The notes under the pieces are model-generated. The model was not told where the DNA came from. It saw only the letters and a list, made by a program, of their open reading frames with translations, and did not search any database. Position numbers and translations under genes: made by a program. This document shows positions 1 to 64,000 of a DNA stretch of 64,000 nt, piece by piece. How positions within the stretch are numbered: position 1 is the stretch's first letter; each line of letters opens with the position of its first letter. Source of the stretch: Eutreptiella sp. 'Long Island Sound 2002' (taxonomy: Eukaryota; Protista; Euglenida); assembly GCA_964036045.1 (NCBI GenBank), contig OZ038378.1, positions 20,460,001 to 20,524,000 of the forward strand, in the 5' to 3' direction.

Positions 1-148
1 TCAGCACCACCACAGCACTCCACCTCAGCACCACCACATGAATCAAACGCACGTAGGCTAGCACACACAGGACGGAATGAGACAATGGACAGAATCAGTG
101 GATCACATTCAAAACCAAAAGCCTCTACGCTCCGTGCCCTCGGCATAC

Positions 149-304
149 CAGATGGTATAGCGACCAAGAAATTGCTAATGGTCATGAGGGAAAAAGTGTT
201 GGCCAGCCACAACTCGTCGTACCCTCGAGCCCGATGCTCGGATACCATCCACGCCTCGAACGAAGACCACAAGATTGACGTACTGATTCCTGACAGAACA
301 CCAC
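149..304 (-). CDS. MFSD5: MFS molybdate-anion transporter (MFSD5/MOT2 family), internal exon; gene continues off the left edge of the window
   Basis: Translates GGVLSGISTSILWSSFEAWMVSEHRARGYDELWLANTFSLMTISNFLVAIPS, matching the family pattern GRxLGGISTSLLFSxFESWxVxEH. AG acceptor at 306-305 and GTATGC donor at 148. The exon is 156 nt, phase 1 to phase 1, and joins in frame to the 1793-2246 exon. Confidence 0.85.
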
Positions 305-433
305 CTGATCAACAGACCATCAAAGCAACACTGTCCACCTGCTATTTGCATGCAACGACCACATTCAACGGTGTCCTACCCTTTTGACGAGGGCCCTATC
401 TTCCCTGCACTATTCCTTATCCGAAACTTAAAC

Positions 434-580
434 CTGCAAAGTGGACCCGGAAAAAAGGAGATGATTGCAAAAATGGATCCGCATCATATGAGACCTTTTT
501 TTTTTTTTGCAAAGTGGGCCCCGAGCATATGAAACTATTGCAAAGTAACCCGCATCATATGAGGTAATTGCAAAGTTGCA
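434..580. repeat. About five degenerate 30-40 bp tandem units (TTGCAAAGTnnnCCGCATCATATGA-like) in the transporter intron
   Basis: TGCAAA(G/A)T-containing units start at 434, 464, 507, 538 and 568. Three carry (G)CATCATATGA or GCATATGA. Confidence 0.6.
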
Positions 581-599
581 TAGGGGATGCTTTCACATG

Positions 600-1200
600 A
601 GGCTCCAGAATCTTGAACCAGAAAATAGTCCAGACAACCCATTCAAACCCACAAATGGGAAGGGGTTTGCAACGCATCTGCAACTTTTGGAAAGGTCAGA
701 GTCATGTGGCCAGAAGATCACCTACACCACCAAAGGGGCCCAACGTGTCCACCCAGAATGCAAGTGGCAGGTGAGCCTTCCCCCAAAGGCAAGATGTAGC
801 GTAAATGGGTCGCGCAATCACTACGATCGCCTCATTGTGTTGCTGGCATTGGTTGCACACTCCCACGGGGAAGTTCCATGAAGGCTGGTGCGTTGAAGAA
901 TGGCCCAGTGCCATGCCTTTTGTGTGACCTGCTTGTGGGTTAGGGTCATGGGAGTGGGAAGGTTCGAGGTCAGTGTGCGATGTTGATCTCACCAATAAGT
1001 GTGGTGGCATACCGCACTCCCGGGGATTGAGTGTTGAGAGTTGGGGGGCTTTTTCATCCCCAGCTGTGAGGGCTCCATTTCCCCTGCCCCCACGGTGGGG
1101 CTGCAAAGTAAACTGTAGGTTTCCCCAGCCCTGCCCCCATAATGGCAACCCCCCAGGTGGACGTCAAACACGAAGGGTGAAGCCCAACCCAAAGCTGGGG
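600..1200 (-). mobile_element. Possible heavily decayed non-LTR RT fragment in the transporter intron
   Basis: Fragmentary motifs in order: EKAP (cf. KAPG), ARPIYAT (cf. YRPI), LAFWVDTLGPFGGV (cf. xDxxKAFDSV). Many stops and frameshifts. Confidence 0.35.
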
Positions 1201-1792
1201 TCAGATGGGGTTCCCCTTCATGTTGCTCGCTTCCCATCCACTTTTTGCTGCCTTTTTTTTCCAGCCGCCATTGTTGGCTGATGGGGGGTTCTGGTTGTGC
1301 TTTTGTCTGGTTTGCGGATGTCGCGCAACAGACATGCCCACCTCAGTAGCACACATGACAGTGACTCGGACATCAACACAGCACCAGCACCAGCACCAGC
1401 ATCTAGAATGCTTCAACCACCCTGGACAGGACCTGGACAGAGAACTTTCAGAGCAAGGGAGAGCGGGGGAAAGGTCTGAGACCCAGAGGTTTGTAGGCAA
1501 AAATAGCTGAAATTCCGTTTCTAGCACAAAACATGCTTTCCCCCCTGGCATTTTCAGTCGGACCGGCGGCAGCGGGGGCTCTTCCTTAAAAATAAACATA
1601 CATTCCAAAGCATCACTGACCCGAGGGAACGATACCTGGGGCTGCAATGTGGCATCGTCCCACAGCAAATTCACTCTTTCCTGCCTGTCTTACAATCCCT
1701 CAGGGTCGCTGTACTCCTTAAGGGAGGCTGATACACAAAGAGAACATACAGAAAGCGGGGGCTAAGGTGAAAGGTGTGGCGAGTTCACATAC

Positions 1793-2246
1793 CAAGCAAC
1801 AAAATGTAGAAGTGGCCAAAGTGCTTCAACACACAGGATCCAATATAGATTGCTGCATACATCAGACATGACCGCTTACGGCCATACTTGTCTGCAAACA
1901 TTCCACAGAAGGTGCCCAGCAGCATACTGCTAGCGTAGCCGCTCAAGAAGAGCATGCCACACTGCCGTCGAGAGAATCCATAATTGGAATACAGCGCATA
2001 CATCATGGGTCCTTGCAGCCAGTCCCCAGCAAACATAATGCAATACACCACCAGAAACATTCGTTGGAATTTGCGGAATGCAGGAGTGCCCACCGCCGAC
2101 TCATTGGGTCTGCAAAGCATCAGAACGCTGAACAATGAGGTCAGCAGCACAAAAACAACTGCATAAACATGGCTGCCCGCTGACAACTCACTTATAGCGA
2201 GGCTCATCGTGCCCAGCAGCTCCGCAAAGTCTGTGGTGTGATCCAT
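1793..2246 (-). CDS. MFSD5: MFS molybdate-anion transporter (MFSD5/MOT2 family), N-terminal exon
   Basis: FRKFQRMFLVVYCIMFAGDWLQGPMMYALYSNYG...FADKYGRKRSCLMYAAIYIGSCVLKHF contains the characteristic DWLQGP and DKxGRK motifs. GTATGT donor at 1792. A pyrimidine-rich AG acceptor at 2307-2306 lies upstream of the ATG at 2246. Confidence 0.88.
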
Positions 2247-2749
2247 ACCCTTCTTGAGCTCGGAGCAGTCCCTGGCTCCACCAGGACTGCACTCATGCGG
2301 GGGGCCTGCAACACGAGGACAGAGAACACCCACACACTAGAATTGCTCATGTTGTGAAGCGTCGGAGGGGGTGGGTGGGTTGAAAGTGGTACTACTTTGC
2401 CTGTCCTCTGTCCCCTGCCCTCACCCACCAAACTGACTCAGGATCAACTGACAGACAGGACCGGAAGGCCACAAGGCCGTAGTGTGCATTCACACGGTGA
2501 ATCAACATTATTCTTCGCCCATACATCACAAGAACCCCCCCCCCCCCCCTACTGGATGTTTGGGCCATGAACAATGCACTGAAACGCTCCAGTTCAACCC
2601 CCAGTGGATATGGAGGAGGAGGCAAAGCGGGGGATGCACCGCTCACTGAATCGCTCAAGGTGGGCAATGAATACTTCACCATGCACCGAGGTACCAGCGA
2701 CACCACTAGTAGTATTCCTGGCTGTGGTGAACAGGCCTGCTTACGGCAG

Positions 2750-5400
2750 TTCTCGCAACTTAACAAACTGCAAACCAGGCAGCTTCATTGCAATCGCCCG
2801 ACGATGGGGGGGGGGGATGCTCGCCGCACTTGGATCCCCCCCCTGCTGCCCTGCTTGGCCATATATCAATGATGGTCATAACCCTCAGAATCACTCTGGC
2901 ATTCCAACAGGTCTTCATGTATCACGCGGCGGAGAAGCGACACAGTTCGTGCATAATGTCCAGCAAGGCGTCGTGAGGCGCCGTCACAAATTGTCCAATG
3001 CTTGGGCTCAGGTCAGGTCGGTGCCTTTAGGCCACGTCAGAATTACTCTTGATTAACATCCTGCCCTTTCTTCGGCGTGAGTCACTCACATCCGTACTGT
3101 AGCCCGCATTCCACACCTGCTCCGACAGTTCACTCCCCTGTGCCCTCTCCCTCACCCTGTCACTGACATCCTTGGAAACCCATCGCTGTCGGACTCCGAG
3201 CACACGCTCTCCGACAACGTACTGGCGTCCGATTCCGACATCCCTGACCCGCCTGAATCATCCCCAGAGGTCAAGCGAGCGCACTGGTTCCTCCATGGGC
3301 TCCAGACCCAGCACATCCCACTCCCCTCACTCGTCACCCGCCGTCTCTTGGACGGCAGGAGCAGATTATTGGAGTGCATGTATCAACCCATTTTCGCCAG
3401 CAAGTCGACTTGTTCATTTCCATGCACATTCAGGTGGGAGGGCACCCACCTCAGCTGCCGACCCCCCCCCCCGCCCCCCGCAAACCTGGACAGCCGACAC
3501 AACACTCCCCACACCCATCCACCACCCAACACCAGAATGGCCCGTAGCCTTCCACACGGCTGACTGCCCCCAAAAGAAACCGCGCACCCAAGCGCCGCAC
3601 AGTACCCCACGCCAAGCGGAGGCCGCGAGGCACGAGCCCACCGGCGCGCCAGAGCAGCACACCGGGACTCCATCCTGCCAATGATACCACAGGATTTGCT
3701 CCCACAAATCTTGATGCCCCACTTCCCCTGTGGAACAGTCGCCACTTCACCGACCACTCAACCACCGCATTATACACATACTCAGAGTCCATCACAATGA
3801 CTAGTCGCTCTCCTGGCCGTCTCTTCAACAACAGCAGCCCCCGCAACTCCCCCCGACTGATGCTCTAGCGCTCATGCGCCGGAATGTGGCTGTAATAGTT
3901 CTTGTCTCAGTGTTCCCCATACCACACCCCACACCCAGGGGGCGTTTTCGCACAGCGCACGCACAGCACCAATTATTACGTTGTTTATCCCGGGAACACC
4001 CCTGAAAACCACCCCCCTACAGAAGCGTGCATGATCCATTCAAAACAGCATCGGGGGTGCAGAATTCAGGACCCTGGGACCCGTGGCAAGCATCAGGCTA
4101 AAACAAAAAACCCCTGGTGTACCAGCAGGGGCACCGGTGGTGAAAAACAGCCGACTTTTCGCACAGCGCGGGCACAGCGCACGGTGCGCCGCCCCCCCCC
4201 CCCAGCCCGCATCCACCCCCAAACATGTTTCGCTGATCCGTCTGATCCGTCTGTGTACGCCACTGCCCACCCATGTCCAGCGAGTTCTGTCAATTCCTGC
4301 AGCAACTTCTTCTTATATTCCCCCAAGTTGGCCTCTTATAATGCTTTTTGGTTCACCAGCGGCGGTTTGCATATTGTGGTCGGCGGCTTAGGCCCGCGTT
4401 GAAACATTACCTTGTTCGTGAACCACCCGTGCAACTACCCAATGATGTGCTGCAGGTCGACCCGATCGCAACACATATTGTGTTCCAGCCACCAGCCCTC
4501 CAACACACCCAACCACTCAGCCATGAAACCATCCAAGGCCAGCTGCCGACACAAATACTTGGAGTCACATCTCAAGCGCCACTGCGCCTTAATCCCTGAC
4601 CACAACACCAATCCCTGTGTCGTGGTTAGCGACAAGAACGGTCCCTCGTACAAAATTCTGCTGGGGTCTATTTGTCTGGAATCCGTTTGCACTAATCCAA
4701 ACGCCTTTCAAACCGTGGCAAATATGGCTGACGAAAATTGACAATGCCGCAGCACAGCACGTGCTCATGATTCTCCACCCTCCCGTCCAGCAGACATAGC
4801 TGTCCCCCCATGCGCTCCTGCCGCACACCCACTGGCAGTTTCCCCCACAAAACCCGCTTGACAAAATCCAAATCCCATGTGGGCAGGTATAAGTTCTTGA
4901 ACGCTCGCCACACCTCTGGTGGCTGTCGCGCCGCTGGGTGTGTGCCCACCATGCAGAATGGCTTCACGTGCACCCCCACCACCAACCCCGGGCATATCAA
5001 CAACTGCACAATTCACAAAGGTGTGGCTGTGCACCCACTGCATATACAGGCCCAACCCCACCTGTCCCAGCCCCCCTTCGGGCAATGATAGGGCTAGAAT
5101 GGGCATGTCAAACGCCATATGCCCAGATCTAGCGCAATCCGATGCACCATATTCAGTTGGGATATTACATGCTGTGTGGAGGCATATTCCCAGGCAGCAA
5201 GGTTTACCACTGGTGCCACCCACGACGCGAAGAGATACACACATTCTCGCATTCCCAAGCACAGCAACCCTGTGCTTGGATGGTGCGCATGGGGGGGTGG
5301 GGGTGCGGTCTGAACATGGAACACTGCCAGCCAATCTTTGAAAGGTACATTTTGGGATGAGTGCATCGGCCAATGGTTGAGCAACTTCTACCGAAAATTA
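2750..5400 (-). mobile_element. Decayed L1/Tx1-like LINE 3' portion (zf-RVT-like motif, RNase H, Cys-rich tail)
   Basis: LWGKLPVGVRQ...CLLDGRVENHEHVLCC (zf-RVT-like) is followed by RNase H motifs AYTDGS, VIVMDSEYVY, GHQDLWEQIL and WVPSHLNVHGNEQVDLLAK, spread over several frames. Confidence 0.75.
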
Positions 5401-6239
5401 TGCTCACAACGGCAACAATTGAGCAATGCCCACTGAAAGTTGGGCTCGCACTAGCAACAACAGAGAAAAACCTACCAAAAGCGAGGCTTGCACAATTATA
5501 TAGGCAACATTTGAGTGGTGTTCACCTTGAATTTTTTTTGTACATCCGCCAGTCTAATGTACGGCCCCGTCTGAGGAGCGGAATCATGGCTATGCCATGG
5601 TCCGTAATGATTAGACATGCCGGTCTGTCCGAGGCGTTAACAAACACTCCCTCAAATTTCCAGCATTGGTGCATTCGATCATCCGGGTATGCCAAATGGC
5701 CACGTGTCAGCTGGTGACACTGATCACCACAACTCCTCGTTATTGTTTCATGCTCTCTCTTCCTATTCTCTCACTCCTCGCGTGACCTACTTCTAAATGT
5801 ACCCTCAATCGCCGTCGCTTTCTTTCCCCTTGAGTGGTGTTCACCTTTACAAGGGGGGTGCTCGGCTCTTACTCGGGTCCCCCATTTGTACTTTTTGCGA
5901 ATAGCCCATAGTATTTCCTTTAAAGGAGGCTCATAACCCCCCCACCCCCCCTTGTGCAAGCCATGGAAAAGTCCCAAATTAATACAGTCCCTATGCCTAC
6001 TGTAGCTTAGACAAGGCTGGCAAACAGGACACGGAAATGGGAACTGTTGCGCTAGTGCAAGCAAAGGATCAGGATAATGCCCATGGCCCCTCAAATCAAC
6101 ATTTGTGGGCACCATTAGGCAAACAAGAACATCTGGAATGTCCCTCAGCCCAAAACCCTGACACTTTAACCCCAAAACCTTGTCTCATGTGGTTGCAGCA
6201 AAATTCGTACCAAATCAAATTAGATCCCAAATTAATAAG

Positions 6240-7085
6240 CTCCCTATGCCCGCTGTAGCTTGGAGAAGACGGTAGCTTGGTCATAGATCAGCAATGGTCG
6301 TCACCCACCAAAATCACTCTGGCATCCACAGCAGTACAACAGGTCTAAACGTAGCACTGATTGTCCAAGATGTCTAGCAAGCTTGGCCACAAATCGACAA
6401 TGGTTGTCACCCTCTGGAATCACTCCGGAAGCTCTCACAGTGCATTGTCGTGGATACGGTGCCGTGAGGCACCATTACAATTTGTCCACAGATACGGCAG
6501 CAGAGGCGCCGTCACATTTCCTTCAATGCCTTGTCTGCACAGGACTTCAGGCTCTGTGCAATTACTCTTGATTATCCCTTCCCTCCCTGCTCAGTACACG
6601 GCTCATGCCTCCTGAACTTGCCACGGCGTGTGTCACTCTCTTGCGTGCTGAACTCTGATCACCCCAACTCGGAGCTCCTCGGCTCCCACGTGGTGTTCCG
6701 TCGGGTGTCACTGACATTCGTAGTGAACTCTGAAATTGATTCCTGATCCCCGCCTGAAGCCAATGATCCACTGCACTGGGAAGCTTCTTCATCATGCGAT
6801 ACCCCACTGTCCTGTGCCTCCCCTCACTGTCCAAGCTCATTTCCTCCAGCCCCAGGGCCTCCCGCTGCGGCTCCGTGCGCGGCCGCTTTGGCAATGGCTG
6901 GTGGTTGTTGGGGTGCGATTCTCTCCCCAACTCCGCCAGTTGATCCGCCCTGACATTTCCTTCCACCTCCAAGTGAAAGGGGACCCAGCGAATCAGCAAA
7001 CTGTCCCCTGACCTCTCCCGCTCCCAGAGAATCTGTTCCCACAGATCCCCATGACCCACCTCCCCACTCACTGCGTGCCACTTAT
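6240..7085 (-). mobile_element. Second fragment of the same RNase H-bearing LINE family (3' end)
   Basis: GHGDLWEQILWE...RWVPFHLEVEGNVRADQLAELG and the downstream LEEMSxDSE segment parallel the 3170-3720 region. Confidence 0.75.
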
Positions 7086-8519
7086 GGCGGCCCCACTACG
7101 GGAACCAATACACTATGCCACAATAAATGTACAGTAAATTCAAGATTAAGATAATTGACAATTCTTGGAAGGAGTGCCCCATTTTCGACTCTCAATGCCT
7201 GCGCCCTGAAAAGCGTGAATTGCATTCACACTATTTCAGGCATCTCATTTGAGTACACTTGCAAATGAGGTACTTTTTGCGAATGTCATGCAAAGTTCGC
7301 ACGAAATTCACACATGCAACTTTGACACAATTTAAATCCCAAGTTGTACACATCAATTACAATCACTCATGAGCGCATATCCAAGGTATCATTCCCACCT
7401 CTTTCGGAATTTGAATCGTTGTTGCAAGGTTGGAACATACTTGAGGTTCGTAAGTAACCTCATGCGGGCCTGAGTGGCTGAGTGGCATGTTGTTGTTTTC
7501 TCTTCAAGCTTTGTCCATGCATTGCCCTCTTGGTGGCATCCCAACCTTCTGCCATCAGAATTGGGATCGACTATATCTCGGAGCCCCAGCTTCTCCCGAG
7601 GGCTCAGGCCCCCTCGATTGTGCAAATTTGGGGGGGGGGGGGGCTAGCGCTATTTTTGTACGGAGCATCCTGGCCTTAGCCCCAGTTTTGCCCTCCTACT
7701 GTTCAAGGCTGGGGGGGGGGGGGGGGTAGGAATGCCTGTGCAGGGGGACCGCATGGGGTGGGATGGGTCGGGGGGGGGGGGTGCAACCCTGCCTAAGTAA
7801 ATGATGCAAGCAGTAGAACTTCAGCAGTGACAAATTGAACGAACGGTGTGAAACTTCTTGGGTCCGAGATGGAAGCCTCCCCATCCTCTGATGTAGCCAG
7901 CCCCTCCATCTCCTTCACCCAATACCATCCCAATATGGGGCAGAAGGGGCAGTACGTTGCTGTCCCATTAACAGTCTTTGCGCCAGTCACATTCCACACC
8001 CCGCACCTGCGGCTGAGCCCGTCAGGGATTCTACAATGGAGGGAACGGGGCTGCAGTGTCTACGTCCTACAGCCATCCAAGAGACGTTGGGCGCCAGAGC
8101 CTCAACCCACAGGCGTGCAAGGGCCGCATAGAGCACGATGCCGCACCACTTCAGGGTGATGAAGGTCAAAGCACCAGGCTGTAGCCGGCTTGATGGCAGA
8201 AAAACATCATGCTTCAGAATTCTGTGTGTTCCTGTAAGGGCTTGCCTTCATGGATACCACATTCATGAACACCTTTCATATTGTGCCTGGAAATAGGAAC
8301 TGCAGCAACATTGACAGATTTGAAATGAAAACAAAAAGGCTCTTGTGGAACCTTCAACGGGGACCCAAACACCCCCAAAATATTCCACCCCCAACGGGAA
8401 CTTCTGATGAATTTTCAAATTGTATGCACCTTGAGTTATGTGGCAAAAAGGGAAGCCTTTGGCAAAATACCCCAACTGGTACCTGTATACACCTTTGGTA
8501 CCCCCCCCCCCCCCGGGCT

Positions 8520-8870
8520 CGTCCCCTGGTGCAAGCTATGGTCGACAAGTTGGCAGAGAAGGAGGCCAAGTGGGGGTCGCATCTCCATGTGACAATGAAG
8601 ACCATGAAAGAGGTGACAGAGCTTGTTGCACAGGGGTGGGTGGAGGCATACAAGGACAGGTCAGCCAAACAGGTGCAGGAATGGATGCAAGCAGGGAATG
8701 GGATTTATTCTTTGGAACAATCGGTAAGGAATTTTTCGGCGCACGTGCCGGTCACAGAGCGCCAAAGTGTAAGTTGGGGAGAGTTTCGGGGCGTGTTGCA
8801 TGTGTCACTGCAGAGCAAACCAGGAGAGCGCCTAGTGTCTGTGTGGGGCGGGGGGGGGGGGTCCAACACC
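8520..8870 (+). mobile_element. Third fragment of the RNase H-bearing LINE family, opposite orientation
   Basis: WVEAYKDRSAKQVQEWMQAG...GEFRGVLHVSLQSKPGERLV parallels AYTDGSAKHVWGWMRAG...RRPGERLV at 3800-4330. Confidence 0.7.
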
Positions 8871-9160
8871 CACCACCCCAAACTACTTGAAATACACTTG
8901 AGACGCGCCCCACACACACTAGGAGGTGGTCGCTGGACAAGCCGGTCATTGCCCATTGCGCGTGCGGGGGACAGCCTAGCAGTATTTTGCTTGAAACGCA
9001 ACTTATCTTCTCAGTCAGATGTGTGAATGATCTGTGATGCTGTGCACATGGTGATGTCGTGAGTGTGTGCACCCATTTCCGATCCTCATTTACACACATT
9101 CAGAGTTGCTGGAACGTTCAGCCGGCTCTTCCCAAAAGCTTTTGGCATGCACAAGCGCGT

Positions 9161-9197
9161 ACACACACACACACACACGCACACACACACACACACA

Positions 9198-9270
<73 letters not shown>

Positions 9271-9271
9271 C

Positions 9272-9303
<32 letters not shown>
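9161..9303. repeat. Compound (CA)n/(CGCA)n microsatellite, left flank of the PLE array
   Basis: Read directly from the sequence. Confidence 0.98.
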
Positions 9304-9765
9304 GTGCAGCAATGTAAGCAAGAAAAAGCCGATTCTCAACAGAGCATGAATCTTTGACAGTAAGAGGAAAATGTTGCTCTCATGTATGTCCGGGAGATGA
9401 ATGACGTCACAAACCGTTCACAAGGTTAGACAGGTCACTGCAACGTTGACTAGCAATTAGCATTGTGACGTGCACATGAAACGCTTTGACGTGGCGACTT
9501 CACAATTCGTGAGGAACAAGATATGTAATCGCTCTGCACAATGGCGAAGAACAGTTTCATGTGGTCGGCGATACAAATCATAGTCAATCGTCTTACCTAC
9601 AGCAAAATCATTCTCGTGAACCACAGAACCAGACAAAGCAAGGGAGGAACCATTCCTATGACCGTCAAGCAGGATTTCTCGTAACCTTTTCATGAAGCGC
9701 TTACATCTAGAATTGCAGTCCGTACAACCGTTCAATCCAGGCATTGGAAGGTTCAGGATATATTC
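9301..9765. repeat. PLE pseudo-LTR copy 1 (465 bp), followed by (CA)10
   Basis: Matches 15844-16308 and 19902-20366. Confidence 0.95.
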
Positions 9766-9796
9766 ACACACACACACACACACAAAATCCCCTGCA

Positions 9797-12700
9797 TTAC
9801 CGCTGGCGACAACGTCGTTTGGGTAGGGGATGGTCTGCCATATACTCAAGCAACTGCAATCTGGAGTCTGGCATGGAGGTGTGTGCAAGTGAATCGGAAA
9901 CAGATGTAACATCCAGAAACCGGCAGCGCTTGGCTGCCCGTTGACGTCCTTTGCCTCCTATAGGTGGATTGGGGAGTTGTGGTACCTTGTGTTCAGTGAT
10001 GAGCGGGGAGATTGCATAATGGGCAACAAGTTTCATCAGGAATGTCAGTCCCTTACAAAGCTTTTTTGACCAAGTGCGCAGGAGAAACATATAGAATATT
10101 GCCAAATTTCTACTGGGTACTGCAAAGCATAGTTTGGTGGCAACACGACAGAGGGGAAGGAAGACTGGCCATCGCTGGGTGACAAGGGAAAGTGGCAGGT
10201 GAAACCAAAAATGGACGAAGATGTATTTTGCAGTAGTACAGAGTTGGTAGATGGTGGAGTATGGTATGTACGAGAAAATAGTAGAGTACCATAGTACACG
10301 GGGAAGGTATGTGACTGGTGCTGTTTTCTCAACAAGTAACTCCATGTGTTTCAGGGATAGCACCGGTGGTAGTATGCTGGTGGTCAGAGAAAAGGTGGGA
10401 ACGGACTTCAGAGAGGTGGTTGTCAACAAACTTGCAGATTGCAACAAACAGTATTTTGGAGGACAGGGCACAACCCAGGGCAATTCATCGAGAAATTGAT
10501 TCCATGTCAATGGCAAATCGGAATAAGAGGAATATGCTCGACGTACCACTGGCATCCACCAAGACAGTGGATATGTTTTTTGCAGGAATTCCCACACAAT
10601 ATGGGCACAATTGGAAATAAATAGCACAGGGTGGGTGTGTAGAATGGAAGCTAAGTTGACCAAATTCACTGCCATGCCATGTACAATACGTGCTGCATGT
10701 AGAGAATGCACATCAGGGTACCGAGACACTGGGATACGCGGGGTAAGGCAGGACAGGAGTACCTTGTTTTTCATACCCCAATGAATTTCAGGACCTACAC
10801 AGGAAATCTGGAGTTGCAATGTGTTGAAACTAGTGCCTAGTTGCTCAACAGTCAAGGGAACACGATAGATTTCCGTGAGAAGCCGTTTGACCCGCTGGAC
10901 TGTCGCCAGAAGGTTGTGTTTAGGGCAAAGTCCTACAACATTATCAACATAGCGACACAATTTTGTATGTTCAGGTAAACGGGCATCCCAATTGATGGTG
11001 CTTTCAGCATGCATGAGGATGACATTTGCATTCTGCGAGGCCATCTGAGCACCAATGGCCACTCCAGTGTATTGTTCAAATATGTCAGAACCAATTTGGA
11101 ATAAGTCATTCAAGTAGGCATCCAAGGTAATGCGATCAACCAATTCTCGACTGGAGAACACAGAATAATATTTGGGGGACTTTTTTCCAATGCAATCTAA
11201 CTGTGAATCGGAACCATGGGCCACAGAAATGTATATATCCTTTTCTGTACGGCGGTAACAATACATTTTGGTACAGCGGTCGAAAAGGTTAGTGTAAGCT
11301 GGCCTGAGCATGGACCTGTCCAAGCTGGGGAACATTCGTTTCAGGTCCAGCTCAAAACCGGCAACGTCGACATTCAATGCTGAAAAGTACTGTTGTGCCG
11401 GGCGCAGAAATTGGGTAACCAGCTGTTGCTGTGTAAGGATTTGTAAAGAAAAGAAAGAACTTTGAAAAAGACGGCATGCAACCGAAGCCGCACGACTAAC
11501 AATGCGGGAATGGCGTTTCCAGGGATGGGCACCATTACTAAAAATTTCCCTGGTGGCAACATCAGCAATGGGCTGGGTCGGTTGGTACGGAAGACTTTTG
11601 CCTTTTATTGAAAGAATGACAGAGGGGGGATACACCTGTTTCGTATGTCGATGCCCATATGGGTATATCGGTGGCGCATACAGTATGTTATCCGTAAGGT
11701 GCATCTGCTGTTGGGCATCGTGTAGTAGTATGTTTTTTACTGTACATAACGTTTGTGGTGTGATGGGATGAGATGGAACAGGCAACAGGGGTGTTTTGAT
11801 GGAAATACCTTTGAGTATGGGCACCTGAAGGGACAATGTGTTCCGCAGGCGGAGGGGAGACAAATGATTGAGAATCTCAGGATACACTCGGACACACAAG
11901 TTATAATACAAAAGCAGGACATTGCGTGCCCGGGTGGGAGAACGACAGGTAAATAAATGACGGTAATTGACTGCCTGTGTGAACACATATAAGATCAATC
12001 GGTAAAAGGTAACAATTGTGGCCACAGCATACAGTAAGGGGTATTTATCAACACGTACGGGCAGGAGTTCTGGGAATGTGTGTTGAAAAGACTTGAGTGT
12101 TGCTGTGCGAATACAAGACTGAGCGACTGAAGAGGATTGGAGAGTAGATGTCAGGAGTGTATGCACTTTAGCAGCAAACTGTGTAAAGGGAAAGGGGGCA
12201 GCCTTTGGTAATTGTGATTTCAGGGACTCCAGGTGCTCTGCAAGACGTCGATGAGCAGTCACAGACGCCGGAATAATTGTATGGTTGAGGGGTGCGTGCA
12301 ACAATTGGGTAAGGGGTGTGGGGTGTTGGGGCGTCACAATTTCCGGTCCTGTTGCAATGAAATTATCTTCGTGAGAATGAGCAGTCACATAATTCTGATA
12401 ATCAGCAATGGACAATTGCAAACGATCCTGGGTGAAGGTCTGTGACAATTTGTGTGGGTGGCAGAGGGGTACAATCAGGATTTTGTGGAGGTATTGTTTG
12501 AGAATTCGGGGCAAAGTAGTAGCATGAATGAAATCAGCAAACCACTTCTTGATGTGCACCACATCCAGGGCAGTAATGCAGGGGATACGTAAGAGCAGAA
12601 AATATGGCATGTCGATGTGGAAATGTCTATTGATCAATGGGAAGAACCGTGTTTGCATGACGTGGAATTTCCAAGCTGGGACCACACCTTTTGCTTGCAC

Positions 12701-14575
12701 CAAAATCTTTAGAGCATCTGCACCAGAGATAGTAAGACGTCGCAATGAGAGTTGATGGTCCCAGAATTGAACATTCATCAAAGCACATTGAGTGATGGTT
12801 TTGAGCATTTTGTGACGTACGAGCCATCGAATGAAACCCTTGGATCGTCGTTTTTGGGTGTTGAGTGTGGGTGGATTGTTGGCAATAGTTTGCTGTTCAA
12901 TACGATCAGCTCCTGAGTGTGACAGCATTTTGACAGGGATGGGTAGGAAATTAAAAAATCCTAGAGTGTGCAATGTACGAAAATAAAGCGGTCCTTTATA
13001 AGGGGAGGTATGTTGAAGTTTGGCCCATGCCATGGCCTGTTGCAATTCCTCTCGCCAACGAGCAAACACCGTACGGGGTCGAGAAATGACACCCGTTTGT
13101 CCATAATATATGGCAGTGAGGAGCGGGGAGAAGGATGCATATAACCATTGTCCGGGTTGTTCCATACCTTTGAGCGCAGCCCAATCAACGAGACACAGAA
13201 GCTTTCGAATATGAGCCATAGGCGCATAAGGCAGGATAGGGATACATCGAGTAACAGACCTCTGAATGGCAGTCCATGCATTGGGCCGATTAAGGTTTTC
13301 AAATGCATCTTGACGGATCAGTCGTTCAGTGTTCCATACATGCCAGAAAAACTGTTTGCCATCACATGGGGGGACATATGCTGGCACACCGGAAGTAACA
13401 TGGACATATGGTACAGGGGGATGGGCTGGCATATATGTAGCAGGCACTTTGGGCATACAAATATGGGTAGGCAAAGTAACAAATTTATGTCCAATGTGTT
13501 TAAGTGGTGAAGCTGTGATGGCTGTGAATGTAGAGGTGTTAATGGGCCACAAAATGGATGCCAACGGGTTTTGGAAAAGCCATAGGGCTTCAGATGTGGA
13601 CGTAGAATATGTGAGTTGGCTGGCATATCGTTCCAGACACCAGTTGGGAATATGTACACTGAGATCAGGTGTCAGCAAAAGAACAAACCGTGCAGGTGCT
13701 GATGGATACAGTAAACACTGCAACATTGCAGGGAAAATATTGTATGTGGTATTATGCAGGTATGGACGGTAGCATATACAGTTAACATATCGTTTGGCCT
13801 GGAGGAAGGACCATGGGGAAACGTACCAGTCCATGGTATCCGTATCAGCCGCAGGAATATGCATGTATGGCAAAACAGAATGATGGTTCAAGGGAGCATG
13901 CAGTTCCATATCCACTCCCAGCGCGATATGGAGACTTCGTGTGAGCATATGAAGGGTTGCCTTGTATTGTCGATGTGTATATGGTGCTGTAGGTTTTTGT
14001 ACATGTGGGATATAATACAGTAGATTCCAGAGGTAATTAGTAAGTTTCAAAAGCCATGGTAAAAAGCAACGAATAGTAGAAGGTAAAATATCAATCCAAC
14101 AGGCGAGTCCCCTACAACGACAGAATTGGAGCCACATGGTACGTAAGTAGGGGTAACGATATGTAGAATGAGCAAAAGCACGAACAAATTGGGATGGTGG
14201 ATAGGGAGAGTCCATACAAAAGGGGGCAATGACATCAGACGGATCACAGGAGGGGCGGGACAATTTTTGTGACTGCTTGACATCATTGAGCATGCTATGT
14301 AAACAGTCCTGCATTTTATTAAGTCCCAAAAATTCTTCAAGAACATCCAGATGACTGAGACCATGTCGTATGTCAGCAAGTTGATTCACTTGATTCGGTA
14401 GAGCATCAGAATCCATAAACCAGTACTGACATGTCCAGAAACAGGATGGTATCACCCACTGCTGGGAAAAGATGGAAAGGGATGGGAAACAAGGTGGTCG
14501 ACTTGAGAAGACCGGTCTCTGTGTTCGTGGGCATGAACAAGTCCAATACAGAAAATTGGAAGACCGGTCACACAA
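9797..14575 (-). CDS. PLE ORF2, 1592 aa uninterrupted: PCIF1-like methyltransferase fold, GIY-YIG endonuclease, reverse transcriptase
   Basis: GIY-YIG at about 12855-13150 (WLYA...IYYGQT...RWREE...RIEQQ...TLN). RT at about 10700-11900 (ELDLKRMFPSL, RYVDNVV, thumb SRYPDVHS). First ATG at 14416; the frame is open from 14641. Confidence 0.92.
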   Translation of the reverse strand: MCDRSSNFLYWTCSCPRTQRPVFSSRPPCFPSLSIFSQQWVIPSCFWTCQYWFMDSDALPNQVNQLADIRHGLSHLDVLEEFLGLNKMQDCLHSMLNDVKQSQKLSRPSCDPSDVIAPFCMDSPYPPSQFVRAFAHSTYRYPYLRTMWLQFCRCRGLACWIDILPSTIRCFLPWLLKLTNYLWNLLYYIPHVQKPTAPYTHRQYKATLHMLTRSLHIALGVDMELHAPLNHHSVLPYMHIPAADTDTMDWYVSPWSFLQAKRYVNCICYRPYLHNTTYNIFPAMLQCLLYPSAPARFVLLLTPDLSVHIPNWCLERYASQLTYSTSTSEALWLFQNPLASILWPINTSTFTAITASPLKHIGHKFVTLPTHICMPKVPATYMPAHPPVPYVHVTSGVPAYVPPCDGKQFFWHVWNTERLIRQDAFENLNRPNAWTAIQRSVTRCIPILPYAPMAHIRKLLCLVDWAALKGMEQPGQWLYASFSPLLTAIYYGQTGVISRPRTVFARWREELQQAMAWAKLQHTSPYKGPLYFRTLHTLGFFNFLPIPVKMLSHSGADRIEQQTIANNPPTLNTQKRRSKGFIRWLVRHKMLKTITQCALMNVQFWDHQLSLRRLTISGADALKILVQAKGVVPAWKFHVMQTRFFPLINRHFHIDMPYFLLLRIPCITALDVVHIKKWFADFIHATTLPRILKQYLHKILIVPLCHPHKLSQTFTQDRLQLSIADYQNYVTAHSHEDNFIATGPEIVTPQHPTPLTQLLHAPLNHTIIPASVTAHRRLAEHLESLKSQLPKAAPFPFTQFAAKVHTLLTSTLQSSSVAQSCIRTATLKSFQHTFPELLPVRVDKYPLLYAVATIVTFYRLILYVFTQAVNYRHLFTCRSPTRARNVLLLYYNLCVRVYPEILNHLSPLRLRNTLSLQVPILKGISIKTPLLPVPSHPITPQTLCTVKNILLHDAQQQMHLTDNILYAPPIYPYGHRHTKQVYPPSVILSIKGKSLPYQPTQPIADVATREIFSNGAHPWKRHSRIVSRAASVACRLFQSSFFSLQILTQQQLVTQFLRPAQQYFSALNVDVAGFELDLKRMFPSLDRSMLRPAYTNLFDRCTKMYCYRRTEKDIYISVAHGSDSQLDCIGKKSPKYYSVFSSRELVDRITLDAYLNDLFQIGSDIFEQYTGVAIGAQMASQNANVILMHAESTINWDARLPEHTKLCRYVDNVVGLCPKHNLLATVQRVKRLLTEIYRVPLTVEQLGTSFNTLQLQISCVGPEIHWGMKNKVLLSCLTPRIPVSRYPDVHSLHAARIVHGMAVNLVNLASILHTHPVLFISNCAHIVWEFLQKTYPLSWWMPVVRRAYSSYSDLPLTWNQFLDELPWVVPCPPKYCLLQSASLLTTTSLKSVPTFSLTTSILPPVLSLKHMELLVEKTAPVTYLPRVLWYSTIFSYIPYSTIYQLCTTAKYIFVHFWFHLPLSLVTQRWPVFLPLCRVATKLCFAVPSRNLAIFYMFLLRTWSKKLCKGLTFLMKLVAHYAISPLITEHKVPQLPNPPIGGKGRQRAAKRCRFLDVTSVSDSLAHTSMPDSRLQLLEYMADHPLPKRRCRQR

Positions 14576-14622
14576 GGGCGTAAGCGCCGGGGAAAGGGCA
14601 ATACGGGGTCGTAGGGGCTCAG

Positions 14623-15744
14623 CTACACATTTTTTGCGACATCAGCGGTAGCTGCAAGATTGTTGTGCACCCCTCGGACAGTAACATTGGGAACAGGAGT
14701 TCCATCATCGTCGACGGCAACTGCCTCAAATTTGTCGTTGTCAATGAGTTCAGTGATACGACCAGGACAAGCAACCCACGGTTCAACGTTAGAGCGACGG
14801 AAGGTGAACCAAACAGCTTGGCCTTTGACCGGCTGCTCCGGGGACCGGCAATCATCAGAAAAAACGTACAGCGTAAGGGATTTTCCAGCAAGCGCCGCAT
14901 CAATCTTGTTGCCAAGAGAATCAACTTTCCGATGAATTTCGTGTTTGAACTGGTTCATACCATCTTCCAAAGCATCCATGCGTCGATGAAGTGGGTCGGG
15001 GTCCGGTAAGTCCAGCGCCATAGACTGGGGTACATCGGCAGATTGAGATTGAGAAAACAAATCGGGTTGTGAATAGGGAAGAGAAGAGTTGGTACTTTGA
15101 GATTGAGAAAGAGGGGGCTGTCCACTTTGCAGCGATCGCGCCACCGCCAAATTCAGCGTGGGACGGCCCAGCACAATGGGAGTAAGGGACTGAGCAGGAG
15201 GAGTAGCGCTCTGGAAAAGTTCCATTTTCAAATCAATGTCGCCGTCTTTGCTGGACTTCAGGCGATTGATAGCATCATCTCGATGTTCATTGGTGGCAAA
15301 ACCAAGAAGAACGTTGGTATTTTTTGCATAGATGCATTCCAAATTGGAAATTGCCTTGGACAGAATTTCTTTGTCCATATCATCCGCCTGCCTGGTAAGA
15401 TGAATGACGATGCCCCATTTAATGTTTTTCTTAAGAAGAACATCAGCATGCTGCGGCAGGGCATCCGCCAAAATTTCACGCACCGTATTGGCCATAGCAT
15501 CCGGATCGGAAACGCGAGGCATAGTGCCGGTGGCAGAATCCAAAAGGCAATCGGACTGTTTATGCCCCACAAGCTTTTTGTGAAATTCACACCAATACTG
15601 TGGTTTGCCAGTACCAGGCCACGTACCAACAGCTTCGTCGCCATTTTTGTAATTGTCAGGGCGCTTTTGAAGTGCACTGTTTTCGGGACAATTTTTAGAG
15701 AAGTGACCCGTTTTGTGGCACTTGAAACATGTAAGGGTTGTCAT
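14623..15744 (-). CDS. PLE ORF1, 373 aa: CCHC zinc knuckle, second Cys/His finger, RRM-like segment, coiled coil, Tudor-like C-terminus
   Basis: CFKCHKTGHFSKNC (CX2CX4HX4C); WCEFHKKLVGHKQSDC; VLLGFATNEHRDDAINRL (RRM beta3-alpha2-like); heptads LHRRMDALEDGMNQFKHEIHRKVDSLGNKIDAAL. ATG at 15744. Confidence 0.85.
   Translation of the reverse strand: MTTLTCFKCHKTGHFSKNCPENSALQKRPDNYKNGDEAVGTWPGTGKPQYWCEFHKKLVGHKQSDCLLDSATGTMPRVSDPDAMANTVREILADALPQHADVLLKKNIKWGIVIHLTRQADDMDKEILSKAISNLECIYAKNTNVLLGFATNEHRDDAINRLKSSKDGDIDLKMELFQSATPPAQSLTPIVLGRPTLNLAVARSLQSGQPPLSQSQSTNSSLPYSQPDLFSQSQSADVPQSMALDLPDPDPLHRRMDALEDGMNQFKHEIHRKVDSLGNKIDAALAGKSLTLYVFSDDCRSPEQPVKGQAVWFTFRRSNVEPWVACPGRITELIDNDKFEAVAVDDDGTPVPNVTVRGVHNNLAATADVAKNV
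14629..14635 (-). promoter_or_regulatory. Candidate -1 ribosomal frameshift slippery heptamer A AAA AAU joining PLE ORF1 to ORF2 (second copy at 18687-18693)
   Basis: ORF1 reads GCA AAA AAT GTG TAG. The -1 frame is open from 14641 into ORF2 and is bounded upstream by a TGA at 14644-14642. Confidence 0.5.
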
Positions 15745-15843
15745 GATGACGTTGTCAAGGACCGGTTGTGATAGTACAAGCGGCAGCAAGAGATGAGCTG
15801 AGAGGTCGAACACCGCGCGTACAAGCAGCTATCCTCAGCGCAC

Positions 15844-16308
15844 ACAGTGCAGCAATGTAAGCAAGAAAAAGCCGATTCTCAACAGAGCATGAATCTTTGA
15901 CAGTAAGAGGAAAATGTTGCTCTCATGTATGTCCGGGAGATGAATGACGTCACAAACCGTTCACAAGGTTAGACAGGTCACTGCAACGTTGACTAGCAAT
16001 TAGCATTGTGACGTGCACATGAAACGCTTTGACGTGGCGACTTCACAATTCGTGAGGAACAAGATATGTAATCGCTCTGCACAATGGCGAAGAACAGTTT
16101 CATGTGGTCGGCGATACAAATCATAGTCAATCGTCTTACCTACAGCAAAATCATTCTCGTGAACCACAGAACCAGACAAAGCAAGGGAGGAACCATTCCT
16201 ATGACCGTCAAGCAGGATTTCTCGTAACCTTTTCATGAAGCGCTTACATCTAGAATTGCAGTCCGTACAACCGTTCAATCCAGGCATTGGAAGGTTCAGG
16301 ATATATTC
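15844..16308. repeat. PLE pseudo-LTR copy 2, followed by (CA)9
   Basis: Direct repeat of 9301-9765. Confidence 0.95.
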
Positions 16309-18633
16309 ACACACACACACACACACCGGAATAATTGTATGGTTGAGGGGTGCGTGCAACAATTGGGTAAGGGGTGTGGGGTGTTGGGGCGTCACAATTT
16401 CCGGTCCTGTTGCAATGAAATTATCTTCGTGAGAATGAGCAGTCACATAATTCTGATAATCAGCAATGGACAATTGCAAACGATCCTGGGTGAAGGTCTG
16501 TGACAATTTGTGTGGGTGGCAGAGGGGTACAATCAGGATTTTGTGGAGGTATTGTTTGAGAATTCGGGGCAAAGTAGTAGCATGAATGAAATCAGCAAAC
16601 CACTTCTTGATGTGCACCACATCCAGGGCAGTAATGCAGGGGATACGTAAGAGCAGAAAATATGGCATGTCGATGTGGAAATGTCTATTGATCAATGGGA
16701 AGAACCGTGTTTGCATGACGTGGAATTTCCAAGCTGGGACCACACCTTTTGCTTGCACCAAAATCTTTAGAGCATCTGCACCAGAGATAGTAAGACGTCG
16801 CAATGAGAGTTGATGGTCCCAGAATTGAACATTCATCAAAGCACATTGAGTGATGGTTTTGAGCATTTTGTGACGTACGAGCCATCGAATGAAACCCTTG
16901 GATCGTCGTTTTTGGGTGTTGAGTGTGGGTGGATTGTTGGCAATAGTTTGCTGTTCAATACGATCAGCTCCTGAGTGTGACAGCATTTTGACAGGGATGG
17001 GTAGGAAATTAAAAAATCCTAGAGTGTGCAATGTACGAAAATAAAGCGGTCCTTTATAAGGGGAGGTATGTTGAAGTTTGGCCCATGCCATGGCCTGTTG
17101 CAATTCCTCTCGCCAACGAGCAAACACCGTACGGGGTCGAGAAATGACACCCGTTTGTCCATAATATATGGCAGTGAGGAGCGGGGAGAAGGATGCATAT
17201 AACCATTGTCCGGGTTGTTCCATACCTTTGAGCGCAGCCCAATCAACGAGACACAGAAGCTTTCGAATATGAGCCATAGGCGCATAAGGCAGGATAGGGA
17301 TACATCGAGTAACAGACCTCTGAATGGCAGTCCATGCATTGGGCCGATTAAGGTTTTCAAATGCATCTTGACGGATCAGTCGTTCAGTGTTCCATACATG
17401 CCAGAAAAACTGTTTGCCATCACATGGGGGGACATATGCTGGCACACCGGAAGCAACATGGACATATGGTACAGGGGGATGGGCTGGCATATATGTAGCA
17501 GGCACTTTGGGCATACAAATATGGGTAGGCAAAGTAACAAATTTATGTCCAATGTGTTTAAGTGGTGAAGCTGTGATGGCTGTGAATGTAGAGGTGTTAA
17601 TGGGCCACAAAATGGATGCCAACGGGTTTTGGAAAAGCCATAGGGCTTCAGATGTGGACGTAGAATATGTGAGTTGGCTGGCATATCGTTCCAGACACCA
17701 GTTGGGAATATGTACACTGAGATCAGGTGTCAGCAAAAGAACAAACCGTGCAGGTGCTGATGGATACAGTAAACACTGCAACATTGCAGGGAAAATATTG
17801 TATGTGGTATTATGCAGGTATGGACGGTAGCATATACAGTTAACATATCGTTTGGCCTGGAGGAAGGACCATGGGGAAACGTACCAGTCCATGGTATCCG
17901 TATCAGCCGCAGGAATATGCATGTATGGCAAAACAGAATGATGGTTCAAGGGAGCATGCAGTTCCATATCCACTCCCAGCGCGATATGGAGACTTCGTGT
18001 GAGCATATGAAGGGTTGCCTTGTATTGTCGATGTGTATATGGTGCTGTAGGTTTTTGTACATGTGGGATATAATACAGTAGATTCCAGAGGTAATTAGTA
18101 AGTTTCAAAAGCCATGGTAAAAAGCAACGAATAGTAGAAGGTAAAATATCAATCCAACAGGCGAGTCCCCTACAACGACAGAATTGGAGCCACATGGTAC
18201 GTAAGTAGGGGTAACGATATGTAGAATGAGCAAAAGCACGAACAAATTGGGATGGTGGATAGGGAGAGTCCATACAAAAGGGGGCAATGACATCAGACGG
18301 ATCACAGGAGGGGCGGGACAATTTTTGTGACTGCTTGACATCATTGAGCATGCTATGTAAACAGTCCTGCATTTTATTAAGTCCCAAAAATTCTTCAAGA
18401 ACATCCAGATGACTGAGACCATGTCGTATGTCAGCAAGTTGATTCACTTGATTCGGTAGAGCATCAGAATCCATAAACCAGTACTGACATGTCCAGAAAC
18501 AGGATGGTATCACCCACTGCTGGGAAAAGATGGAAAGGGATGGGAAACAAGGCGGTCGACTTGAGAAGACCGGTCTCTGTGTTCGTGGGCATGAACAAGT
18601 CCAATACAGAAAATTGGAAGACCGGTCACACAA
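16000..18633 (-). CDS. 3'-truncated PLE ORF2 (877-aa open frame: PCIF1-like and GIY-YIG, no RT) fused in frame to a reading frame inside the pseudo-LTR
   Basis: Matches 12268-14575, then runs through (TG)n into the pLTR sequence (...TIIP-VCVCVCEYILNL...). Confidence 0.85.
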   Translation of the reverse strand: MCDRSSNFLYWTCSCPRTQRPVFSSRPPCFPSLSIFSQQWVIPSCFWTCQYWFMDSDALPNQVNQLADIRHGLSHLDVLEEFLGLNKMQDCLHSMLNDVKQSQKLSRPSCDPSDVIAPFCMDSPYPPSQFVRAFAHSTYRYPYLRTMWLQFCRCRGLACWIDILPSTIRCFLPWLLKLTNYLWNLLYYIPHVQKPTAPYTHRQYKATLHMLTRSLHIALGVDMELHAPLNHHSVLPYMHIPAADTDTMDWYVSPWSFLQAKRYVNCICYRPYLHNTTYNIFPAMLQCLLYPSAPARFVLLLTPDLSVHIPNWCLERYASQLTYSTSTSEALWLFQNPLASILWPINTSTFTAITASPLKHIGHKFVTLPTHICMPKVPATYMPAHPPVPYVHVASGVPAYVPPCDGKQFFWHVWNTERLIRQDAFENLNRPNAWTAIQRSVTRCIPILPYAPMAHIRKLLCLVDWAALKGMEQPGQWLYASFSPLLTAIYYGQTGVISRPRTVFARWREELQQAMAWAKLQHTSPYKGPLYFRTLHTLGFFNFLPIPVKMLSHSGADRIEQQTIANNPPTLNTQKRRSKGFIRWLVRHKMLKTITQCALMNVQFWDHQLSLRRLTISGADALKILVQAKGVVPAWKFHVMQTRFFPLINRHFHIDMPYFLLLRIPCITALDVVHIKKWFADFIHATTLPRILKQYLHKILIVPLCHPHKLSQTFTQDRLQLSIADYQNYVTAHSHEDNFIATGPEIVTPQHPTPLTQLLHAPLNHTIIPVCVCVCEYILNLPMPGLNGCTDCNSRCKRFMKRLREILLDGHRNGSSLALSGSVVHENDFAVGKTIDYDLYRRPHETVLRHCAERLHILFLTNCEVATSKRFMCTSQC

Positions 18634-18680
18634 GGGCGTAAGCGCCGGGGAAAGGGCAATACGGGGTCGTAGGGGCTCAG

Positions 18681-19802
18681 CTACACATTTTTTGCGACAT
18701 CAGCGGTAGCTGCAAGATTGTTGTGCACCCCTCGGACAGTAACATTGGGAACAGGAGTTCCATCATCGTCGACGGCAACTGCCTCAAATTTGTCGTTGTC
18801 AATGAGTTCAGTGATACGACCAGGACAAGCAACCCACGGTTCAACGTTAGAGCGACGGAAGGTGAACCAAACAGCTTGGCCTTTGACCGGCTGCTCCGGG
18901 GACCGGCAATCATCAGAAAAAACGTACAGCGTAAGGGATTTTCCAGCAAGCGCCGCATCAATCTTGTTGCCAAGAGAATCAACTTTCCGATGAATTTCGT
19001 GTTTGAACTGGTTCATACCATCTTCCAAAGCATCCATGCGTCGATGAAGTGGGTCGGGGTCCGGTAAGTCCAGCGCCATAGACTGGGGTACATCGGCAGA
19101 TTGAGATTGAGAAAACAAATCGGGTTGTGAATAGGGAAGAGAAGAGTTGGTACTTTGAGATTGAGAAAGAGGGGGCTGTCCACTTTGCAGCGATCGCGCC
19201 ACCGCCAAATTCAGCGTGGGACGGCCCAGCACAATGGGAGTAAGGGACTGAGCAGGAGGAGTAGCGCTCTGGAAAAGTTCCATTTTCAAATCAATGTCGC
19301 CGTCTTTGCTGGACTTCAGGCGATTGATAGCATCATCTCGATGTTCATTGGTGGCAAAACCAAGAAGAACGTTGGTATTTTTTGCATAGATGCATTCCAA
19401 ATTGGAAATTGCCTTGGACAGAATTTCTTTGTCCATATCATCCGCCTGCCTGGTAAGATGAATGACGATGCCCCATTTAATGTTTTTCTTAAGAAGAACA
19501 TCAGCATGCTGCGGCAGGGCATCCGCCAAAATTTCACGCACCGTATTGGCCATAGCATCCGGATCGGAAACGCGAGGCATAGTGCCGGTGGCAGAATCCA
19601 AAAGGCAATCGGACTGTTTATGCCCCACAAGCTTTTTGTGAAATTCACACCAATACTGTGGTTTGCCAGTACCAGGCCACGTACCAACAGCTTCGTCGCC
19701 ATTTTTGTAATTGTCAGGGCGCTTTTGAAGTGCACTGTTTTCGGGACAATTTTTAGAGAAGTGACCCGTTTTGTGGCACTTGAAACACGTAAGGGTTGTC
19801 AT
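18681..19802 (-). CDS. PLE ORF1, second copy (373 aa)
   Basis: Same protein as 14623-15744, with one synonymous change at 19788. Confidence 0.85.
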   Translation of the reverse strand: MTTLTCFKCHKTGHFSKNCPENSALQKRPDNYKNGDEAVGTWPGTGKPQYWCEFHKKLVGHKQSDCLLDSATGTMPRVSDPDAMANTVREILADALPQHADVLLKKNIKWGIVIHLTRQADDMDKEILSKAISNLECIYAKNTNVLLGFATNEHRDDAINRLKSSKDGDIDLKMELFQSATPPAQSLTPIVLGRPTLNLAVARSLQSGQPPLSQSQSTNSSLPYSQPDLFSQSQSADVPQSMALDLPDPDPLHRRMDALEDGMNQFKHEIHRKVDSLGNKIDAALAGKSLTLYVFSDDCRSPEQPVKGQAVWFTFRRSNVEPWVACPGRITELIDNDKFEAVAVDDDGTPVPNVTVRGVHNNLAATADVAKNV

Positions 19803-19901
19803 GATGACGTTGTCAAGGACCGGTTGTGATAGTACAAGCGGCAGCAAGAGATGAGCTGAGAGGTCGAACACCGCGCGTACAAGCAGCTATCCTCAGCGCA
19901 C

Positions 19902-20365
19902 ACAGTGCAGCAATGTAAGCAAGAAAAAGCCGATTCTCAACAGAGCATGAATCTTTGACAGTAAGAGGAAAATGTTGCTCTCATGTATGTCCGGGAGATG
20001 AATGACGTCACAAACCGTTCACAAGGTTAGACAGGTCACTGCAACGTTGACTAGCAATTAGCATTGTGACGTGCACATGAAACGCTTTGACGTGGCGACT
20101 TCACAATTCGTGAGGAACAAGATATGTAATCGCTCTGCACAATGGCGAAGAACAGTTTCATGTGGTCGGCGATACAAATCATAGTCAATCGTCTTACCTA
20201 CAGCAAAATCATTCTCGTGAACCACAGAACCAGACAAAGCAAGGGAGGAACCATTCCTATGACCGTCAAGCAGGATTTCTCGTAACCTTTTCATGAAGCG
20301 CTTACATCTAGAATTGCAGTCCGTACAACCGTTCAATCCAGGCATTGGAAGGTTCAGGATATATT

Positions 20366-20366
<1 letters not shown>
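19902..20366. repeat. PLE pseudo-LTR copy 3
   Basis: Direct repeat of 9301-9765. Confidence 0.95.
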
Positions 20367-20593
<227 letters not shown>

Positions 20594-22579
20594 GATGGAT
20601 GCAGAGCGACAAGAACGGAAGGGGGACTAAGAACACTGACAACCCTGAAAGCAGTGAGGGGGGCAACTCTTCTTGTCAGGCCACAAAAATAGTACAATGA
20701 ATTGGTTATGAGGAATGCTTGCCGCCTTTTGAAAGAAACGGATGCCGAGAGAACGCTCACCCGCCACTCACTCCCTCACCCACTCACTCACTCACTTGCC
20801 TTTGGCAGACGCTAAAACGTTCCCCTGATTGTACTGCTCAGACTTCCACTCCAGCCTAAGCGCCGAAAACCTCATGGTTGTCGGATTGCTGGGAATTGGC
20901 CCACGAGATTGGTTCCCACCTAAGGAGGGCTCCAGTCTATGGAATGGTCCACTGCCACAGTGCTTACCAAATTGATTCCCACCGTTTCACAGCGTGCTCA
21001 GAGTGGGCATCGTGACCCACAACACCGGAGCCCCATACCACGGCAGTGCGCCCTGCCTCCATACCATCACCGAAATGGGTTCTGTTACAAACAAAATTTC
21101 CTGGCGAAGTGTCGCGCGCAGGTTGTTGGATAAAAGGGCCGACAAAGGGTTGGGGAACCATGAAGGCAGAAGAATCTTCAGGTATGTACAGCCGAGAACA
21201 TAATCTGTCTGAGGATGGGAAAGATCCCTGCACAAGCACGACGGCAGAGAAGGTGGGCTCGTGGTCAACACCAACACGGCACAACCTGAGCTGTGGGTTT
21301 CGTGGCCAGAATGGTTGGAAAGCAGCAGACTATGGAAGTGGTCATTGTGTACCACTGCAGATCTCTTCAGCCTTCCTGAACCAGCCCAGGGGTGTCACAA
21401 CATCACAGACTCCTAGGGCACGTGAACCCTAGGGGTCCACACCTTTTGGGGGGGCAAAAAAATTAAAGTGCGGGGCAATGGGGGTGGCCCTAGAAAACCC
21501 CAACCCCCCTTTGGGACCTGTGCAAGCGGCTTTCACATGACATGTATGAGCCCCGGAGAGGGAATGGAAAGGAATTTGATGGTGTGCTGCACCCAGCGAC
21601 TAGGCACCAAGAACTAGGTGCCATGGCTGTTGTGGCACGACCCGATGGGCGGGGTGGGCAGCACCAAGCATACTAAACACCTAAGGAGCGCTCAAAATGG
21701 GCGCACGATGCAGCACGTCCCCGGGGTCAACCATCAAGGCAAGATTGGTGAAAAATTGCAAAGGCGCCCGGAGAGAAAGGGGCGGGGGGGCTTGGACCCC
21801 GGAAAATGAGCGGGGGGGGGGGGTTCGAAAAAGGATATCTCAGACATTCGTGTCGGAGAGCCAAGGGTGCGACACAGGTATCGCGACCAGGTTTGCCATG
21901 GCTCACCCTGGCAAGAGAACCTTAGACCCCACAAATTGCGGCATGTCGCAAACTCACCGTGCTCAGCCCGACAAATAAGGGCGCTTGACCAGCCCCACCA
22001 AAACGTCCTCGACAACGTGTGTTAGCGAGCCAATCGTGTTCTCCAAAGGAAAAAAACGTCTGTGCACCGACATATTGACAACCATTTGCATGTATGGTAT
22101 TGCAAATCCACTTGTAGGACGTTGTGAGATCAACACAGGAATTGCTTTTACTCCTCGCCTTAACTAAATATTGGAAGACCGAAAGGGGTTTGGATGGGGT
22201 TTCATGGGAGGTGGGCGACTTCCTTCGCACCCGGAGATGCCCAATAACGACCATACGTTCCTTTCGCCGCCATGATTGTGGGGCTTCCAAAATTAGAGCT
22301 ATTGACCAAGCGAGTAGCAAGTGTGTGTGGGCCAAGGTATCTTGATGGATGAAGCTAGGGTTATTTTCAGCGGTGATCCATATCTAGTGGTTGGTTGTAC
22401 ATTGCGTTGTGATTTGCACTCATAGACGCGAGATTGTTCCTCAACCTCACCGACCGGCAGTTAACTAATTGCATAGATCCTAGACAATGAAAATAAAGAG
22501 GCGACAAAGAATCAAAGCGCCTTTGTGAAGCGTAATTCAATCTTCGCGCATGTGCATGGTGAACGTGCAAAGCATGTCT

Positions 22580-24420
22580 TCACAACAAAGTTCCAAGCCT
22601 ACTTTGTCTCGCATACCACCCAACCATTGCAAGGAATGCCAACACGGCAATACAAAGAAGCATGAGACAAGCAATCATGTCCCCGGTACCCCCTCCTCGT
22701 AATGAGGCCACCAAATTCAAATTACTCCCTCTGCGGATGTTGTGATCTTGTAGTGTCCCACCATCCTCCAAATGCTTTCCCGCGAAGACCAACCGTTGTT
22801 CTTGAACGGGTATCCCTTCAGAAGAACACAAGAATGTATAGATGGGTTGTGGTGTGCACAGTAGGCCCACAAAAAATGTGTTCGTGTTGTTTGGTTTTGT
22901 GTCATTCAACCTCCATTAGCATTTAGTTTCACCATGGTCACAATCTCCTCTGCACCTAATACTGGGAACCTTTCGGAATTAGCTGTGCCATATCCATGGC
23001 CAAAAGGTGCTCAAGTGAGGTGATGACCAATGTCGATACTTCGGGGACTAGGCATTCCGATCCACAGGGCATGGGACGTCCCAAAACCCCGCTCCCCCCC
23101 AAGGATCGGCGCGGATCGTGGATCGGAGGTCCGACGAAACACACATCCCCTCCTAGGTGTGCGCAACAAAATTTTCGAAAACCACCGAAACCCCGCAAAA
23201 CGCCGAAGGCATGGAAGGCATAGAAAGCAAACACAAGACCACAAATTGACATATTTGGGCTAACTTCACAAAACCCTACTAGTTGCATAGGGAAAAAAGG
23301 GTCCCACTGTGCATCCATTGTACGTGTTAGTTTTGAGCACCTCACACAAGCACAAGACTCAAATCAGATTCTTGAGCAAACATGCAACGACAAAGCTAAA
23401 AGCGATCCACGAATACTACTTCAAAAAATTGTTGAGTTGTGACGTGCAAGCACAAAGCAAAAAACGATCCACAAATGCTTCTTGATTAAAAACGGGTGAA
23501 TAGCCCGTTTTATTTGGCTGAAAAACGGGTTAACCTGTCCACAGTTTTGGTAGGGGGTTAACCCATTTTCCTCAATGAAAACGGGCTATTTTGAATGAAA
23601 ACGGGCTAAGGTGCCGACGCACCTTTTCGAGCCCGTTTTCATGCAAGAAAACGGGTTAATCGCCCGTTTTCATGATAAATTTTTTTTCAAATGTTTGTAC
23701 AATGTACAATGTATGTTGGTAGTGGATCGGACCGTGGATCGTATCATGAATTGTGGATCGGAGATCGTAATGCCCCTCCCTCCCCCAAGATCGGCGCACA
23801 TCGTGGATCGGAGCCCCGCAAACCCCCCCCCCCCCCACCTAGTCCCATTCATAGGTAATGTACCTCGAGAAACCCATTTTGTGACTAGTGAGGTCGTGGG
23901 GCAAGTCGTGGGGCTGACGCGAGGCACCCCCTTTGCAATGGGGGGACGGGGCTACATGACAATTGGGATCTACGGTACGTGCCATGTGTCACCATTGCTC
24001 GGATCATCAATTTGACTCTCACTTATGATATGCTTTCCTTGGCACACGTTCGTAGATTACCACTGTGGATCAACTTATTGCACCATGACAATGGATTTTG
24101 TAGTTGTTTGTCTGGTGCTTGCGGAGGAAATTGTCATGATATTGCATTATTGTTGTTCATTTCAGCCCCAAGTAGCGTGTATCCGGATGGTCTTGTGTGT
24201 CTCCATTTTTCTTGGTGGTGGAAGGCAACTCCTCAAAAACCACGGTTCATCCCGCAAACGGTGGCGGTAAAAGTTCAAACTACAAACATTGAAACATTGG
24301 GCAATGCAACCACATACATTCGTGATCTCGAATCTTTGCTTTCACACTTCGAATGGTATCGCCAAGGTCGGCGTCGATAGTGATAGTTTTGCCATTTAAT
24401 GTATGCACAAAAATTTGCAT
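22580..24420 (-). CDS. Ubiquitin-like protein with C-terminal transmembrane helix (exons 24420-24318 and 22815-22580, about 112 aa)
   Basis: Spliced product [76 protein letters not shown] is 48/76 identical to ubiquitin by my alignment, followed by [40 protein letters not shown] intron 24317-22816 with matching phase. Confidence 0.85.
23490..23680. repeat. Array of short inverted repeats AAAACGGG / CCCGTTTT in the ubiquitin-gene intron
   Basis: About five AAAACGGG copies and three to four CCCGTTTT/CCCATTTT copies, alternating within 190 bp. Confidence 0.7.
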
Positions 24421-26882
24421 TCCTACGACATGGGATGGGGGCCGTTGATAAACTTGGCAAGGGCCTTGAGTGCCTTGAGCGGCAAAATCTCAGCAAGTCA
24501 CAAAGAATCCACGAAGGCTGAGAGTGACACAAGCGGAGCCGATACCTTTCCAGACAACATTTGTGGGACTAGTGCCTCCACTGCATGTATTCACCTTGAC
24601 ACAACACAACATCGTCCTATCCTCACCTCTACTATCGCCCTACCAGTCGCTCTTGGGCCGAGCCAGTTTGTATTGCGTTGGGGCGCCAGTGTCCGACGGG
24701 AGGACCGCCTGTGCAGGTCCCGGTGGGGCCTGCTCCTCTTCACCGCTGCTGTGCCCGTGGGTGTACGCGGAGGGGGTGGGGGGCAGGGACCTACACGTTC
24801 ACGTACACCGGGTGCTCCGTTGTCTCTCAGGTGGTTGTGCGTTGGCCTCGTGCTTAACGCCCGTTGGATACTTCCAAACAACCACACATGGGGAAGGGCG
24901 GTTCTGACCACGGGGGGGGCACGGCGAAGGGGACCAATCACTGAATCAAGCGGTGAATACAACCGAACGAACCTTGTGAAGTGTCGCGGGATTCCAACAT
25001 GGAGTCCTTTGCCCTCTTCCCTTGCACCTATGTCGAGCCCAATGATTCCCACACATAGACATAAGAGAGTCGATTTAAATTATTTCCCTGGTTTTTTTGG
25101 TCAAAATCTACAAAAAGTTGACCCTTGAATATCAATCAATACTCCGGGTCACATGACGAAGGCCGCCTTGTCTTTGAGTGTGACCCGCATTTGGAAGGTG
25201 TCAAGGCCCAAACGTGATTGTGAACCGGAAAGGAGAGGAGTAGAGTATGAGAGGACGTACAGTAGAGTGTGCAATGATGTCCCAACAGAAATCAAGCCAA
25301 TTGGGACATTACAAGACTTCTCGGCCACCCATTTGGGACATTATCACCACTTCACCTACCAATGTTGAAGCACAAGAGAACTCTTTAGCGGGCACACGAC
25401 ATGCAAGCAACACGAAGACGGTTGCCCGTGCACTCGCAACGATGTTTTCACTACACCTAGCCACTAGCTCCGTGGATACCCCTTGGCGGCTAGGTCTCTC
25501 CCCACTACCCTGCGGTTTTCCTTCGCTTGGGATGCTGACAATGCATACCGTACACACTTACAAATCAACCTTGGCACCGGGGACCTCATGACACTGTGTG
25601 CATTCGTCGAGTGCACGTCCGGATAGCACCGGACATGGCGCATCGGGTCTGTCTCCGTCGCTCCATCCTTCAGCCCAATCGCCAGCCTCTACCTCCTAGT
25701 TCTAACATTGGCTTGGCCTCAAGGGAGGTCCAAGTTGTACCCTCGCCCTCTTCGCGTTGTGCCCCCCCCCCCCCGTGTGTACCAGGCCATTTGGCACATT
25801 ATTACACTTGTCCCAAGACGTCAGAATCTGAAGTCTTGTGACATTAAGAGGGCCATTTGGGACACTTATCGAGACTTTTTTTCAGGGACATTATTGGACA
25901 TTTTATTGTACTGTAGAATCGGGGTTAAAGATGCAAGCGCGAGGCTTGTGTGGGGGCATTCAATCAGACATTATTACAAGTTGCAACCTTGTAAGTTGCG
26001 AGGGGTATGGCCCAGAGGGCAGCGCACATTTCCGCATAAGGTATGCAGCTTAAGAGTCCTTTGGACTCCGAAGAGCCTAAGTGTGCCTAATCCCCAAGGG
26101 CCCCAAAGCAAAATAGGTCAAAAGACGCGAGCCCCAAATTTTCAATTAAAAAAGACGCGAGACGAGAACGCTTTCCCGAGGCATTATTATCAAAAGACGC
26201 GGAAGCTAGAGGCTAACACAAATCGGATCATCGGACCATGCATATTATTAGCCCAATATTCCAACCCCAATTCTACAGTGTATGCCCCAGCGGCATGAAG
26301 TGGAAAAGCCTGTCAGGAGTGCGGTACTTCGTTCGAGCCCTTGATCACTTGTGTCTTGGTGCTCTCGCTCTGTACCACTTCCTCCCCTGATCCCCTGCAG
26401 GGCACTGAGTTCACTTCGAAGTACTTCCCTACCACAGTGAACGGCTTGCTCCCCTGCAAGGCACATGATGCACATGCGCACATGCGAGGCATCTCTGTCG
26501 CGTGAGCCTGTACCGGTGCCAATTCCAACCACCGGTGCCAATTTCAATTTCCAATTTGTTCGTTTCCTTTCAGTTTTTCAATAGCTTAAAATTCCAATCA
26601 AGATAAAGCAGAATTGAATGGGCGAGTTGGAAGGTTGAAACAAGTTGATTTCGTTTGTGTGTTCCAATACTCTCTTGTGGGCAGCTTGAAACTTTGAGGG
26701 GTGGCGACAGCTTGAAGTTTTGAGGGAAGGACACACTCGCATTTGATGTTTGAAGTTTTGTAGGATTTCGTTCACGAACGTTCGGACGCCGTCATAATCA
26801 CCGTAATTAGGGTTTGGGAGTCAGTTTTTTTTGTGCCTCTTTTGCTCAACGAATGACCATGTTACAAACTTTGCCTCCACAG

Positions 26883-29338
26883 ATGAAAGCTTTTGCAAGC
26901 TTCTTTGGAAAGAAAGAGTCCAACGACACGCTTGGAAAGGAGGCGGAGTCAAGTGATCCATGTCCCAAGGTTGACAATGCAAACGAGGGGTGTCCTCCCA
27001 AGACGGAAACGGATGACGGTGATGACATAAAAGTGGAAGGCGAACAAATTGTATTGGACGAAAGTACGCTAAAGGGTGTTGAACAGCCTGAAACACCTAC
27101 GAAGGCAGCCGCCCCGGTTCCTACTACTTTACCGGATGAAACACCTCCTACTGACAACGCGGGTTGCGCGAATACTCCACAACCGACGAGTAGCGAAAGT
27201 GAAGTGGTGCCCGAAGACAAAGCGCCACTTGCACATGAAGTTATTGCAAACGAACCGGAGCCCGAAGATAAGGAAGGCAAAACAAAAGTCGAAAATGAGA
27301 AGGCAAACGGGAGCAAAACATCGACCAAGCCTTCCGGTGTGCCTGCTTTCTCCACGTGCCTCCGGTTTTCTTTTCATGTCGCCGAAGGAAGGAAAATTTG
27401 GGGGACCTCCCAATTGTGCTTGCGGGAGCCGTTCCACTCGCAACTTTGTTCGAAGTGTCGAATTGCTATCCCGAGTAGTGTGATGACTCGCGACGTTAGA
27501 TAGTCAAGACGCTAAAGGGGCGTTTGAAGATTTGGCAACTTGGGGGCAAATTATCCGGGACATTGTTGCACTCGTAGCTGTAATGCTTGCGCTTGCGTGT
27601 TTGCCTTGATTGACCTTTGATCGTCTCATATTCTGATGAATGTCACATGAACTCCACATTGTCCACCCACCTATTCTTCTCATAGACGGGGCACCCGTGC
27701 GACGCGGAAGAGGCCAATTTCAACAAGAGATGCGGTACGGCGTTATCCCGGAGGTGTTCGATGCCGATGAAGAGCCGAAGGAGAAACGCCGAAATGACGG
27801 CTCGGATTTGAAGCTTCAAGTGTTCCAAGGACATGTTCGGCAAAGGCGCATGATCGTGTTATACCCTGACACATCGGTGCACCGCTTGGACTTTGCTGTG
27901 AAGCCCTACAAAGGGGCCGTGCATTCCGCTCTTTTGAAGAAACGACTGCATATGCTAAGGGTAATGCTCCTCCTCACTTGTTTCCTTTCCATCCGTTAGC
28001 ATGCCGCGAATGAGTAGCCAACAAATGCACCTCGACAATCACATCCGAGGCAACATTCGTGTTGCAAATTCACATGTCGACGTCTGTGTACTCAACGACG
28101 ATCGTTTTAGGCAAGCTAGCATGCAACGCAAAAGATTTCGGTTCACCCATTAACGAGAATTAGGGCTTTCGTGAAGATTATGTGAATGTCCTTGGCGGCT
28201 TTCCCTTTGGCTCATTTTGCCACTTGGAGCCATCTTGATACAAGCGATCCTTCTTGATAGGTGTCAACCAAAGAACAATACTCGAAGCACCTCAAGATGG
28301 CGGATACGTTGTGGGAAGATCTTGGTGACGCCGTGGAAGCAAAGTTGGATGGGTTGTCTGAATATAAGGGGTCCGTCCGGGTTCAAGCAAATTTTGGTTG
28401 TGTTTTGCTATTAGATGCGTGGCAGCCAGAAGAACGGTCTTTGAAGGAACTAGTGACCGCCGGTGACACCGGTGAATGTGGTACCTCATTTTTGAAAGAT
28501 GTTGTGCCCCATTTTGCGAGTACCATTAGTCAACAATGCGACATCAAGTTGCCGGATGCAACCACAAGGGCCACTTATACGTTCCATTTGAAATCTGACA
28601 AGAGCTTCGAAGATTTTTGTGTTCGGGCGGAAACGCCAATCTCAAAGACAGGTTGTGTTGCTTCATGTGTGAGCGCTTGGACGATCCCAAATAGCACAAC
28701 CCATCCGCAAGACTCGAATGGGCATACACTAGCGGCTAGAAGTCTTTTGCCGGGTTCAAGTAGATGAGGGAAAGATGATCGGGACGCGATGGCGACGGGA
28801 AGGGTCGGTGTGTTGAAGGGAAATCCGGTAGGCTAGGTAGCGGTAATCGAAAGCCCGTGGGAGAGTAATAATTGAATCTCGCGCTTACGTAGGATCCTAC
28901 ACAAATTTCGTTCTCATACCAAAGTGATGATATGCAAAAACTTCCGTTTTCATGGCGCGGTTGCACTTTGGTGGAACGATTGTTGAACGACACTGTGCAT
29001 TTCGGGGAATCGTATTGGGGCACAACTCGTTAATACGCTTTCACTAGAAGGGCTTTTTGGCGGCATACACACCCTCCTTCGTGAGAATGCATGAGACATC
29101 GATTCCTGCTTACCCTTCCAATACCATTTCATCAATCATTTGAAATCCGCGTCCTATGGAAGAGTGTGTTCTTGCGACGTTTCCCACATGGCCTTTTGCT
29201 TGCCCTTTGCTTGTAAAATAAATTCCTATTGCCATTCTATATTCTCATGTAGACACGTCTGGAGAGTTCCAAGTTGTCGATGCCAATTGCGAGGAACTTG
29301 TGTTTACATGGGATGTGTTGCTGCCGTTTGTCAGCCAG
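26883..29338 (+). CDS. Multi-exon gene of unknown function, 5' part (exons 26883-27336, 27686-27960, 28261-28651, 29253-29338)
   Basis: Pyrimidine-rich AG immediately before the ATG at 26883. Four exons have GT-AG boundaries whose phases match (1,0,1). Acidic, Pro/Thr-rich N-terminus; no family recognised. Confidence 0.7.
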
Positions 29339-29813
29339 GTAACAGTGCTCCCCACTTCTTTCCGACGTTTCCGACGTTTGTGATTGCCAATCTCAACGCA
29401 ACATTATTGCTAGAAAGGGCCGCTCTGACAGCCAAATTTTGGATGTGGAGGGATGCAATCAGAGTACCGAACCCAAGGGAGGACATGTTGAATTCGGTTC
29501 CGGAAGCTCTTGATATTCACACAAAGCCTTACTTGGGCGACATGGATGGTCAATCCGGACGTAAGCCTGATATCAAGTTGGGTTGGTGGGTTTCGTTCAA
29601 TGCCCGCTTGACCAATTATACCATGGTTTGATGAACCGGGCAGGTCGTTGCAATGCAAGTCGTTGCTATGTAGGTCGAATCAAAGCCCCCAACTGCCATC
29701 AATCTATGCACCAATGAATCAAGTTGGACACGTCGCGCTTCAATGTGGCAACGTCCTTGAACCACCAAACTGTCTACACGGTGGGTTTCGACCTCCTACT
29801 CGTGTTACTTAGC

Positions 29814-29888
29814 GGGGCAGCCCGGAAATCGAACTTGTGCCTTGGGGACTTAGAGTTCATGCCTCTAACCACCGAGCTGCGGGACTAG
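29814..29888 (-). pseudogene. tRNA-derived pseudogene or SINE head (not a functional tRNA)
   Basis: A-box-like AGCTCGGTGGTTAGAG and B-box-like GTTCGATTTCC at tRNA spacing, but the anticodon and T stems do not pair. Confidence 0.45.
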
Positions 29889-30080
29889 TTGTCTACCAAC
29901 TCACTGCCGATGGATATCTGCCAACCGCCCTCGATTGGCGGCTCATCTAGAGACCACACATGATATTGGCTGGATTGCGCCTGCCAAACCAACCATTTGC
30001 CCACTTGAAAGCTTGCTCACATGCGTGCGCAGTTGAGGCCATGACCCCTCTTTCCCGCGGTTTTCTCAATTCGTCACCAG

Positions 30081-31815
30081 ACTGATGTTCGGATCGCGGT
30101 CCGTGCAGTCCGTCCTGCAACAGCAGAGGAACGTCAAGCCATAGACAGCTTCATGGAGTCAGTGAAATTTGTGGATGGGCGGTTTGTGTCTGAGAATCGT
30201 GCGTTCTCCATCGAGACTGCAATTGAGTCAAAATCGATAGGTATGTGTCAGCTCACGGTGCACATGTACTCTAGTTTCCAGCATGTTCAGACATGCTGTT
30301 TTGCAGCGCATAAGTGCCCAAGTTTTTTTTTCTCGTGCACCATCTGCAGCCATTCCAATTCAGTCAGCGTTAGTTAGTTGGTCACAATCCAGGCGGGTGA
30401 AAAATTCATCTGCCAGGGGCAGGGGTGGGATTTGAGCCCCTGAAAATTTTCAAGGAGAGGGGTGTTGACCCAGAAAACTTCTTTTTTCTGGTGGTTGCAT
30501 GCTGCAGGAGTGTGCTGGCCAGCAATGCGGCCCAAAGACAGTTGGGGATACACAGCCACAATCCACACACTGTTGTATGTGCCCCCCACACTGTTGTGTA
30601 TGCCGCACAGTCGGTTGGCACCAAAGGTGTTTGATGCCCCAGCCCGCTTCTATTTTTTGGATGTCATTGTTGGGGAGCATCGCTATAATGGGGACCACAT
30701 CTCCCATGTCCCTCGTGCGGCCCTTGTCCAAGCACAGGATCCCTGTCTGCGCGCAGTGTTCCCTGATTTTGGTCGTGCTTGCGCACGGGGAGCTCCAGAC
30801 CCCGTACCCCACGACCATGACTGCTGATTCCTCACTGGACAGCCGGTCCTTCATACTCCATGGTATTGCTCAGAATTTGAGGATCCCAGAATCCCCCAGG
30901 ATTGTTTTGCCCAGATCGAAACATATGGGCTATGCAGCCTGAAAACACTCCTTTCAGGGGCCCATGAACACCAACTGAAGGGCCTGACTGGTATTGTGTT
31001 GCATGGCCCCCCAATGGGTTGTATGGGTTGATATTGTCGATGATGCAAGCCTGCCCAAAGCCCACCTGGGTTTGTAAGGGGTTGCCCGAAAAGGTCCATT
31101 TCGCGTAACCCGTGCCTAGTGCATTGATCTTTTTTCTTTCCCAAGGCGTTGTGTCCACCCATAGTGACCTAGAGCTCTTGGTGTTACGACTGGTTGACCA
31201 GTACCAGGCAGACTGGTACCAAGTATGAGATTTTTAGCCAGTTGCAGCATACTCTCTTCCCAAGAGATCTTATGCATGGCAATTTGACCCCCACCCCACA
31301 TTTTCCGCAAGATTTGAGTGGTTTGAAAGAAATGAATCACCACCCCTGTGCTTGGGCAGATATTATTTGGCCAAGGCGTGGGGAAAATCGCCATGTAGAA
31401 TTTATTAGATCGAAACCAGGGGCGCTGCATTTATGGCAAACATTAAGACCCCCCTTCCCCCCCCCCTGTTAAGGCCTATTCGCTGACCATAGCCCAAGGG
31501 GTGAAGGTTCAGGGTTTAACCAATTGGAAAATCCTTGTTTTGTCCAATACAAGTATCCCCCAAAGAATTTTTGGCGGGGGCACCTGAGCCCCCAAAAATA
31601 AAAACGCTTTGTCGTTGTTTTTTTTGGGGGGGGGGATGGCTGAGACCGAAATTTAATGGAGATATTGAAAGTGAAACGACGAACAAACCTGTGAAGAATC
31701 AGATGCAAAGAGGTAATGCACACCACGGTCTGAATTGAGTGCATTTTTATTCTCCAAATCAAACTTGGTTGAACCTTGAGAGGAGGTATGACAAACAAAT
31801 TCCCTACCCAGACAG

Positions 31816-31876
<61 letters not shown>

Positions 31877-34800
31877 TATACAGTGAGACACCACGTGTTT
31901 GTGACTGCAGGTGGCAGATGGGAAGACCTCTCGGTGCGGATTGCCAATGTCACACAGCACGATTACGTCGATGCAGAGCAGACATGGGATCGAACTGAAG
32001 TAGATGCCACGTGGTCTGCCACCAGACTCAAAGCATCTGGTGCCTTGTTGCAGTTGGACAGGTGTTGACGGGCTGCTCCCGGAAGAGCCTTCTGTTTACA
32101 TTTGTTTGTTTGTTTGTGGCATGTCCTATGTGGTCCGATGTGGTGGTGAATTAGCCCCTGGCAGGGGGGGCATCTGAGGGTGATGACTGATGAGGTACAT
32201 GAGGTACACATGTACGCACAGAAACGTTCCAGGGGGTGTACGGGGCGGTGGGGGGCAGAATTTCGTGCCAAGTCAATTTCGCGGTGGCAAATTTCGCTCT
32301 GGGAAATTTCGTAGAGGCTGCCAAAAAAGGTGTGGGAAATTTCGCGGACCATCCCATAAATGTTGTGTTGTGTAGGGCTTTGGGGGCTTGGCGGAGCTTG
32401 GCCTGAGGTGCCGCTCACAATGCAGGGGAGACCCATCTGCCACAGTCTGCCAGTGATGAGGGTGTAGTTCGTCTCAGGTCCTGATGTGTGTTCAAACTTG
32501 CTTTTTGAGGACAACCCCAAGAGCTTGGCGCTTTTTCAAGTACGCTAGCACACACACAAAGCATGTCACTCAAGTAACCAAATGACTTCAGAGCCTTTTG
32601 TGTGGCCACAGACAGTGCAGTTATTAAGGCAAAGCCAATACCAGCTAGGGGTTGAGCAAAAAAAGAAGCAACGTTCTCACCTGCGGTTGCCGAACCAGGT
32701 GCAGATTTTGTGCAGTTTCTGACTCCACTGGGGTACCAGCAGTTCTTTTTTCTGCTTTTTTTGGGGGGGTGATTCCACAGAGCTTTTACTGGGCATCTGA
32801 AGGCATGCACAGCCGCTACTACAAGGAGAAAAACTGTTGCAATCAGCGGCTTCATTTTCCCTCGAACAAAGCTCGCAAACATTCTGGACGACGAATAGCT
32901 TCTCACTCACTTCACAAGCGGAACTGACGTGATGAGCAGATTGGCTGCCCACAACAGCACAACAGTACCTGCCCAGCGCTGCGCCACCGCCATAAAAATT
33001 ATGCTGGAAGTGTGTGGGAAATTTCGCGGAAGCCCCTGGATTTTCGGTGGTAAATTTTGCGGTCAATTTGAAATGCGAAATTTCTCACGCGCACTTTACT
33101 GCCCACGAAAATTTCCCCTCCACCGTATGCTGATTTCGCTCAAGAGCGTCAGTGAGGCTCAAAAGTGTCTGTCTATGAGTAAAGGTGCCAGCATGCTGAC
33201 CTCCAGCCAAGGAAAAGTGCCGACCCCCTGCGTCCTGGCCTTCGTGGCCTACCAGCTGGGGTTTTGAGGGGGTGGCAACAATTTTGCAAAAGCCCATCAC
33301 TCCCCTCCTCTGACGTTGCGGAACAGAGCATGGTTCCTTTCAAAGCCACTTAAATGGATGGAATGGTGAGAGATTTTATTCAGGGGCGCTGGTTGCATGT
33401 ATCATATAGCTGCTTTCGCCAGTCAAAGGAAATTGTCGCGCATTAGCAGTTGTACCCAGCGTTGTGCTCAGTTGACACTTGCAGTTGCATATGTGCATGA
33501 GACATGCTTGAAGGCACTAGATGTCTCTTCACCTCATGCACACAAACTCATGCACGTTTTGTGTTTGCATTTGGGAAAGTTTCTGCGATTTGTATTCGTG
33601 AACCAAGAAAAAAAAGAATTCCACAAGATTCCGCACGTGCGACACGGAGCGTGTGCCAATTTTTACGGTAGACCCGCTTCCATTCAAATTGAGAAAGTGG
33701 GCTGGTTCATAATGCGCTGTTCAGAACATAAGGGGCCTCGGTTTTTGTGGGTTTTTTGTCCGCAGGCATGACCAGAATCTGGTGTGTGCCATGACGCAGC
33801 ACAGAGTCATGGAAAACGCCCGGGGTGGTGTCGTGTTGACGGTGCAGGAATTTCACCTTTGAGGAAGTGCATATACTTGTTTTCACGCAATGAATGATGT
33901 ACAAGGTGGAGGGGTATTGAGTCATTCTTTGTGCACCGAAAATAGCCCGGGTGAATGAATGCATTACAACAAACCGAAAAGCAGGAACCATTTTGGTCCG
34001 CATGAATCCAACAACAAAGCCACCGGTAGTAAATGCAGCTTTCTGCCCCCATGGCACCCACTCTCATGCTGGGTGCTGAAATCCGCGAGCGGGACAAAGG
34101 TGATTTACCACAAGCACCTGTCATCGAATTTCGACGTATCCTTTTGGCGAAGTCAAATCCCTCAATGTGAAGCAACAGACCACGACCTTGGCTCAAAGTG
34201 ACAGCCACCCCTGCGTCAAGCCCTGCGGTGTGCCGGCTTGCAATTTACAATCGTGTTCTGGTGTTCAGGACTTGCGGATGCCCTGCCGCACCCCATCCCT
34301 TCCTGTTGAATGAATAGTAAAGTCCTGAACGGATACATTCTGAAAGCAGATTCTCGCCACCCGCTACTGTGCCATTTGAATCCATTTGGATATCTTGCAT
34401 CCTGTACTCATGAACCATCCTGGCCCTTCTGTCCGCAGTCTTCTTGGGGCTGCCTCGGGAAACACTGTCAAACGCACCGTGCAAGCAACACGAGATAGCG
34501 TTTTGCCAGAGGCTCAAAGACCGGACATCAGTGACACCAGCTGGTATCTGCTGTGCCGTTGCATTTTGTTGCATCCACTATCATGTGCTGAAGGTTTAGG
34601 TGAATAAGATTTCCTTTGGCAGTGCTGTATGAGTACTCGCAGATGAGTACTCGTGTTTGTTCTGTGTGTTGTGGTTTGCATTTGTGCTGTTTATCTGTCG
34701 GTTCGCATCTGGGTTGGAAGGATTGCCCCCACATCTGTTTGCATGAGACACATCTTCTGTCGTTGTTCCAGCATGTGCTAACCCGCGCCTAACACAGTGT

Positions 34801-37800
34801 AGATCCTGATGCTTCATGTAGCCCTCCAATGCTGATCATTAAACCCATCTGTGCACTTGGGTAGCCCCGAGCGCAGGCAGAAGAACACAGGTCAGACATG
34901 TGGCTGTTGTGAATTTCAGGCATGATACAGGTACAGGTTGCATTGCATCGTATGATGCATTGAGCAGACATGAAAAGGCAATTCATCAACTACTTGAGGT
35001 GAGTTTGGGGTCAGGTAAGGCCGTGTTCACAGAGCAAGGGTGAGGTTTTCTGCAATTCAAGCAGTCCCAAATCTGCTTGCAACCTGGGTACTGATACCAA
35101 TGAATGAAAGGGGCCGGGAGTCCAGGCATGGCTGATTGGCAGTGCAAACAGCAGTTTTCTTCTGCAGCAGCAATGGATGAATGTTGCAATCTCTTACACA
35201 CCCACGCCGTTTTCCTTGTTCTCGCTTGCAGGCCACCGAAACCTGCATCCAAGACCACCTCTGGTCGGCGTGCTGATGCTCCACCCCAGCGTGTGGCTTA
35301 TATGGACACGGTGGAGCAGAAAGGCCGGAATGATAGGGCGTCAAACAGGTACCCTCATTCTTTGTGAAATTGCACATCATGAGGTGTTTTAGCAGCTCAC
35401 AACATCTTCAGAGCAAAAACAGTTGGTGGTCAATATCATTGGTGTTATGCGAGCGCTTGCCAAGCAAAAGCTGCTTGGTGGTCAAAATTTTGGCCCAGCC
35501 GCAGCCTTCACTAGAGTCTCTCGTGGGCCTGCGGCTTTATCACAATCTGGTTTGCGGAGGGCTGCTGGTTTTCGTGGTCCAGTGTCCGAGGCGCCACCTC
35601 GGGACATGTTGCATCTTGGTCTCAGGGTTGTTGTCCCTGCGTCTGCGAGCAGTCTTCTCCCTGCGGGGGGATTCTCGGCAGAGTCTGGGCAGACCTGGAA
35701 AATTAGGGTATTCAGGCAGACCTGGGCACAAGTACAGCAGCTCTAGTATTTCGTGCCCATGCTTCTGTTTCGCACCGCAAGCACCCCACCTTCCATTTTC
35801 GTTTAACGATGGATAAATAAAAAGGAGCACGCCTGCAGCTCAACAGGCAGCAGCATTATCCACTGTTGCAGGCTGCTGCATCAAGCACTACGACAGTGGT
35901 AGTGTTACCACAGAATCACAATCTGATGCTTCGGGTAATTCAGGGTATCCTTGCGCAGTATGAGAATGCTCTGCGGCAGGAAGGGTGGGACACTTTTGAC
36001 AGCTTGAAACTCAGACAACCGGCAAATGGACACCAATGTGGAATGACGTGGTTAGTATCAATTTCGGTGGTAGCACTCAAGGAATTGTGGTGCATCATTG
36101 AACGGTACAGTTCCGCTGCATGTTCAAACCCTGCATTGCAAGTGTGGTGTAGCACACACACATTTTCTGTCTTGCATTCCGCAGTGGTGCGTAACGCAGG
36201 GCCTGGCAAAGCGGCATGGTCTTATCCCCGCCTCTCTCTGCATTAATTCCCCTGTCCGCCCTTTGAGACCTAAGGATTGCTGTACCTCTGCTGGCCCTCA
36301 TCCTCCTGACAAGGCCATAAGATTGGATGGAAATTGGGATTGCCTGCCAACGTCAATGTGAACCCTAGAACACCGTCAAGTCGGGGCCACCTATTTTGCT
36401 GGAACAGCAAGATAGGTGGCCCCAAGCACCACTGTATTGGGAGGTCTCAGGGTCATAGAGCACAAGGCAGTGGAGTTATGGAAGGCTAAGCAACAGGCTC
36501 AATCAGGGCAAGGCAGCAGGGTCATCCGCACGGACGTAATGGGTGCGGCTATGAACGTCCACCAATGATGAAGGCTCACACAAATTCATTCGTGCAAAAG
36601 AATCCCATTTGTGCATTTGCTTCGAAGGAAAAGGGCAATATTCATTGCCAAACGTTTCCCTCACCTGAAAGCTGTTTTTCCTTCAGATAACGCATAGAGC
36701 CCCATGCAGGCCCCAATCTAAACCTCCATGCTTTAATGCCTCTCGCTGTGACAGCAATTTAGGAGGCACAGGGTCACACTATCTACACCACCAAACTCTT
36801 GTTGGTCGCTGGGGCCGACCAAGAGTCTTGAATTGTGCAGTCCTATGCAATGCCATCAGCCCAAAGAGTGCGGAAGGGTAAGTGCGACGGTGGGCAGCAG
36901 CAAGACTCGCAGCTTGATCCCAAAGCACACCCCATCCTGGCATTGCCACCGTTTTCCAGGTCTGCAAAGGGAGATTACGACAACAGGTATTCTAAACGTG
37001 GCAAATATGAGTCTCACAGCTCAAGGGGTGGGAGAGACTACGATGACTACGATTATCAGGGGACTTGGGGTCGCGATTCCGGATGGGGTTCTTGGGGAAA
37101 TCAAGGTGTGCACACTGCCCCTGCAATCGCTTGATGGAGCACCCGCGGAGATCTGGGAAGGGGGAAAAGAAGGATTGCTGGCACCAACTGCTACCTGCCG
37201 CTGGCTGAGCTATGCATGCAATATATATGTCAGTACATTTGTGAGGATATGCGTGTTCGTAAGTGTGTGTGTCTGGGGGGAGTAGCATACCGGTTGCGGT
37301 GTGTTTTGGTACACATATTGCAAATGCGATTGGACCTTTGTGCAGTGATATACCCCTCCAGGAAGTGAGCAATGTCAGTGAGACTTCACACCAAGGTGCT
37401 CGCTGATGGAGAGGGATGACTTGGGTGAACCTAAGTTGCAGTGTGCCCAGAGCACCAATCGCTGGTTTTGAGCAGTGTATTGTCAGTTTTCTAGCCAGCT
37501 GAGTGTAATAAGTAAGTACATGTGTCAGGGCTGCGGTTCACCCTGTTCTGTTTGGTACTGGCAGCTGCTGACTGCGTCCCCTGTACTTCAAAGCATTGAT
37601 TTGATGTCTTTTGCATTACTGCTGTGGTTGTGACAGTTGTGTGTGTGTGTGTCTGTGTGTGTGTTTGTGTGTGTGTTCATTTCCGCCCAGACAGAGCCCC
37701 CACAACCAACTATGCTGAGTGGTTTGTGTTTCGGGGAGTGGGAAGTTTGCTCCTGAAAAATCTGTCACATCTTTCTGAACAGTGTGGGTCGAAATGGCGC

Positions 37801-39357
37801 ATCCCATTTTGCAAAAAGGCAATGGACAATGGAGCAGGTTCGTTGCAGGTTGTGACTGGGCCTGGGTGGACCATCTCAAACAAGCACCAGCGGTTGTTGA
37901 AGTATGCTGCAGCATGTTGCAGAACCAGATTTTTGGGACCGTTGGTGGGGGTTTAAAACATGCAGCAGCACACTGAAGTTTTGATGCACTGTGTTGTTGA
38001 TAGGCAGTTGGCACTCTTTCTTCTTTTTCTTCATTTTGCCCAATTTCGGGTGCAGTTGCAAAAATTCTGCATAAGATTCAAAACCCCCAACACACAAATT
38101 AGTATTCCACAAATCGTTAATGTTGGCACGGTATTTGAATTCTGTGCTTGCAGCACAGACACGCCCGTTGAGTGCCCAACTGCAGCAAGCAGCAGAACTG
38201 ATGTGCAAGAAAGTTTCCCATTTGTACAAGAAACGAATCAATCATCAAGCAAACACACAAAAAGCCATGCTTCAACCCTGCGTTGCTGCAAGACACCCTC
38301 GCACAGTGATATTAGCAAGTGTATTCCTGGATCCCTCGCACAGAGTGGGAGCGCTATTTTGTGCCGCCGGCTCCACATCCAAACACATAGCTGTTCCTGG
38401 TACCAAAAAGACGCCCGTCAGTGGCGTGAACATGGTGCGTGAGTTGTGTCAATTCCCTGATTTGTTGTGCGATATAGCACTTAAGTTGTCACCACATTGA
38501 GGGCAGCTAGGTGACCAGAGAATTGCTCTCCGTGGGGTTAGGGCATGGAGGCCCGATTGAAGAAGGGGCAGGGGATGGGCCGTGCTGTTTGGGCCTCCGT
38601 GCAACCCTGTTTGAGGACCAGCAGTAGCTCGGAATCGGGTCAAATTTTTTGCAACAAATATTCACTTCATGCATACCTCAAACTAATCAGTGCGTCAGAG
38701 GGATCATTTTGCCTCATGTATGGTGGGGTGCCACCCCACCCCCTCGAGCCCTGTTGCTAGGCGCTGTTGGCCCGGGCAAGGTTTTTCGGCATACCACAGA
38801 CCATTTTTTTGTTCGCAAATGGGCTCAAGGGGAGCGAAACCACCGAAAAACTGGTCCTTGACGAAGCTGATTTTGAGGTCCCCTGTTTTGTATGCCGCCT
38901 GTGTTCAGCACGCTGCAAAGCGGCTGCAAAGCGGCTCCCTTCTTTGCTGTCAAAATGTCCCTGGTGTATGTGTATGTTTTCAGGTCGTTCGTCCGATGGC
39001 AGGCGCAGAAATGATGGTGGTGGAGGCTGGCGGAGTGAGAGAGAATGGGATGCAGGTAAATACAATGATTGGGGACGAGAGCGGACCACACGGCGACAAA
39101 CAGACAGAGAAACAGGAAGAAAGGTGACGAACAAAGAACCAGATTGGGAACATGACCTGTATCAAGGCAGTCACCGAGGATCCGATCGATACAAAGACAG
39201 GGATTGGAATAAGGATCGGGACAAGGAAAAGGACCGCAGTCAAGCTCGAGCAAGCAAGCCAACAAGCAAGCAAGGGAAAGGGAGGGGTTGGGCTGAGGAC
39301 GACGGAGGTAGTGCAAGCAAAGGCAGTGAGCCTGCGTGGTTTATGCATGATAGCAGG
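30081..39357 (+). CDS. Further plus-strand exons, probably continuing the 26883 gene (e.g. 30081-30240, 31911-32060, about 35232-35348, 35411-35708, 35945-36040, 36960-37104, 38984-39357); C-terminal part rich in Arg/Asp/Gly/Trp
   Basis: Protein-like segments are bounded by pyrimidine-rich AG and GT sites (e.g. TDVRIAVRAVRPATAEERQAIDSF; GILAQYENALRQEGWDTFDSL; DRYKDRDWNKDRDKEKDRS). The full exon chain was not resolved. Confidence 0.5.
30850..31200 (-). mobile_element. Possible decayed non-LTR RT fragment
   Basis: LKGVFSGCIAHMF resembles RT motif B (GVxQGCxLSPxLF). The surrounding frames are broken. Confidence 0.3.
31819..31874. repeat. (CA)n microsatellite
   Basis: Read directly from the sequence. 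Confidence 0.97.
32238..33125. mobile_element. Possible MITE-like element with imperfect terminal inverted repeats and repeated GAAATTTCGC subterminal motifs
   Basis: The left end CGGTGGGGGCAGAATTTCGTG resembles the reverse complement of the right end (CACGAAAATTTCCCCTCCACCG). AAATTTCG(C) is repeated near both ends. Confidence 0.3.
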
Positions 39358-42300
39358 TAAGTTCTGGGCTTTACCATTGAGGGCGAGACCGCTGCACAGG
39401 AACTGCACACCAGCAAACAGACAGGAAGACACACGCACAGGCTTCGGCAGGCAGAGCCTTGGGGAGGACCACAGGTGGGAGTTGACCAGGTCATGCAGAT
39501 GGGCAGCAGAACAGAATTCAGTGCACCCGAGGTCACTGAAAAATGTGCACCCTCCGACGAGCCGAACACTGTACATACTGTGTTCAATTGAATTTCTTTT
39601 ACCGGCGGTACCTGTATTTTTCAGAAGCAAACTTTGCAGGACCAATTTGCCCATCATTTTTCTTTTGCTGTTTTTCTCTGCCAATGCATTTAAAGTGCGC
39701 TGGTAGCTGGTTTGCATCTCAACCAGAACAGGAAGAGAGCCATGCTGGGAGAATTACAGGCAATGTTGCTTCGATATAAAGTTGACAGCTGTGTTGGCTC
39801 TGTGTCTATATACCACCTATATGTTATCGCCATCTTGGGCTTCTCACAGTGTGTCGTCTGCATGGCCTCTAATCGTCTCAGGCATGCAGAACCATCTCAG
39901 TATTTTCGCGGTCTGGCATTTGTGGTCCCCCCTTCGTCTTGACTTTTTTCAACGACAGATGACAAGCTGTAAATTGGATCGACAGCTCAGCATGAATTGC
40001 ACCTGTTTGTATCATAAACCAGATGTTGTGAAGGCAGGTGGATGCTTGAGCCAGATTTGGCAGGAGGTCCTAATAACAGGAGCAGTACCATTCGTTCGTC
40101 GCCTTTGATACCCTGCAATCCCCCCCATGCCAGATCCTTTCTCCCTTGGGGAGTTTCAAGGTTAGGGTTACCAGGGTTACCAAAGCCCATTTCCTGGTAC
40201 ACACACCATCATGGTGTGCTTTGTACAGCAAAATTGCAAATAATTTCTCAGTCCCATTTTTGGCAAGACGGTTTGGTACGTCAGCAACTATGGTAAACTG
40301 CAAGGATCAATTGATTGGACGAACAAATGATTGGAGGCAGCGCACGCTACGGGAATGCAGGACTCACACACAGACGAACAGGGCAGATGTGCACTTGACA
40401 TGATGTCAGATTTTGACCCACTCCAGACACCTGCGTGTTGCAGGATTGTGGAAGGGCTGTGTTCTCAGTGATGCTGCTTTGTCGATAACAAAAATGCAGT
40501 GGAGTAGTGGAGCAGTGGAGTAGGTCAGCCAGTTTGCGAGTGTGTTCGGACAGTTGAGCACATTACCCTGTCACGTCTTAAAGTCATGTTCGTGCAAATA
40601 AGCATGAGGTCTAGCAATAGTTACATATTTCAAAATTGTTTGGCACACTGGGATACTTGTTTTCTTCGCCTCTGTTCATTTTTTACCCACATGGGTGTTG
40701 ATGCAAGCAACAACAGGCCCTGGGCCAACAAGCATGACCGGCGTTTGCAGCCCCAAAAGAGATTTCCACGTTGCAAGATCGATTGAAACAGTGATTTTGC
40801 CATGTTTCCCCTTCCAGACCCCCCAAAGTTTTCGAACCTGTCGTTCTCCAATTTGAGATTCCGGGAAAATTCTGGCGCTGAAGGCGCAGATTTTTTTTTT
40901 TGGCCTCCTGAGGGGGAACCTTTTTTCTACCCTTTGTGTCTATACTAAAAACACTCAGAATTCTGAGGAAAATTCAAAAATGGGTGAAAAACCCAAAAAA
41001 TAGTTTTGACCCTGGACCCGACCTGTGGGTCAGACCTTGGCTAATGGGGAGCCTCGGCATACGGGCAATTTTTTTCCGAAAATTTGTTTTACCCCAACTG
41101 TGTATGTTTAGAATGCTCACTGCGTCATTGGGCTCATTTTGAAGTACGTATCTTGAGGTAACCACTGCCCCCCCCCCCCCCCCGGGGACCTCGGCGGTTG
41201 ACCGGCCGACCCCCCTAACCCCCCCCCTGTAGACCCCCAAAAGTTTTCGCACCCGGTTGGGGTCAATATTCAAACAGGCCACCCCCCTTGGGGAGACGCA
41301 GGATTTGGAACAGCAAAATTTTGGCACAAGAAAAGTGTGCCAAATTATGCCATGGTATTTTAAGGTCCGCCGCCATTTTTTCCAGGTGTCATTGTTAGCA
41401 CTCTTGGCATGCATGTTCCCCTTGCAGTTTGCTCTGCAGGGACGCTTTAAAGGCTGAGACTTGGCAGAATGTTAATTCATCATAAAAATCAACTATCCAT
41501 CGTTCCAGCCGGCAGTCCGGTGCGATTTTTGAGTGCTAGATGGAAGAAAAAAAAGCGCACCGGAACAGAAATGGGCACAATGGATAGTTAGTTTTTATCA
41601 TGAAGAATAATTGAACAAGGTATCAGCCTCCAACTCTCAAAGAATTTGGAGAAATCCGGCAAACAAAAGTCCAAAAATCGCCGATGCGGCCATGCCGGCG
41701 ACGGCGCCGCCACAATGAATGAAGCTTTAATCTTGAATTTCACTATTGAACTGCGAATTCGAATTCAACGTGCTTTACCAATTCGGCGAGTTCGCACCGA
41801 ATTCGCCAAATGCGCCTTCGCTGTGAATTCTCACCTACATCCCTATAGCACACGCTTCCTCTTGGCTGGTGCCCAGGTGTGGCATGCGCGAGCCGAGGCG
41901 ACGCGCGGGCAGATGTCCGCAGTGGCGACCGGCCTACGCATGATGCTAGTGCCGCAAAGCATGCAGGTGGAGGTGGGGACCATTGCTCTGGAGGGGGGTC
42001 TCCAAAAGGGGCTCAGACGACCCCCACCTCCCCCTCCTTGGGCACTCCGCCATGGCAGAGGTGAGCAAGCATCGTAAGGGCAGTGGTGAGCGGAGCAACC
42101 ATGGACTAGTCCATGGATGGCGGGCAATCTTGGCACTGAGGTGCAACCCAACGGGGGGGCGCTATGCACCACAACACTGTAACACTGCAATTCTAGTATA
42201 ACTCAAGTAAAATTTTTCTCCGGCGCCTGTGATTTCCTGTTGATTTTCTATGTTCATGCGCAAAGTGACGGTCTGGGGGGGGGGGGGGGGGGGCTATGCA

Positions 42301-43710
42301 AAGCTGGGTGTACGGGGGGTGCAGGGGGAGGAGGGTATGCCCTTGGTCTTCAACCTAAAAACCTTCTATGTTCCTTAAATAGGGGACTGTCACCACATGG
42401 GGGGGGGGGGGCTATTCAAGGAGGGGGGGGTTAAGTTGGATAGCCCCCTTGGATATCCCCCCTTCACACACAGGAAATTGTGTCTGGTCCTGTATCCACA
42501 ATAGTAGGAGCCAGTGTTGAGACCCAAGATGGGTCATCAGGGAAAGCCTCTCCGTCCGGGTGACAGAAGAGGACATTATACGCGATTATAACCCCATACC
42601 ACCATACCCTCCCCCCCTTGAATAGCCCCCCCCCTTGCCTCAGCACTGGGACTCGGTGTGACCGTTATTTTTCTGACCGCGGTTTTTATGGTCAGAAACT
42701 TAGCAGAACGTGATTTTGTAAAAGGAAACAGGGGCTGTGTCATGTTGATGGGCAATGCGGACCACCAGAACTTGATGAAAAATGCTGCACATTGTGTTCT
42801 AGTGCTGTGTTACAACAATTGTGCCGCTGGTGAGGTATGGCAGGTTTTTGCTGACAAATGTCCTTTCAAAACCGCGCGTCGTGCGCGCGCACCACCTTGT
42901 TCAAGTACCAGAACCTGGTGTGACCGTCGTTTTCCTGACCTGGCCGGTGCTTGCGTAACGGGGGTACCTGTATGCCAGATCAGGATCCCAAAGAAAAACC
43001 ACCAGGATCCAGAGGCTCAGGATGGCACGTAGGCACAATATGCCATAATGCTATGCCACTAAGCATTATACGCTGTTTCCCTGAGTTGCAGTGAGCAAAG
43101 GTGAGCAAGGAGAAACAGAAATGGTGGGCCAACACAGCGGCCGCTTTGCTGGATCTTCATGATCCGAGGTCGCCCTCGGCAAAGGGGGGCGCCCTTAGCG
43201 CAGTGCGGGTACAGTGCAACTATTTGGGCGTCTAGCCGTATCGGAGACCCATACTTTGTGATACTAGGGGCATCATTGTTGCCCCTAGCATAGGTTTTGA
43301 TGCTTCTTCCACATGGGGGATATGGCATTTTTGGATTTTCACCCACTTTCACCCATTTTCACCCCTTTTCACGTTTTTTTTTCTCATCTTCACCATGGAC
43401 TCCCACACTTTGGTGTGGGCCCTTGAGTTGGCTTTGGGACTAGCTGGTAGGGTGAGTGAGCTTTCAATTGAACAAAAAAGAGGATATGTGCTTGGCTTTC
43501 CGCATTTTGCATGATGTCTTATATAAAGGGAAGGTAGCTTGCATTTGTCTTGAGCTAGGGTAGTTTGAGTGACTCAAATTTAGGGTAGCTAGGATGGCCT
43601 AATTTTGAGGGTGTTTGGAAGGGGTCGGTATGGGGGTTCTTCATAGGGGAACCTAGTCTAAAAGTAGCGCGCAGTGCAAGGGTTCCCCCAAGGAAGGCCT
43701 GGTTGAGATC

Positions 43711-43785
43711 GTTCAGTGGCGAGAGGCCGGTAGGCGCTGCCAAAGGCAAACAGACCACTACCAAGGCCCCGTGCCAAAACCCCCC
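43711..43785 (+). repeat. Dispersed ~75-bp repeat; inverted partner at 45283-45360
   Basis: GTTCAGTGGCGAGAGGCCGGTAGGCGCTGCCAAAGG versus the reverse complement of CCTTTGGCGGCGCCTACTGGCCTCTCGCCACTGAAC. Confidence 0.75.
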
Positions 43786-44679
43786 GCCTCCTATGTTCCA
43801 ATGTGTCCCTGCTCTAGGGGCCTCCGGCTACCACAAGCCTCTGCGGCGGTTGAAAGTTGCAACAGGCGGCCGCCCGTGTGTCTGCCCCCCCCCCCCCCCT
43901 TTGCATATCCCCACCGTCACTTGGTGACCGCCCCCCCTCCCCACCGCCATGCAGGGGACCGTCACGACATTGGGGTTGGGCTATTCAAGGGGGGGGGGTT
44001 CAATCACAGCTCTCCATCTCCTGTGAAAGGCATGGAAAAGTCTGCAGATGAGTTCCAGGCTGTTAGTGGGCCCCTGGAAGCGCCTACAATCCAGCGCATC
44101 TGCACCTCAGAAGAGGTTATTGAGTCTCTTGATCCCGATCCCGCGGATGAGTCTGCATGCATTGGTATGTCTGATTTCGGAGCCGCGAGTGTCCCAGAGG
44201 CTGTCCTCATGGACACCCGGAAGGCCAAGCGGACCACGTCCGTCCGGTTCGACGATGAGGCGTCCATCCTGTTCGAAGATGACGCGGGCCCCAGCCCTGC
44301 GGTTCCCTTGATCCCAGGTCCGTTTGACCCCCCCACGCGCGACGCCAACACCCCCTTCAACACCGTACACACTGTGCGGGCCGCAGTGCGCAACGCCATG
44401 GGCCCGTTCGGCTCGTTCCGGGAAAGGAGCACTATGGGCAGTGCACTGTACGAAGAGTCCGAATCCTTCATCTATAATCCCAGCGGTTCAGTCTCATTCA
44501 GCCCCGCCAGTCTGATACAGCGTCAGGCGTCATACAGGCCGATGGCCCCGAAGGCCGTGGCCCAGCGGCACGTGTGCGTCTCATGACTGATGGGCTGTGG
44601 GACGTTTGGGTGTCTCCTGCTGCTCATGCTGGTGACATTGATGGTGCAGTGGGTGGCGGAGGGCGAGGCCGACCCGGCC

Positions 44680-46440
44680 AAAGTCGAGGTCATACAGAAG
44701 GTCTTGTACGTGGATGGGGCAACGTACTTTGTGCGAGGCGTGAACTACAACCCGATCCCCAAGGACGAGGACGGCACCGCGGAGCCGTACGGGGACTACT
44801 TTTGGATGCCATATGTGTCGTCCGGCTGGGGGCCCAAGTCCATCTCGTACCTGTACACAGCATCTGGGAGCATCTGGGAGGGGATCAAGAACAAGGTCTC
44901 AGGGTATAGCAGCTGGCACAAGGTTCACCTGGAGGAGATTGCCAAGACGTTCAACACCATCCGGATCTACAGTTGGCAACTCGGCAATGAGCACACGGAC
45001 TTCCTGGACATGTGCCACTCCTTGGGCCTGAAGGTCATTGTCACTTTTCAGGTGTAGTTTCCGCAAGAGCCTACTGGTGCCTGCGGGGGGGGGGGGGAGA
45101 AAGGGACAACGGGTCACGGAAGGGAGCCCAGACCTCCTCAACCGAGAGGTTGATGGTCACAGACAAGCATGTGACATACCGGGGGCCCATTGTAGACCTG
45201 GTCTTCCTCCTCGATGGAGGGGAGTAAGGTCGGGGCGTGGTGGGCCAACACGAGGCAGTGGCCTCATTGCCGGTGTCACCGGAGGGGTGGGGGTTGGCAC
45301 GAGGCCATAGTAGTAGTCTGCTTTCCTTTGGCGGCGCCTACTGGCCTCTCGCCACTGAACAGTCCGACCCTCTGTGGGTTCGAACTTGGTCTGGTTGTGT
45401 CAACAGAGCCCCTGGATGATTTGTCCTGTGTGACTACCCTGGGGTCGGCTATCCCAGAGATGGGCCGTTGCCCGTGCCATTGACCAGGTGCATCCAGATG
45501 CACACTCCGAGTCCATGCTGAGCCTGCCGACTCAGGTATGGACCTGTGCGCACCGGTGTGTGCGCGCCGGTGTGTGCACCCGCTGACAGGGGCTTGTAAC
45601 ACCCACAATGATTCGTCCCCTGGTTGTTTGTTCCCCTTCTGTTGTGCTCTGCACCGTTTTCGGCGAGTGCGGTCTGGCCTGCCCTTTTTCATCTGGTGCT
45701 CCCCTTTCCCCTGGTTCTTCTGGGTCCTCCCTGTTGTCCCCGACCGGGGGTATGCTGTAGGGTGGGGGGGGCGTGTGTTGCGCCGTGGGGTGGGTGGGGG
45801 AGGGTGGTCCATGGCAGGGGGGGGGCGTGTGTCGCGCCGGGGGCTGGGTGTGGGAGGGTGGTGGTGGGGGGGTTATATCCATTCGTCATGTGCAGATGGA
45901 CACCGCATTGTACAAGGACCTGTCCGACGAGGACACCATCGCCGAGGCCTTGAAGAACTTCCGGCACATGGTCCGCACGTACAAAGGCTCCCCAGCCATT
46001 CTGATGTGGGCCATCTCCAATGAGCCCAATTCGCAGAGCAACGGGACTCGTACGCCGTCGCCTCGGCGTTGGGGCGGTTCTTCTACTTCCTGGAGGCGAT
46101 TGCGGAGGTGCGGGACGACGAGGAGAGCTTCGGACCGTACTTCCCACACCCGCTGCTGGTGCCCATGGCTGACGAAAACAGTTGGGCAACGGAGGTTGCG
46201 ACGTATGACCATGCGAGGCACGAGGTATGGGGCGTTCAGGCGTACCGGGGCTCCAGTTTCGGGGATCTCTTTTCCAGTTACAGCAGCGACAAGCCACTAC
46301 TGGTTTCCGAGTACGGGATGGACGCATACCTGGACACCACCTCCGGCAGGAGCATTGAAATCCATGACACAAACGCGGAGCTGGGGGTCGACTACCAGAC
46401 CGAAGTCGTTCCCGCGCTCGCGAAGGAGATCGAGGCGGCG
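44680..46440 (+). other. Clan GH-A (GH2/GH72/GH158-like) TIM barrel, N-terminal part
   Basis: YFVRGVNYNP, FNTIRIYSW, LGLKVIVTF, MWAISNEPN (acid/base Glu) and LLVSEYG (nucleophile Glu). Confidence 0.8.
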
Positions 46441-47069
46441 GACTCGCGCCGCAACACCACGTGGTTCACGGCCACGACTCTGCTGCGGGGGGACTCCCCG
46501 GACAGCGGCGGGGGGTACGCCGTGATCGAGTACAACGACTACTCCCGATACCTGAGGTACACGATCTACCACCGAACCTTCACGGACGGCTCCATCAGCT
46601 ACAGCATGCCCGGGGGGCTGTTCAACACCAGCTCCAGTTCTCAGTGGTCGTCCGACACCGTGGTCCTTGATGGCATGTCGGAGGAGGAGGTTAACACCAC
46701 CTCCGACGATGCAGAGTACCAGGTCGCCTCTGGGCTGTCGCTGTGCTCCGCGTGGAACGGCGAGTCCATCGGCACCTGCTACAACATCTCCGATATCGAC
46801 GGCGTTGCGCAGGAGCTGGTCGACGCGTTCGGGGGCGGGGATTGTGCCGTGGATTGGGCCTGCGCGGCGATCGCCACGTGCTACTTCAGCGCCAATGAGC
46901 GCCACTGGTGTGCCTGGACCAACAAGTCCGTCTGTGAGGACGCGTTCAACGGCTGTGACGTCACGCACGCCCCGTCCCCGGACTATCCCACGTCCTGGGC
47001 GGACACCGTGGAAACCCCGGAGACGCTGAGCAGCTGGTTCGACGGTGACACGGCCTCAGATGCGCTGAC

Positions 47070-48280
47070 GAAGACGGTGAACGGCGAGACGCTAACGCTG
47101 GTGTTCAGTGACGAGTTCAATGAGGAGGGCCGTGACCTGGGCCCCGGCAAAGACGCCAAGTGGGAGGCCGTGGACCTGCACTACTCAGCGACCGGTGACG
47201 ACGAGATATATAAACCGAGCGGCGTGACGGTCAGCGGCGGCTATGCGTCCATCAAGTTCGAGACCAACACGACGTATGACCTCGATAACACCGAGAAGGA
47301 GTTCAAAACTGCTATGCTGCAGGGCTGGAACAAGTTCTGCTTCACTGGGGCCTACCTGGAGGGGAGTATGAACCAGCCAGGGAAGTCAACCACGAGCGGT
47401 GTCTGGTCGGCATTCTGGACCCTGGCCAACCTGGGCCAGGCCGGATACCTGGACAGCACCGCCGGGATGTGGCCCTTCACCTACGACCACTGCGACACGG
47501 TGGCGAGTGAGGGGCAGGCGTCCTGGGAGAACACGAACCTGGATGCCCAGAACTTCAGCGCGTGCGGGGATTTCAATGCGGAGTACGGCTTCCAGTCGCA
47601 CGTGGGCCGTGGGGTGGCCGATGTGGATGTGTTCGAGCTGGTGGTGCCTCCGAGCTGGTACAATGCCGAGCGCGGGGCTCACCTCTCAACGTCGCTGCAG
47701 CTCGGCCCGAACATCCCCCAGAACACGACCCACGGTGCTGGCCTCACGGGCAACTGCGCCAACATTTCGGACACGTGCACCGGGATATACTTCTACCAGC
47801 ATAACGGTCACGACACCGGGATGAACACGTGGTGCATGCAGCCCGGGTACCCCAGTTCGGAAACCGTCGATATCCTGGGCAACGAGCTGCAGGATTGCAT
47901 CTCAGCGGAGAGCGACGTCTACGACGAGCACTTTGAAGAGCAGCACACGTATGGCCTATGGATCGAGCCTGGGGAGTGGGCCGCATGGTACCTGGATGAC
48001 GTACTCCTGTTCAATGTCACCAAAGACGCGCTCACCAATAAGACCAACCCGAACAACTCCAGCGAAGCGGTTGGCAGTCGGCAGGTGCCTTACGAGCCCA
48101 TGTACATCATCCTGAACATCGCGAGCTCCAACAGCAACTTCCTTCCTCGTGACCCCAGTCTAGAGCTCCCGGTCTACATGCATGTGGATTGGGTGCGGCT
48201 CTACCAGAACACGGACCGGCACAGCGTGGGCTGCGACCCCACAGATTTCCCGACAGAGTCGTACATCAATGCCAACCTGG
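47070..48280 (+). other. GH16 KRE6/SKN1-like beta-glucan synthesis-associated domain
   Basis: LVFSDEFN, WEAVDLHY, MLQGWNKFCFTGAYLE, WSAFWTLANLG, GRGVADVDVFE, PYEPMYIILN and MHVDWVRLYQ. Confidence 0.88.
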
Positions 48281-48399
48281 ACAAGTTCAAGACCAGTCGG
48301 TGTGGCAACGGCCAATGCGAATCCGGGGAGTGCGAGCAATGCCCGCGTGACTGTCAGTACCAAGCGGCCTGCCGGCAGGATTGCCTGGTGCCGCGATGT

Positions 48400-48860
48400 C
48401 AGATGCTTGACGGCAATTTGACAACTCCGGCCGCGTACTGGCTGTTCCAGCTCAACACCGACAACAGCCCCACTACACCCGTGGCGGACGTGGACTGGCA
48501 GCCTGGCACCGATTCAATGCTCATCAACATCACCGAAAGCGGGTCCTCCGCGTACCTTATCGCCGTATCGCAGAGCCGGCAGCTTCTGTGTCAGAACTTC
48601 CGGTACCGCGTCAACGTCACGGCGCGCTCACTGAATGGCACCGGCGGCTTCACTGTCGTGGTCAATGGGGGCTCTGCCAATTCCTACGCAGACCTTCTCC
48701 CGGACGCGTTGAACGCGACGTTCACGTCGACGGACTCTGTGACCGTCTCTGAGGACTTCGAAGTGAGCTCGCGGTGGGAGAGTGGGCAGGTGGCGATCCA
48801 ATTCGGGGCGCAGGGCAACGACAACACCGTCATTGAGCTCCAGCAGGTGTCGCTGTGCCC
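48400..48860 (+). other. CBM4/9-like carbohydrate-binding module
   Basis: AVSQ...YRVNVTARS...FTVVV...F...VAIQFG...VIELQQVSL follows the CBM_4_9 beta-sandwich pattern. Confidence 0.6.
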
Positions 48861-49809
48861 GATCCCATCGCGAGCGCAGATGTGCGGGCTCGCCCCACAT
48901 CAGGCGGCCTCCACGGCGGACGCCGCCTTGACCAAGGGGGACAGCCGGGTGACAGCCGGGTGACAGCCGAGGATACCACGACTGGGATGCGGGCGTTTGG
49001 AGTGCTGGAGGTGGTCCATGACTCGGCTCCAACGCACAGCGCGTATCTGGCCTCCGATACCGCTCGCAGCCAGAGTTCGGCCGACGCGGGCGTGAACGGT
49101 CGGGCCTATTTCTGGGTGTGTTCGACCACCAGCACCGCCACTACCACCACGTCCAGCCGCCGGAATTTGATCCAACGCCGGGCCAGCGCTCAGTGGCAGA
49201 CGGTAGGCACCGGGACGGGGAAGGGTCGGCGGGCCCATGCGAACAGGCGGGTCTCTGGCCCAGGGGCACCGCACGCGGGCGAAGCCACACAGGGACACAA
49301 CAGCGCGCCTGCCTCGCAGGCTGGCACTCGAAGCACCTCTGTGAGGGACACCACCACCACCACCACCACCGAGTACTACTCTGTGGACTTTCTGGTGGTC
49401 CACGCCGCGCCATGGTTCGAGAGCGGCGCCATGGTGCAGGCCATCGCGCTGCATCGCACGGACAGCGGGTCCGACGCGCTCCAACCTCGTCGCCCCATTG
49501 TATTGCAATGCAGATTCCTCCAGCACCACCAGCGACGGAGACGCGATGGTGCTGAACTGCAGCGAGTGGACCACGGCCGACCTGCCCCTTGATGGCAGTC
49601 CCACGACCCTCGACAACTTCACGTCCACGCTGACCGTGACGTCCACGAGCGTGGCATACCAGGCCATTAACCCTCTGAGGGGGACCATCCTGCTGACCAC
49701 GGAGGAGTACGAAGAACTGGACGGCGAAGAGCTCTACGCCATCATGTACATGGAGGACGATGCTACCGCGTACGGCCGCGCGCGCGGGGTCGTCAGGTCG
49801 CATGCGCAG

Positions 49810-50070
49810 GCCTCGTGCATCGGAGGGCTGGTGTTTGAATACTCCGACGAGTGGTGGAAGGGCGGGAACGACACGTACCATTTGGACTGCTACGATGACA
49901 ACGCGAGTTTCCAGTCGCCCTGTGGCTCCAGCTCCGACGGGTTCGGGCCCGACGGTCGTCTGAACGAAGAGTTCTTTGGGCTGTACAATATGTCGGTGGA
50001 GAGCGAGGCGCCGTATCGAATCACCATGACCGCGCGGCCGGCGGTGGCCGCGTTGCAGGAGTTGTGGGGC
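49810..50070 (+). other. Clan GH-A barrel, C-terminal strands
   Basis: CIGGLVFEYSDEWWKG and LNEEFFGLY are typical final barrel motifs of GH2-like proteins. Confidence 0.75.
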
Positions 50071-51078
50071 ATCACGAGCGCCGGCACGGCAACGGCCTCG
50101 CGCCGGGCCTTTCTGCAGACGACCGACGACATCTTCGCCGCTGTATTCCCCAACTCCGTTTGGGATCTGCTTTCCGACGCAGAGGGGCTGGTCCTGCTCG
50201 GCATCCTGACTTTCCTCATTGTCCTGGGCACTACGCTGCCGCTCCTCTGGTCCATGTTGCAATCTCCCAAGCCCGAGAGGGTGGGCCCTCAACCGATCAC
50301 TTTGACGTACCGCCTCAGCGACGGGGACATGCGGCGAAGCAGAAGTGCCATCCTGGACAACAAAGGGGAGGTGCCGGAACACGAGGTCCCCACCGTGAGC
50401 ATGACCATCACGCATCGCAACCTGCACGGCCTGGGCCCTGTCGAGCTGCTGCGGTCGGACGCGGACAGTGACGTCGCATCGACAGTGACTTCGCGTTACG
50501 TGGAGCTCCGGCAGTAGGTCCGCTCGCTGGCAGGGGTGTTCTGGAGGTGCCTGTCCACAGACACGGAGCGGGACTTTCTCATACGCGATGTGGTGCTGCC
50601 GGAGATCCAACGGCTCGGAGAGGGCAAAGCGATCGCGCGGCTGGACGCGCTTTCCGATGCACTGCAGTGGCCCGACCGATACGAGCCATGGCACGGGCAG
50701 CTGTTGCTGCTGCTGGCGGACTACCCACAGGCAGTGGAGGTGGACGTGGAGCTGACGCGCGTCCGCATTAAGGACGCCGCCGCAGAGACCCCAGAGGAGT
50801 GGATCGAGGTGGAGGGGAGCATGTTCATTGTGCGGGCCTACATGCGCCACGTGCGACAGCAGCTGAGCCGCACCGCACGCCACGAGGACCAGATCTTGGA
50901 CTGGGCGGCGGAGGCGGACTTCGAGAGTGCCTTCAACACCTTCGATGCCGAGGCCCTGGACCGGGCCTGTGAGCGGCTGTTCCGCCTTGTCTGCCCCACT
51001 GAGGTGGCCCTTGCGGACTGGGCCCCCCCAGACTTCCACACGGGAGACGCCCCCAAGTGCTACGACTACGCGGCCCTG

Positions 51079-51092
51079 ACGGTGCTCTTCCT
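51079..51092 (+). repeat. 14-bp target-site duplication ACGGTGCTCTTCCT (partner at 58987-59000)
   Basis: Exact direct repeat flanking the LINE. Confidence 0.97.
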
Positions 51093-51481
51093 TTTTTGCA
51101 CTGAACGGCGCCTTTTGTGGCTGGCCAGGCCGGGGAGAAAGGCTCTTGCGCGCCAAGCTTTTTTGGGGAGGGGCGGGAGCCCGAAATCAAGTTCAATCGC
51201 GGGCTGAGTACCGCTGCACGTTGCTGTCCTCGTCTGCTTCATCTCAAAGAGACTTGGCAGCCCCGTTATAGACAACCGCAGGCCGGGGTCTCCGCTTGAT
51301 ACCCGAAGGCGGTGTGGTTGCGGATTGGGGGTTAGAGCATGACGGCTTGAGCACGGGGGGTGGCTTGGGGGAGGGATTCATTTGCAGAAGTGACTGGTGA
51401 GTGCCAGTGTGGTAGTACTGATTGATCGCGCCGCTAGGGCTGTCGAGGGTCGGCGTGAGAAAATGTGTAAGTGTGGCTTTT

Positions 51482-54400
51482 TCAAAGAGATGACACGTTG
51501 GACGAGTGTGAGGACGATTGTGAGTTTGTACTCGCGGGGGAGGGGGGGGCTGGTGCGAAGTACCTTGTTATGCGAGGAGAAGGGGCGGAAATGGGGGCGG
51601 AGGCGGCGAGGGGGGGTGCTGGTCTAGGGGGGGGGGGGAGGTTGAACATGTCCCTGATTGTGAGCGGCCGTTTGGGGGGCGGAGGCTCTGGCTGGGGTTG
51701 ACTTGCGGTACCGCGTTTCAGTGATAGAGGCCGGACGGGCCTTGGGGGCTGGCGGCCGTGTTTTCGAGTTTTGGTGTGTGCCGCAGGAGATGGGGGGCGG
51801 GGGCGTTTTGGGGGCTTGTGTGCAACTTTGTCCGGGAGGGGGGGGGGAGGGTGGTAGGCGGGGGGGGGGCGTTGTTGGGCGGTGTGCGACGTGCTGTAGG
51901 GCGACCAGGGGCGTCCCCATGAGTTGGGGCCCGTAGGGGGGGTGAGCGGGGCTGGGGGGGGGTGGTCTTTTAGCCATTCCAGCGTGCGGTATAGGGCGCT
52001 GAGGAGCAGGGGAACACGATCCTTCAGGGCGAGTTTTAAGTCGTGACAGTGTGCTGGTTTTCTTCGGCCGGAGGGGGGGGTTGTGAGTTTGGTGTACAGC
52101 GTCATGGGAACAAGCCCCCGGACGAAATTGCGTCTCTCCCCCACGTGTGTGGTCGCGGACCACCATTGGGACACCACCGTGGTGAAGGGGGGGCGCCAGC
52201 ATTGAATGTAGGATTGGACCAGGTGTTCGCACGTTGGGCAGTGTGAGACGAAAGAGATAACATCCATCGGGTGCGGGTCGGGGCAAGCGTGGCAATGGCG
52301 AGGGCGCAAGTCGTCGTGGAATGCAAATGGCGCCATGTTGAAATTTCCGGAGGACCATTTGAAAGGGAGGCCTTTGAACCACGTAGTGTGATTGTAAAAG
52401 TGGAAGCTGGACGGTGCGTGGATGTTTTCGTGTTTGTGGCGAGGGAGGAGATGCTTGATTGAGGTTGTAGTCAATTTGTGTATGACTGGGAGGGGGCCCC
52501 TGGATATGCACCCTATCGGGGGGGGGGGAAGGAGGGAGGGGTCCCAGACCATCACGTGGGCGGCCCACTTTGAGTAAGCATCTGAGATTTCATTCCCCAC
52601 GAACCCGGCGTGCCCCTTGATCCACCCCCAACCCTGGATCATCCCTGGGCGTAGGGAGGCCTGAATGGACTGGAGAGAGGATTCCCACGTGCCGGCTGGC
52701 GAGCGTGATGGGAGGCCTGGGGGGGTGTTCGGAGAGAGAACAGTGATAACGTGGAGGTTGTCCCCTAGCACGGCGAAGGTGAGGTGCGGGTGAGATGCAA
52801 GGGCCCACCGTAGGAACATAATAGCGGCCCAGAACTCCGATCCCTCTGATGACTGGTACGGGGACGTTTGGCACAGTACCCATCTGGAGCCATTTGGAAA
52901 AAACAGGGTGGCCGCCGATCCGTAGCCCAAGGCGCCCGCTGAGCCATCCAAGTACACCCATGTCGTGCCGGGGGACGATGCGAGGAGGAGGGCAAGGGCT
53001 GCTTCACAACCCCATTCTTCGAGGTCGTCGGGGTCAAGGGAGTGAGGTTCATCTGGGAGCCGGTACAGCTCGCCATGCAGTGACGAGTCGAGTAGGACCC
53101 CGCCGTATGGCCCGGGGGGGGGGTTGAGGATGTATTCTTGAGGGTGAAGAAGGGGGGGGGTGAGCAGTTCGTGGCGCCCCGCCAGTTGAGGGAGGACAGA
53201 AATGGCTGGGTTTTGAAAGGTGTATTCTTTCTCGTTGCGGCGGAGACCGGGGTTTTTGATGGTGTGGGTGGTGTCGTCCGAAAACTGGAGTGTGGCCGAT
53301 TCTGAGTGCACTTCCGTGACTGTACCTAGGTGGAACCCCAGGTCCTGGGGCGTCCGTTTTAATCTGTTGCCGAACTTGCTGTATTGTGGTGCCGGCTTGG
53401 TGGCTAGGAACCGGACCTGGACTTTTTCTTTTGGGAGGAAAAGGGAGGGGGGGCAGGAGGCCCAGAGGCCGGTGCTGTGGTATCGGAAGCCTATGGCGTG
53501 GCATGCGTCCATGATGGTGTCTTGGATTGGGTTGCGTGTGGTGGAGAGCATTGCTTCGGAAAAAGATTCGTTTGTCGAGGCCGGGCCGTCTCCGTTGAGG
53601 TACCTTATTGCGGTGTTTACCAGGGCCATGCAAATTGAAAAAGTGAAGTGGCGGAGTCCTAAGCCTCCCTGGTGGCGAGGGGTGTAGCGGGCCTTAGGGG
53701 AGACGAGGCGGGAGATCCTGTTGGCTCTGTCCGGGGAGGGGTCATGCGCAACATTTTGCCAGATCATGGCCTGAAGGGCCCCCAACTCGTTCAGGGCCAG
53801 GGGGTGTGCCATGAGGCGGTAGGAAAGAATAGGGATGAGTTGGACGTTCACCAAGAGAATGTATTCCGAAAGGGTGAGCTGGAGGGGTTGGAGGGTTGTG
53901 AAAAATGAGCGTATTTCCGACTTGGCCAATGCCAGTGTTTGTGCCTCATGGTTGGCGGTGAAGATGTATACCCCTAGGTATTTGTAGCAATTGTGTGGTT
54001 GCCCCGTCTTTCGGTTTGTTGTCGACAGGGGGGTGCCCGAGGGGGAGGTGAAGGTTCTGGGGGGAGCTGTTCCCATAGCGTGGATCTCGGTTTTGCTGAG
54101 GTTAAGGTCTAGACCCCACTCCCTGGCGACCGTGTCGAAGAAGTTTAAAACTTGCTGTATGCGGTCCCCATTCTCTGATCGATAGAGGAGGTCGTCAACA
54201 AAGGCGTGGCCCGATTCGTGTGGGGAGGGGGGTGCAAGGGGCGTAGGAAAGTTCAGGCGGGATAGAACTGTGAAGAGGGTGGTGTGGGGGACGGAGTTAA
54301 AAGCCTTATTGAAATCAATGTAGAGGCTGTAGCTACCGACCGATTCCCGAAACGTGGATAAGAGGTTGAAAATGTGGTCCTGGCATCTGCGGTTCGGAAG

Positions 54401-56221
54401 CCCGCCGAACTGGGTGGGGTGTATGATGGAATGTTCAATGGCCGCTGCCAGTAGCTCTCGGTTGGCGTGTGTTGCAATTATTTTGTAAACGCTGTTCAGC
54501 AAGGCTATAGGCCTGTAATTTACCGGGTTCATCACGTCCCCTTTCTTAAAAAGCAAGATAATGTTGGCTTCGAGCCATTTCTCGGGCAACGGCCGGTGGA
54601 GGTAGTAGTTGCATACCTTCCAAATGAATTGTTGGATAGGGGGGGGGGAGACGTGCAAAGTGTAGTTGTTTGTGAAGTCCCGCCCCCCCGCCTTGTTGGG
54701 CTTGGACCTCTTAAGCGTGTTGCGTAACGATTCCTAGGTAATGTCAGGGAGGAGGCCGTGTTTTGTGGGTTCGGGGCAGGCGGGGGAGTGTGCGAGTAGG
54801 CGATCCACTAGAGTGTTCGGCGGTGCGTATTCGAGGCTGCCCCCCAGGGTGAGGAGTGTAGAAGAGAAAATAGAGCCCACTTCCTTGGGGGTGGAGACGA
54901 GCTGTGTGGTGCCCGGGCGCTTCAGCGTTATTTCACCTCGTTCCACGGGGTTGAGCGCCTCGTTGATGGTGCGTTTGATCCTAGTTTTCCTCACTAGGCA
55001 CCGATGGATTTTGGTGGTTGCGGCCTTGTTCACTTTGGTTTCCCACTCCTTGACGAGTTTGTTGAGCGTGTCCATGGAAGCGGGGTAGTTGGGATGGCTG
55101 GGGGGGGGCAGGGTTTGCAGGGACTCTTTGATTTTCTTTACCAGAGCCGAGGAGGTAGGGCGTGACGGCGTGGTGATACTGTGGTAGCTGGTCGCCACTT
55201 CCTCCAGCACGACGTCTGTGAAAAGCTCGATGTCCGCCGAGGACAAGGACTCAAAGCGGGGGAGGGTAGACTCGCACCACCGCGCCAGGGGGGCAAGGGA
55301 GTCGTGGTGCTTGGAGCGTTCCCGCTCCGTCAGTTTTCGGAAAACTTTCCTCTTAGTTGTGGGAGCTTCGGTAAAAGGGTGAGGGGGGACTTGAGAGGTG
55401 TACGTGACTGGGTGGTGGTCTGACGTTTTGTCGTCGGTTTGGATGGTTGCAGAGGTGGGGGCAAAAAATTCCGAGGCCGCCGGGGAGAGCAAAATATGGT
55501 CAAGGCGGCTACTGCTTGCCCTGTACGGGGTGGGGTATCGGGAGAAGGACCGCTCGGTCGGGTGAAAGTGCCGAAAGGTATCGATGAGGCGCGGCGGGTC
55601 GCTCGTGATCTGTCTGCGAAGCCACGGCCATTCGTTGTCCGTTTGGAGGTTCGATCCGTCTAGTTCAGGGCACATTATGCAATTGGTGTCCCCACCGAGG
55701 ACGTGGTTAGGATACTGATGCATGAGTGGCCGTAGGATGTTTTCAATTTTTGAGCGGTGGACGTCCGTGCTTGGGGCGTATACCGAGACCAGCAAGGTGG
55801 GCGGGGCCCCCGGGAGAGTGAGAACGGCTGCCGCCAGCATCCCTTCTGTATCTAGTCGGGGAAGGGGGGTAACGAAGCGGGAGAGCCGGGGGGAACAGAC
55901 CAAGACGGAACCATGCTCGCCTCTGGAGTGTTTGTCTTGGCTGATATTCGAAACGATGGTGGCTTTAGTGCCCGAACCGTAGGCGTATACGTGGGGGAGG
56001 ATGGGGGCGTGATTGATTTCTTGGAGGAAGAGGATGTCGAAGTCGTTCTTGAGGTGTCGGAGAATTTGGCTGCTCACTATGGGTTTCTTCTGCAAGTTGT
56101 GGGATAGAAAACGCAGTTCTGAAGGGAGGGGTATGGGGGGGCGGTGAGGCCGTTGGTAACCCTTCCGTAGGCGCGTTTTGGATCTCGGGGGGGGCGGGAT
56201 AGGGGGGGGCTGGGGGGGCAC
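51482..56221 (-). pseudogene. LINE ORF2: APE endonuclease, RT, RNase H, C-terminal Cys/His knuckle; one in-frame TAG (54736-54734) and an in-frame deletion in RT
   Basis: APE: FLSHN, FLQE, GGDTN, SRLDHIL, SDHHPV. RT: NYRPIALL, DFNKAFNSV, AFVDD, YKYLGV. RNase H: YLDGS, SEFWA, GDNL, WIKGHAGFVGNEISD. The QGCPLSP motif is absent. Confidence 0.92.
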
Positions 56222-56438
56222 TGGGGAGCCGGGCTGGCTGGGCTGGCTAAGGCAAAGAAAGTGCTGAATTTGGTCGGCCGGTATCCCGGCCGAGGTGAGC
56301 TCGTCGTCTAGCCCCTTGCCTGTGATGGTGGAAGCCGTGACTGGGCCGGTGGTTCACTGAATCTTGGCCCTTTTGTGTTCAGGTAGAGGGGGCTGGACAG
56401 TGCAGGGGGCGGGTACCCGGCCCTCTGGCTTTCGTGGG

Positions 56439-58763
56439 TTAGCTTGCCTGTGGTATGTGTCGGAGGATTAGAGCGAGGCGAGGGACGGTACGAGGGACGG
56501 TTAGCCCAAACACTTCGTCTTCTCTCCGTCGAGGTATACCGTGGTGCCACTCATGGCGTGCGGCCCCCGTGAGGACCAGGAGAGAGCGGGCAAACAGGCG
56601 GATGCGAAAGGAGTCCCCGTTGGAGGGGTTCTTAAAGAACATTGTGGTGTCCGATTGGGAACCAAAAATGGACACTGGGTCGCCTAGCAAGGGGTCGTCC
56701 CCGTGGTAGCCGATGCCCTCTCCCGGGAGATACATTGTGCCCGTGATTTGGTTGGGAGGAGGGTGTGAGAGGCCTAGCCGCTCCAGCGCGGCATTGTAGG
56801 TTTGGAGGATGGAGGAAAACTCTTCCGGGATGGGGGACGTGGCGGCGACTTTGCTCGGGCCGAGGTATGCGTGGCCGAAGTGTTGGACTGAGCGCCCGTG
56901 GTACTTCTCCCACGTGTTGTCGTGGAGAATCTTTTTTACCGTTTCCTCTTGGCTTTCGGAGAATACGTCGCGGACGTAATAAAAACCAGCGGGGAGGCGG
57001 GGGTCGATTTGAATATCCGAGGCGGGGGTGGGGGCACCGTGGTCGGGGGGTAGGAGGGTGGTCGCCTCGCCTCCTAGTGGAGCAAGCAGCGGGACGCTGG
57101 TCTCGGACATCTCTTCGATGCGGCTTGGTCCCGGCGTTGGCGTAGCGGCGCCGGCGTCCTCCGGTGCCGCGTTCCACTCGCTGATGCGCTCAGTCAGCCC
57201 CGTAGCGGGCCTTTCTCGAAGGGCGGTGACAAGTTGGGACACGAAGGCCGTGGACCCCAAGGCGGCTCCCGCTTGGAGGCGCTGCACTATGGGTTGCTCG
57301 TGCTCGGCCACATCCGGGTCTTGAGCGGGGAGGATCTTCTCGAGGGCGATGAGGTTGCGGTGTAGTGGGGCAAAGGCAGCGTCTCCATATTTGAAGTCAT
57401 GCGCTAGCAGCGCGGATTCCCCCTTTTCGTAGACCACGAGGTAGGCTTGTTGGTGTTCGTAGGGAGGCCGCGTGGGCTCGAACGACACGTACGGGCCAAG
57501 AAACCCCGCTTGGACGCGCAAGTCGAGAGCGTGCGCCGATCTTGGGGCCACTAGGAGCACGGCGGTCTTCGGGGCCTTAGATGAGTCGTATGAGGGCGGG
57601 GCCGGCGTCGCGTGGGCTCGCTCGGGGGCGCCCGAAGGCGCGGACCTCGCGTTGCCGTCGGATCGTGACGAGAACCGCACTAATTGCCCATCTATGCCAT
57701 GAAAGAGGACAATGCCGCATGAGTGGAAGAAGCGGATAGCTAACGTTTGGACACCGGTCTTCATGACGTCGCACGGCGCGTGAGTGGTGTCAATCGCCAC
57801 GACCAAGGAATCTTTAGACCGGAACATCGCTCCTAGGGGCGGTGAGGCGCCCCGTCCACCGGGCAGGTTGGCGATCATCATGGCGAGCATTTCCGGAGCT
57901 TGTAGGTCTTTGTTTCTTTCCTTTCGGTCCCTAGCGATCACGGCTCGATACACTTCGGTAGTCGGCAAAGCGTGCATGTCCATTGCAAGGAGTTCTCCGG
58001 TGAGGAATTGGGCGCACTCTCGGACCTTAAACATGAGCTCGTCGGCAAAGCGAGATGGGAGTTCCCAATCAAACCGGTAGTAGGCCCAATGCGGGCTCTC
58101 GGAAGGGACTATGTGGCCAAACGGGTAGTAGGCATTTTTGGTGTTCACCGATACGTGTGCTAGCGCGGGGACAAACATTTCGTTCATTAACTTCATGAAA
58201 GCACGGGCGTCTCCAATTTTGCGTTGCCTTGGTTTAGTTTTATCTCTCTCTTCCGGCGGCGAAGGCTCAATGTGATCAAGGAATTCTATGCTCACCTCAA
58301 AACGTAGTCCCGTGTTAGCCCACGGGGTGGCGGTGGGTGGAGACTCCTTGGCTTCGGCTTGGGAATAGTCCAACTCATACGGCTTTAGGTAGAAACGCTT
58401 GTGCTTGAACAAAAGCTTTTCGAGCTCGTTGTAGTTATTGTGCGCAACGGAAGAGACCCTACCTCGATCTAGAATTTCCGTGGAGTTGCTCCCAACGAAG
58501 GCGGATTGAATATCGGTGCCTTCCACATCCAGGTAAAACTCGGAGTAGTCTTGTAGTCGGCGGTAGACTTCGGGAACGAAAATGCGTTGGCGTGTGTCAA
58601 ATATTTTGCCTTCAATGGCTTCAAGTTGGCGTGACGGAAAGCGTGTTTGCAACGGCGAATTTGAGGCTTGGTGTTTTTGAAAGAGGTGTGACGGAGAATA
58701 ATTGAATAGCGTTGAAAGGCCATCATCGGCGGCTTTGGAGCTTCCAAATAGGGTGAAATTCAT
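56439..58763 (-). CDS. LINE ORF1, 774 aa from the first in-element ATG: RRM-like segment and C-terminal AlkB-family 2OG-Fe(II) dioxygenase domain
   Basis: GFYYVRDVFSESQEE...RSVQHFG...PNQITGTMYLPGEGIGYHGD...RSLLVLTGAARHEWHHGI...RLALILR shows HxD, distal His and RxxxxxR intact. Confidence 0.88.
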   Translation of the reverse strand: MNFTLFGSSKAADDGLSTLFNYSPSHLFQKHQASNSPLQTRFPSRQLEAIEGKIFDTRQRIFVPEVYRRLQDYSEFYLDVEGTDIQSAFVGSNSTEILDRGRVSSVAHNNYNELEKLLFKHKRFYLKPYELDYSQAEAKESPPTATPWANTGLRFEVSIEFLDHIEPSPPEERDKTKPRQRKIGDARAFMKLMNEMFVPALAHVSVNTKNAYYPFGHIVPSESPHWAYYRFDWELPSRFADELMFKVRECAQFLTGELLAMDMHALPTTEVYRAVIARDRKERNKDLQAPEMLAMMIANLPGGRGASPPLGAMFRSKDSLVVAIDTTHAPCDVMKTGVQTLAIRFFHSCGIVLFHGIDGQLVRFSSRSDGNARSAPSGAPERAHATPAPPSYDSSKAPKTAVLLVAPRSAHALDLRVQAGFLGPYVSFEPTRPPYEHQQAYLVVYEKGESALLAHDFKYGDAAFAPLHRNLIALEKILPAQDPDVAEHEQPIVQRLQAGAALGSTAFVSQLVTALRERPATGLTERISEWNAAPEDAGAATPTPGPSRIEEMSETSVPLLAPLGGEATTLLPPDHGAPTPASDIQIDPRLPAGFYYVRDVFSESQEETVKKILHDNTWEKYHGRSVQHFGHAYLGPSKVAATSPIPEEFSSILQTYNAALERLGLSHPPPNQITGTMYLPGEGIGYHGDDPLLGDPVSIFGSQSDTTMFFKNPSNGDSFRIRLFARSLLVLTGAARHEWHHGIPRRREDEVFGLTVPRTVPRLALILRHIPQAS

Positions 58764-58958
58764 GGTGTTTTCGGGATGAACGAAAAGGTGGCTTGGCGTC
58801 AATTGAAAGATTGCGAGCGTGGATTTGAACTCGGGAATTGAGATGATGATTTGAAAACTGCGGGAAAGGCTCCAGAACTTGAACAGCCCAGGATTTTCTC
58901 CAATCACCGAATAGCCTGGACTACTGGTGGATCCATCAACAAAATGCTGAGGGTCAAT

Positions 58959-58984
58959 CGAAAAAAAATAGACACTCAGAAAGT
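58959..58984 (-). other. Euglenid spliced-leader exon ACTTTCTGAGTGTCTATTTTTTTTCG, retroposed at the LINE 5' end
   Basis: The reverse complement of cgaaaaaaaatagacactcagaaagt is a 26/26 match to the Euglena SL as I recall it. It is followed by ATTGAC rather than a GT donor, so it is not an SL RNA gene. Confidence 0.93.
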
Positions 58985-61253
58985 GAACGGTGCTCTTCCT
59001 CGCAGTGCAACAGTTCTGTGAGAACCTGCGCCAGTCCGGCATCTTCAAGAAGCGGACATGGCAGTACCTCGCTGCGGCCCTGCCTACGGTTGATCCAAAC
59101 GCCCTGGACGGCAGCAAAGCGCCGTGGGTCGGCTTCCGGCGGCGCTGCGTTGGCGTGCGGAAGCTCCTGCGGCTCCTGCTGACAATGGTCGACAAGGACG
59201 TGATCAACTTCGCTGACGTGGACGACATCTTCAGCCGCACCACCGTGGACGGCCCCACGCAGGAGGACGGGCACAAGATCCCGATGTATGTGGAGCCGGA
59301 GCCCCAGGGTTTTCAGTGGTGTATACCGAGGCGCCGCCTCCCGCCAGTCCGCAACTACGACGAGCTCGTCCCGGGGCAGGCCGTGGGCCATCCCGCAGCC
59401 TTGGCTGAGACCTTCCGCAAGACGTACTGCGAGGCTGTCAGCAATGGTACGCTGCTGCGGCTGTTCTTCTTCGTGTTCCACGCGCACGCGCTGCTCTTCC
59501 TCGTGTGCCTAATGCTCGACACCCGCAATGTCCGCTGGGAAGTCGCGTTGTGGGTACTCAGCGTCTTCGAGGCCGGTGCCACAACACCGCCCGCGGGTGC
59601 GCCATCATCGATTCGGACTGGATGTGCTACCCGGGGGTCATCGTATTCTACTTCGTGATCTTCCTGTCGCAAATGATGGTGACAACCATCCTCTGGGTGC
59701 TGATCTCCATGCTCTGGGGCCTGTTCCAGGGGGTGAAGAAGTCCGTGGGGGCCATCGGCAGCTGGAAGAACGTGCAGCCCTCGATGGACGTCCACCACCA
59801 GCAGATGATTCTTTACACCCCCTTCAGCAATACGGCCCGCTGTTCGCCAACATGCGGCTCCTGGCCCTGCAGCACTGGGTCCACCTGTGGCACTGGGACT
59901 TGATCGGAAAGGACGCCCTCCGGGAGGCCTGCAACTGGCGGTTCCTGAACCCAACCTCCGAAGAGGGCCGGGTGCTGACGCTGGGACACCTCAACGGCCA
60001 CATGGGCCTGTTCTCCTTCGTCTACGGCAGCCAGCACACGGGGGCCGAGCGCAAGCGCATCTCCCACGCCGTGCAGTGCATCTTCAGCATGCGGGCCATT
60101 ACGTATATGGTCCCCGTGTACAACGAGACGGTGTGATACACTTGTGGCGTCCTCAAAAAGGACTGCACCCTCGAGCACCTGATCACGCTCTACCCGGAGG
60201 AGTGGGAGAACTTCTGCGAGCGCACGTTCTACGGCGTGCACCCTGACGAAGTCAGCAAGGCCTTCTTCGCCAAGGGGCAGGCACTCGCGAAGCTGTTCAT
60301 CGACGCGCGGGCCCCGCACATCGCCGCCGTGTGGCAGCGGCTGCGCTCGTGGCCTCCGACCGGGAAAGGCACCCTGTGGACCTCGAAGCTGACGGACTAC
60401 CCCGTGAACATTCGGGACGTGCTACTTTCCGCACGATCCCCCCCCCAGTATCCCGCCGGAGTATGCGACGACGTCTGCCCCCCCCAAGCAGCAGGCAGAG
60501 CTGCTGCACCAGGTCGAGTTCTGGGCACAGCAGCAGGTGCGGTGGTGGGCCACCATGCGGGGCCAGACTCTGGGGCGGACCCTCCTCGGGCTGATGGAGA
60601 TGCGCGAGGCGCTGGTGGACGTGGCGTACCTGGAGCTGAAGACGGTGCACAGCAAAGGCTTCCTCGACGTCGACTACCACAACCCGTCCTCGCGGTGCCG
60701 CTACGACGACGTTCTTGCATGGCTCCAGCGGAACCGCTACCACCTCTTCAATCGGCGGGCCAACGTGGCGAATGCCATATTCTTCGACCCGGAGGACATG
60801 ACGTTGCTGTGTCCCGAGCGGGCTCTGCACAAGGGCCTGTCCCACAGCTCCGCGCTGGCCGTGGTGGTGTGCGCGGAGCTCGCGTGCGCGTGCTTCCTGG
60901 AGCAGTACGCGCTCCAGACTGCGTTCGGGGGCCGCGGGTCGGCCTATGAAGTGCTGATGGCGAAGGACAAGACCGGGGAGTTCGTGCTGCCGTACCTCGT
61001 GTCCCCGAAGATGAACCCGCACCCGGACACGCCCGAGGAGTTGCTGGGCCCCGACGCAGAGCCGCAGCTGCGGCAGGCCCTGGGGCGGTTCAGTGAGGCA
61101 CTGCATGAACTGGAGGAGGCCAATCGGTTGCGCACCAAAGCGGAGCAAGTCGTGGCCGACAAGTTCCAGGTTCTGGTGGGGGCCCAGGTCTACGAGGAGC
61201 AGAAGGCCACGTACACAGAGATCAATGAGTGCCTCGCGCTGTGGAAGCTGCGT

Positions 61254-63900
61254 TGCAATGCCGGTGGTCATGTGCATGGTTGTTCCCCTTGCCGTAGCAG
61301 ACCCAGCAACCGTGGTGCTGTGATCCATACTCGTGGAACGAGAGCGGCGGGTTTCTGATCCTCCGCGGTTCCCTGCGGTTCTTGGTCCTTGGGTCCAGGC
61401 GGTTCCACCTGGACCTGTCCTGCCCATGCTCCTTCATATTGTGCGCTACGAACGCGAAGAAGTGGGCTTCTTCTTGATCCTCTCGGGTGGTCGCGGTCCA
61501 GAGATCTTGGCCGCTTCCACTCCCTTCCTCCGCGGTGCCGACCGTGTCCCCCTTGACCTCTCGGTGTTGGCGATCCCCCCGATGACCTCGATGTCCTTGG
61601 CCCTGTCGATCCTGCACGTGGGCCTCGTTCTTGGCGATGAGCTTCAGCTCCACCGTGATGTACTTCACAATCTCGTCCAGGCTCATGCGGGCGAAGATGA
61701 CCTGCATCCTAAGCGGCTCTCCGCGCCTCCACTCCGCGTTGTTGAGGCGCATCAGCCTTTGCTTCATGGTGTCGCCGAATACCTCCACGTAGACGGCTTT
61801 CTTCAACCCCAACATTCGGCTGGGCTCGCCGAGGTTTCGCCGGAAGAACTCCATTATTCCGGCGTGGGTGTCCTCCGAAGCCATGATCCGTACAGCGTTT
61901 GCTCTCTTCTTTTCCTCGTCCTCCACTCTCCTCTTCCAGTGGCCGGGGAGGATGTCCTTCAGCAGGTGTCGGATCTCGCTGGCCTCATTCCAGTCCTCCA
62001 CCAGCTTGAGGCTTCTTCGGTACTTGCGGATGTACCGATTCCATTCCCGGACCCGCAGCTCACCGCGCTCCAGCGGCAGCGGAATGGACCACAAATCCTC
62101 CAACTTCTGGTTGGGGGCGTCCACTTGCTCCTCGTCCTCCAGCCACTGGAGGCAGGCCTGCTCCGTCTGGATCAATCCCTCGCGGATCTGATCCCTGAGC
62201 TCCTCCTTCAGGTCCTGCGCCAGCCTGTTTGGGAATGTCCGACATACCCACTTGTCCCTTGGCGCTCCCTTCATCTCGCCAACGACCTCCTCGGCGAAGT
62301 CCTCCCAATCCAGGTTTAAGTCATCCAGGTTGGAGGGGTTGCCATCGTAGTAGGGGATTTTGATTCCCCTGAGGTCGTCAATCCTGATGGCGTATCCGAC
62401 GTCCGCAGCCACCACTCCACCGAGACGGATACCACCTGTGGCCGGGGGGTGTGAGTACACTCCCCGTACATCCCTCTCCTCCATGGAGTGCGTTCCAGTT
62501 TGGCCTGAATCCATGGGGTTTGGGATGCGGGAAGGACTTGCTTCACCGGCTGTCCATATTCCCGTAGTGGGGTCTTTCACCCAGTGGTTTCCGCCTGGAT
62601 GGCCTCGACCATGTCCGTCGGCCCTTCCCATGGTTCGCCCCTGCATGGTCTGGATCTCATCTTCCGCATAAACTGCATGGGCAGTTGAGTGGTCGGTGGA
62701 TCCTGAGCGGCATGGGACATCTGTACCGTCAGGCTCCTCAGGTCCGTGGTTGCGTGCTCTTCCCGCATGGACCCAGCCGGTGCCGTATGTTCCCCGAGCA
62801 TTATGGATTCGCTGAACATGGGAACAAACGGCAGCGCACCCGGGTCAACACGCGGAGGCGCGTAGGGTGCCTCTGCAGGGCCGCCCATGGGTTTCTCCAT
62901 GGTGCTCCCGCTCCACCAGCTCTGCCGTTGCCGGCCTTGCCGGGAGCTCCGGACCCGAGGCGAGGGGTTGTAACTCCTCTAGCCTTTTCAAGCGTCCCGA
63001 CATGTCCTCCACCAGGTGGAGGAGGCTGTCCACCACTCGCTGCTGCTTCTGCAGGGCCATCTCCAGCTTCTCCCGGTACCGGTCCTGCTCCGCTCGCAGC
63101 TCCGCCATGTCTCTCTCCGCTTCCGACTGGTCATCCAGGATCCCCGCGATGTTCTCCTCTAGGCCGTCCTTCTGGTGCTCCAGGCGGTCGAGGTGCTGCA
63201 CGATGGCGTCCATCCCCATTTTTGGGTACTTGCCGATGAGGAAGGATACGTGCTCGCAGTGGCACTCAACGTGCTTTCCACCTGATCCGGCGCATCCCAC
63301 GGTTCCCGGCGCCTCGGACTCCTCCGCCATGGGTGTGTCGCCCATGTTATCCCGCGTTGGCTCCGTGTGCCGGGCCACAGGCGCCGTTCAGGCTCTGGTA
63401 GGCCTCTCCAACGCCTCGGCGTCATGCTCCACGCTGGGTTCGGGGGCCGTTTGCGCCCTGGTGGGCGGTATGGCCATCTCCTCCGACTCCGAAGGGAAAG
63501 CGGTCCGATAGCCATCGGAATGCCCCTCGGAATCTGCAGCTGACCACAGCCTGACCGGGCTGGGATCCGTCTCCATCGCCCTGGCTTCCGCCGCGGGTTT
63601 CGGGGACCCGCGCTTCCGGTAACGCCGGGCCCTACCGTTGCTGCCAGTCTCCTCCAACTCCTCCGCAGTGGAGCAGAGATTGCAAGCCTTGCGGCATTGC
63701 CTTTCACACATGGAGGCCAGGTCCTCCATGTCTAGCCCATGTCCTACAAGGGCTCTCCGTCCTGAGCATCTTCGCTCTTCTCGGGCTTCCCAGTCCGGCC
63801 TCGACTCCACGGACTCCACGCTCTGCACCCGGGGCGTCCTTGGGCAGGGCTCATGAGGGCCCAAGTCCCCGGTGCGGCGGTAGGGGGCAGGTACCCCTCT
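61254..63900 (-). mobile_element. Decayed gag-like ORF of an LTR- or DIRS-type retroelement, truncated at its zinc knuckle
   Basis: Coiled coil (LEHQKDGLEENIAGILDDQSEAERDMAELRAEQ), capsid-like IPYYDGNPSNLDDLNLDWEDF, knuckle CWVCYGKGNNHAHDHRHC. In-frame TGA at 63390-63388 and frameshifts; no pol seen. Confidence 0.65.
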
Positions 63901-64000
63901 GCTACCATAAAGAAGGTCTCTTCAAGGACCGGCCCCTGCTGTACCCCTTCCACCATTTCCTGTCACTCCTATGGTCTTGCTTCTCACCAGGTTCTGCATG

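What the first reader, a model, noticed from the sequence alone, without database searches (positions are those of the whole stretch)
13535..13955. PCIF1/CAPAM-like adenine N6-methyltransferase fold inside the PLE polyprotein
ORF2 residues LHIALGVDMELHAPLN...AADTD...CICYRPY...LQCLLYPSAPARFVLLLTP...LWLFQNPLASILWP align co-linearly with the PCIF1 cap methyltransferase core as I recall it (LHRLFGVSFECFASPLN...FPDTD...FEANPPF...FERLLESSPEPLSFIVFIP...VLFLQNDPGFAKWAP). The NPPF catalytic motif is replaced by YRPY, so the domain may be a catalytically altered SAM-, cap- or RNA-binding module. I know of no PLE reported with this domain. Euglenozoan mRNA caps are heavily methylated, so a cap-related role is plausible.
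Basis: partly seen in the sequence, partly recalled or inferred. Interest (0 to 1): 0.85.

Follow-up and report, generated by a model that had tools for sequence, protein, structure and literature searches.

The report
Dead PCIF1-like methyltransferase fold in retrotransposon
A jumping gene (a Penelope-like retrotransposon) in a euglenid genome carries, just ahead of its DNA-cutting domain, a protein module predicted to fold like the enzyme that methylates the first adenosine of capped mRNAs, but it has lost the catalytic residues, so it is probably a borrowed scaffold for binding nucleic acid, not a working enzyme.

Summary
The PCIF1 strings it recalled are correct for human PCIF1 (FPDTD).

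Sequence similarity alone does not exceed chance. Pfam, HMMER against PDB, a profile search of 1.84 billion proteins and hhalign against PCIF1 fragments all give nothing significant.

Two AlphaFold2 models (window copy; a 23%-identical relative) give a class I Rossmann methyltransferase fold. PCIF1/CAPAM is Foldseek rank 1 for both.
- Second model: PCIF1 ties with RlmJ and METTL16, all N6-adenine RNA methyltransferases.

No family member keeps the catalytic (D/N)PP(F/Y/W) motif (YRPY, LQPY, NFRD instead). The PCIF1 cap-contact residues E558 and W588 are not kept either.

Best reading: an inactive PCIF1-like pseudo-methyltransferase serving as a non-catalytic binding or scaffold module beside the N-terminal GIY-YIG nuclease. 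I found no methyltransferase-like domain reported in any PLE.

The scan noted the same idea on another copy in this genome (s1-216623).

The parts
13484..13990 (-). PCIF1-like Rossmann (class I methyltransferase-like) domain, ORF2 residues 196-364
13886..13933 (-). Strand 1 plus motif I-like loop, LHIALGVDMELHAPLN (residues 215-230), in register with PCIF1 LHRLFGVSFECFASPLN
   Evidence: Local alignment to natural PCIF1 fragment P0030 recovers this register. Model strand at model residues 124-126.
13838..13852 (-). AADTD (residues 242-246), in register with PCIF1 FPDTD; an acidic residue is kept here in most family members
   Evidence: FPDTD seen in P0030 and P0031.
13760..13771 (-). YRPY (residues 269-272) at the motif IV position directly after the strand NCICY; replaces the catalytic NPPF
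   Evidence: Model strand 165-170 followed by a loop. Relatives have LQPY (P0002), YRPY (P0005, P0006), NFRD (P0011) and no D/N-P-P in P0015.
13544..13585 (-). LWLFQNPLASILWP (residues 331-344), the best-conserved motif of the domain (hydrophobic-Q-N-x6-W-P), matching PCIF1 VLFLQNDPGFAKWAP
   Evidence: Conserved in window, P0002, P0007, P0009, P0011 and P0015. PCIF1 human and zebrafish strings.
14009..14206 (-). Conserved helical region N-terminal to the Rossmann domain (residues 124-189; SPYPPS..VRA..H..YR...LR..W)
   Evidence: Helices at model residues 30-89 with pLDDT 75-87. Conserved in P0002, P0010, P0011, P0012, P0014 and P0015. No clear structural match.
12860..13153 (-). GIY-YIG nuclease core (residues 475-572): WLY..., IYYGQTG, then conserved R, H, E, N
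   Evidence: Invariant columns. Motif position. No Pfam hit, so this rests on motifs.
10676..11362 (-). Reverse-transcriptase core (motif A AGFELDL, motif B TGVAIG..ASQNAN, motif C RYVDN)
   Evidence: No Pfam or PDB sequence hit, so this rests on motifs.
9797..14575 (-). ORF2, 1592 codons (first ATG at 14416)
   Evidence: 43-61% identical relatives P0002, P0003 and P0032.
14623..15813 (-). ORF1, 396 aa, CCHC zinc knuckle
   Evidence: PF00098, E 1.3e-4. The same layout is seen in L001 and L003.
17542..18048 (-). Second, identical copy of the domain in the upstream partial tandem copy (ORF 16000-18633)
   Evidence: 0 differences in 507 nt. Tandem offset 4058.
9298..9597 (-). 300-nt terminal repeat (pseudo-LTR), also at 15841-16140 and 19899-20198
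   Evidence: Three copies at 100% identity.

Best explanation
ORF2 residues about 196-364 form a real, conserved domain with the class I (Rossmann) SAM-methyltransferase fold. Its closest solved relative is the methyltransferase domain of the cap-specific adenosine N6-methyltransferase PCIF1/CAPAM. The domain has lost the (D/N)PP(F/Y/W) catalytic loop in every family member, and it does not keep the PCIF1 residues that touch the m7G cap. It is therefore most likely a pseudo-enzyme. It sits between a conserved helical region and the N-terminal GIY-YIG nuclease of a Chlamys/Naiad-type Penelope-like element whose nuclease region has no cysteines, so no CCHH-type zinc finger. In that position it probably acts as a non-catalytic nucleic-acid-binding or scaffolding module of the retrotransposition complex, holding the element's RNA or the (CA)n target DNA next to the nuclease, much as inactive METTL14 serves METTL3. 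Shown here: the domain exists, is conserved, has the predicted fold with PCIF1 as nearest neighbour, and lacks motif IV. Inferred: common descent from PCIF1 specifically, loss of activity, and the binding role.

For: Fold, second model. This is P0011, 23% identical to the window domain (pLDDT 67.5). Foldseek ranks 1-2 are PCIF1. VIA gives PCIF1 7.5-8.7, RlmJ 8.0-8.5 and METTL16 7.1-7.7, above all other methyltransferases at 6.9 or less.

No templates were used. The PCIF1 entries were released in December 2018, which to my knowledge is after the AF2 training cut-off, so memorisation is unlikely.

Register. It places YRPY directly after the strand that corresponds to strand 4, within 1-2 residues of N553-F556 when the offset from the VIA ranges is applied.

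Shared spacing and motif. Motif I to motif IV spacing is 48 residues in PCIF1 and 51 here. The C-terminal Q-N-x6-W motif is shared.

Conservation. The domain is present in diverged lineages of the family: P0002 at 39% identity in the domain, P0011 and P0015 at about 18-23%. P0015 comes from a different data set.

Catalysis. Motif IV reads YRPY, LQPY, NFRD or none. [quoted passage not shown]

Host source. A PCIF1 orthologue has been identified in Trypanosoma cruzi (PMC11417388), so a PCIF1 gene occurs within Euglenozoa.
Against: No sequence method reaches significance. There is no PF12237 hit and no PCIF1 hit by phmmer or hmmsearch against PDB at E up to 10. A family profile against 1.84 billion proteins found 12 hits, none of PCIF1 length; those inspected are relatives or fragments of this element family. 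hhalign against an alignment of PCIF1 fragments gives probability under 1%. Shuffle tests are mostly null.

I had no residue-level structural alignment, so the mapping of cap-contact and SAM-contact residues rests on the sequence register. The binding or scaffold role is pure inference.
Confidence: 0.6

Rival explanations
1. It is a degenerate N6-adenine methyltransferase-type Rossmann domain, but not specifically PCIF1-derived. It could descend from an RlmJ-, METTL16- or other amino-methyltransferase-like ancestor, and the motif resemblance to PCIF1 is coincidence.
Against: For the window model PCIF1 stands about 3 Z units above RlmJ and METTL16. Foldseek ranks PCIF1 first for both models. 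The compact motif I to motif IV spacing and the Q-N-x6-W motif are shared with PCIF1.
Confidence: 0.2
2. It is still an active or cofactor-binding module: a SAM-dependent methyltransferase with a non-canonical active site, or a SAM- or cap-adenosine-binding reader that recognises the hypermethylated cap-adjacent adenosine of spliced-leader-capped RNA.
For: The E..(A/S)PLN loop after strand 1 and the acidic residue of A-A-D-T-D are kept in the window lineage. An acidic residue at that position is kept in most members.
Against: No member keeps D/N-P-P at motif IV, and the residues there differ between lineages (YRPY, LQPY, NFRD), which is not what a conserved active site looks like. The motif I-like loop is not conserved in P0005, P0011 or P0015. 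The positions of the PCIF1 cap contacts E558 and W588 are His and a non-aromatic residue in the register used. The large PCIF1 helical domain that forms half of the cap pocket has no detected counterpart.
Confidence: 0.1
3. There is no methyltransferase fold at all. The AlphaFold models are unreliable guesses from a shallow alignment of an oddly composed protein, and the PCIF1 ranking is chance.
Confidence: 0.1

Closest known systems
PCIF1/CAPAM methyltransferase domain (Pfam PF12237; PDB 6IRV-6IS0)
   Same: Predicted Rossmann methyltransferase fold, best or tied-best structural match, covering the whole PCIF1 methyltransferase domain (human 491-668). The motifs are co-linear with near-equal spacing: E-x-x-(A/S)-P-L-N loop, D-T-D, x-x-P-(Y/F) after strand 4, P-x-x-F-hydrophobic strand 5, Q-N-x6-W near the C-terminus.
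   Different: No significant sequence or profile match. The catalytic N-P-P-F is replaced. The cap contacts E558 and W588 are not kept. There is no WW domain and no detected equivalent of the large helical domain. The strand 5 to strand 6 segment (substrate-binding loop region) is shorter, 46 residues against 73. The domain is embedded in a retrotransposon polyprotein.
Inactive methyltransferase-fold partners such as METTL14 (and the catalytically dead Drosophila Pcif1; both from my own knowledge of the literature)
   Same: The N6-adenine methyltransferase fold is retained after loss of the catalytic motif and used for RNA binding or scaffolding rather than catalysis. This is the working model proposed here.
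   Different: Those are host proteins working with an active partner or with RNA polymerase II. Here the fold is fused to a GIY-YIG nuclease and a reverse transcriptase, and no active partner is known.
N-terminal-endonuclease Penelope-like elements (Naiad/Chlamys clade; Craig et al. 2021, PMC8557442)
   Same: GIY-YIG upstream of the RT, pseudo-LTR and partial tandem structure, insertion in a microsatellite, no canonical hammerhead ribozyme, no CCHH finger in the nuclease (as in Chlamys). Some Chlamys have a separate upstream CCHC ORF and accessory domains (PHD, SAP, Josephin-like).
   Different: About 420 residues lie N-terminal to the nuclease and contain the methyltransferase-like domain; that paper's main text never mentions a methyltransferase (0 occurrences). 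No CxC motif was seen. RT motif C reads YVDN. The RT is too divergent for Pfam or PDB sequence hits, and the host is a euglenid.
RlmJ (23S rRNA m6A2030 methyltransferase) and METTL16
   Different: They score only about 5 for the window model. They carry canonical DPPY or NPPF motifs. No motif-level co-linearity was examined or claimed.

Membership tests
PCIF1/CAPAM family (PF12237) | Significant sequence or profile match to PF12237 or to PCIF1 proteins | tested here: not met
   hmmscan of ORF2, the domain, P0002, P0011 and P0015 gives no PF12237 hit at E up to 1-10. PDB phmmer and hmmsearch give no PCIF1 hit. The profile search of 1.84 billion proteins returned only 12 hits, none of PCIF1 length. 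hhalign against PCIF1 fragments gives probability under 1%.
PCIF1/CAPAM family (PF12237) | Methyltransferase-domain fold closest to PCIF1 structures | tested here: met
PCIF1/CAPAM family (PF12237) | Catalytic NPPF loop (N553-F556 in human) | tested here: not met
   YRPY in the window copy; LQPY, YRPY and NFRD in relatives.
PCIF1/CAPAM family (PF12237) | Cap pocket: helical domain plus m7G contacts (E558, W588, P591/P592) | tested here: inconclusive
   In the sequence register E558 falls on His274 and W588 on a non-aromatic residue. No match to the PCIF1 helical domain beyond one helix. No residue-level structural alignment was available.
Class I SAM-dependent methyltransferase fold | Seven-stranded Rossmann-like alpha/beta topology matching solved methyltransferases | tested here: met
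   Nearly all leading matches for both models are SAM-methyltransferase folds.
Class I SAM-dependent methyltransferase fold | SAM binding | not testable with these tools
   The motif I-like loop and the acidic residue are partly kept in the window lineage but variable across the family. This needs a binding assay.
N-terminal EN+ Penelope-like elements (Naiad/Chlamys) | GIY-YIG nuclease with conserved R, H, E, N upstream of the RT | tested here: met
   WLY-x10-YxGQTG, then invariant R448/R453, H483, E507 and N519 (numbering from M54). This rests on motifs; there is no Pfam hit.
N-terminal EN+ Penelope-like elements (Naiad/Chlamys) | Pseudo-LTRs from partial tandem insertion, and a microsatellite target | tested here: met
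   300-nt repeat three times, with a 4358-nt partial copy upstream of a 6843-nt full copy (repeats included; start-to-start spacings 4058 and 6543 nt) at 99.9% identity. (CA)n/(CACG)n on both flanks.
N-terminal EN+ Penelope-like elements (Naiad/Chlamys) | PLE/TERT-type RT with IFD, DKG/DKA and CxC motifs | tested here: inconclusive
   RT motifs A-C are visible and VDKYP is present. No CxC was seen. There is no Pfam or PDB sequence hit, and the RT-region search found only the same family. No phylogeny was done.
N-terminal EN+ Penelope-like elements (Naiad/Chlamys) | Lack of a canonical hammerhead ribozyme | tested here: met
   No hammerhead match in 8500-21000 at E up to 1.

The most novel reading that the evidence does not exclude
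The domain is a captured euglenozoan PCIF1 that has become a reader rather than a writer. It would bind the N6-methylated, 2'-O-methylated cap-adjacent adenosine of spliced-leader-capped RNA (or SAM), giving the element a way to recognise, protect or recruit capped template RNA. With the AlkB-type dioxygenase noted in a LINE of the same window, this would mean euglenid retrotransposons have repeatedly taken up parts of the adenine-N6-methylation machinery.
Probability: 0.12. Interest if true: 0.85.

Novelty: new variant of a known kind. Interest (0 to 1): 0.55.

Why it matters
Accessory domains of retrotransposons show which host pathways they exploit. I found no methyltransferase-fold domain, and in particular no PCIF1-like one, reported in any Penelope-like element. 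The main survey of N-terminal-nuclease PLEs never mentions one, and none of the 15 top-ranked papers in a PCIF1/Penelope/retrotransposon search contains the term PCIF1.

If the PCIF1 relationship holds, three things follow.
- It would be a case of a retroelement taking over a fold from mRNA-cap modification and keeping it as a pseudo-enzyme.
- It would extend known PLE architecture to Euglenozoa.
- It gives a defined, testable module (about 170-300 residues) for asking how GIY-YIG/RT elements bind their RNA or their microsatellite targets.

The claim rests on predicted structures. Sequence statistics do not support it on their own, so for now it is a good lead and not an established fact.

Tried and rejected
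1. Pfam on ORF2, the domain and relatives gave nothing, not even RVT or GIY-YIG.
2. phmmer and hmmsearch against PDB with the window domain, the family profile A3, the whole-ORF profile A1 and the P0015 domain gave no PCIF1, no TERT and only chance hits.
3. A profile search of 1.84 billion representatives with the domain alignment was meant to pull in PCIF1 if it is related. It returned 12 hits, none of PCIF1 length; those I inspected are relatives or fragments of this element family.
4. I collected natural PCIF1 fragments by searching with the PCIF1 blocks printed (16 fragments, all PF12237) and ran hhalign against A3 and A4. This was not significant. For A4 the top alignment was in the expected register, P of RPY on PPF. 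The PCIF1 alignment is made of short fragments with low diversity, so this is a weak test.
5. Block, HMM and Smith-Waterman shuffle tests were null for the window copy. P0015 scored z 5.5 in the ungapped block test and up to z 3.2 in the local alignments.
6. Rfam found no hammerhead ribozyme.
7. A word-based search with the RT region to tie the RT to named PLEs found only the same family.
8. dN/dS between the window copy and P0002 was considered and dropped. At about 40% amino-acid identity synonymous sites are saturated, and the closer copies (P0006, P0008) are decayed fragments.
Both were rerun.
Full report
**What is in the sequence**

The finding lies on the minus strand, in a 1592-codon ORF (9797-14575; first ATG at 14416).
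- LHIALGVD at residue 215
- AADTD at 242
- CICYRPY at 266
- LQCLLYPS at 285
- LWLFQNP...ILWP at 331-344, which is window 13933 down to 13544

**The element**

The ORF is ORF2 of a retroelement. Three perfect 300-nt repeats lie at 9298-9597, 15841-16140 and 19899-20198. They bound a full unit and an upstream partial unit that lacks 2485 nt, and the two units are 99.87% identical.

A 396-aa ORF1 with a CCHC knuckle precedes ORF2 (PF00098). The composite is flanked on both sides by (CA)n/(CACG)n. Rfam finds no hammerhead ribozyme.

ORF2 has a GIY-YIG-type motif set at residues 475-572: WLY, then YxGQTG, then invariant R, H, E and N. RT motifs lie near 1072-1211. These are conserved in relatives, but Pfam recognises nothing in ORF2.

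These features fit the N-terminal-endonuclease PLEs described by Craig et al. 2021: pseudo-LTRs, microsatellite bias, no canonical hammerhead, and Chlamys lacking the CCHH finger (PMC8557442). I could not confirm the RT's clade. A search with the RT region found only this same family.

**Check of the recalled PCIF1 strings**

Human PCIF1 (6irv_A) contains the following:
- LHRLFGVSFECFASPLNC
- GSFEANPPFCEELMDA
- VSHFERLLESSPEPLSFIVFIPE
- AVLFLQNDPGFAKWAP

Natural PCIF1 fragments show ...CSAFPDTDGYFGS... between the first two blocks. The recollection was accurate. Block spacing is 48/19/73 residues in PCIF1 and 51/19/46 in ORF2.

**Is the sequence similarity more than chance? No**

- Pfam PF12237 does not hit the domain or its relatives.
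- phmmer and hmmsearch against PDB find no PCIF1 at E up to 10, whether with the window domain, a 13-sequence family profile or the P0015 domain.
- A family profile run against 1.84 billion representative proteins found only 12 proteins, none of PCIF1 length. Those I inspected are fragments or relatives of this element.
- I gathered 16 natural PCIF1 fragments (all PF12237). hhalign of the family alignments against them gives probability under 1%. The top A4 alignment does fall in the expected register.
- Shuffle tests are null for the window copy: block score 36 against 41 +/- 7; local alignment z from -1 to 2.2. Only the compositionally ordinary relative P0015 gives some signal: z 5.5 in the ungapped block test and up to 3.2 in the local alignments.
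- An HMM of the family against the PCIF1 blocks gives E about 0.2 for one comparison.

**Fold evidence**

*Window model.* The AF2 model covers ORF2 residues 100-400 and used a 13-sequence alignment. Mean pLDDT is 64.5, with blocks mostly 70-90 between model residues 150 and 260. It is an alpha/beta domain preceded by helices.
- Foldseek against 350,542 PDB chains puts PCIF1/CAPAM entries at ranks 1-5 and 8 (E 5e-3 to 4e-2, probability 0.77-0.99). They are followed by DNMT3L, spermidine synthase, KsgA, Dam and flavivirus methyltransferases.

*Second model.* This is the relative P0011, 23% identical (pLDDT 67.5).
- Foldseek again ranks PCIF1 first and second.
- By VIA, PCIF1 (7.5-8.7) ties with RlmJ (8.0-8.5) and METTL16 (7.1-7.7). 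All three are N6-adenine RNA methyltransferases, and all stand above other methyltransferases at 6.9 or less.

*In favour.* The target family was named from sequence before any fold search. No templates were used. The PCIF1 structures date from December 2018, which to my knowledge is after AlphaFold2's training cut-off.

**Active site**

In the model, NCICY forms the strand at the strand-4 position and YRPY follows it, where amino-methyltransferases carry (D/N)PP(F/Y/W). With the VIA offset, model 106 pairs with human 491, which puts YRPY within 1-2 residues of N553-F556.

Across the family this site reads YRPY (window, P0005, P0006), LQPY (P0002) and NFRD (P0011), with nothing similar in P0015. 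No member has D/N-P-P, and the site is not conserved. Mutation of the Asn of the same NPPF motif inactivates METTL16, and alanine mutation of its first and last residues abolishes METTL5 activity (PMC8287941). N6-methyl transfer here is therefore unlikely.

The m7G contacts reported for PCIF1 are E558 and W588, with P591/P592 (PMC13290413). In this register they fall on His274 and on non-aromatic residues.

What is conserved:
- the helical region SPYP..VRA..H..YR
- an acidic residue at the D-T-D position, in most members
- the C-terminal hydrophobic-Q-N-x6-W-P motif, above all. It matches PCIF1 FLQN-x6-W-x-P and is the strongest shared sequence feature.

**Distribution**

P0002, P0005 and P0011 are encoded in one ENA assembly (ERZ25074135) as diverged lineages. 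P0015 comes from a separate read set (SRR14560441), on a 6.1-kb contig with the same CCHC-ORF1 plus ORF2 layout.

The domain has therefore been kept through deep divergence of the family (18-39% identity). That argues for a function.

**Interpretation**

The most likely reading (about 0.6) is a PCIF1-like pseudo-methyltransferase. It would serve as a non-catalytic binding or scaffold module next to the GIY-YIG nuclease, in an element whose nuclease region has no cysteines and so no CCHH-type finger.

The rivals:
- a generic N6-methyltransferase-type fold not specifically from PCIF1 (0.2)
- a still active or ligand- or cap-binding module (0.1)
- a modelling artefact (0.1)

A PCIF1 orthologue has been identified in Trypanosoma cruzi (PMC11417388), so capture from a euglenozoan host gene is plausible. 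I did not test this.

**Novelty**

Craig et al. list PHD, SAP, Josephin-like and CCHC accessory parts in Chlamys elements but no methyltransferase. None of the 15 top-ranked papers in a PCIF1/Penelope/retrotransposon search contains the term PCIF1.

Another first-stage note (s1-216623) made the same suggestion for another copy in this genome. I did not examine that copy.

Noticed in passing
window 10940-10951 (-), ORF2 residues 1209-1212: RT motif C reads RYVDN rather than Y-x-D-D. The second catalytic Asp is Asn, and this is invariant in three lineages 45-57% identical to each other (P0001, P0002, P0003), although the family looks young and multi-copy.
   Followed up: partly
window 9800-14416 (-): The ORF2 coding strand is G-poor (17.8% G; 13.8% at codon position 2). 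This gives a protein rich in L/P/S/T and poor in G/E/D. ORF1 of the same element and the distant relatives P0011 and P0015 have ordinary composition. This bias may be why Pfam and HMMER see nothing in ORF2.
   Followed up: partly
window 9200-9300 and 20366-20400: The composite element is flanked on both sides by (CA)n/(CACG)n microsatellite, consistent with microsatellite-targeted insertion.
   Followed up: partly
window 12264-12267 versus 16322-16325: The 2485-nt deletion that distinguishes the upstream partial copy starts just after two of the five mismatches between the tandem copies. The junction shares about 9 nt between the two blast segments (b 3873-3881).
   Followed up: no
L002 355-1803 and L004 1-1229: In the same assembly, other copies of this PLE family lie next to genes with a PiggyBac-type transposase domain (PF13843, DDE_Tnp_1_7). 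This may indicate transposon-rich regions.
   Followed up: no
L003 (Logan SRR14560441), 98-6103: A GC-rich, glycine-rich-insert-bearing relative from a different data set. It has a CCHC ORF1, the N-terminal helical and methyltransferase-like domains and GIY-YIG. ORF2 is broken near 4585, before the RT.
   Followed up: partly

Follow-up and report, generated by a model that had tools for sequence, protein, structure and literature searches.

The luminal half of the locus

Within the 64-kb stretch of DNA analysed here (the window), positions 44032-61253 hold a broken series of coding pieces that join a membrane-anchored glycoside hydrolase (GH) array to part of a GT48 glucan synthase. Features lie on the + strand unless stated otherwise. 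The pieces sum to ~2797 codons and are interrupted by an intron (45052-45895) and a LINE (51093-58986). This length agreed with the original prediction of a continuous, lesion-bearing frame of about 2800 codons, but the lesions were more numerous than its wording implied: three in-frame stops, at least six frameshifts, a deletion of ~130 aa, the LINE in an exon, and the loss of GT48 sequence at 61253.

An open frame proposed to encode the cytosolic N-terminal tail was present at 44032-44583, but it showed no detectable homology to the tails of paralogues (best BLASTP vs the N-terminal ORF of L002, E = 2.1) and is separated from the first membrane helix by an in-frame TGA (44584-44586). One Leu codon and an ATG (44590) follow this TGA, which is either the first lesion or a site just upstream of the true start. 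Exon 1 (44590-45051, frame 1) encodes a signal-anchor helix, TM1 (44605-44655, by hydropathy), and the start of a GH-A barrel (YFVRGVNYNP...), with 49% identity to residues 124-253 of the homologue P0002 (tblastn, 1e-35). Removal of the predicted GT-AG intron (45052-45895, phase 0) joins ...VTFQ to MDTALYKDL..., in agreement with 'VTFWMDRNLYPDL' in the related gene L001. An intron occurs at the identical position in L002, and none is found there in L001 and L003. A very high-copy repeat lies inside the intron of the window copy (~45200-45600), with a unitig depth of 1e4-1e5 vs ~25 in the exons.

Exon 2 opens in frame 2 (45896-46039) with barrel strand 4 and the acid/base motif WAISNEP (46007-46027). 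Past a frameshift (46040-46050), a long frame 1 segment (46051-48957) was resolved by Pfam, HMMER, motif alignment and AF2/Foldseek into the barrel nucleophile motif LLVSEYG (46297-46317), the first half of a beta-rich domain, a Cys-rich linker, a GH16 domain, an EGF-like Cys-rich linker and a CBM4-like sandwich, in this order. Conservation of the NEP and SEYG motifs upheld the predicted GH-A barrel, for which the Pfam GH2_C score (18.5 bits) was under the cut-off. The predicted KRE6/SKN1-type GH16 domain (~47032-48288) was recovered by Pfam PF03935 at 2.8e-79; in its motif GRGVADVDVFE (47605-47637, motif alignment) ExDxxE reads DVDVFE, and WSAFW is kept. The CBM4-like domain (~48427-48864) was also confirmed, as its AF2 model (pLDDT 74-94) matched the CBM4 structure 1gui in Foldseek at 4.9e-10, with a TM score of 0.76 by target length and 0.52 by model length. 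CHRD-like domains, which had been predicted as well, were unsupported.

The 11-nt unit GACAGCCGGGT is tandemly repeated at 48940-48970, twice in full (48940-48961) and then in part (to 48970), and this shifts the reading to frame 3. The frame 3 segment (48963-49455) encodes the second half of the unassigned beta-rich domain (YFW...VDFLVVHAAPWF...AIALH) and includes an in-frame low-complexity expansion of ~231 nt (49116-49376) that is absent from homologues. Another frameshift (49456-49475) returns to frame 1 (49476-50514), which encodes the barrel end GGLVFEYSDEWWK (49822-49860) followed by RLNEEFFGLY, a second helix, TM2 (50188-50250, by hydropathy), and the start of a cytosolic linker, and matches P0003 residues 929-1495 at 1e-64 (tblastn). 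Both predicted flanking helices were accordingly seen by hydropathy, and the many sequons predicted between them were reflected in the intact homologues, where the part between the helices has a 5- to 10-fold higher sequon density (lumen, 1.16 per 100 aa; cytosolic parts, 0.1-0.2).

The LINE insertion and the truncated GT48 region

The linker is interrupted by an in-frame TAG (50515-50517), on which the unitigs agree, and continues in frame 1 (50518-51092) into the left copy of a target-site duplication. The LINE (51093-58986, − strand; Pfam RVT_1, RNase_H, Exo_endo_phos and 2OG-FeII_Oxy_2) lies within the coding exon, bounded as predicted by the 14-bp duplication ACGGTGCTCTTCCT (51079-51092 and 58987-59000), and its excision restores frame 1. 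Its coding capacity comprises RT, RNase H, APE and a 2OG-oxygenase. The element has the 26-nt Euglena spliced leader ACTTTCTGAGTGTCTATTTTTTTTCG as its 5' end, and the unitig depth at its 3' end is ~8e4. The restored frame 1 segment (58987-59571) covers a conserved cytosolic region and, at 59452-59517, the helix that begins the synthase membrane bundle, with 46% identity to L001B residues 279-480 (tblastn, 2e-40).

Two neighbouring genes, one for a membrane-anchored GH/KRE6 protein and one for a separate GT48 synthase, could look fused through the decay of both. Stand-alone forms are known: P0152/L005, a 6.3-kb mRNA-like contig with an 1824-aa protein, is GT48-only and starts ~20 residues upstream of the position matching the LINE site, and P0001 and P0006 are GH-only models. 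However, frame 1 runs from TM2 via the linker and the restored duplication into the GT48 N-terminal region with one TAG as the sole interruption, and the window linker is homologous to the linker in the single transcripts P0003 (residues 929-1690) and P0153. We therefore regard an origin from two genes as very unlikely.

Further lesions follow in the GT48 region. Comparisons by tblastn placed a deletion breakpoint with a shift from frame 1 to frame 3 at 59571-59577, where the sequence lacks ~130-148 residues that all four homologues possess, and with them two helices predicted in L001B (residues 481-610). The frame 3 segment (59577-59825) with membrane helices (59634-59726) passes by a frameshift (59826-59840) into frame 2 (59837-60457), which encodes the GT48 N-terminal region (AERKRISHAVQCIFSMRAITYMVPVYNETV, 60044-60133; tblastn to L001B 707-922) and contains an in-frame TGA (60134-60136). 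A frameshift with a small deletion (60458-60488) leads back to frame 3 (60489-61253; 50% identity by tblastn), with the GT48 motifs WATMRGQTLGRT (60546-60614) and KFQVLVGAQVY (61161-61193).

GT48 homology stops at 61253, corresponding to L001B residue 1187 of 2025. The Pfam core spans residues 1141-1732 there, so most of the GT48 catalytic core is missing. The Pfam Glucan_synthase match on the window (30.3 bits) covered profile positions 128-168 only, everything past the first fifth of the profile is lost at 61253, and tblastn found no further GT48 sequence anywhere within the 64-kb window. Of the predicted GT48 catalytic domain only the N-terminal edge is present, and the loss extends well beyond the C-terminal membrane region that had been thought to be lacking. 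An unrelated gag-like ORF with a CCHC knuckle (61222-62646, − strand) adjoins the truncation point. The remaining GT48 sequence could lie past the window end if this element is a large insertion, not a deletion scar.

Intact relatives and the state of the window copy

A search for intact relatives, as suggested with the original prediction, yielded two colinear transcript-derived proteins and a near-intact gene. The first protein, A0A7S1JEU0 of Eutreptiella gymnastica (P0003; 3294 aa, unreviewed, 'GH16 domain-containing protein'), carries PF03935 (2.8e-69) and PF02364 (3.4e-63). Its residues 3-860, 929-1495, 1487-1690, 1838-1919, 1938-2139 and 2168-2417 map in order to 46408-61253, with E-values of 0 to 1e-36 (tblastn). 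The second, Euglena longa EP00668_P002959 (P0153; 2930 aa), combines a GH2_C-like barrel with GT48. The 11-kb gene L001 (ENA assembly ERZ25074135) consists of two abutting ORFs of 1648 and 2025 aa carrying KRE6 and Glucan_synthase (7.6e-74). Colinear tblastn matches of the window were obtained with these three and with P0152. The multi-exon gene L003/L006 is colinear over L001 residues 200-3128 and has ~70% nucleotide identity to the window.

Intact family members are single polypeptides of ~3000-3700 aa, with a short cytosolic tail, a signal-anchor helix, a luminal module, a second helix, a cytosolic linker and GT48 with its membrane bundles, in a membrane topology that we infer. The luminal module (~1450 aa) consists of a TIM barrel of clan GH-A, which has the two catalytic glutamates, and an insert placed after strand 7; this insert is the unassigned beta-rich domain, itself holding a Cys-rich/KRE6-type GH16/CBM4-like insert. 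A0A7S1JEU0 and L001 share the nested architecture and its order and align colinearly with the window gene along its full length (40-50% identity), but they are intact or nearly so, whereas the window copy is broken. They also differ in GH16, where both ExDxxE glutamates are gone (GRGSPSVDVFR and GRGVPQVDVFV) vs DVDVFE and WSAFW in the window. One intact paralogue has a canonical GH16 catalytic motif, whereas two others have lost theirs.

The prediction of one GH and GT48 polypeptide thus holds for the family (P0003, P0153, L001) but not for the window copy, which is broken and has lost the core. We consider it highly probable, at nearly nine in ten, that 44032-61253 holds a pseudogene, seemingly unitary, from the euglenid glucan-synthase-like (GSL) family, whose intact members are single GH and GT48 polypeptides. 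Because it is a pseudogene and the GT48 catalytic core is missing, the fused polypeptide cannot be made from this locus itself.

Genomic unitigs from three runs (X1-X3) reproduced 45695-51119 with zero differences and flat depth, including individual unitigs over 45695-46440 and 48762-51119, each without differences. This exact agreement indicates that the lesions within 45695-51119 are not assembly errors. The read comparison covered 45200-51199, and the lesions of the GT48 half (59.5-61.3 kb) rest on the assembly sequence, which leaves some room for a functional fused gene whose apparent lesions reflect misassembly or disappear from the mRNA, for instance as nonconventional introns, the LINE being spliced as an intron. 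Nonconventional introns are abundant in Euglena (PMC12501133), and amino acid conservation of the window pieces to paralogues is still 40-50%. However, besides the unitig agreement, the lesions within 45695-51119 comprise one 11-nt tandem duplication, shifts of 1-2 nt and point stops, none of them intron-sized, the 130 missing residues are inexplicable by an intron, the LINE sits between target-site duplicates within a codon run, and the GT48 catalytic core is absent from the window. A functional gene has, in our view, an even slimmer chance than the two-gene origin.

The slimmest chance falls to a copy that has decayed as a synthase but retains some use, such as that of a shortened luminal GH fragment or a regulatory RNA. 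A good signal anchor and an intact GT-AG intron lie downstream of ATG 44590, and the GH16 region retains WSAFW and D-x-D-x-x-E. However, the frameshift at ~46040 closes the frame ~200 codons past this ATG, ahead of the barrel nucleophile, and a truncated product of ~200 aa may be made up to there. The locus was absent from three tiny 2013 runs of this species labelled 'RNA?', which is weak evidence. As a pseudogene, the window copy would have decayed through stops and frameshifts, the exonic LINE insertion and the internal loss of two helices, and its GT48 core would have been lost at the breakpoint adjoining the retroelement gag.

Related systems and the proposed working of the intact enzyme

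The barrel shares (beta/alpha)8 features, NEP after strand 4 and the 'SEYG' nucleophile context with GH72 (Gas/Gel/Phr) and GH2/GH158 enzymes, and its 'GGxVFEY' presumably resembles the GH72 strand-8 motif. In the homologues, Pfam matches to GH72 were weak (13-25.7 bits, under the gathering cut-off of 25.9), and GH2_C matches were above threshold. GH2 and GH158 were the best solved-structure matches (E 7e-6 to 3.5e-4). A CAZy family cannot be assigned to the barrel.

The fusion of GH and GT48 had been put forward as new. This did not stand, as a 2017 study cited in PMC10884871 had already described such a fusion in EgGSL2, the paramylon synthase of Euglena, a case in which novelty falls by the prediction's own wording. 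Paramylon is lowered when the N-terminal GH domain of EgGSL2 carries C121S/W122L (PMC10884871). EgGSL2/P0153 and the window family each combine, within a single polypeptide, an N-terminal GH-A barrel, a membrane helix and GT48, with the barrel motif 'DFLD(L/M)C' common to both, and the window aligns with P0153 in the barrel as well as in the GT48 N-terminal region. Judging by its 'DFLDLCW' motif, P0153 is probably the E. longa orthologue of EgGSL2. P0153 differs in being without the Cys-rich/KRE6 GH16/CBM4 insert of ~1000 aa, and the window copy in being broken and truncated; EgGSL1 and EgGSL2 were compared by their descriptions. In our literature search, no account of a nested KRE6/CBM4 insert in euglenids came up; the novelty of the fused architecture is limited.

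In fungi, Kre6/Skn1/Ghs2 GH16 proteins act with GT48 synthases, as in the Schizosaccharomyces pombe Ghs2-Bgs3 module (PMC13612389). There, too, an extracytosolic KRE6-type GH16 is coupled to a GT48 beta-1,3-glucan synthase, but the two are separate proteins. Oomycetes have GT48-GH16 fusions that also form one polypeptide, according to PMC13612389, whose claim that the fusion is oomycete-restricted does not hold for euglenids. In the euglenid family, GH16 is N-terminal and nested inside another GH barrel.

The proposed synthesise-and-remodel machine is matched by the fused architecture of intact relatives, but the window copy does not yield such an enzyme. That the GH16 module remodels glucan is uncertain, given the DVDVFE reading in the window and the glutamates lost in L001 and P0003. 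In the intact protein, the cytosolic GT48 domain would polymerise UDP-glucose and thread the chain through its own membrane channel. We infer that the tethered luminal module would bind the emerging glucan via CBM4 and the GH16 cleft, and that the glucan would then be processed by the GH-A barrel, or by GH16 where ExDxxE is intact.

Colinearity and gene structure of the fused frame

The open pieces that had been predicted on the plus strand at 44.0-61.25 kb were present. Used as query in an exhaustive HMMER search, the ORF of 964 aa at 46069-48963 (+) retrieved protein P0003 (UniRef A0A7S1JEU0, Eutreptiella gymnastica), which is 3294 aa long and carries Pfam domains PF03935 at residues 220-636 and PF02364 at residues 2374-2945. 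By tblastn P0003 was strictly colinear with the plus strand of the window: residues 3-860 matched 46408-48957, residues 929-1495 matched 49420-51105, residues 1487-1690 matched 58987-59577, residues 1838-1919 matched 59577-59822, residues 1938-2139 matched 59840-60400 and residues 2168-2417 matched 60486-61253. An agreeing picture was obtained by tblastn with P0153 (EP00668_P002959, a transcript protein of Euglena longa with 2930 aa) and with P0152 (1824 aa, GT48-only). Because of this colinearity with all three proteins, the fused reading frame is far beyond chance.

Exon 1 ends at 45051 (+) with the residues VTFQ and is followed by a phase 0 GT-AG intron (45052-45895, +), after which exon 2 opens with MDTALYKDL. 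The joined exons reproduce the contiguous sequence VTFWMDRNLYPDL of L001, a paralogue locus in ENA assembly ERZ25074135. Similarity between the N-terminal tail of the window copy and paralogue locus L002 was not significant. An intron reading of the extra 231 nt at 49116-49376 was rejected as unnecessary, the segment being open in frame and of low complexity. Inside the GT-AG intron, at 45200-45600, lies a very high-copy repeat whose unitig depth is 1.5e4-1.5e5 compared to about 25 in unique sequence; L002:5686-5907 holds a copy of it, inverted and 83% identical. The window ORF had no entry in the contig collection, and repeats common to the window and ERZ25074135 are only about 77-83% identical.

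As in a euglenid glucan synthase-like (GSL) protein of the EgGSL2 type, the glycoside hydrolase (GH) module and GT48 form one continuous frame across the restored target-site duplication, and the GH module is flanked by the membrane helices TM1 and TM2. Homology of the GT48 N-terminal region to L001B (the second ORF of L001), P0003 and P0152 was strong, with summed tblastn values of 1e-125 to 1e-134, and the motifs ...RISHAVQ...VPVYNETV..., WATMRGQTLGRT and KFQVLVGAQVY were present. Pfam gave a sub-threshold Glucan_synthase match at about 60.5 kb, where the window piece reached 30.3 bits with PF02364 (cut-off 37.2) and aligned only to profile positions 128-168. The remainder of the PF02364 core (profile positions ~173-741) and the C-terminal membrane bundle are absent from the window copy. 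The Pfam Glucan_synthase core lies at residues 1141-1732 of L001B, and the window homology stops at residue 1187, so that nearly all of the catalytic core is gone. The original prediction of a GT48 lacking only its C-terminal membrane region thus held for the N-terminal homology and motifs but not for the catalytic core, and no further GT48 sequence occurred elsewhere in the window.

Lesions and mobile elements at the locus

The window copy has accumulated three stops, at least six frameshifts, a LINE insertion, a deletion and a truncation, and is not the intact ORF of a euglenid GSL. On the plus strand these are, in order, a TGA directly 5' of the TM1 exon (44584), a shift from frame 2 to frame 1 (~46040-46050), an 11-nt tandem duplication GACAGCCGGGT that changes frame 1 to frame 3 (48940-48970), a second shift back to frame 1 (~49456-49475), a TAG (50515), the LINE within the exon (51093-58986), the loss of ~130-148 residues together with a frameshift (59571-59577), another frameshift (~59826-59840), a TGA (60134), a further frameshift (~60458-60488) and the end of homology at 61253, which corresponds to residue 1187 of 2025 in L001B. 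The lost residues, two predicted helices among them, are kept in 4/4 homologues.

The reality of the lesions was checked against contigs of three sequencing runs (X1-X3) over 45695-51119, i.e. for the lesions between the GT-AG intron and the LINE insertion point. These contigs showed no mismatches and no gaps. Their depth was flat at about 25, 9 and 40, respectively, and rose to 1e4-1e5 only in repeats, as genomic DNA behaves and RNA does not. Hence the DNA itself carries both frame changes (46040 and 49460), the 11-nt duplication and the TAG at 50515. A consensus error is excluded by this agreement; individual variation is not, as X1-X3 may derive from the assembled sample itself. The locus was absent from RNA runs, for which data were negligible: apart from unitig sets that looked like DNA, the run searches yielded only three runs labelled 'RNA?', all of them tiny and empty. 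The window locus is a dead gene. The prediction of one polypeptide joining a GT48 synthase to a luminal GH array was largely right as an observation, but its coupled mechanism would apply to intact paralogues and orthologues rather than to this broken copy.

The LINE (51093-58986, minus strand) encodes a reverse transcriptase, RNase H, an APE endonuclease and a 2OG-oxygenase, and is flanked by the 14-bp target-site duplication ACGGTGCTCTTCCT at 51079-51092 and 58987-59000. When the LINE and one duplicate are removed, frame 1 again reads …YDYAALTVLFLAVQQFCENLRQ…. Directly adjoining the duplication, the 5' end of the LINE (58961-58986, minus strand) matches the 26-nt spliced leader of Euglena, ACTTTCTGAGTGTCTATTTTTTTTCG, without a difference, which suggests that the LINE was copied from a trans-spliced mRNA. 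A small contig of run X4 (labelled 'RNA?') at 51092-51130 joins the spliced-leader-like TTCTGAGTGTCTATTTCTTTTCG to 39 nt of the LINE 3'-end repeat; TTCTGAGTGTCTATTTCTTTTCG differs from the leader in the LINE by one T-to-C.

At the other end, the GT48 homology adjoins the 3' end of a gag-like ORF of 474 aa (61222-62646, minus strand) with a CCHC knuckle (CWVCYGKGNNHAHDHRHC), and from 61254 on the sequence is that of this ORF. The gag-like ORF had no Pfam match and was not followed by pol, suggesting that a deletion or rearrangement took out pol together with the remainder of the synthase.

Luminal modules and their nested arrangement

The barrel of the window copy shows the hallmarks of clan GH-A, WAISNEP (acid/base NEP, after strand 4) and LLVSEYG (nucleophile, after strand 7), which align with P0153, the GH-only model P0001 and L001 as well as with GH2 acid/base motifs of solved structures. 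Past an insert the barrel resumes with GGLVFEYSDEWWK…RLNEEFFGLY. Its nearest relatives of solved structure by sequence are GH2 and GH158. Pfam GH2_C scored 18.5 bits on the window piece (about 45.9 kb; cut-off 21) and 36 bits on L001A, the first ORF of L001; in homologues GH2_C was above threshold, and GH72 fell just under it (13-25.7 bits, cut-off 25.9). We place the barrel at the level of clan GH-A and in no defined family. AF2 modelling of P0153:1-620, where the barrel is uninterrupted, reached a pLDDT of only 40 from an 8-row alignment.

The claimed KRE6/SKN1-type GH16 was clearly recovered in the 964-aa ORF, where PF03935 aligned from position 96 to 477 of its 501 positions at 267.3 bits (cut-off 30, E 2.8e-79). 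The canonical context GRGAPEIDxxE is found in KRE6 proteins of fungi and others, as well as in L003/P0015. The window reads GRGVADVDVFE, where the first Glu is replaced by Asp and the catalytic E-x-D-x-x-E is not retained, and L002 reads GRGAPEVALFE. Both Glu are lost in L001 (GRGVPQVDVFV) and in an expressed Eutreptiella protein (GRGSPSVDVFR). Given these motif variants, the GH16 of at least some intact fused proteins is probably a binding module and not an enzyme. It might be either catalytic, as in the L003 type, or a lectin-like relic, as in the L001 and Eutreptiella type, and the best candidate for catalytic remodelling in intact paralogues and orthologues would be the GH-A barrel.

For the predicted CBM4-like module the fold, and not the Pfam score, provided the backing. 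The AF2 model had a pLDDT of 74-94 across the sandwich (residues 60-205), and Foldseek matched it at E 4.9e-10 to 1gui_A, an entry titled 'CBM4 structure and function'; the TM score was 0.76 when normalised by the length of the target and 0.52 by that of the model. Next came CBM4-2 and CBM4 of CbhA and CelK. We take 1gui to be the laminarin-binding CBM4 of a Thermotoga laminarinase. Pfam CBM_4_9 stayed below gathering (15.1 bits, cut-off 25.9, E 0.032). The 'CHRD-like' assignment was not borne out: neither half had a Pfam match at E<=5, and an Atlas feature search with the contiguous E. longa version returned unrelated families (best 0.68). Pfam at E<=5 also gave nothing for the cytosolic linker.

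P0153 consists of a barrel and a contiguous beta-rich domain, without GH16. The same beta-rich domain is split by a Cys-rich/GH16/Cys-rich/CBM insert in the window copy, L001 and P0003, and the architecture is therefore one of nested insertion. The luminal topology proposed for these modules was supported by hydropathy of L001, with a 98-aa tail, TM1 at 99-117, 1468 luminal residues and TM2 at 1586-1604 before the synthase and its helices, and by N-x-S/T sequons in L001, at 1.16 per 100 aa in the luminal part versus 0.1-0.2 in cytosolic parts.

Gene family, known fusions and implications

Many loci of the GSL family were found in ERZ25074135. L001 is divided into adjacent ORFs of 1648 and 2025 aa by a single frame change shortly past TM2; it is intronless and colinear with all of P0003, and L001B matched Pfam Glucan_synthase at 7.6e-74. 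L003/L006, an intron-rich gene and the closest relative of the window copy (about 70% nucleotide identity), follows L001 in order over residues 200-3128 of the latter, whereas only partial or fragmented copies were seen at L002 and L004. The intronless frame of L001 extends over 11 kb (L001:10001-21017), whereas the coding sequence of L003/L006, in the same assembly, is spread over at least 15 matched stretches with kb-sized gaps in between, which we took as introns. Intron positions vary among paralogues, the window intron being common to L002 and absent in L001 and L003.

P0152 is encoded at L005:38-5512, on an mRNA-like contig of 6.3 kb (JGI 3300042018), and as a GT48-only protein it indicates that stand-alone and fused forms coexist in euglenid-like organisms. 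Its Met lies ~20 residues upstream of the junction between the linker of the fused proteins and the conserved 'LVQQxCENLRQ' region. P0154, a giant predicted protein (4974 aa, ENA contig of 23 kb), has two tandem GH-A barrels of the same type (PLLVGEYG…IDEYWK…NEEWWG) and, C-terminal to them, FKS1_dom1 and a complete Glucan_synthase domain; the barrel-GT48 fusion may thus extend beyond euglenids. The P0157 cluster of oomycete GT48, including Globisporangium polare 'Callose synthase 5', has precomputed sugar-transporter/MFS Pfam domains besides Glucan_synthase and would be another kind of GT48 fusion.

The original prediction had made its novelty dependent on the architecture of the Euglena gracilis proteins EgGSL1 and EgGSL2. 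A GH-plus-GT48 fusion is already described in Euglena, and the fusion itself is therefore not new. The only functional hint on how paramylon chains are handled after synthesis comes from two residues of the EgGSL2 N-terminal GH domain that are needed for normal paramylon (PMC10884871). The P0153 barrel carries DFLDLCWQYN, as would fit an EgGSL2 orthologue. The KRE6/CBM4-bearing form is a variant architecture of this known kind of fusion. No literature description of a euglenid GSL with a KRE6 or CBM4 insert was found, in a comparison made without the EgGSL1 and EgGSL2 sequences and the key 2017 paper. In fungi, Bgs3-Ghs2 is a synthase-remodeler complex (PMC13612389). Single-polypeptide GT48-GH16 fusions are cited as restricted to oomycetes in a statement of the same paper, our one source for them, and the main text of Morris 2009 makes no mention of the oomycete fusion.

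Our most far-reaching reading, to which we give somewhat less than even odds (roughly 45%), is that euglenids possess, in multiple copies, a hitherto undescribed GSL subfamily whose GT48 synthases have a KRE6-type GH16 and a CBM4-like module nested in their luminal GH-A barrel. It would be a naturally occurring equivalent, in one chain, of the fungal Bgs3-Ghs2 pair, of an origin independent of the oomycete fusion, with a catalytic GH16 kept in some members (L003/L006 and the ancestor of the pseudogene) and a glucan-binding pseudo-enzyme in others (L001, Eutreptiella). The window locus, for its part, is of interest only as a dated relic; it records how the gene family turned over in this genome and that LINEs were active there, among them one capped by a spliced leader. 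The euglenid family contradicts, and so corrects, the recent statement in PMC13612389 that confines GT48-GH16 fusions to oomycetes. In this family, euglenids appear to tether up to three glucan-active modules (GH-A barrel, KRE6 GH16 and CBM4) to the synthase on the product side, and a GH16 that looks catalytic in some paralogues and dead in others offers concrete constructs for tests of coupled synthesis and remodelling.

What the first reader, a model, noticed from the sequence alone, without database searches (positions are those of the whole stretch)
51093..58986. A LINE whose genomic copy begins with the host spliced leader
Between a perfect 14-bp TSD, the element reads SL(26 nt)-5'UTR-ORF1-ORF2-3'UTR-A5. 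This is direct sequence evidence that the LINE RNA was SL trans-spliced, capped like a host mRNA, and then fully reverse-transcribed. Trans-splicing discards everything upstream of the acceptor, including any internal promoter, so the life cycle must differ from standard LINEs. It differs from trypanosomatid SLACS/CRE elements, which insert into SL genes, and parallels relic SLs on retroposed dinoflagellate genes.
Basis: partly seen in the sequence, partly recalled or inferred. Interest (0 to 1): 0.9.

Follow-up and report, generated by a model that had tools for sequence, protein, structure and literature searches.

The report
Jumping gene headed by spliced leader
This stretch is one (broken) copy of a very young, abundant Euglena jumping gene (a LINE) whose full-length copies all begin with the cell's own spliced leader, the tag normally added only to finished messenger RNAs; so a leader-tagged RNA is what gets copied back into DNA, and how such copies are switched on again is an open question.

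Summary
Observation confirmed. On the minus strand, 58986-51093 is a LINE flanked by a perfect 14-bp target-site duplication. It reads tc + the published 26-nt Euglena gracilis spliced leader (SL), 5'UTR, ORF1 (AlkB-like C-terminus), ORF2 (APE endonuclease, RT, RNase H), 3'UTR and A5.

This copy is defective: a 387-bp ORF1 deletion, a premature ORF2 stop and a 58-aa RT deletion.

The family is young (copies differ at 0-4 of 1,480 positions) and abundant (315 exact 5' heads, 1,387 3' ends). Every head examined is SL-derived with unrelated flanks, and no copy with upstream "outron" sequence was found. Nine of nine full-length copies have 14-19-bp TSDs. At least three more distant LINE families are SL-headed too.

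Trans-splicing of LINE RNA is supported by five copies joined to the SL at an internal AG and by one SL + relic-SL head. Genome-wide there are about 3,200 SL-tagged retrocopies and at least 100 relic-SL tandems, as in dinoflagellates.

Still unresolved: whether the SL is renewed at every cycle or is now inherited as DNA with transcription starting at the head. No RNA data were available.

The scan met this family before on other DNA of this genome (s1-206431, s1-202939, s1-222727). I found no paper describing it.

The parts
58987..59000 (-). 5' target-site duplication (aggaagagcaccgt on the minus strand)
   Evidence: D18: 100% identical 14-mer, spacing 7,908.
58985..58986 (-). Two non-target bases (tc) ahead of the 26-mer, at the position of the AC that starts the 28-nt SL
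   Evidence: Not part of the TSD. The SL primer in PMC5654406 begins with AC. All 8 SL-RNA genes examined have AC here. LINE heads have C at -1 in 35/36 and A25/T10/G1 at -2.
58959..58984 (-). Host spliced leader, 26 nt, ACTTTCTGAGTGTCTATTTTTTTTCG
   Evidence: Identical to the published E. gracilis SL and to the exon of the SL-RNA genes L001-L008.
58764..58958 (-). 5'UTR (195 nt), starting ATTGACCCTCAG. The first ~100 nt are conserved in the sister subfamily
   Evidence: No Rfam ribozyme match and fold z-score -0.55.
56439..58763 (-). ORF1, 774 aa here (903 aa in intact copies). Private in-frame 387-bp deletion at about 58315
   Evidence: Contigs from other copies diverge at 58315 (table 7).
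56517..56840 (-). AlkB-like 2OG-Fe(II) dioxygenase domain at the ORF1 C-terminus
   Evidence: Pfam PF13532, E 4.3e-07 here, and 34.8 bits (above the 31.2 cut-off) in intact copy L070. Closest solved relatives are an S. pombe protein (P8A3.02c), ALKBH8 and ALKBH6. HxD, second His and RxxxxxR motifs are readable in the translation.
51482..56221 (-). ORF2, one frame of 1,579 codons. Private stop at 54736-54734 and private 58-aa RT deletion at about 54238
   Evidence: At 54735 all public contigs differ from the window (table 3). The intact form is P0001, 1,589 aa, in a cluster of 372 sequences.
55415..56104 (-). APE-type endonuclease domain
   Evidence: Pfam PF03372, E 2.6e-09. EN+RT align to human L1 ORF2p, E 1.5e-19.
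54040..54544 (-). Reverse transcriptase domain (truncated in this copy)
   Evidence: Pfam PF00078 in 2 stretches. Complete in P0001, E 7.4e-32. Alignment.
52565..52963 (-). RNase H domain
   Evidence: Pfam PF00075, E 6.1e-05, just below the cut-off.
51098..51481 (-). 3'UTR (384 nt)
   Evidence: The same 3' end occurs in 1,387 places.
51093..51097 (-). Short A-tail (A5, or A6 counting the ambiguous first TSD base)
   Evidence: A4-A8 in the other full-length copies.
51079..51092 (-). 3' target-site duplication

Best explanation
This is a dead copy of a recently active APE-type LINE family of Euglena gracilis (full length about 8.45 kb). ORF1 has an AlkB-like domain; ORF2 encodes endonuclease, RT and RNase H.

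The family's retrotransposition template is an mRNA that carries the host spliced leader at its 5' end.

Shown:
- The SL (28 nt counting the leading dinucleotide) is the first sequence of every full-length copy.
- Insertion left 14-19-bp TSDs and a short A-tail, as in target-primed reverse transcription.
- cDNA synthesis reached the very end of the SL.
- LINE RNA of this family has been trans-spliced, because alternative SL junctions lie exactly after AG dinucleotides.

Inferred:
- The SL is put on by the host's SL trans-splicing machinery and is renewed recurrently, rather than being a one-off fossil. This gives the LINE RNA the cap and leader of a host mRNA.
- New copies therefore arrive without upstream transcription signals.
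- Most copies are probably silent. Expression then depends either on rare source copies that have a 3' splice site at the SL/5'UTR boundary, or on initiation at the head (see rival 1).

The same machinery has written about 3,200 SL-tagged RNAs back into this genome.
For: - SL identity. SL-RNA genes with a GT donor and intron; the two loci scanned against Rfam have adjacent 5S genes.
- Heads: 30/30 further copies have the SL abutting the 5'UTR with unrelated flanks. Among copies with an exact 5'UTR start, all 46 non-canonical upstream contexts are still SL-derived. That screen covers about 94% of possible non-SL contexts.
- TSDs of 14-19 bp and A4-A8 tails in 9/9 full-length copies.
- Trans-splicing of LINE RNA: five dispersed copies read SL|CATTTTG, joined exactly after the 5'UTR's first AG. 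One copy reads SL + relic TGTCTAT7CG + 5'UTR. The sister subfamily has SL + relic + AAATTTATTGATG twice.
- SL renewal: the SL is 26/26 in the young family and in diverged LINE families whose 5'UTRs and ORFs are far apart, with ORF2 identity of 45% and 33%. By my own estimate, DNA inheritance without selection would give P of about 0.003 or less for the nearest sister.
- The delta-A SL isoform occurs on this LINE, on three other LINE lineages, on unrelated retrocopies and on SL+intron copies.
- Within one old sub-lineage, a copy with an A-containing SL nests with two delta-A copies: 17 + 7 shared sites, bootstrap 100/99 and 95/94.
- Literature: Euglena outrons use AG acceptors and more than 70% of mRNAs are trans-spliced.
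Against: - No RNA evidence. No RNA run was on record and only contigs could be laid.
- No copy in the assembly has an outron or an AG acceptor at the SL/5'UTR boundary. The one CAG-bearing copy (L061) is old and 9% diverged. So the precursor needed for renewal at the canonical junction has not been found.
- If SL-headed copies were re-expressed by read-through, SL+relic or SL|CATTTTG heads should accumulate. They are only about 1-2% of heads.
- The first head nucleotide (A/T) shows some lineage association: T in 6/11 copies of three sub-lineages against 1/21 elsewhere, and sister pairs tc/tc and ac/ac. This hints at DNA templating of the head.
- All 8 delta-A copies fetched belong to the old subfamily and none of the 31 young copies examined has it. 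That pattern is also compatible with inheritance or with a recurrent RT slip.
Confidence: 0.55

Rival explanations
1. Fossil SL plus internal promoter. An ancestor's RNA was trans-spliced once. Since then the SL has been part of the element's DNA. Transcription of SL-headed copies starts at or next to the first head nucleotide, driven by signals inside the SL and the conserved first ~100 nt of the 5'UTR. This would resemble Pr77 of trypanosomatid L1Tc/ingi or the Inr/DPE promoters of insect LINEs. Occasional trans-splicing of these RNAs gives the rare variant heads.
For: - Every potential source already has the SL in DNA and none has an acceptor.
- Variant heads are rare.
- The first ~100 nt of the 5'UTR are conserved between subfamilies whose downstream sequence is unalignable.
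- The first head nucleotide is partly lineage-associated.
- Delta-A heads are confined to the old subfamily.
- Precedent: L1Tc transcripts start at +1 from an internal promoter (PMC1874656), and Pr77 binds TBP and SNAP50 (PMC8190864 title). That SNAP50 also serves SL-RNA genes is my own knowledge.
Against: - It requires near-perfect purifying selection on all 26 SL positions in several anciently diverged LINE families.
- An A-containing SL is nested among delta-A copies.
- The first head nucleotide switches too often within sub-lineages for simple inheritance.
- A DNA-encoded SL would not receive the TMG cap that the authentic SL carries (PMC3388326).
- No promoter is known or testable here.
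Confidence: 0.3
2. Promoter-fusion masters (SLACS-like logic). One or a few source copies sit directly behind an SL-RNA gene promoter and exon. SL-LINE RNA is then transcribed as a unit without trans-splicing, and all dispersed copies are dead on arrival.
For: - It would explain why no acceptor is needed.
- L047, a young copy, has about 18 nt resembling the C1-type SL-gene upstream region directly before its SL. This is unique genome-wide, with about 0.002 expected by chance on my estimate.
- Three LINE heads lie inside the C4 SL-RNA gene array.
- In trypanosomes SLACS is reported to use the interrupted SL gene's start site (my own knowledge, not checked here).
Against: - No LINE head sits behind a C1-type SL-gene upstream region at up to 3 mismatches over 54 nt.
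- L047's similarity stops after about 18-27 nt, it has private substitutions that no other copy shares, and no assembled SL gene matches its extension.
- The upstream regions of the other SL-gene arrays could not be read, so the test is incomplete.
Confidence: 0.07
3. SL added during reverse transcription. LINE RNA starts at ATTGACCC, and the RT, on reaching the 5' end, jumps onto a free SL exon or another SL-bearing RNA.
For: - Non-LTR RTs are known to template-jump end to end (my own knowledge).
- Some genomic SL tandems have junctions that are not after an AG, such as SL-AC-SL and SL|AGTGTC.
Against: - The jump would have to be essentially 100% efficient, because no head lacks the SL.
- The minor junction lies exactly after an AG, as splicing predicts.
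- Thousands of ordinary SL-tagged retrocopies are explained by trans-spliced mRNAs.
Confidence: 0.03
4. Assembly or cDNA-contamination artefact: the SL-LINE junction is not genomic.
For: None found.
Against: - Perfect TSDs at 9 loci.
- Unitigs of two runs cross the junction into unique flank.
- The same loci appear in a second assembly.
- Hundreds of copies have different flanks.
Confidence: 0.01

Closest known systems
Relic spliced leaders on retroposed genes of dinoflagellates (mRNA recycling; PMC5585692, PMC6050394)
   Same: A complete SL is written into DNA at the 5' end of a retro-copy. Tandem truncated relic SLs arise from re-trans-splicing at an AG inside the SL. Here the AG is at SL positions 9-10, giving a 16-nt relic, with at least 100 cases.
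   Different: Here the tagged RNA is the LINE itself, in several families, and the SL is its regular 5' end. In the dinoflagellate papers read, the source of RT is unknown or only presumed to be LINEs. The organism is a euglenid.
L1Tc / ingi of trypanosomatids (APE-RT-RNase H LINEs with the Pr77 internal promoter; PMC1874656, PMC8190864)
   Same: Same supergroup (Euglenozoa), where most mRNAs are trans-spliced. APE + RT + RNase H architecture. The problem to solve is the same: making a full-length RNA in a trans-splicing host.
   Different: L1Tc transcripts start at +1 and are explicitly unspliced and lack the SL. The Euglena elements all begin with the SL. No sequence relationship to Pr77 was tested.
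SLACS / CZAR / CRE site-specific retrotransposons in kinetoplastid SL-RNA genes (my own knowledge)
   Same: LINEs physically associated with SL sequence.
   Different: Those elements insert INTO SL-RNA genes at a fixed site using a restriction-like endonuclease. This element is dispersed, with unrelated flanks, an APE endonuclease and a whole SL as its own 5' end. No copy sits behind a C1-type SL-gene upstream region.
Human LINE-1
   Same: Best solved structural relative of ORF2 across EN + RT. TPRT hallmarks: TSD, A-tail, and 5'-truncated copies (1,387 tails against 315 or more heads). Extra 5' nucleotides and microhomology at 5' junctions.
   Different: L1 carries its own internal promoter and a host-independent 5' end. 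It has no RNase H and no AlkB domain. The Euglena A-tail is only 4-8 nt.
R2 and L1Tc 5' HDV-like ribozymes (co-transcription plus self-cleavage; my own knowledge)
   Same: Another way in which LINEs obtain a defined 5' end from host read-through transcripts.
   Different: No ribozyme family matched and no unusual structure was found at this 5' end. Here the defined 5' end is the host SL.
Orchid Ty3/Gypsy elements with an AlkB m6A-demethylase domain (PMC9289625)
   Same: A retrotransposon that has captured an AlkB-family dioxygenase.
   Different: Those are LTR elements of plants. Here the domain is fused to LINE ORF1 and is closest to ALKBH8/ALKBH6. I found no paper on AlkB in a LINE ORF1.

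Membership tests
APE-type non-LTR retrotransposon (LINE) | Apurinic/apyrimidinic-type endonuclease N-terminal to the RT in ORF2 | tested here: met
   PF03372, E 2.6e-09. EN+RT align to L1 ORF2p, E 1.5e-19.
APE-type non-LTR retrotransposon (LINE) | Reverse transcriptase domain | tested here: met
   PF00078, E 7.4e-32 in intact copy P0001. The window copy lacks 58 aa of it.
APE-type non-LTR retrotransposon (LINE) | No LTRs; variable-length TSD; 3' A-rich tail; 5'-truncated copies | tested here: met
   TSDs of 14-19 bp and A4-A8 tails in 9/9 copies. 1,387 3' ends against 315 exact 5' heads.
SL-tagged retrocopy (dinoflagellate-type mRNA recycling) | Full host SL encoded in DNA at the 5' end of an insertion bounded by TSDs and ending in poly(A) | tested here: met
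SL-tagged retrocopy (dinoflagellate-type mRNA recycling) | Truncated relic SLs in tandem behind a fresh SL | tested here: met
   At least 100 cases genome-wide. One copy in this LINE family (C1:72395299) and two in the sister subfamily.
SL-tagged retrocopy (dinoflagellate-type mRNA recycling) | A parent locus whose pre-mRNA has an outron and an AG acceptor at the SL addition site | tested here: not met
   None among copies with an exact 5'UTR start, at about 94% sensitivity. It may be unassembled.
SLACS/CZAR/CRE (SL-gene-specific LINEs) | Insertion at a fixed site inside SL-RNA genes | tested here: not met
   Flanks are unrelated. No head sits behind a C1-type SL-gene upstream region.
SLACS/CZAR/CRE (SL-gene-specific LINEs) | Restriction-enzyme-like endonuclease C-terminal to the RT | tested here: not met
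   The endonuclease is N-terminal and APE-type.
L1Tc/ingi clade | Transcripts start at +1 from the Pr77 internal promoter and lack the SL | tested here: inconclusive
   Genomic copies begin with the SL, which is the opposite of L1Tc. Transcripts themselves could not be examined. Pr77 similarity was not tested.
L1Tc/ingi clade | APE + RT + RNase H domain order | tested here: met
   RNase H is just below the Pfam cut-off. Clade membership by RT phylogeny was not tested.
AlkB family 2OG-Fe(II) dioxygenase (ORF1 C-terminus) | Profile match above the curated threshold | tested here: met
   34.8 bits against a cut-off of 31.2 in intact copy L070; 30.8 in the window copy. PDB: ALKBH8 E 4.6e-12, S. 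pombe P8A3.02c E 3e-13.
AlkB family 2OG-Fe(II) dioxygenase (ORF1 C-terminus) | HxD...H iron ligands and the RxxxxxR 2OG-binding motif | tested here: met
   Read in the translation: YHGDD, HHGIP and RLALILR; aligned to an AlkB-like chain. Enzyme activity cannot be tested with these tools.

The most novel reading that the evidence does not exclude
A whole clade of euglenid LINEs has given up a promoter of its own. Its obligate transposition intermediate is a genuine SL-trans-spliced, trimethylguanosine-capped mRNA, renewed at each cycle. The AlkB-type dioxygenase fused to ORF1 removes base methylations on or next to the SL, or elsewhere on the RNA, so that the RT can copy the leader to its last nucleotide. 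The variable first head nucleotide (A 69%, T 28%, G 3%) would be the footprint of a modified cap-adjacent base. The same machinery drives large-scale recycling of host mRNAs in Euglena (about 3,200 SL-tagged retrocopies).
Probability: 0.25. Interest if true: 0.9.

Novelty: new variant of a known kind. Interest (0 to 1): 0.8.

Why it matters
LINEs are thought to need a way to carry their transcription start with them, such as an internal promoter, a ribozyme or a fixed target site. An abundant and apparently still active family whose DNA copies all start with a sequence that cells normally add only to RNA poses that problem in its sharpest form. It also makes the problem testable, because the SL head is a built-in tag of the RNA intermediate.

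The finding also extends SL-marked mRNA recycling, so far published for dinoflagellates (and candidates in Paulinella), to euglenids, and it names a likely engine for it. It gives a sequence-level read-out of the true 5' end of the Euglena SL. It links a LINE ORF1 to an RNA-type AlkB dioxygenase.

In practice, about 3,200 SL-tagged retrocopies and 1,400 LINE tails matter for annotating the 2.3-Gb Euglena genome. Here the element interrupts a coding exon of a beta-glucan-synthesis gene.

Tried and rejected
1. Empty target site: a 45-mer joining the two flanks has no match at up to 3 mismatches in the assembly, so there is no paralogous or allelic empty site.
2. Candidate source copy with the relic SL mutated to T8-CAG exactly at the junction (C9:25575021, L061): it is an old copy, 9% diverged, and not the source of the young burst. 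Rejected.
3. Self-cleaving ribozyme at the 5' end: no Rfam hit and fold z-score -0.55. Rejected.
4. LINE fused behind an SL-RNA gene promoter: 0 hits for the C1-type upstream region. The upstream regions of the other arrays could not be read.
5. L047's 18-nt SL-gene-like 5' extension: it is unique and statistically unusual, but three TSD guesses failed. Whether it was part of the inserted cDNA is therefore unknown, and I treat it as a lead only.
6. Delta-A SL isoform as a test of renewal against inheritance. It sits on SL+intron copies and many retrocopies, yet all 8 fetched LINE copies with it are old. The tree shows one isoform switch. A recurrent RT slip next to the T-run cannot be excluded. 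Suggestive, not decisive.
8. RNA evidence: no RNA run was on record and only Logan contigs could be laid.
9. ORF1 N-terminal ~750 aa: no Pfam family and no usable Atlas hit.
10. A first coordinate slip for ORF1 and a fuzzy-match offset were corrected.
11. The ENA assembly ERZ25074135 shares insertion loci with this genome (L081 = L059's locus, L075 = L056's locus). It corroborates structures but adds no independent insertions.

Full report
WHAT IS THERE

The element lies on the minus strand. Read 5' to 3' from 59000 it gives:
- TSD aggaagagcaccgt (59000-58987);
- tc (58986-58985);
- ACTTTCTGAGTGTCTATTTTTTTTCG (58984-58959);
- a 195-nt 5'UTR;
- ORF1 (58763-56439);
- ORF2 (56221-51482);
- a 384-nt 3'UTR;
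- A5 (51097-51093);
- the same 14-mer again (51092-51079).

The 14-mer pair is the only perfect, non-low-complexity direct repeat in the region, and it bounds the element exactly. No other part of the 64-kb window matches the element or the SL.

THE 26-MER IS THE HOST SPLICED LEADER

The 26-mer is letter for letter the SL quoted for Euglena gracilis (PMC6242988). A published SL primer is 28 nt long and begins with an extra AC (PMC5654406).

In the window's own 2.28-Gb genome the 26-mer occurs 4,728 times, against 0 for the reversed control. About 1,463 of these are followed by the SL-RNA intron (GTATATACTCGCTCC...). They sit in arrays on C1, C3, C4, C5 and C9. The eight that I read have a conserved upstream region ending ...GGTAC|ACTTT. 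The two of these that I scanned against Rfam (L002, L004) each have a 5S rRNA gene about 500 bp upstream, which fits the published tandem SL/5S arrangement (PMC3388326 citing Keller 1992). So the species' SL is this sequence, and roughly 3,200 genomic SLs are not SL-RNA genes.

ASSEMBLY SUPPORT

Unitigs from two public runs of the same organism label cover 58961-59199 and 58960-59199 with no differences. They bridge SL, tc, TSD and unique flank (table 8). Many other contigs match up to 58986 and then run into different sequences; these are other copies in other places (table 7). These runs may be the data from which the assembly was made.

WHAT KIND OF ELEMENT

ORF2 carries an APE-type endonuclease, an RT and an RNase H. 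Its best solved relative across EN + RT is human L1 ORF2p.

ORF1 is unassigned except for a C-terminal AlkB-like 2OG-Fe(II) dioxygenase. That domain scores above Pfam's cut-off in an intact copy. It is closest to an S. pombe protein (P8A3.02c), ALKBH8 and ALKBH6, and the HxD, H and RxxxxxR motifs are readable.

The window copy is broken in three places relative to intact copies:
- an in-frame 387-bp deletion in ORF1 at about 58315;
- a premature stop at 54736-54734, where every public contig has a different base;
- a 58-aa gap in the RT palm.

Full-length intact copies are about 8.45 kb.

THE FAMILY

- The first 30 nt of the 5'UTR occur 315 times exactly, and the 3' end occurs 1,387 times. Roughly a quarter to a third of copies are therefore full length.
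- Head and tail coordinates on C1 pair at about 8.43 kb; the window copy pairs at 7,866 bp.
- Young copies differ from their majority at 0-4 of 1,480 positions, and at 0.1-0.5% over the full length.
- An older subfamily is 5-9% diverged; its diagnostic 18-mer occurs 129 times.

EVERY HEAD CARRIES THE SL

In 30 of 30 further copies the SL abuts the 5'UTR and the upstream flanks are unrelated. I then searched all copies that have an exact 5'UTR start for any upstream context other than the canonical SL. This screen covers about 94% of possible non-SL contexts. All 46 hits are still SL-derived: T9 or T7 length variants, a variant lacking the A (delta-A), or decayed SLs. No copy shows an outron.

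Nine of nine copies for which I hold both ends have 14-19-bp TSDs and A4-A8 tails. The bases between the TSD and ACTTT are tc, tc, tgtc or ac where they are unambiguous. In four copies, 1-3 nt overlap the TSD, which indicates microhomology at the 5' junction.

Across 36 heads, position -1 is C in 35, and position -2 is A in 25, T in 10 and G in 1. The simplest reading is that the SL is really 28 nt long (ACACTTT...), as in the published primer and the genes, and that its first nucleotide is copied unreliably.

EVIDENCE THAT LINE RNA IS TRANS-SPLICED

- Five dispersed copies read SL|CATTTTGTTG. They lack exactly the first 12 nt of the 5'UTR (ATTGACCCTCAG), so the junction falls right after an AG that is preceded by the relic SL's own T8 tract.
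- One copy reads SL + TGTCTAT7CG + 5'UTR. This is the product expected if a read-through transcript of an SL-headed copy was spliced at the AG inside its relic SL.
- The sister subfamily shows SL + relic + AAATTTATTGATG twice.
- Genome-wide there are at least 100 SL + 16-nt relic tandems, some of them triple. This is the pattern known from dinoflagellates (PMC5585692, PMC6050394).
- Other SL-headed sequences include a C-type-lectin ORF and several other repeat families.
- At least three further LINE lineages are SL-headed: the L023/L030 subfamily, the L017/L019/L073 family (ORF2 33% identical) and L072 (ORF2 45% identical, also with AlkB). All of their 5'UTRs begin ATT...(T)CAG.

HOW IS AN SL-HEADED COPY EXPRESSED AGAIN?

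This is the open point.

For renewal of the SL at each cycle:
- The SL is perfect in active lineages of families whose neighbouring sequence is far diverged.
- The delta-A isoform occurs on SL+intron copies, on four LINE lineages and on many unrelated retrocopies.
- In one old sub-lineage an A-containing head (L061) nests with two delta-A heads.

Against renewal, or for DNA inheritance of the head with initiation at its first nucleotide:
- No acceptor-bearing source exists in the assembly. The one copy with T8-CAG at the junction is old.
- Variant heads that read-through would generate are only about 1-2% of heads.
- Delta-A heads were found only in the old subfamily.
- The first head nucleotide is partly lineage-associated: T in 6/11 copies of three sub-lineages against 1/21 elsewhere, with sister pairs concordant. 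However, it switches far too often for plain inheritance.

Other routes tested:
- A ribozyme route found no support.
- A promoter-fusion master behind a C1-type SL gene was not found.
- One young copy (L047) has about 18 nt of SL-gene-like sequence before its SL, unique in the genome. Its TSD could not be located, so it remains a lead.

My odds are: SL-bearing RNA as the template, about 0.95; SL renewed recurrently by trans-splicing, about 0.55; SL now inherited as DNA with head initiation, about 0.3; other routes, about 0.1.

SURROUNDINGS

The two flanks join into one long open frame on the plus strand (...CYDYAALTVLF|LAVQQFCENL...). This frame lies between a SKN1/KRE6 domain (46069-48960) and a glucan-synthase match (60537 onward). 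No empty site exists elsewhere in the assembly.

COMPARISON WITH WHAT IS KNOWN

- In trypanosomatids, L1Tc/ingi solve the same problem in the opposite way. An internal promoter starts transcription at +1, and the RNA is explicitly unspliced and lacks the SL (PMC1874656).
- SLACS/CRE elements insert into SL genes; this element does not.
- Dinoflagellate relic SLs mark retrogenes, with the RT source unknown.
- An AlkB domain is known in orchid Ty3/Gypsy elements (PMC9289625). I found none reported for a LINE ORF1.
- Eight full-text searches found no paper describing SL-headed LINEs or SL-tagged retrocopies in Euglena.

The scan itself had already met this family and related ones elsewhere in this genome (s1-206431, s1-202939, s1-222727). 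My results agree with those notes and add the following: the head census, the alternative junctions, the isoform and first-nucleotide analyses, the TSD series, the counts of SL genes and LINE ends, and the negative tests for masters and ribozymes.

VERDICT

The element is a defective member of a young LINE family whose regular 5' end is the host spliced leader. The trans-splicing origin of that head is well supported for the family, but whether the head is renewed at every cycle is undecided for lack of RNA data. This is a new variant of known kinds (LINE; SL-tagged retroposition) and is of high interest.

Noticed in passing
Genome-wide (G000); examples L009, L013, L014, L018, L020, L021, L027, L028: About 3,200 of the 4,728 genomic SL copies are not SL-RNA genes. 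They head unrelated sequences with unrelated flanks, often with a long ORF straight after the SL (for example a C-type lectin in L009). This suggests large-scale retroposition of trans-spliced mRNAs in a euglenid.
   Followed up: partly
Genome-wide; e.g. G000:C1:55396085, C5:86359055, C10:43091986: At least 100 tandems of SL + 16-nt relic SL (TGTCTATTTTTTTTCG), some triple. Re-trans-splicing therefore occurs at the AG at SL positions 9-10 of already retroposed copies, as in dinoflagellates.
   Followed up: partly
L010 (G000:C1:1042749-1042774 and neighbours); also C9:53599452 and C10:38877178: Some SL tandems have junctions that do not follow an AG: SL-AC-full SL, and SL|AGTGTCTA.... These could come from non-canonical acceptors or from RT template switching.
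   Followed up: no
Heads of 36 LINE copies and 15 other retrocopies; window 58985-58986: A C precedes ACTTT in nearly all retrocopies, and the base before it is A (69%), T (28%) or G (3%) in LINE heads, while all 8 SL-RNA genes examined have AC. This suggests a 28-nt SL whose cap-adjacent first nucleotide is miscopied or modified. T is enriched in some sub-lineages.
   Followed up: partly
L047 = G000:C18:34117279-34117306: A young LINE copy whose SL is preceded by about 18 nt (cacccctacagggaggac) resembling the upstream region of the C1-type SL-RNA genes. It is unique in the genome and its TSD was not found. It may be a 5'-extended SL donor transcript.
   Followed up: partly
G000:C4:178576926, C4:178855970, C4:179254585: Three LINE heads lie inside the SL-RNA gene array on C4. 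Two of them are about 4,365 nt downstream of an SL gene on the same strand, so this may be one insertion copied along with the array's higher-order repeat.
   Followed up: no
G000:C15:1478256-1774256: Seventeen copies, spaced about 15-40 kb apart, of a delta-A-SL-headed sequence (SL|ACGGCTCCTCATCAC). This looks like an SL-tagged retrocopy later amplified by segmental or tandem duplication.
   Followed up: no
window 50536-51092 and 59001-59658 (+ strand): The LINE interrupts, in antisense, one continuous reading frame of a host gene lying between a SKN1/KRE6 domain and a glucan-synthase domain. It is a recent exon disruption, and no empty copy of the site exists in the assembly.
   Followed up: partly
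window ~58315, 54734-54736, ~54238: The window copy combines two internal in-frame deletions and a stop codon with perfect ends (SL, tail, TSD). The deletions may already have been in the RNA template, meaning a defective element mobilised in trans. No other copy sharing them was seen.
   Followed up: partly
L072:4426-12701 (ENA ERZ25074135, ctg9828): A sister LINE (ORF2 45% identical, ORF1 also with an AlkB domain) is inserted inside a large polyketide-synthase-like gene. The gene caller fused its ORF1 to the PKS.
   Followed up: no
L011, L012, L025, L026: Another SL-headed repeat family (SL|GTGTCTTTTTGTCCATGC..., ORF of 486 aa or more with no Pfam match), preceded by C-rich flanks. Its nature is unknown.
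   Followed up: no
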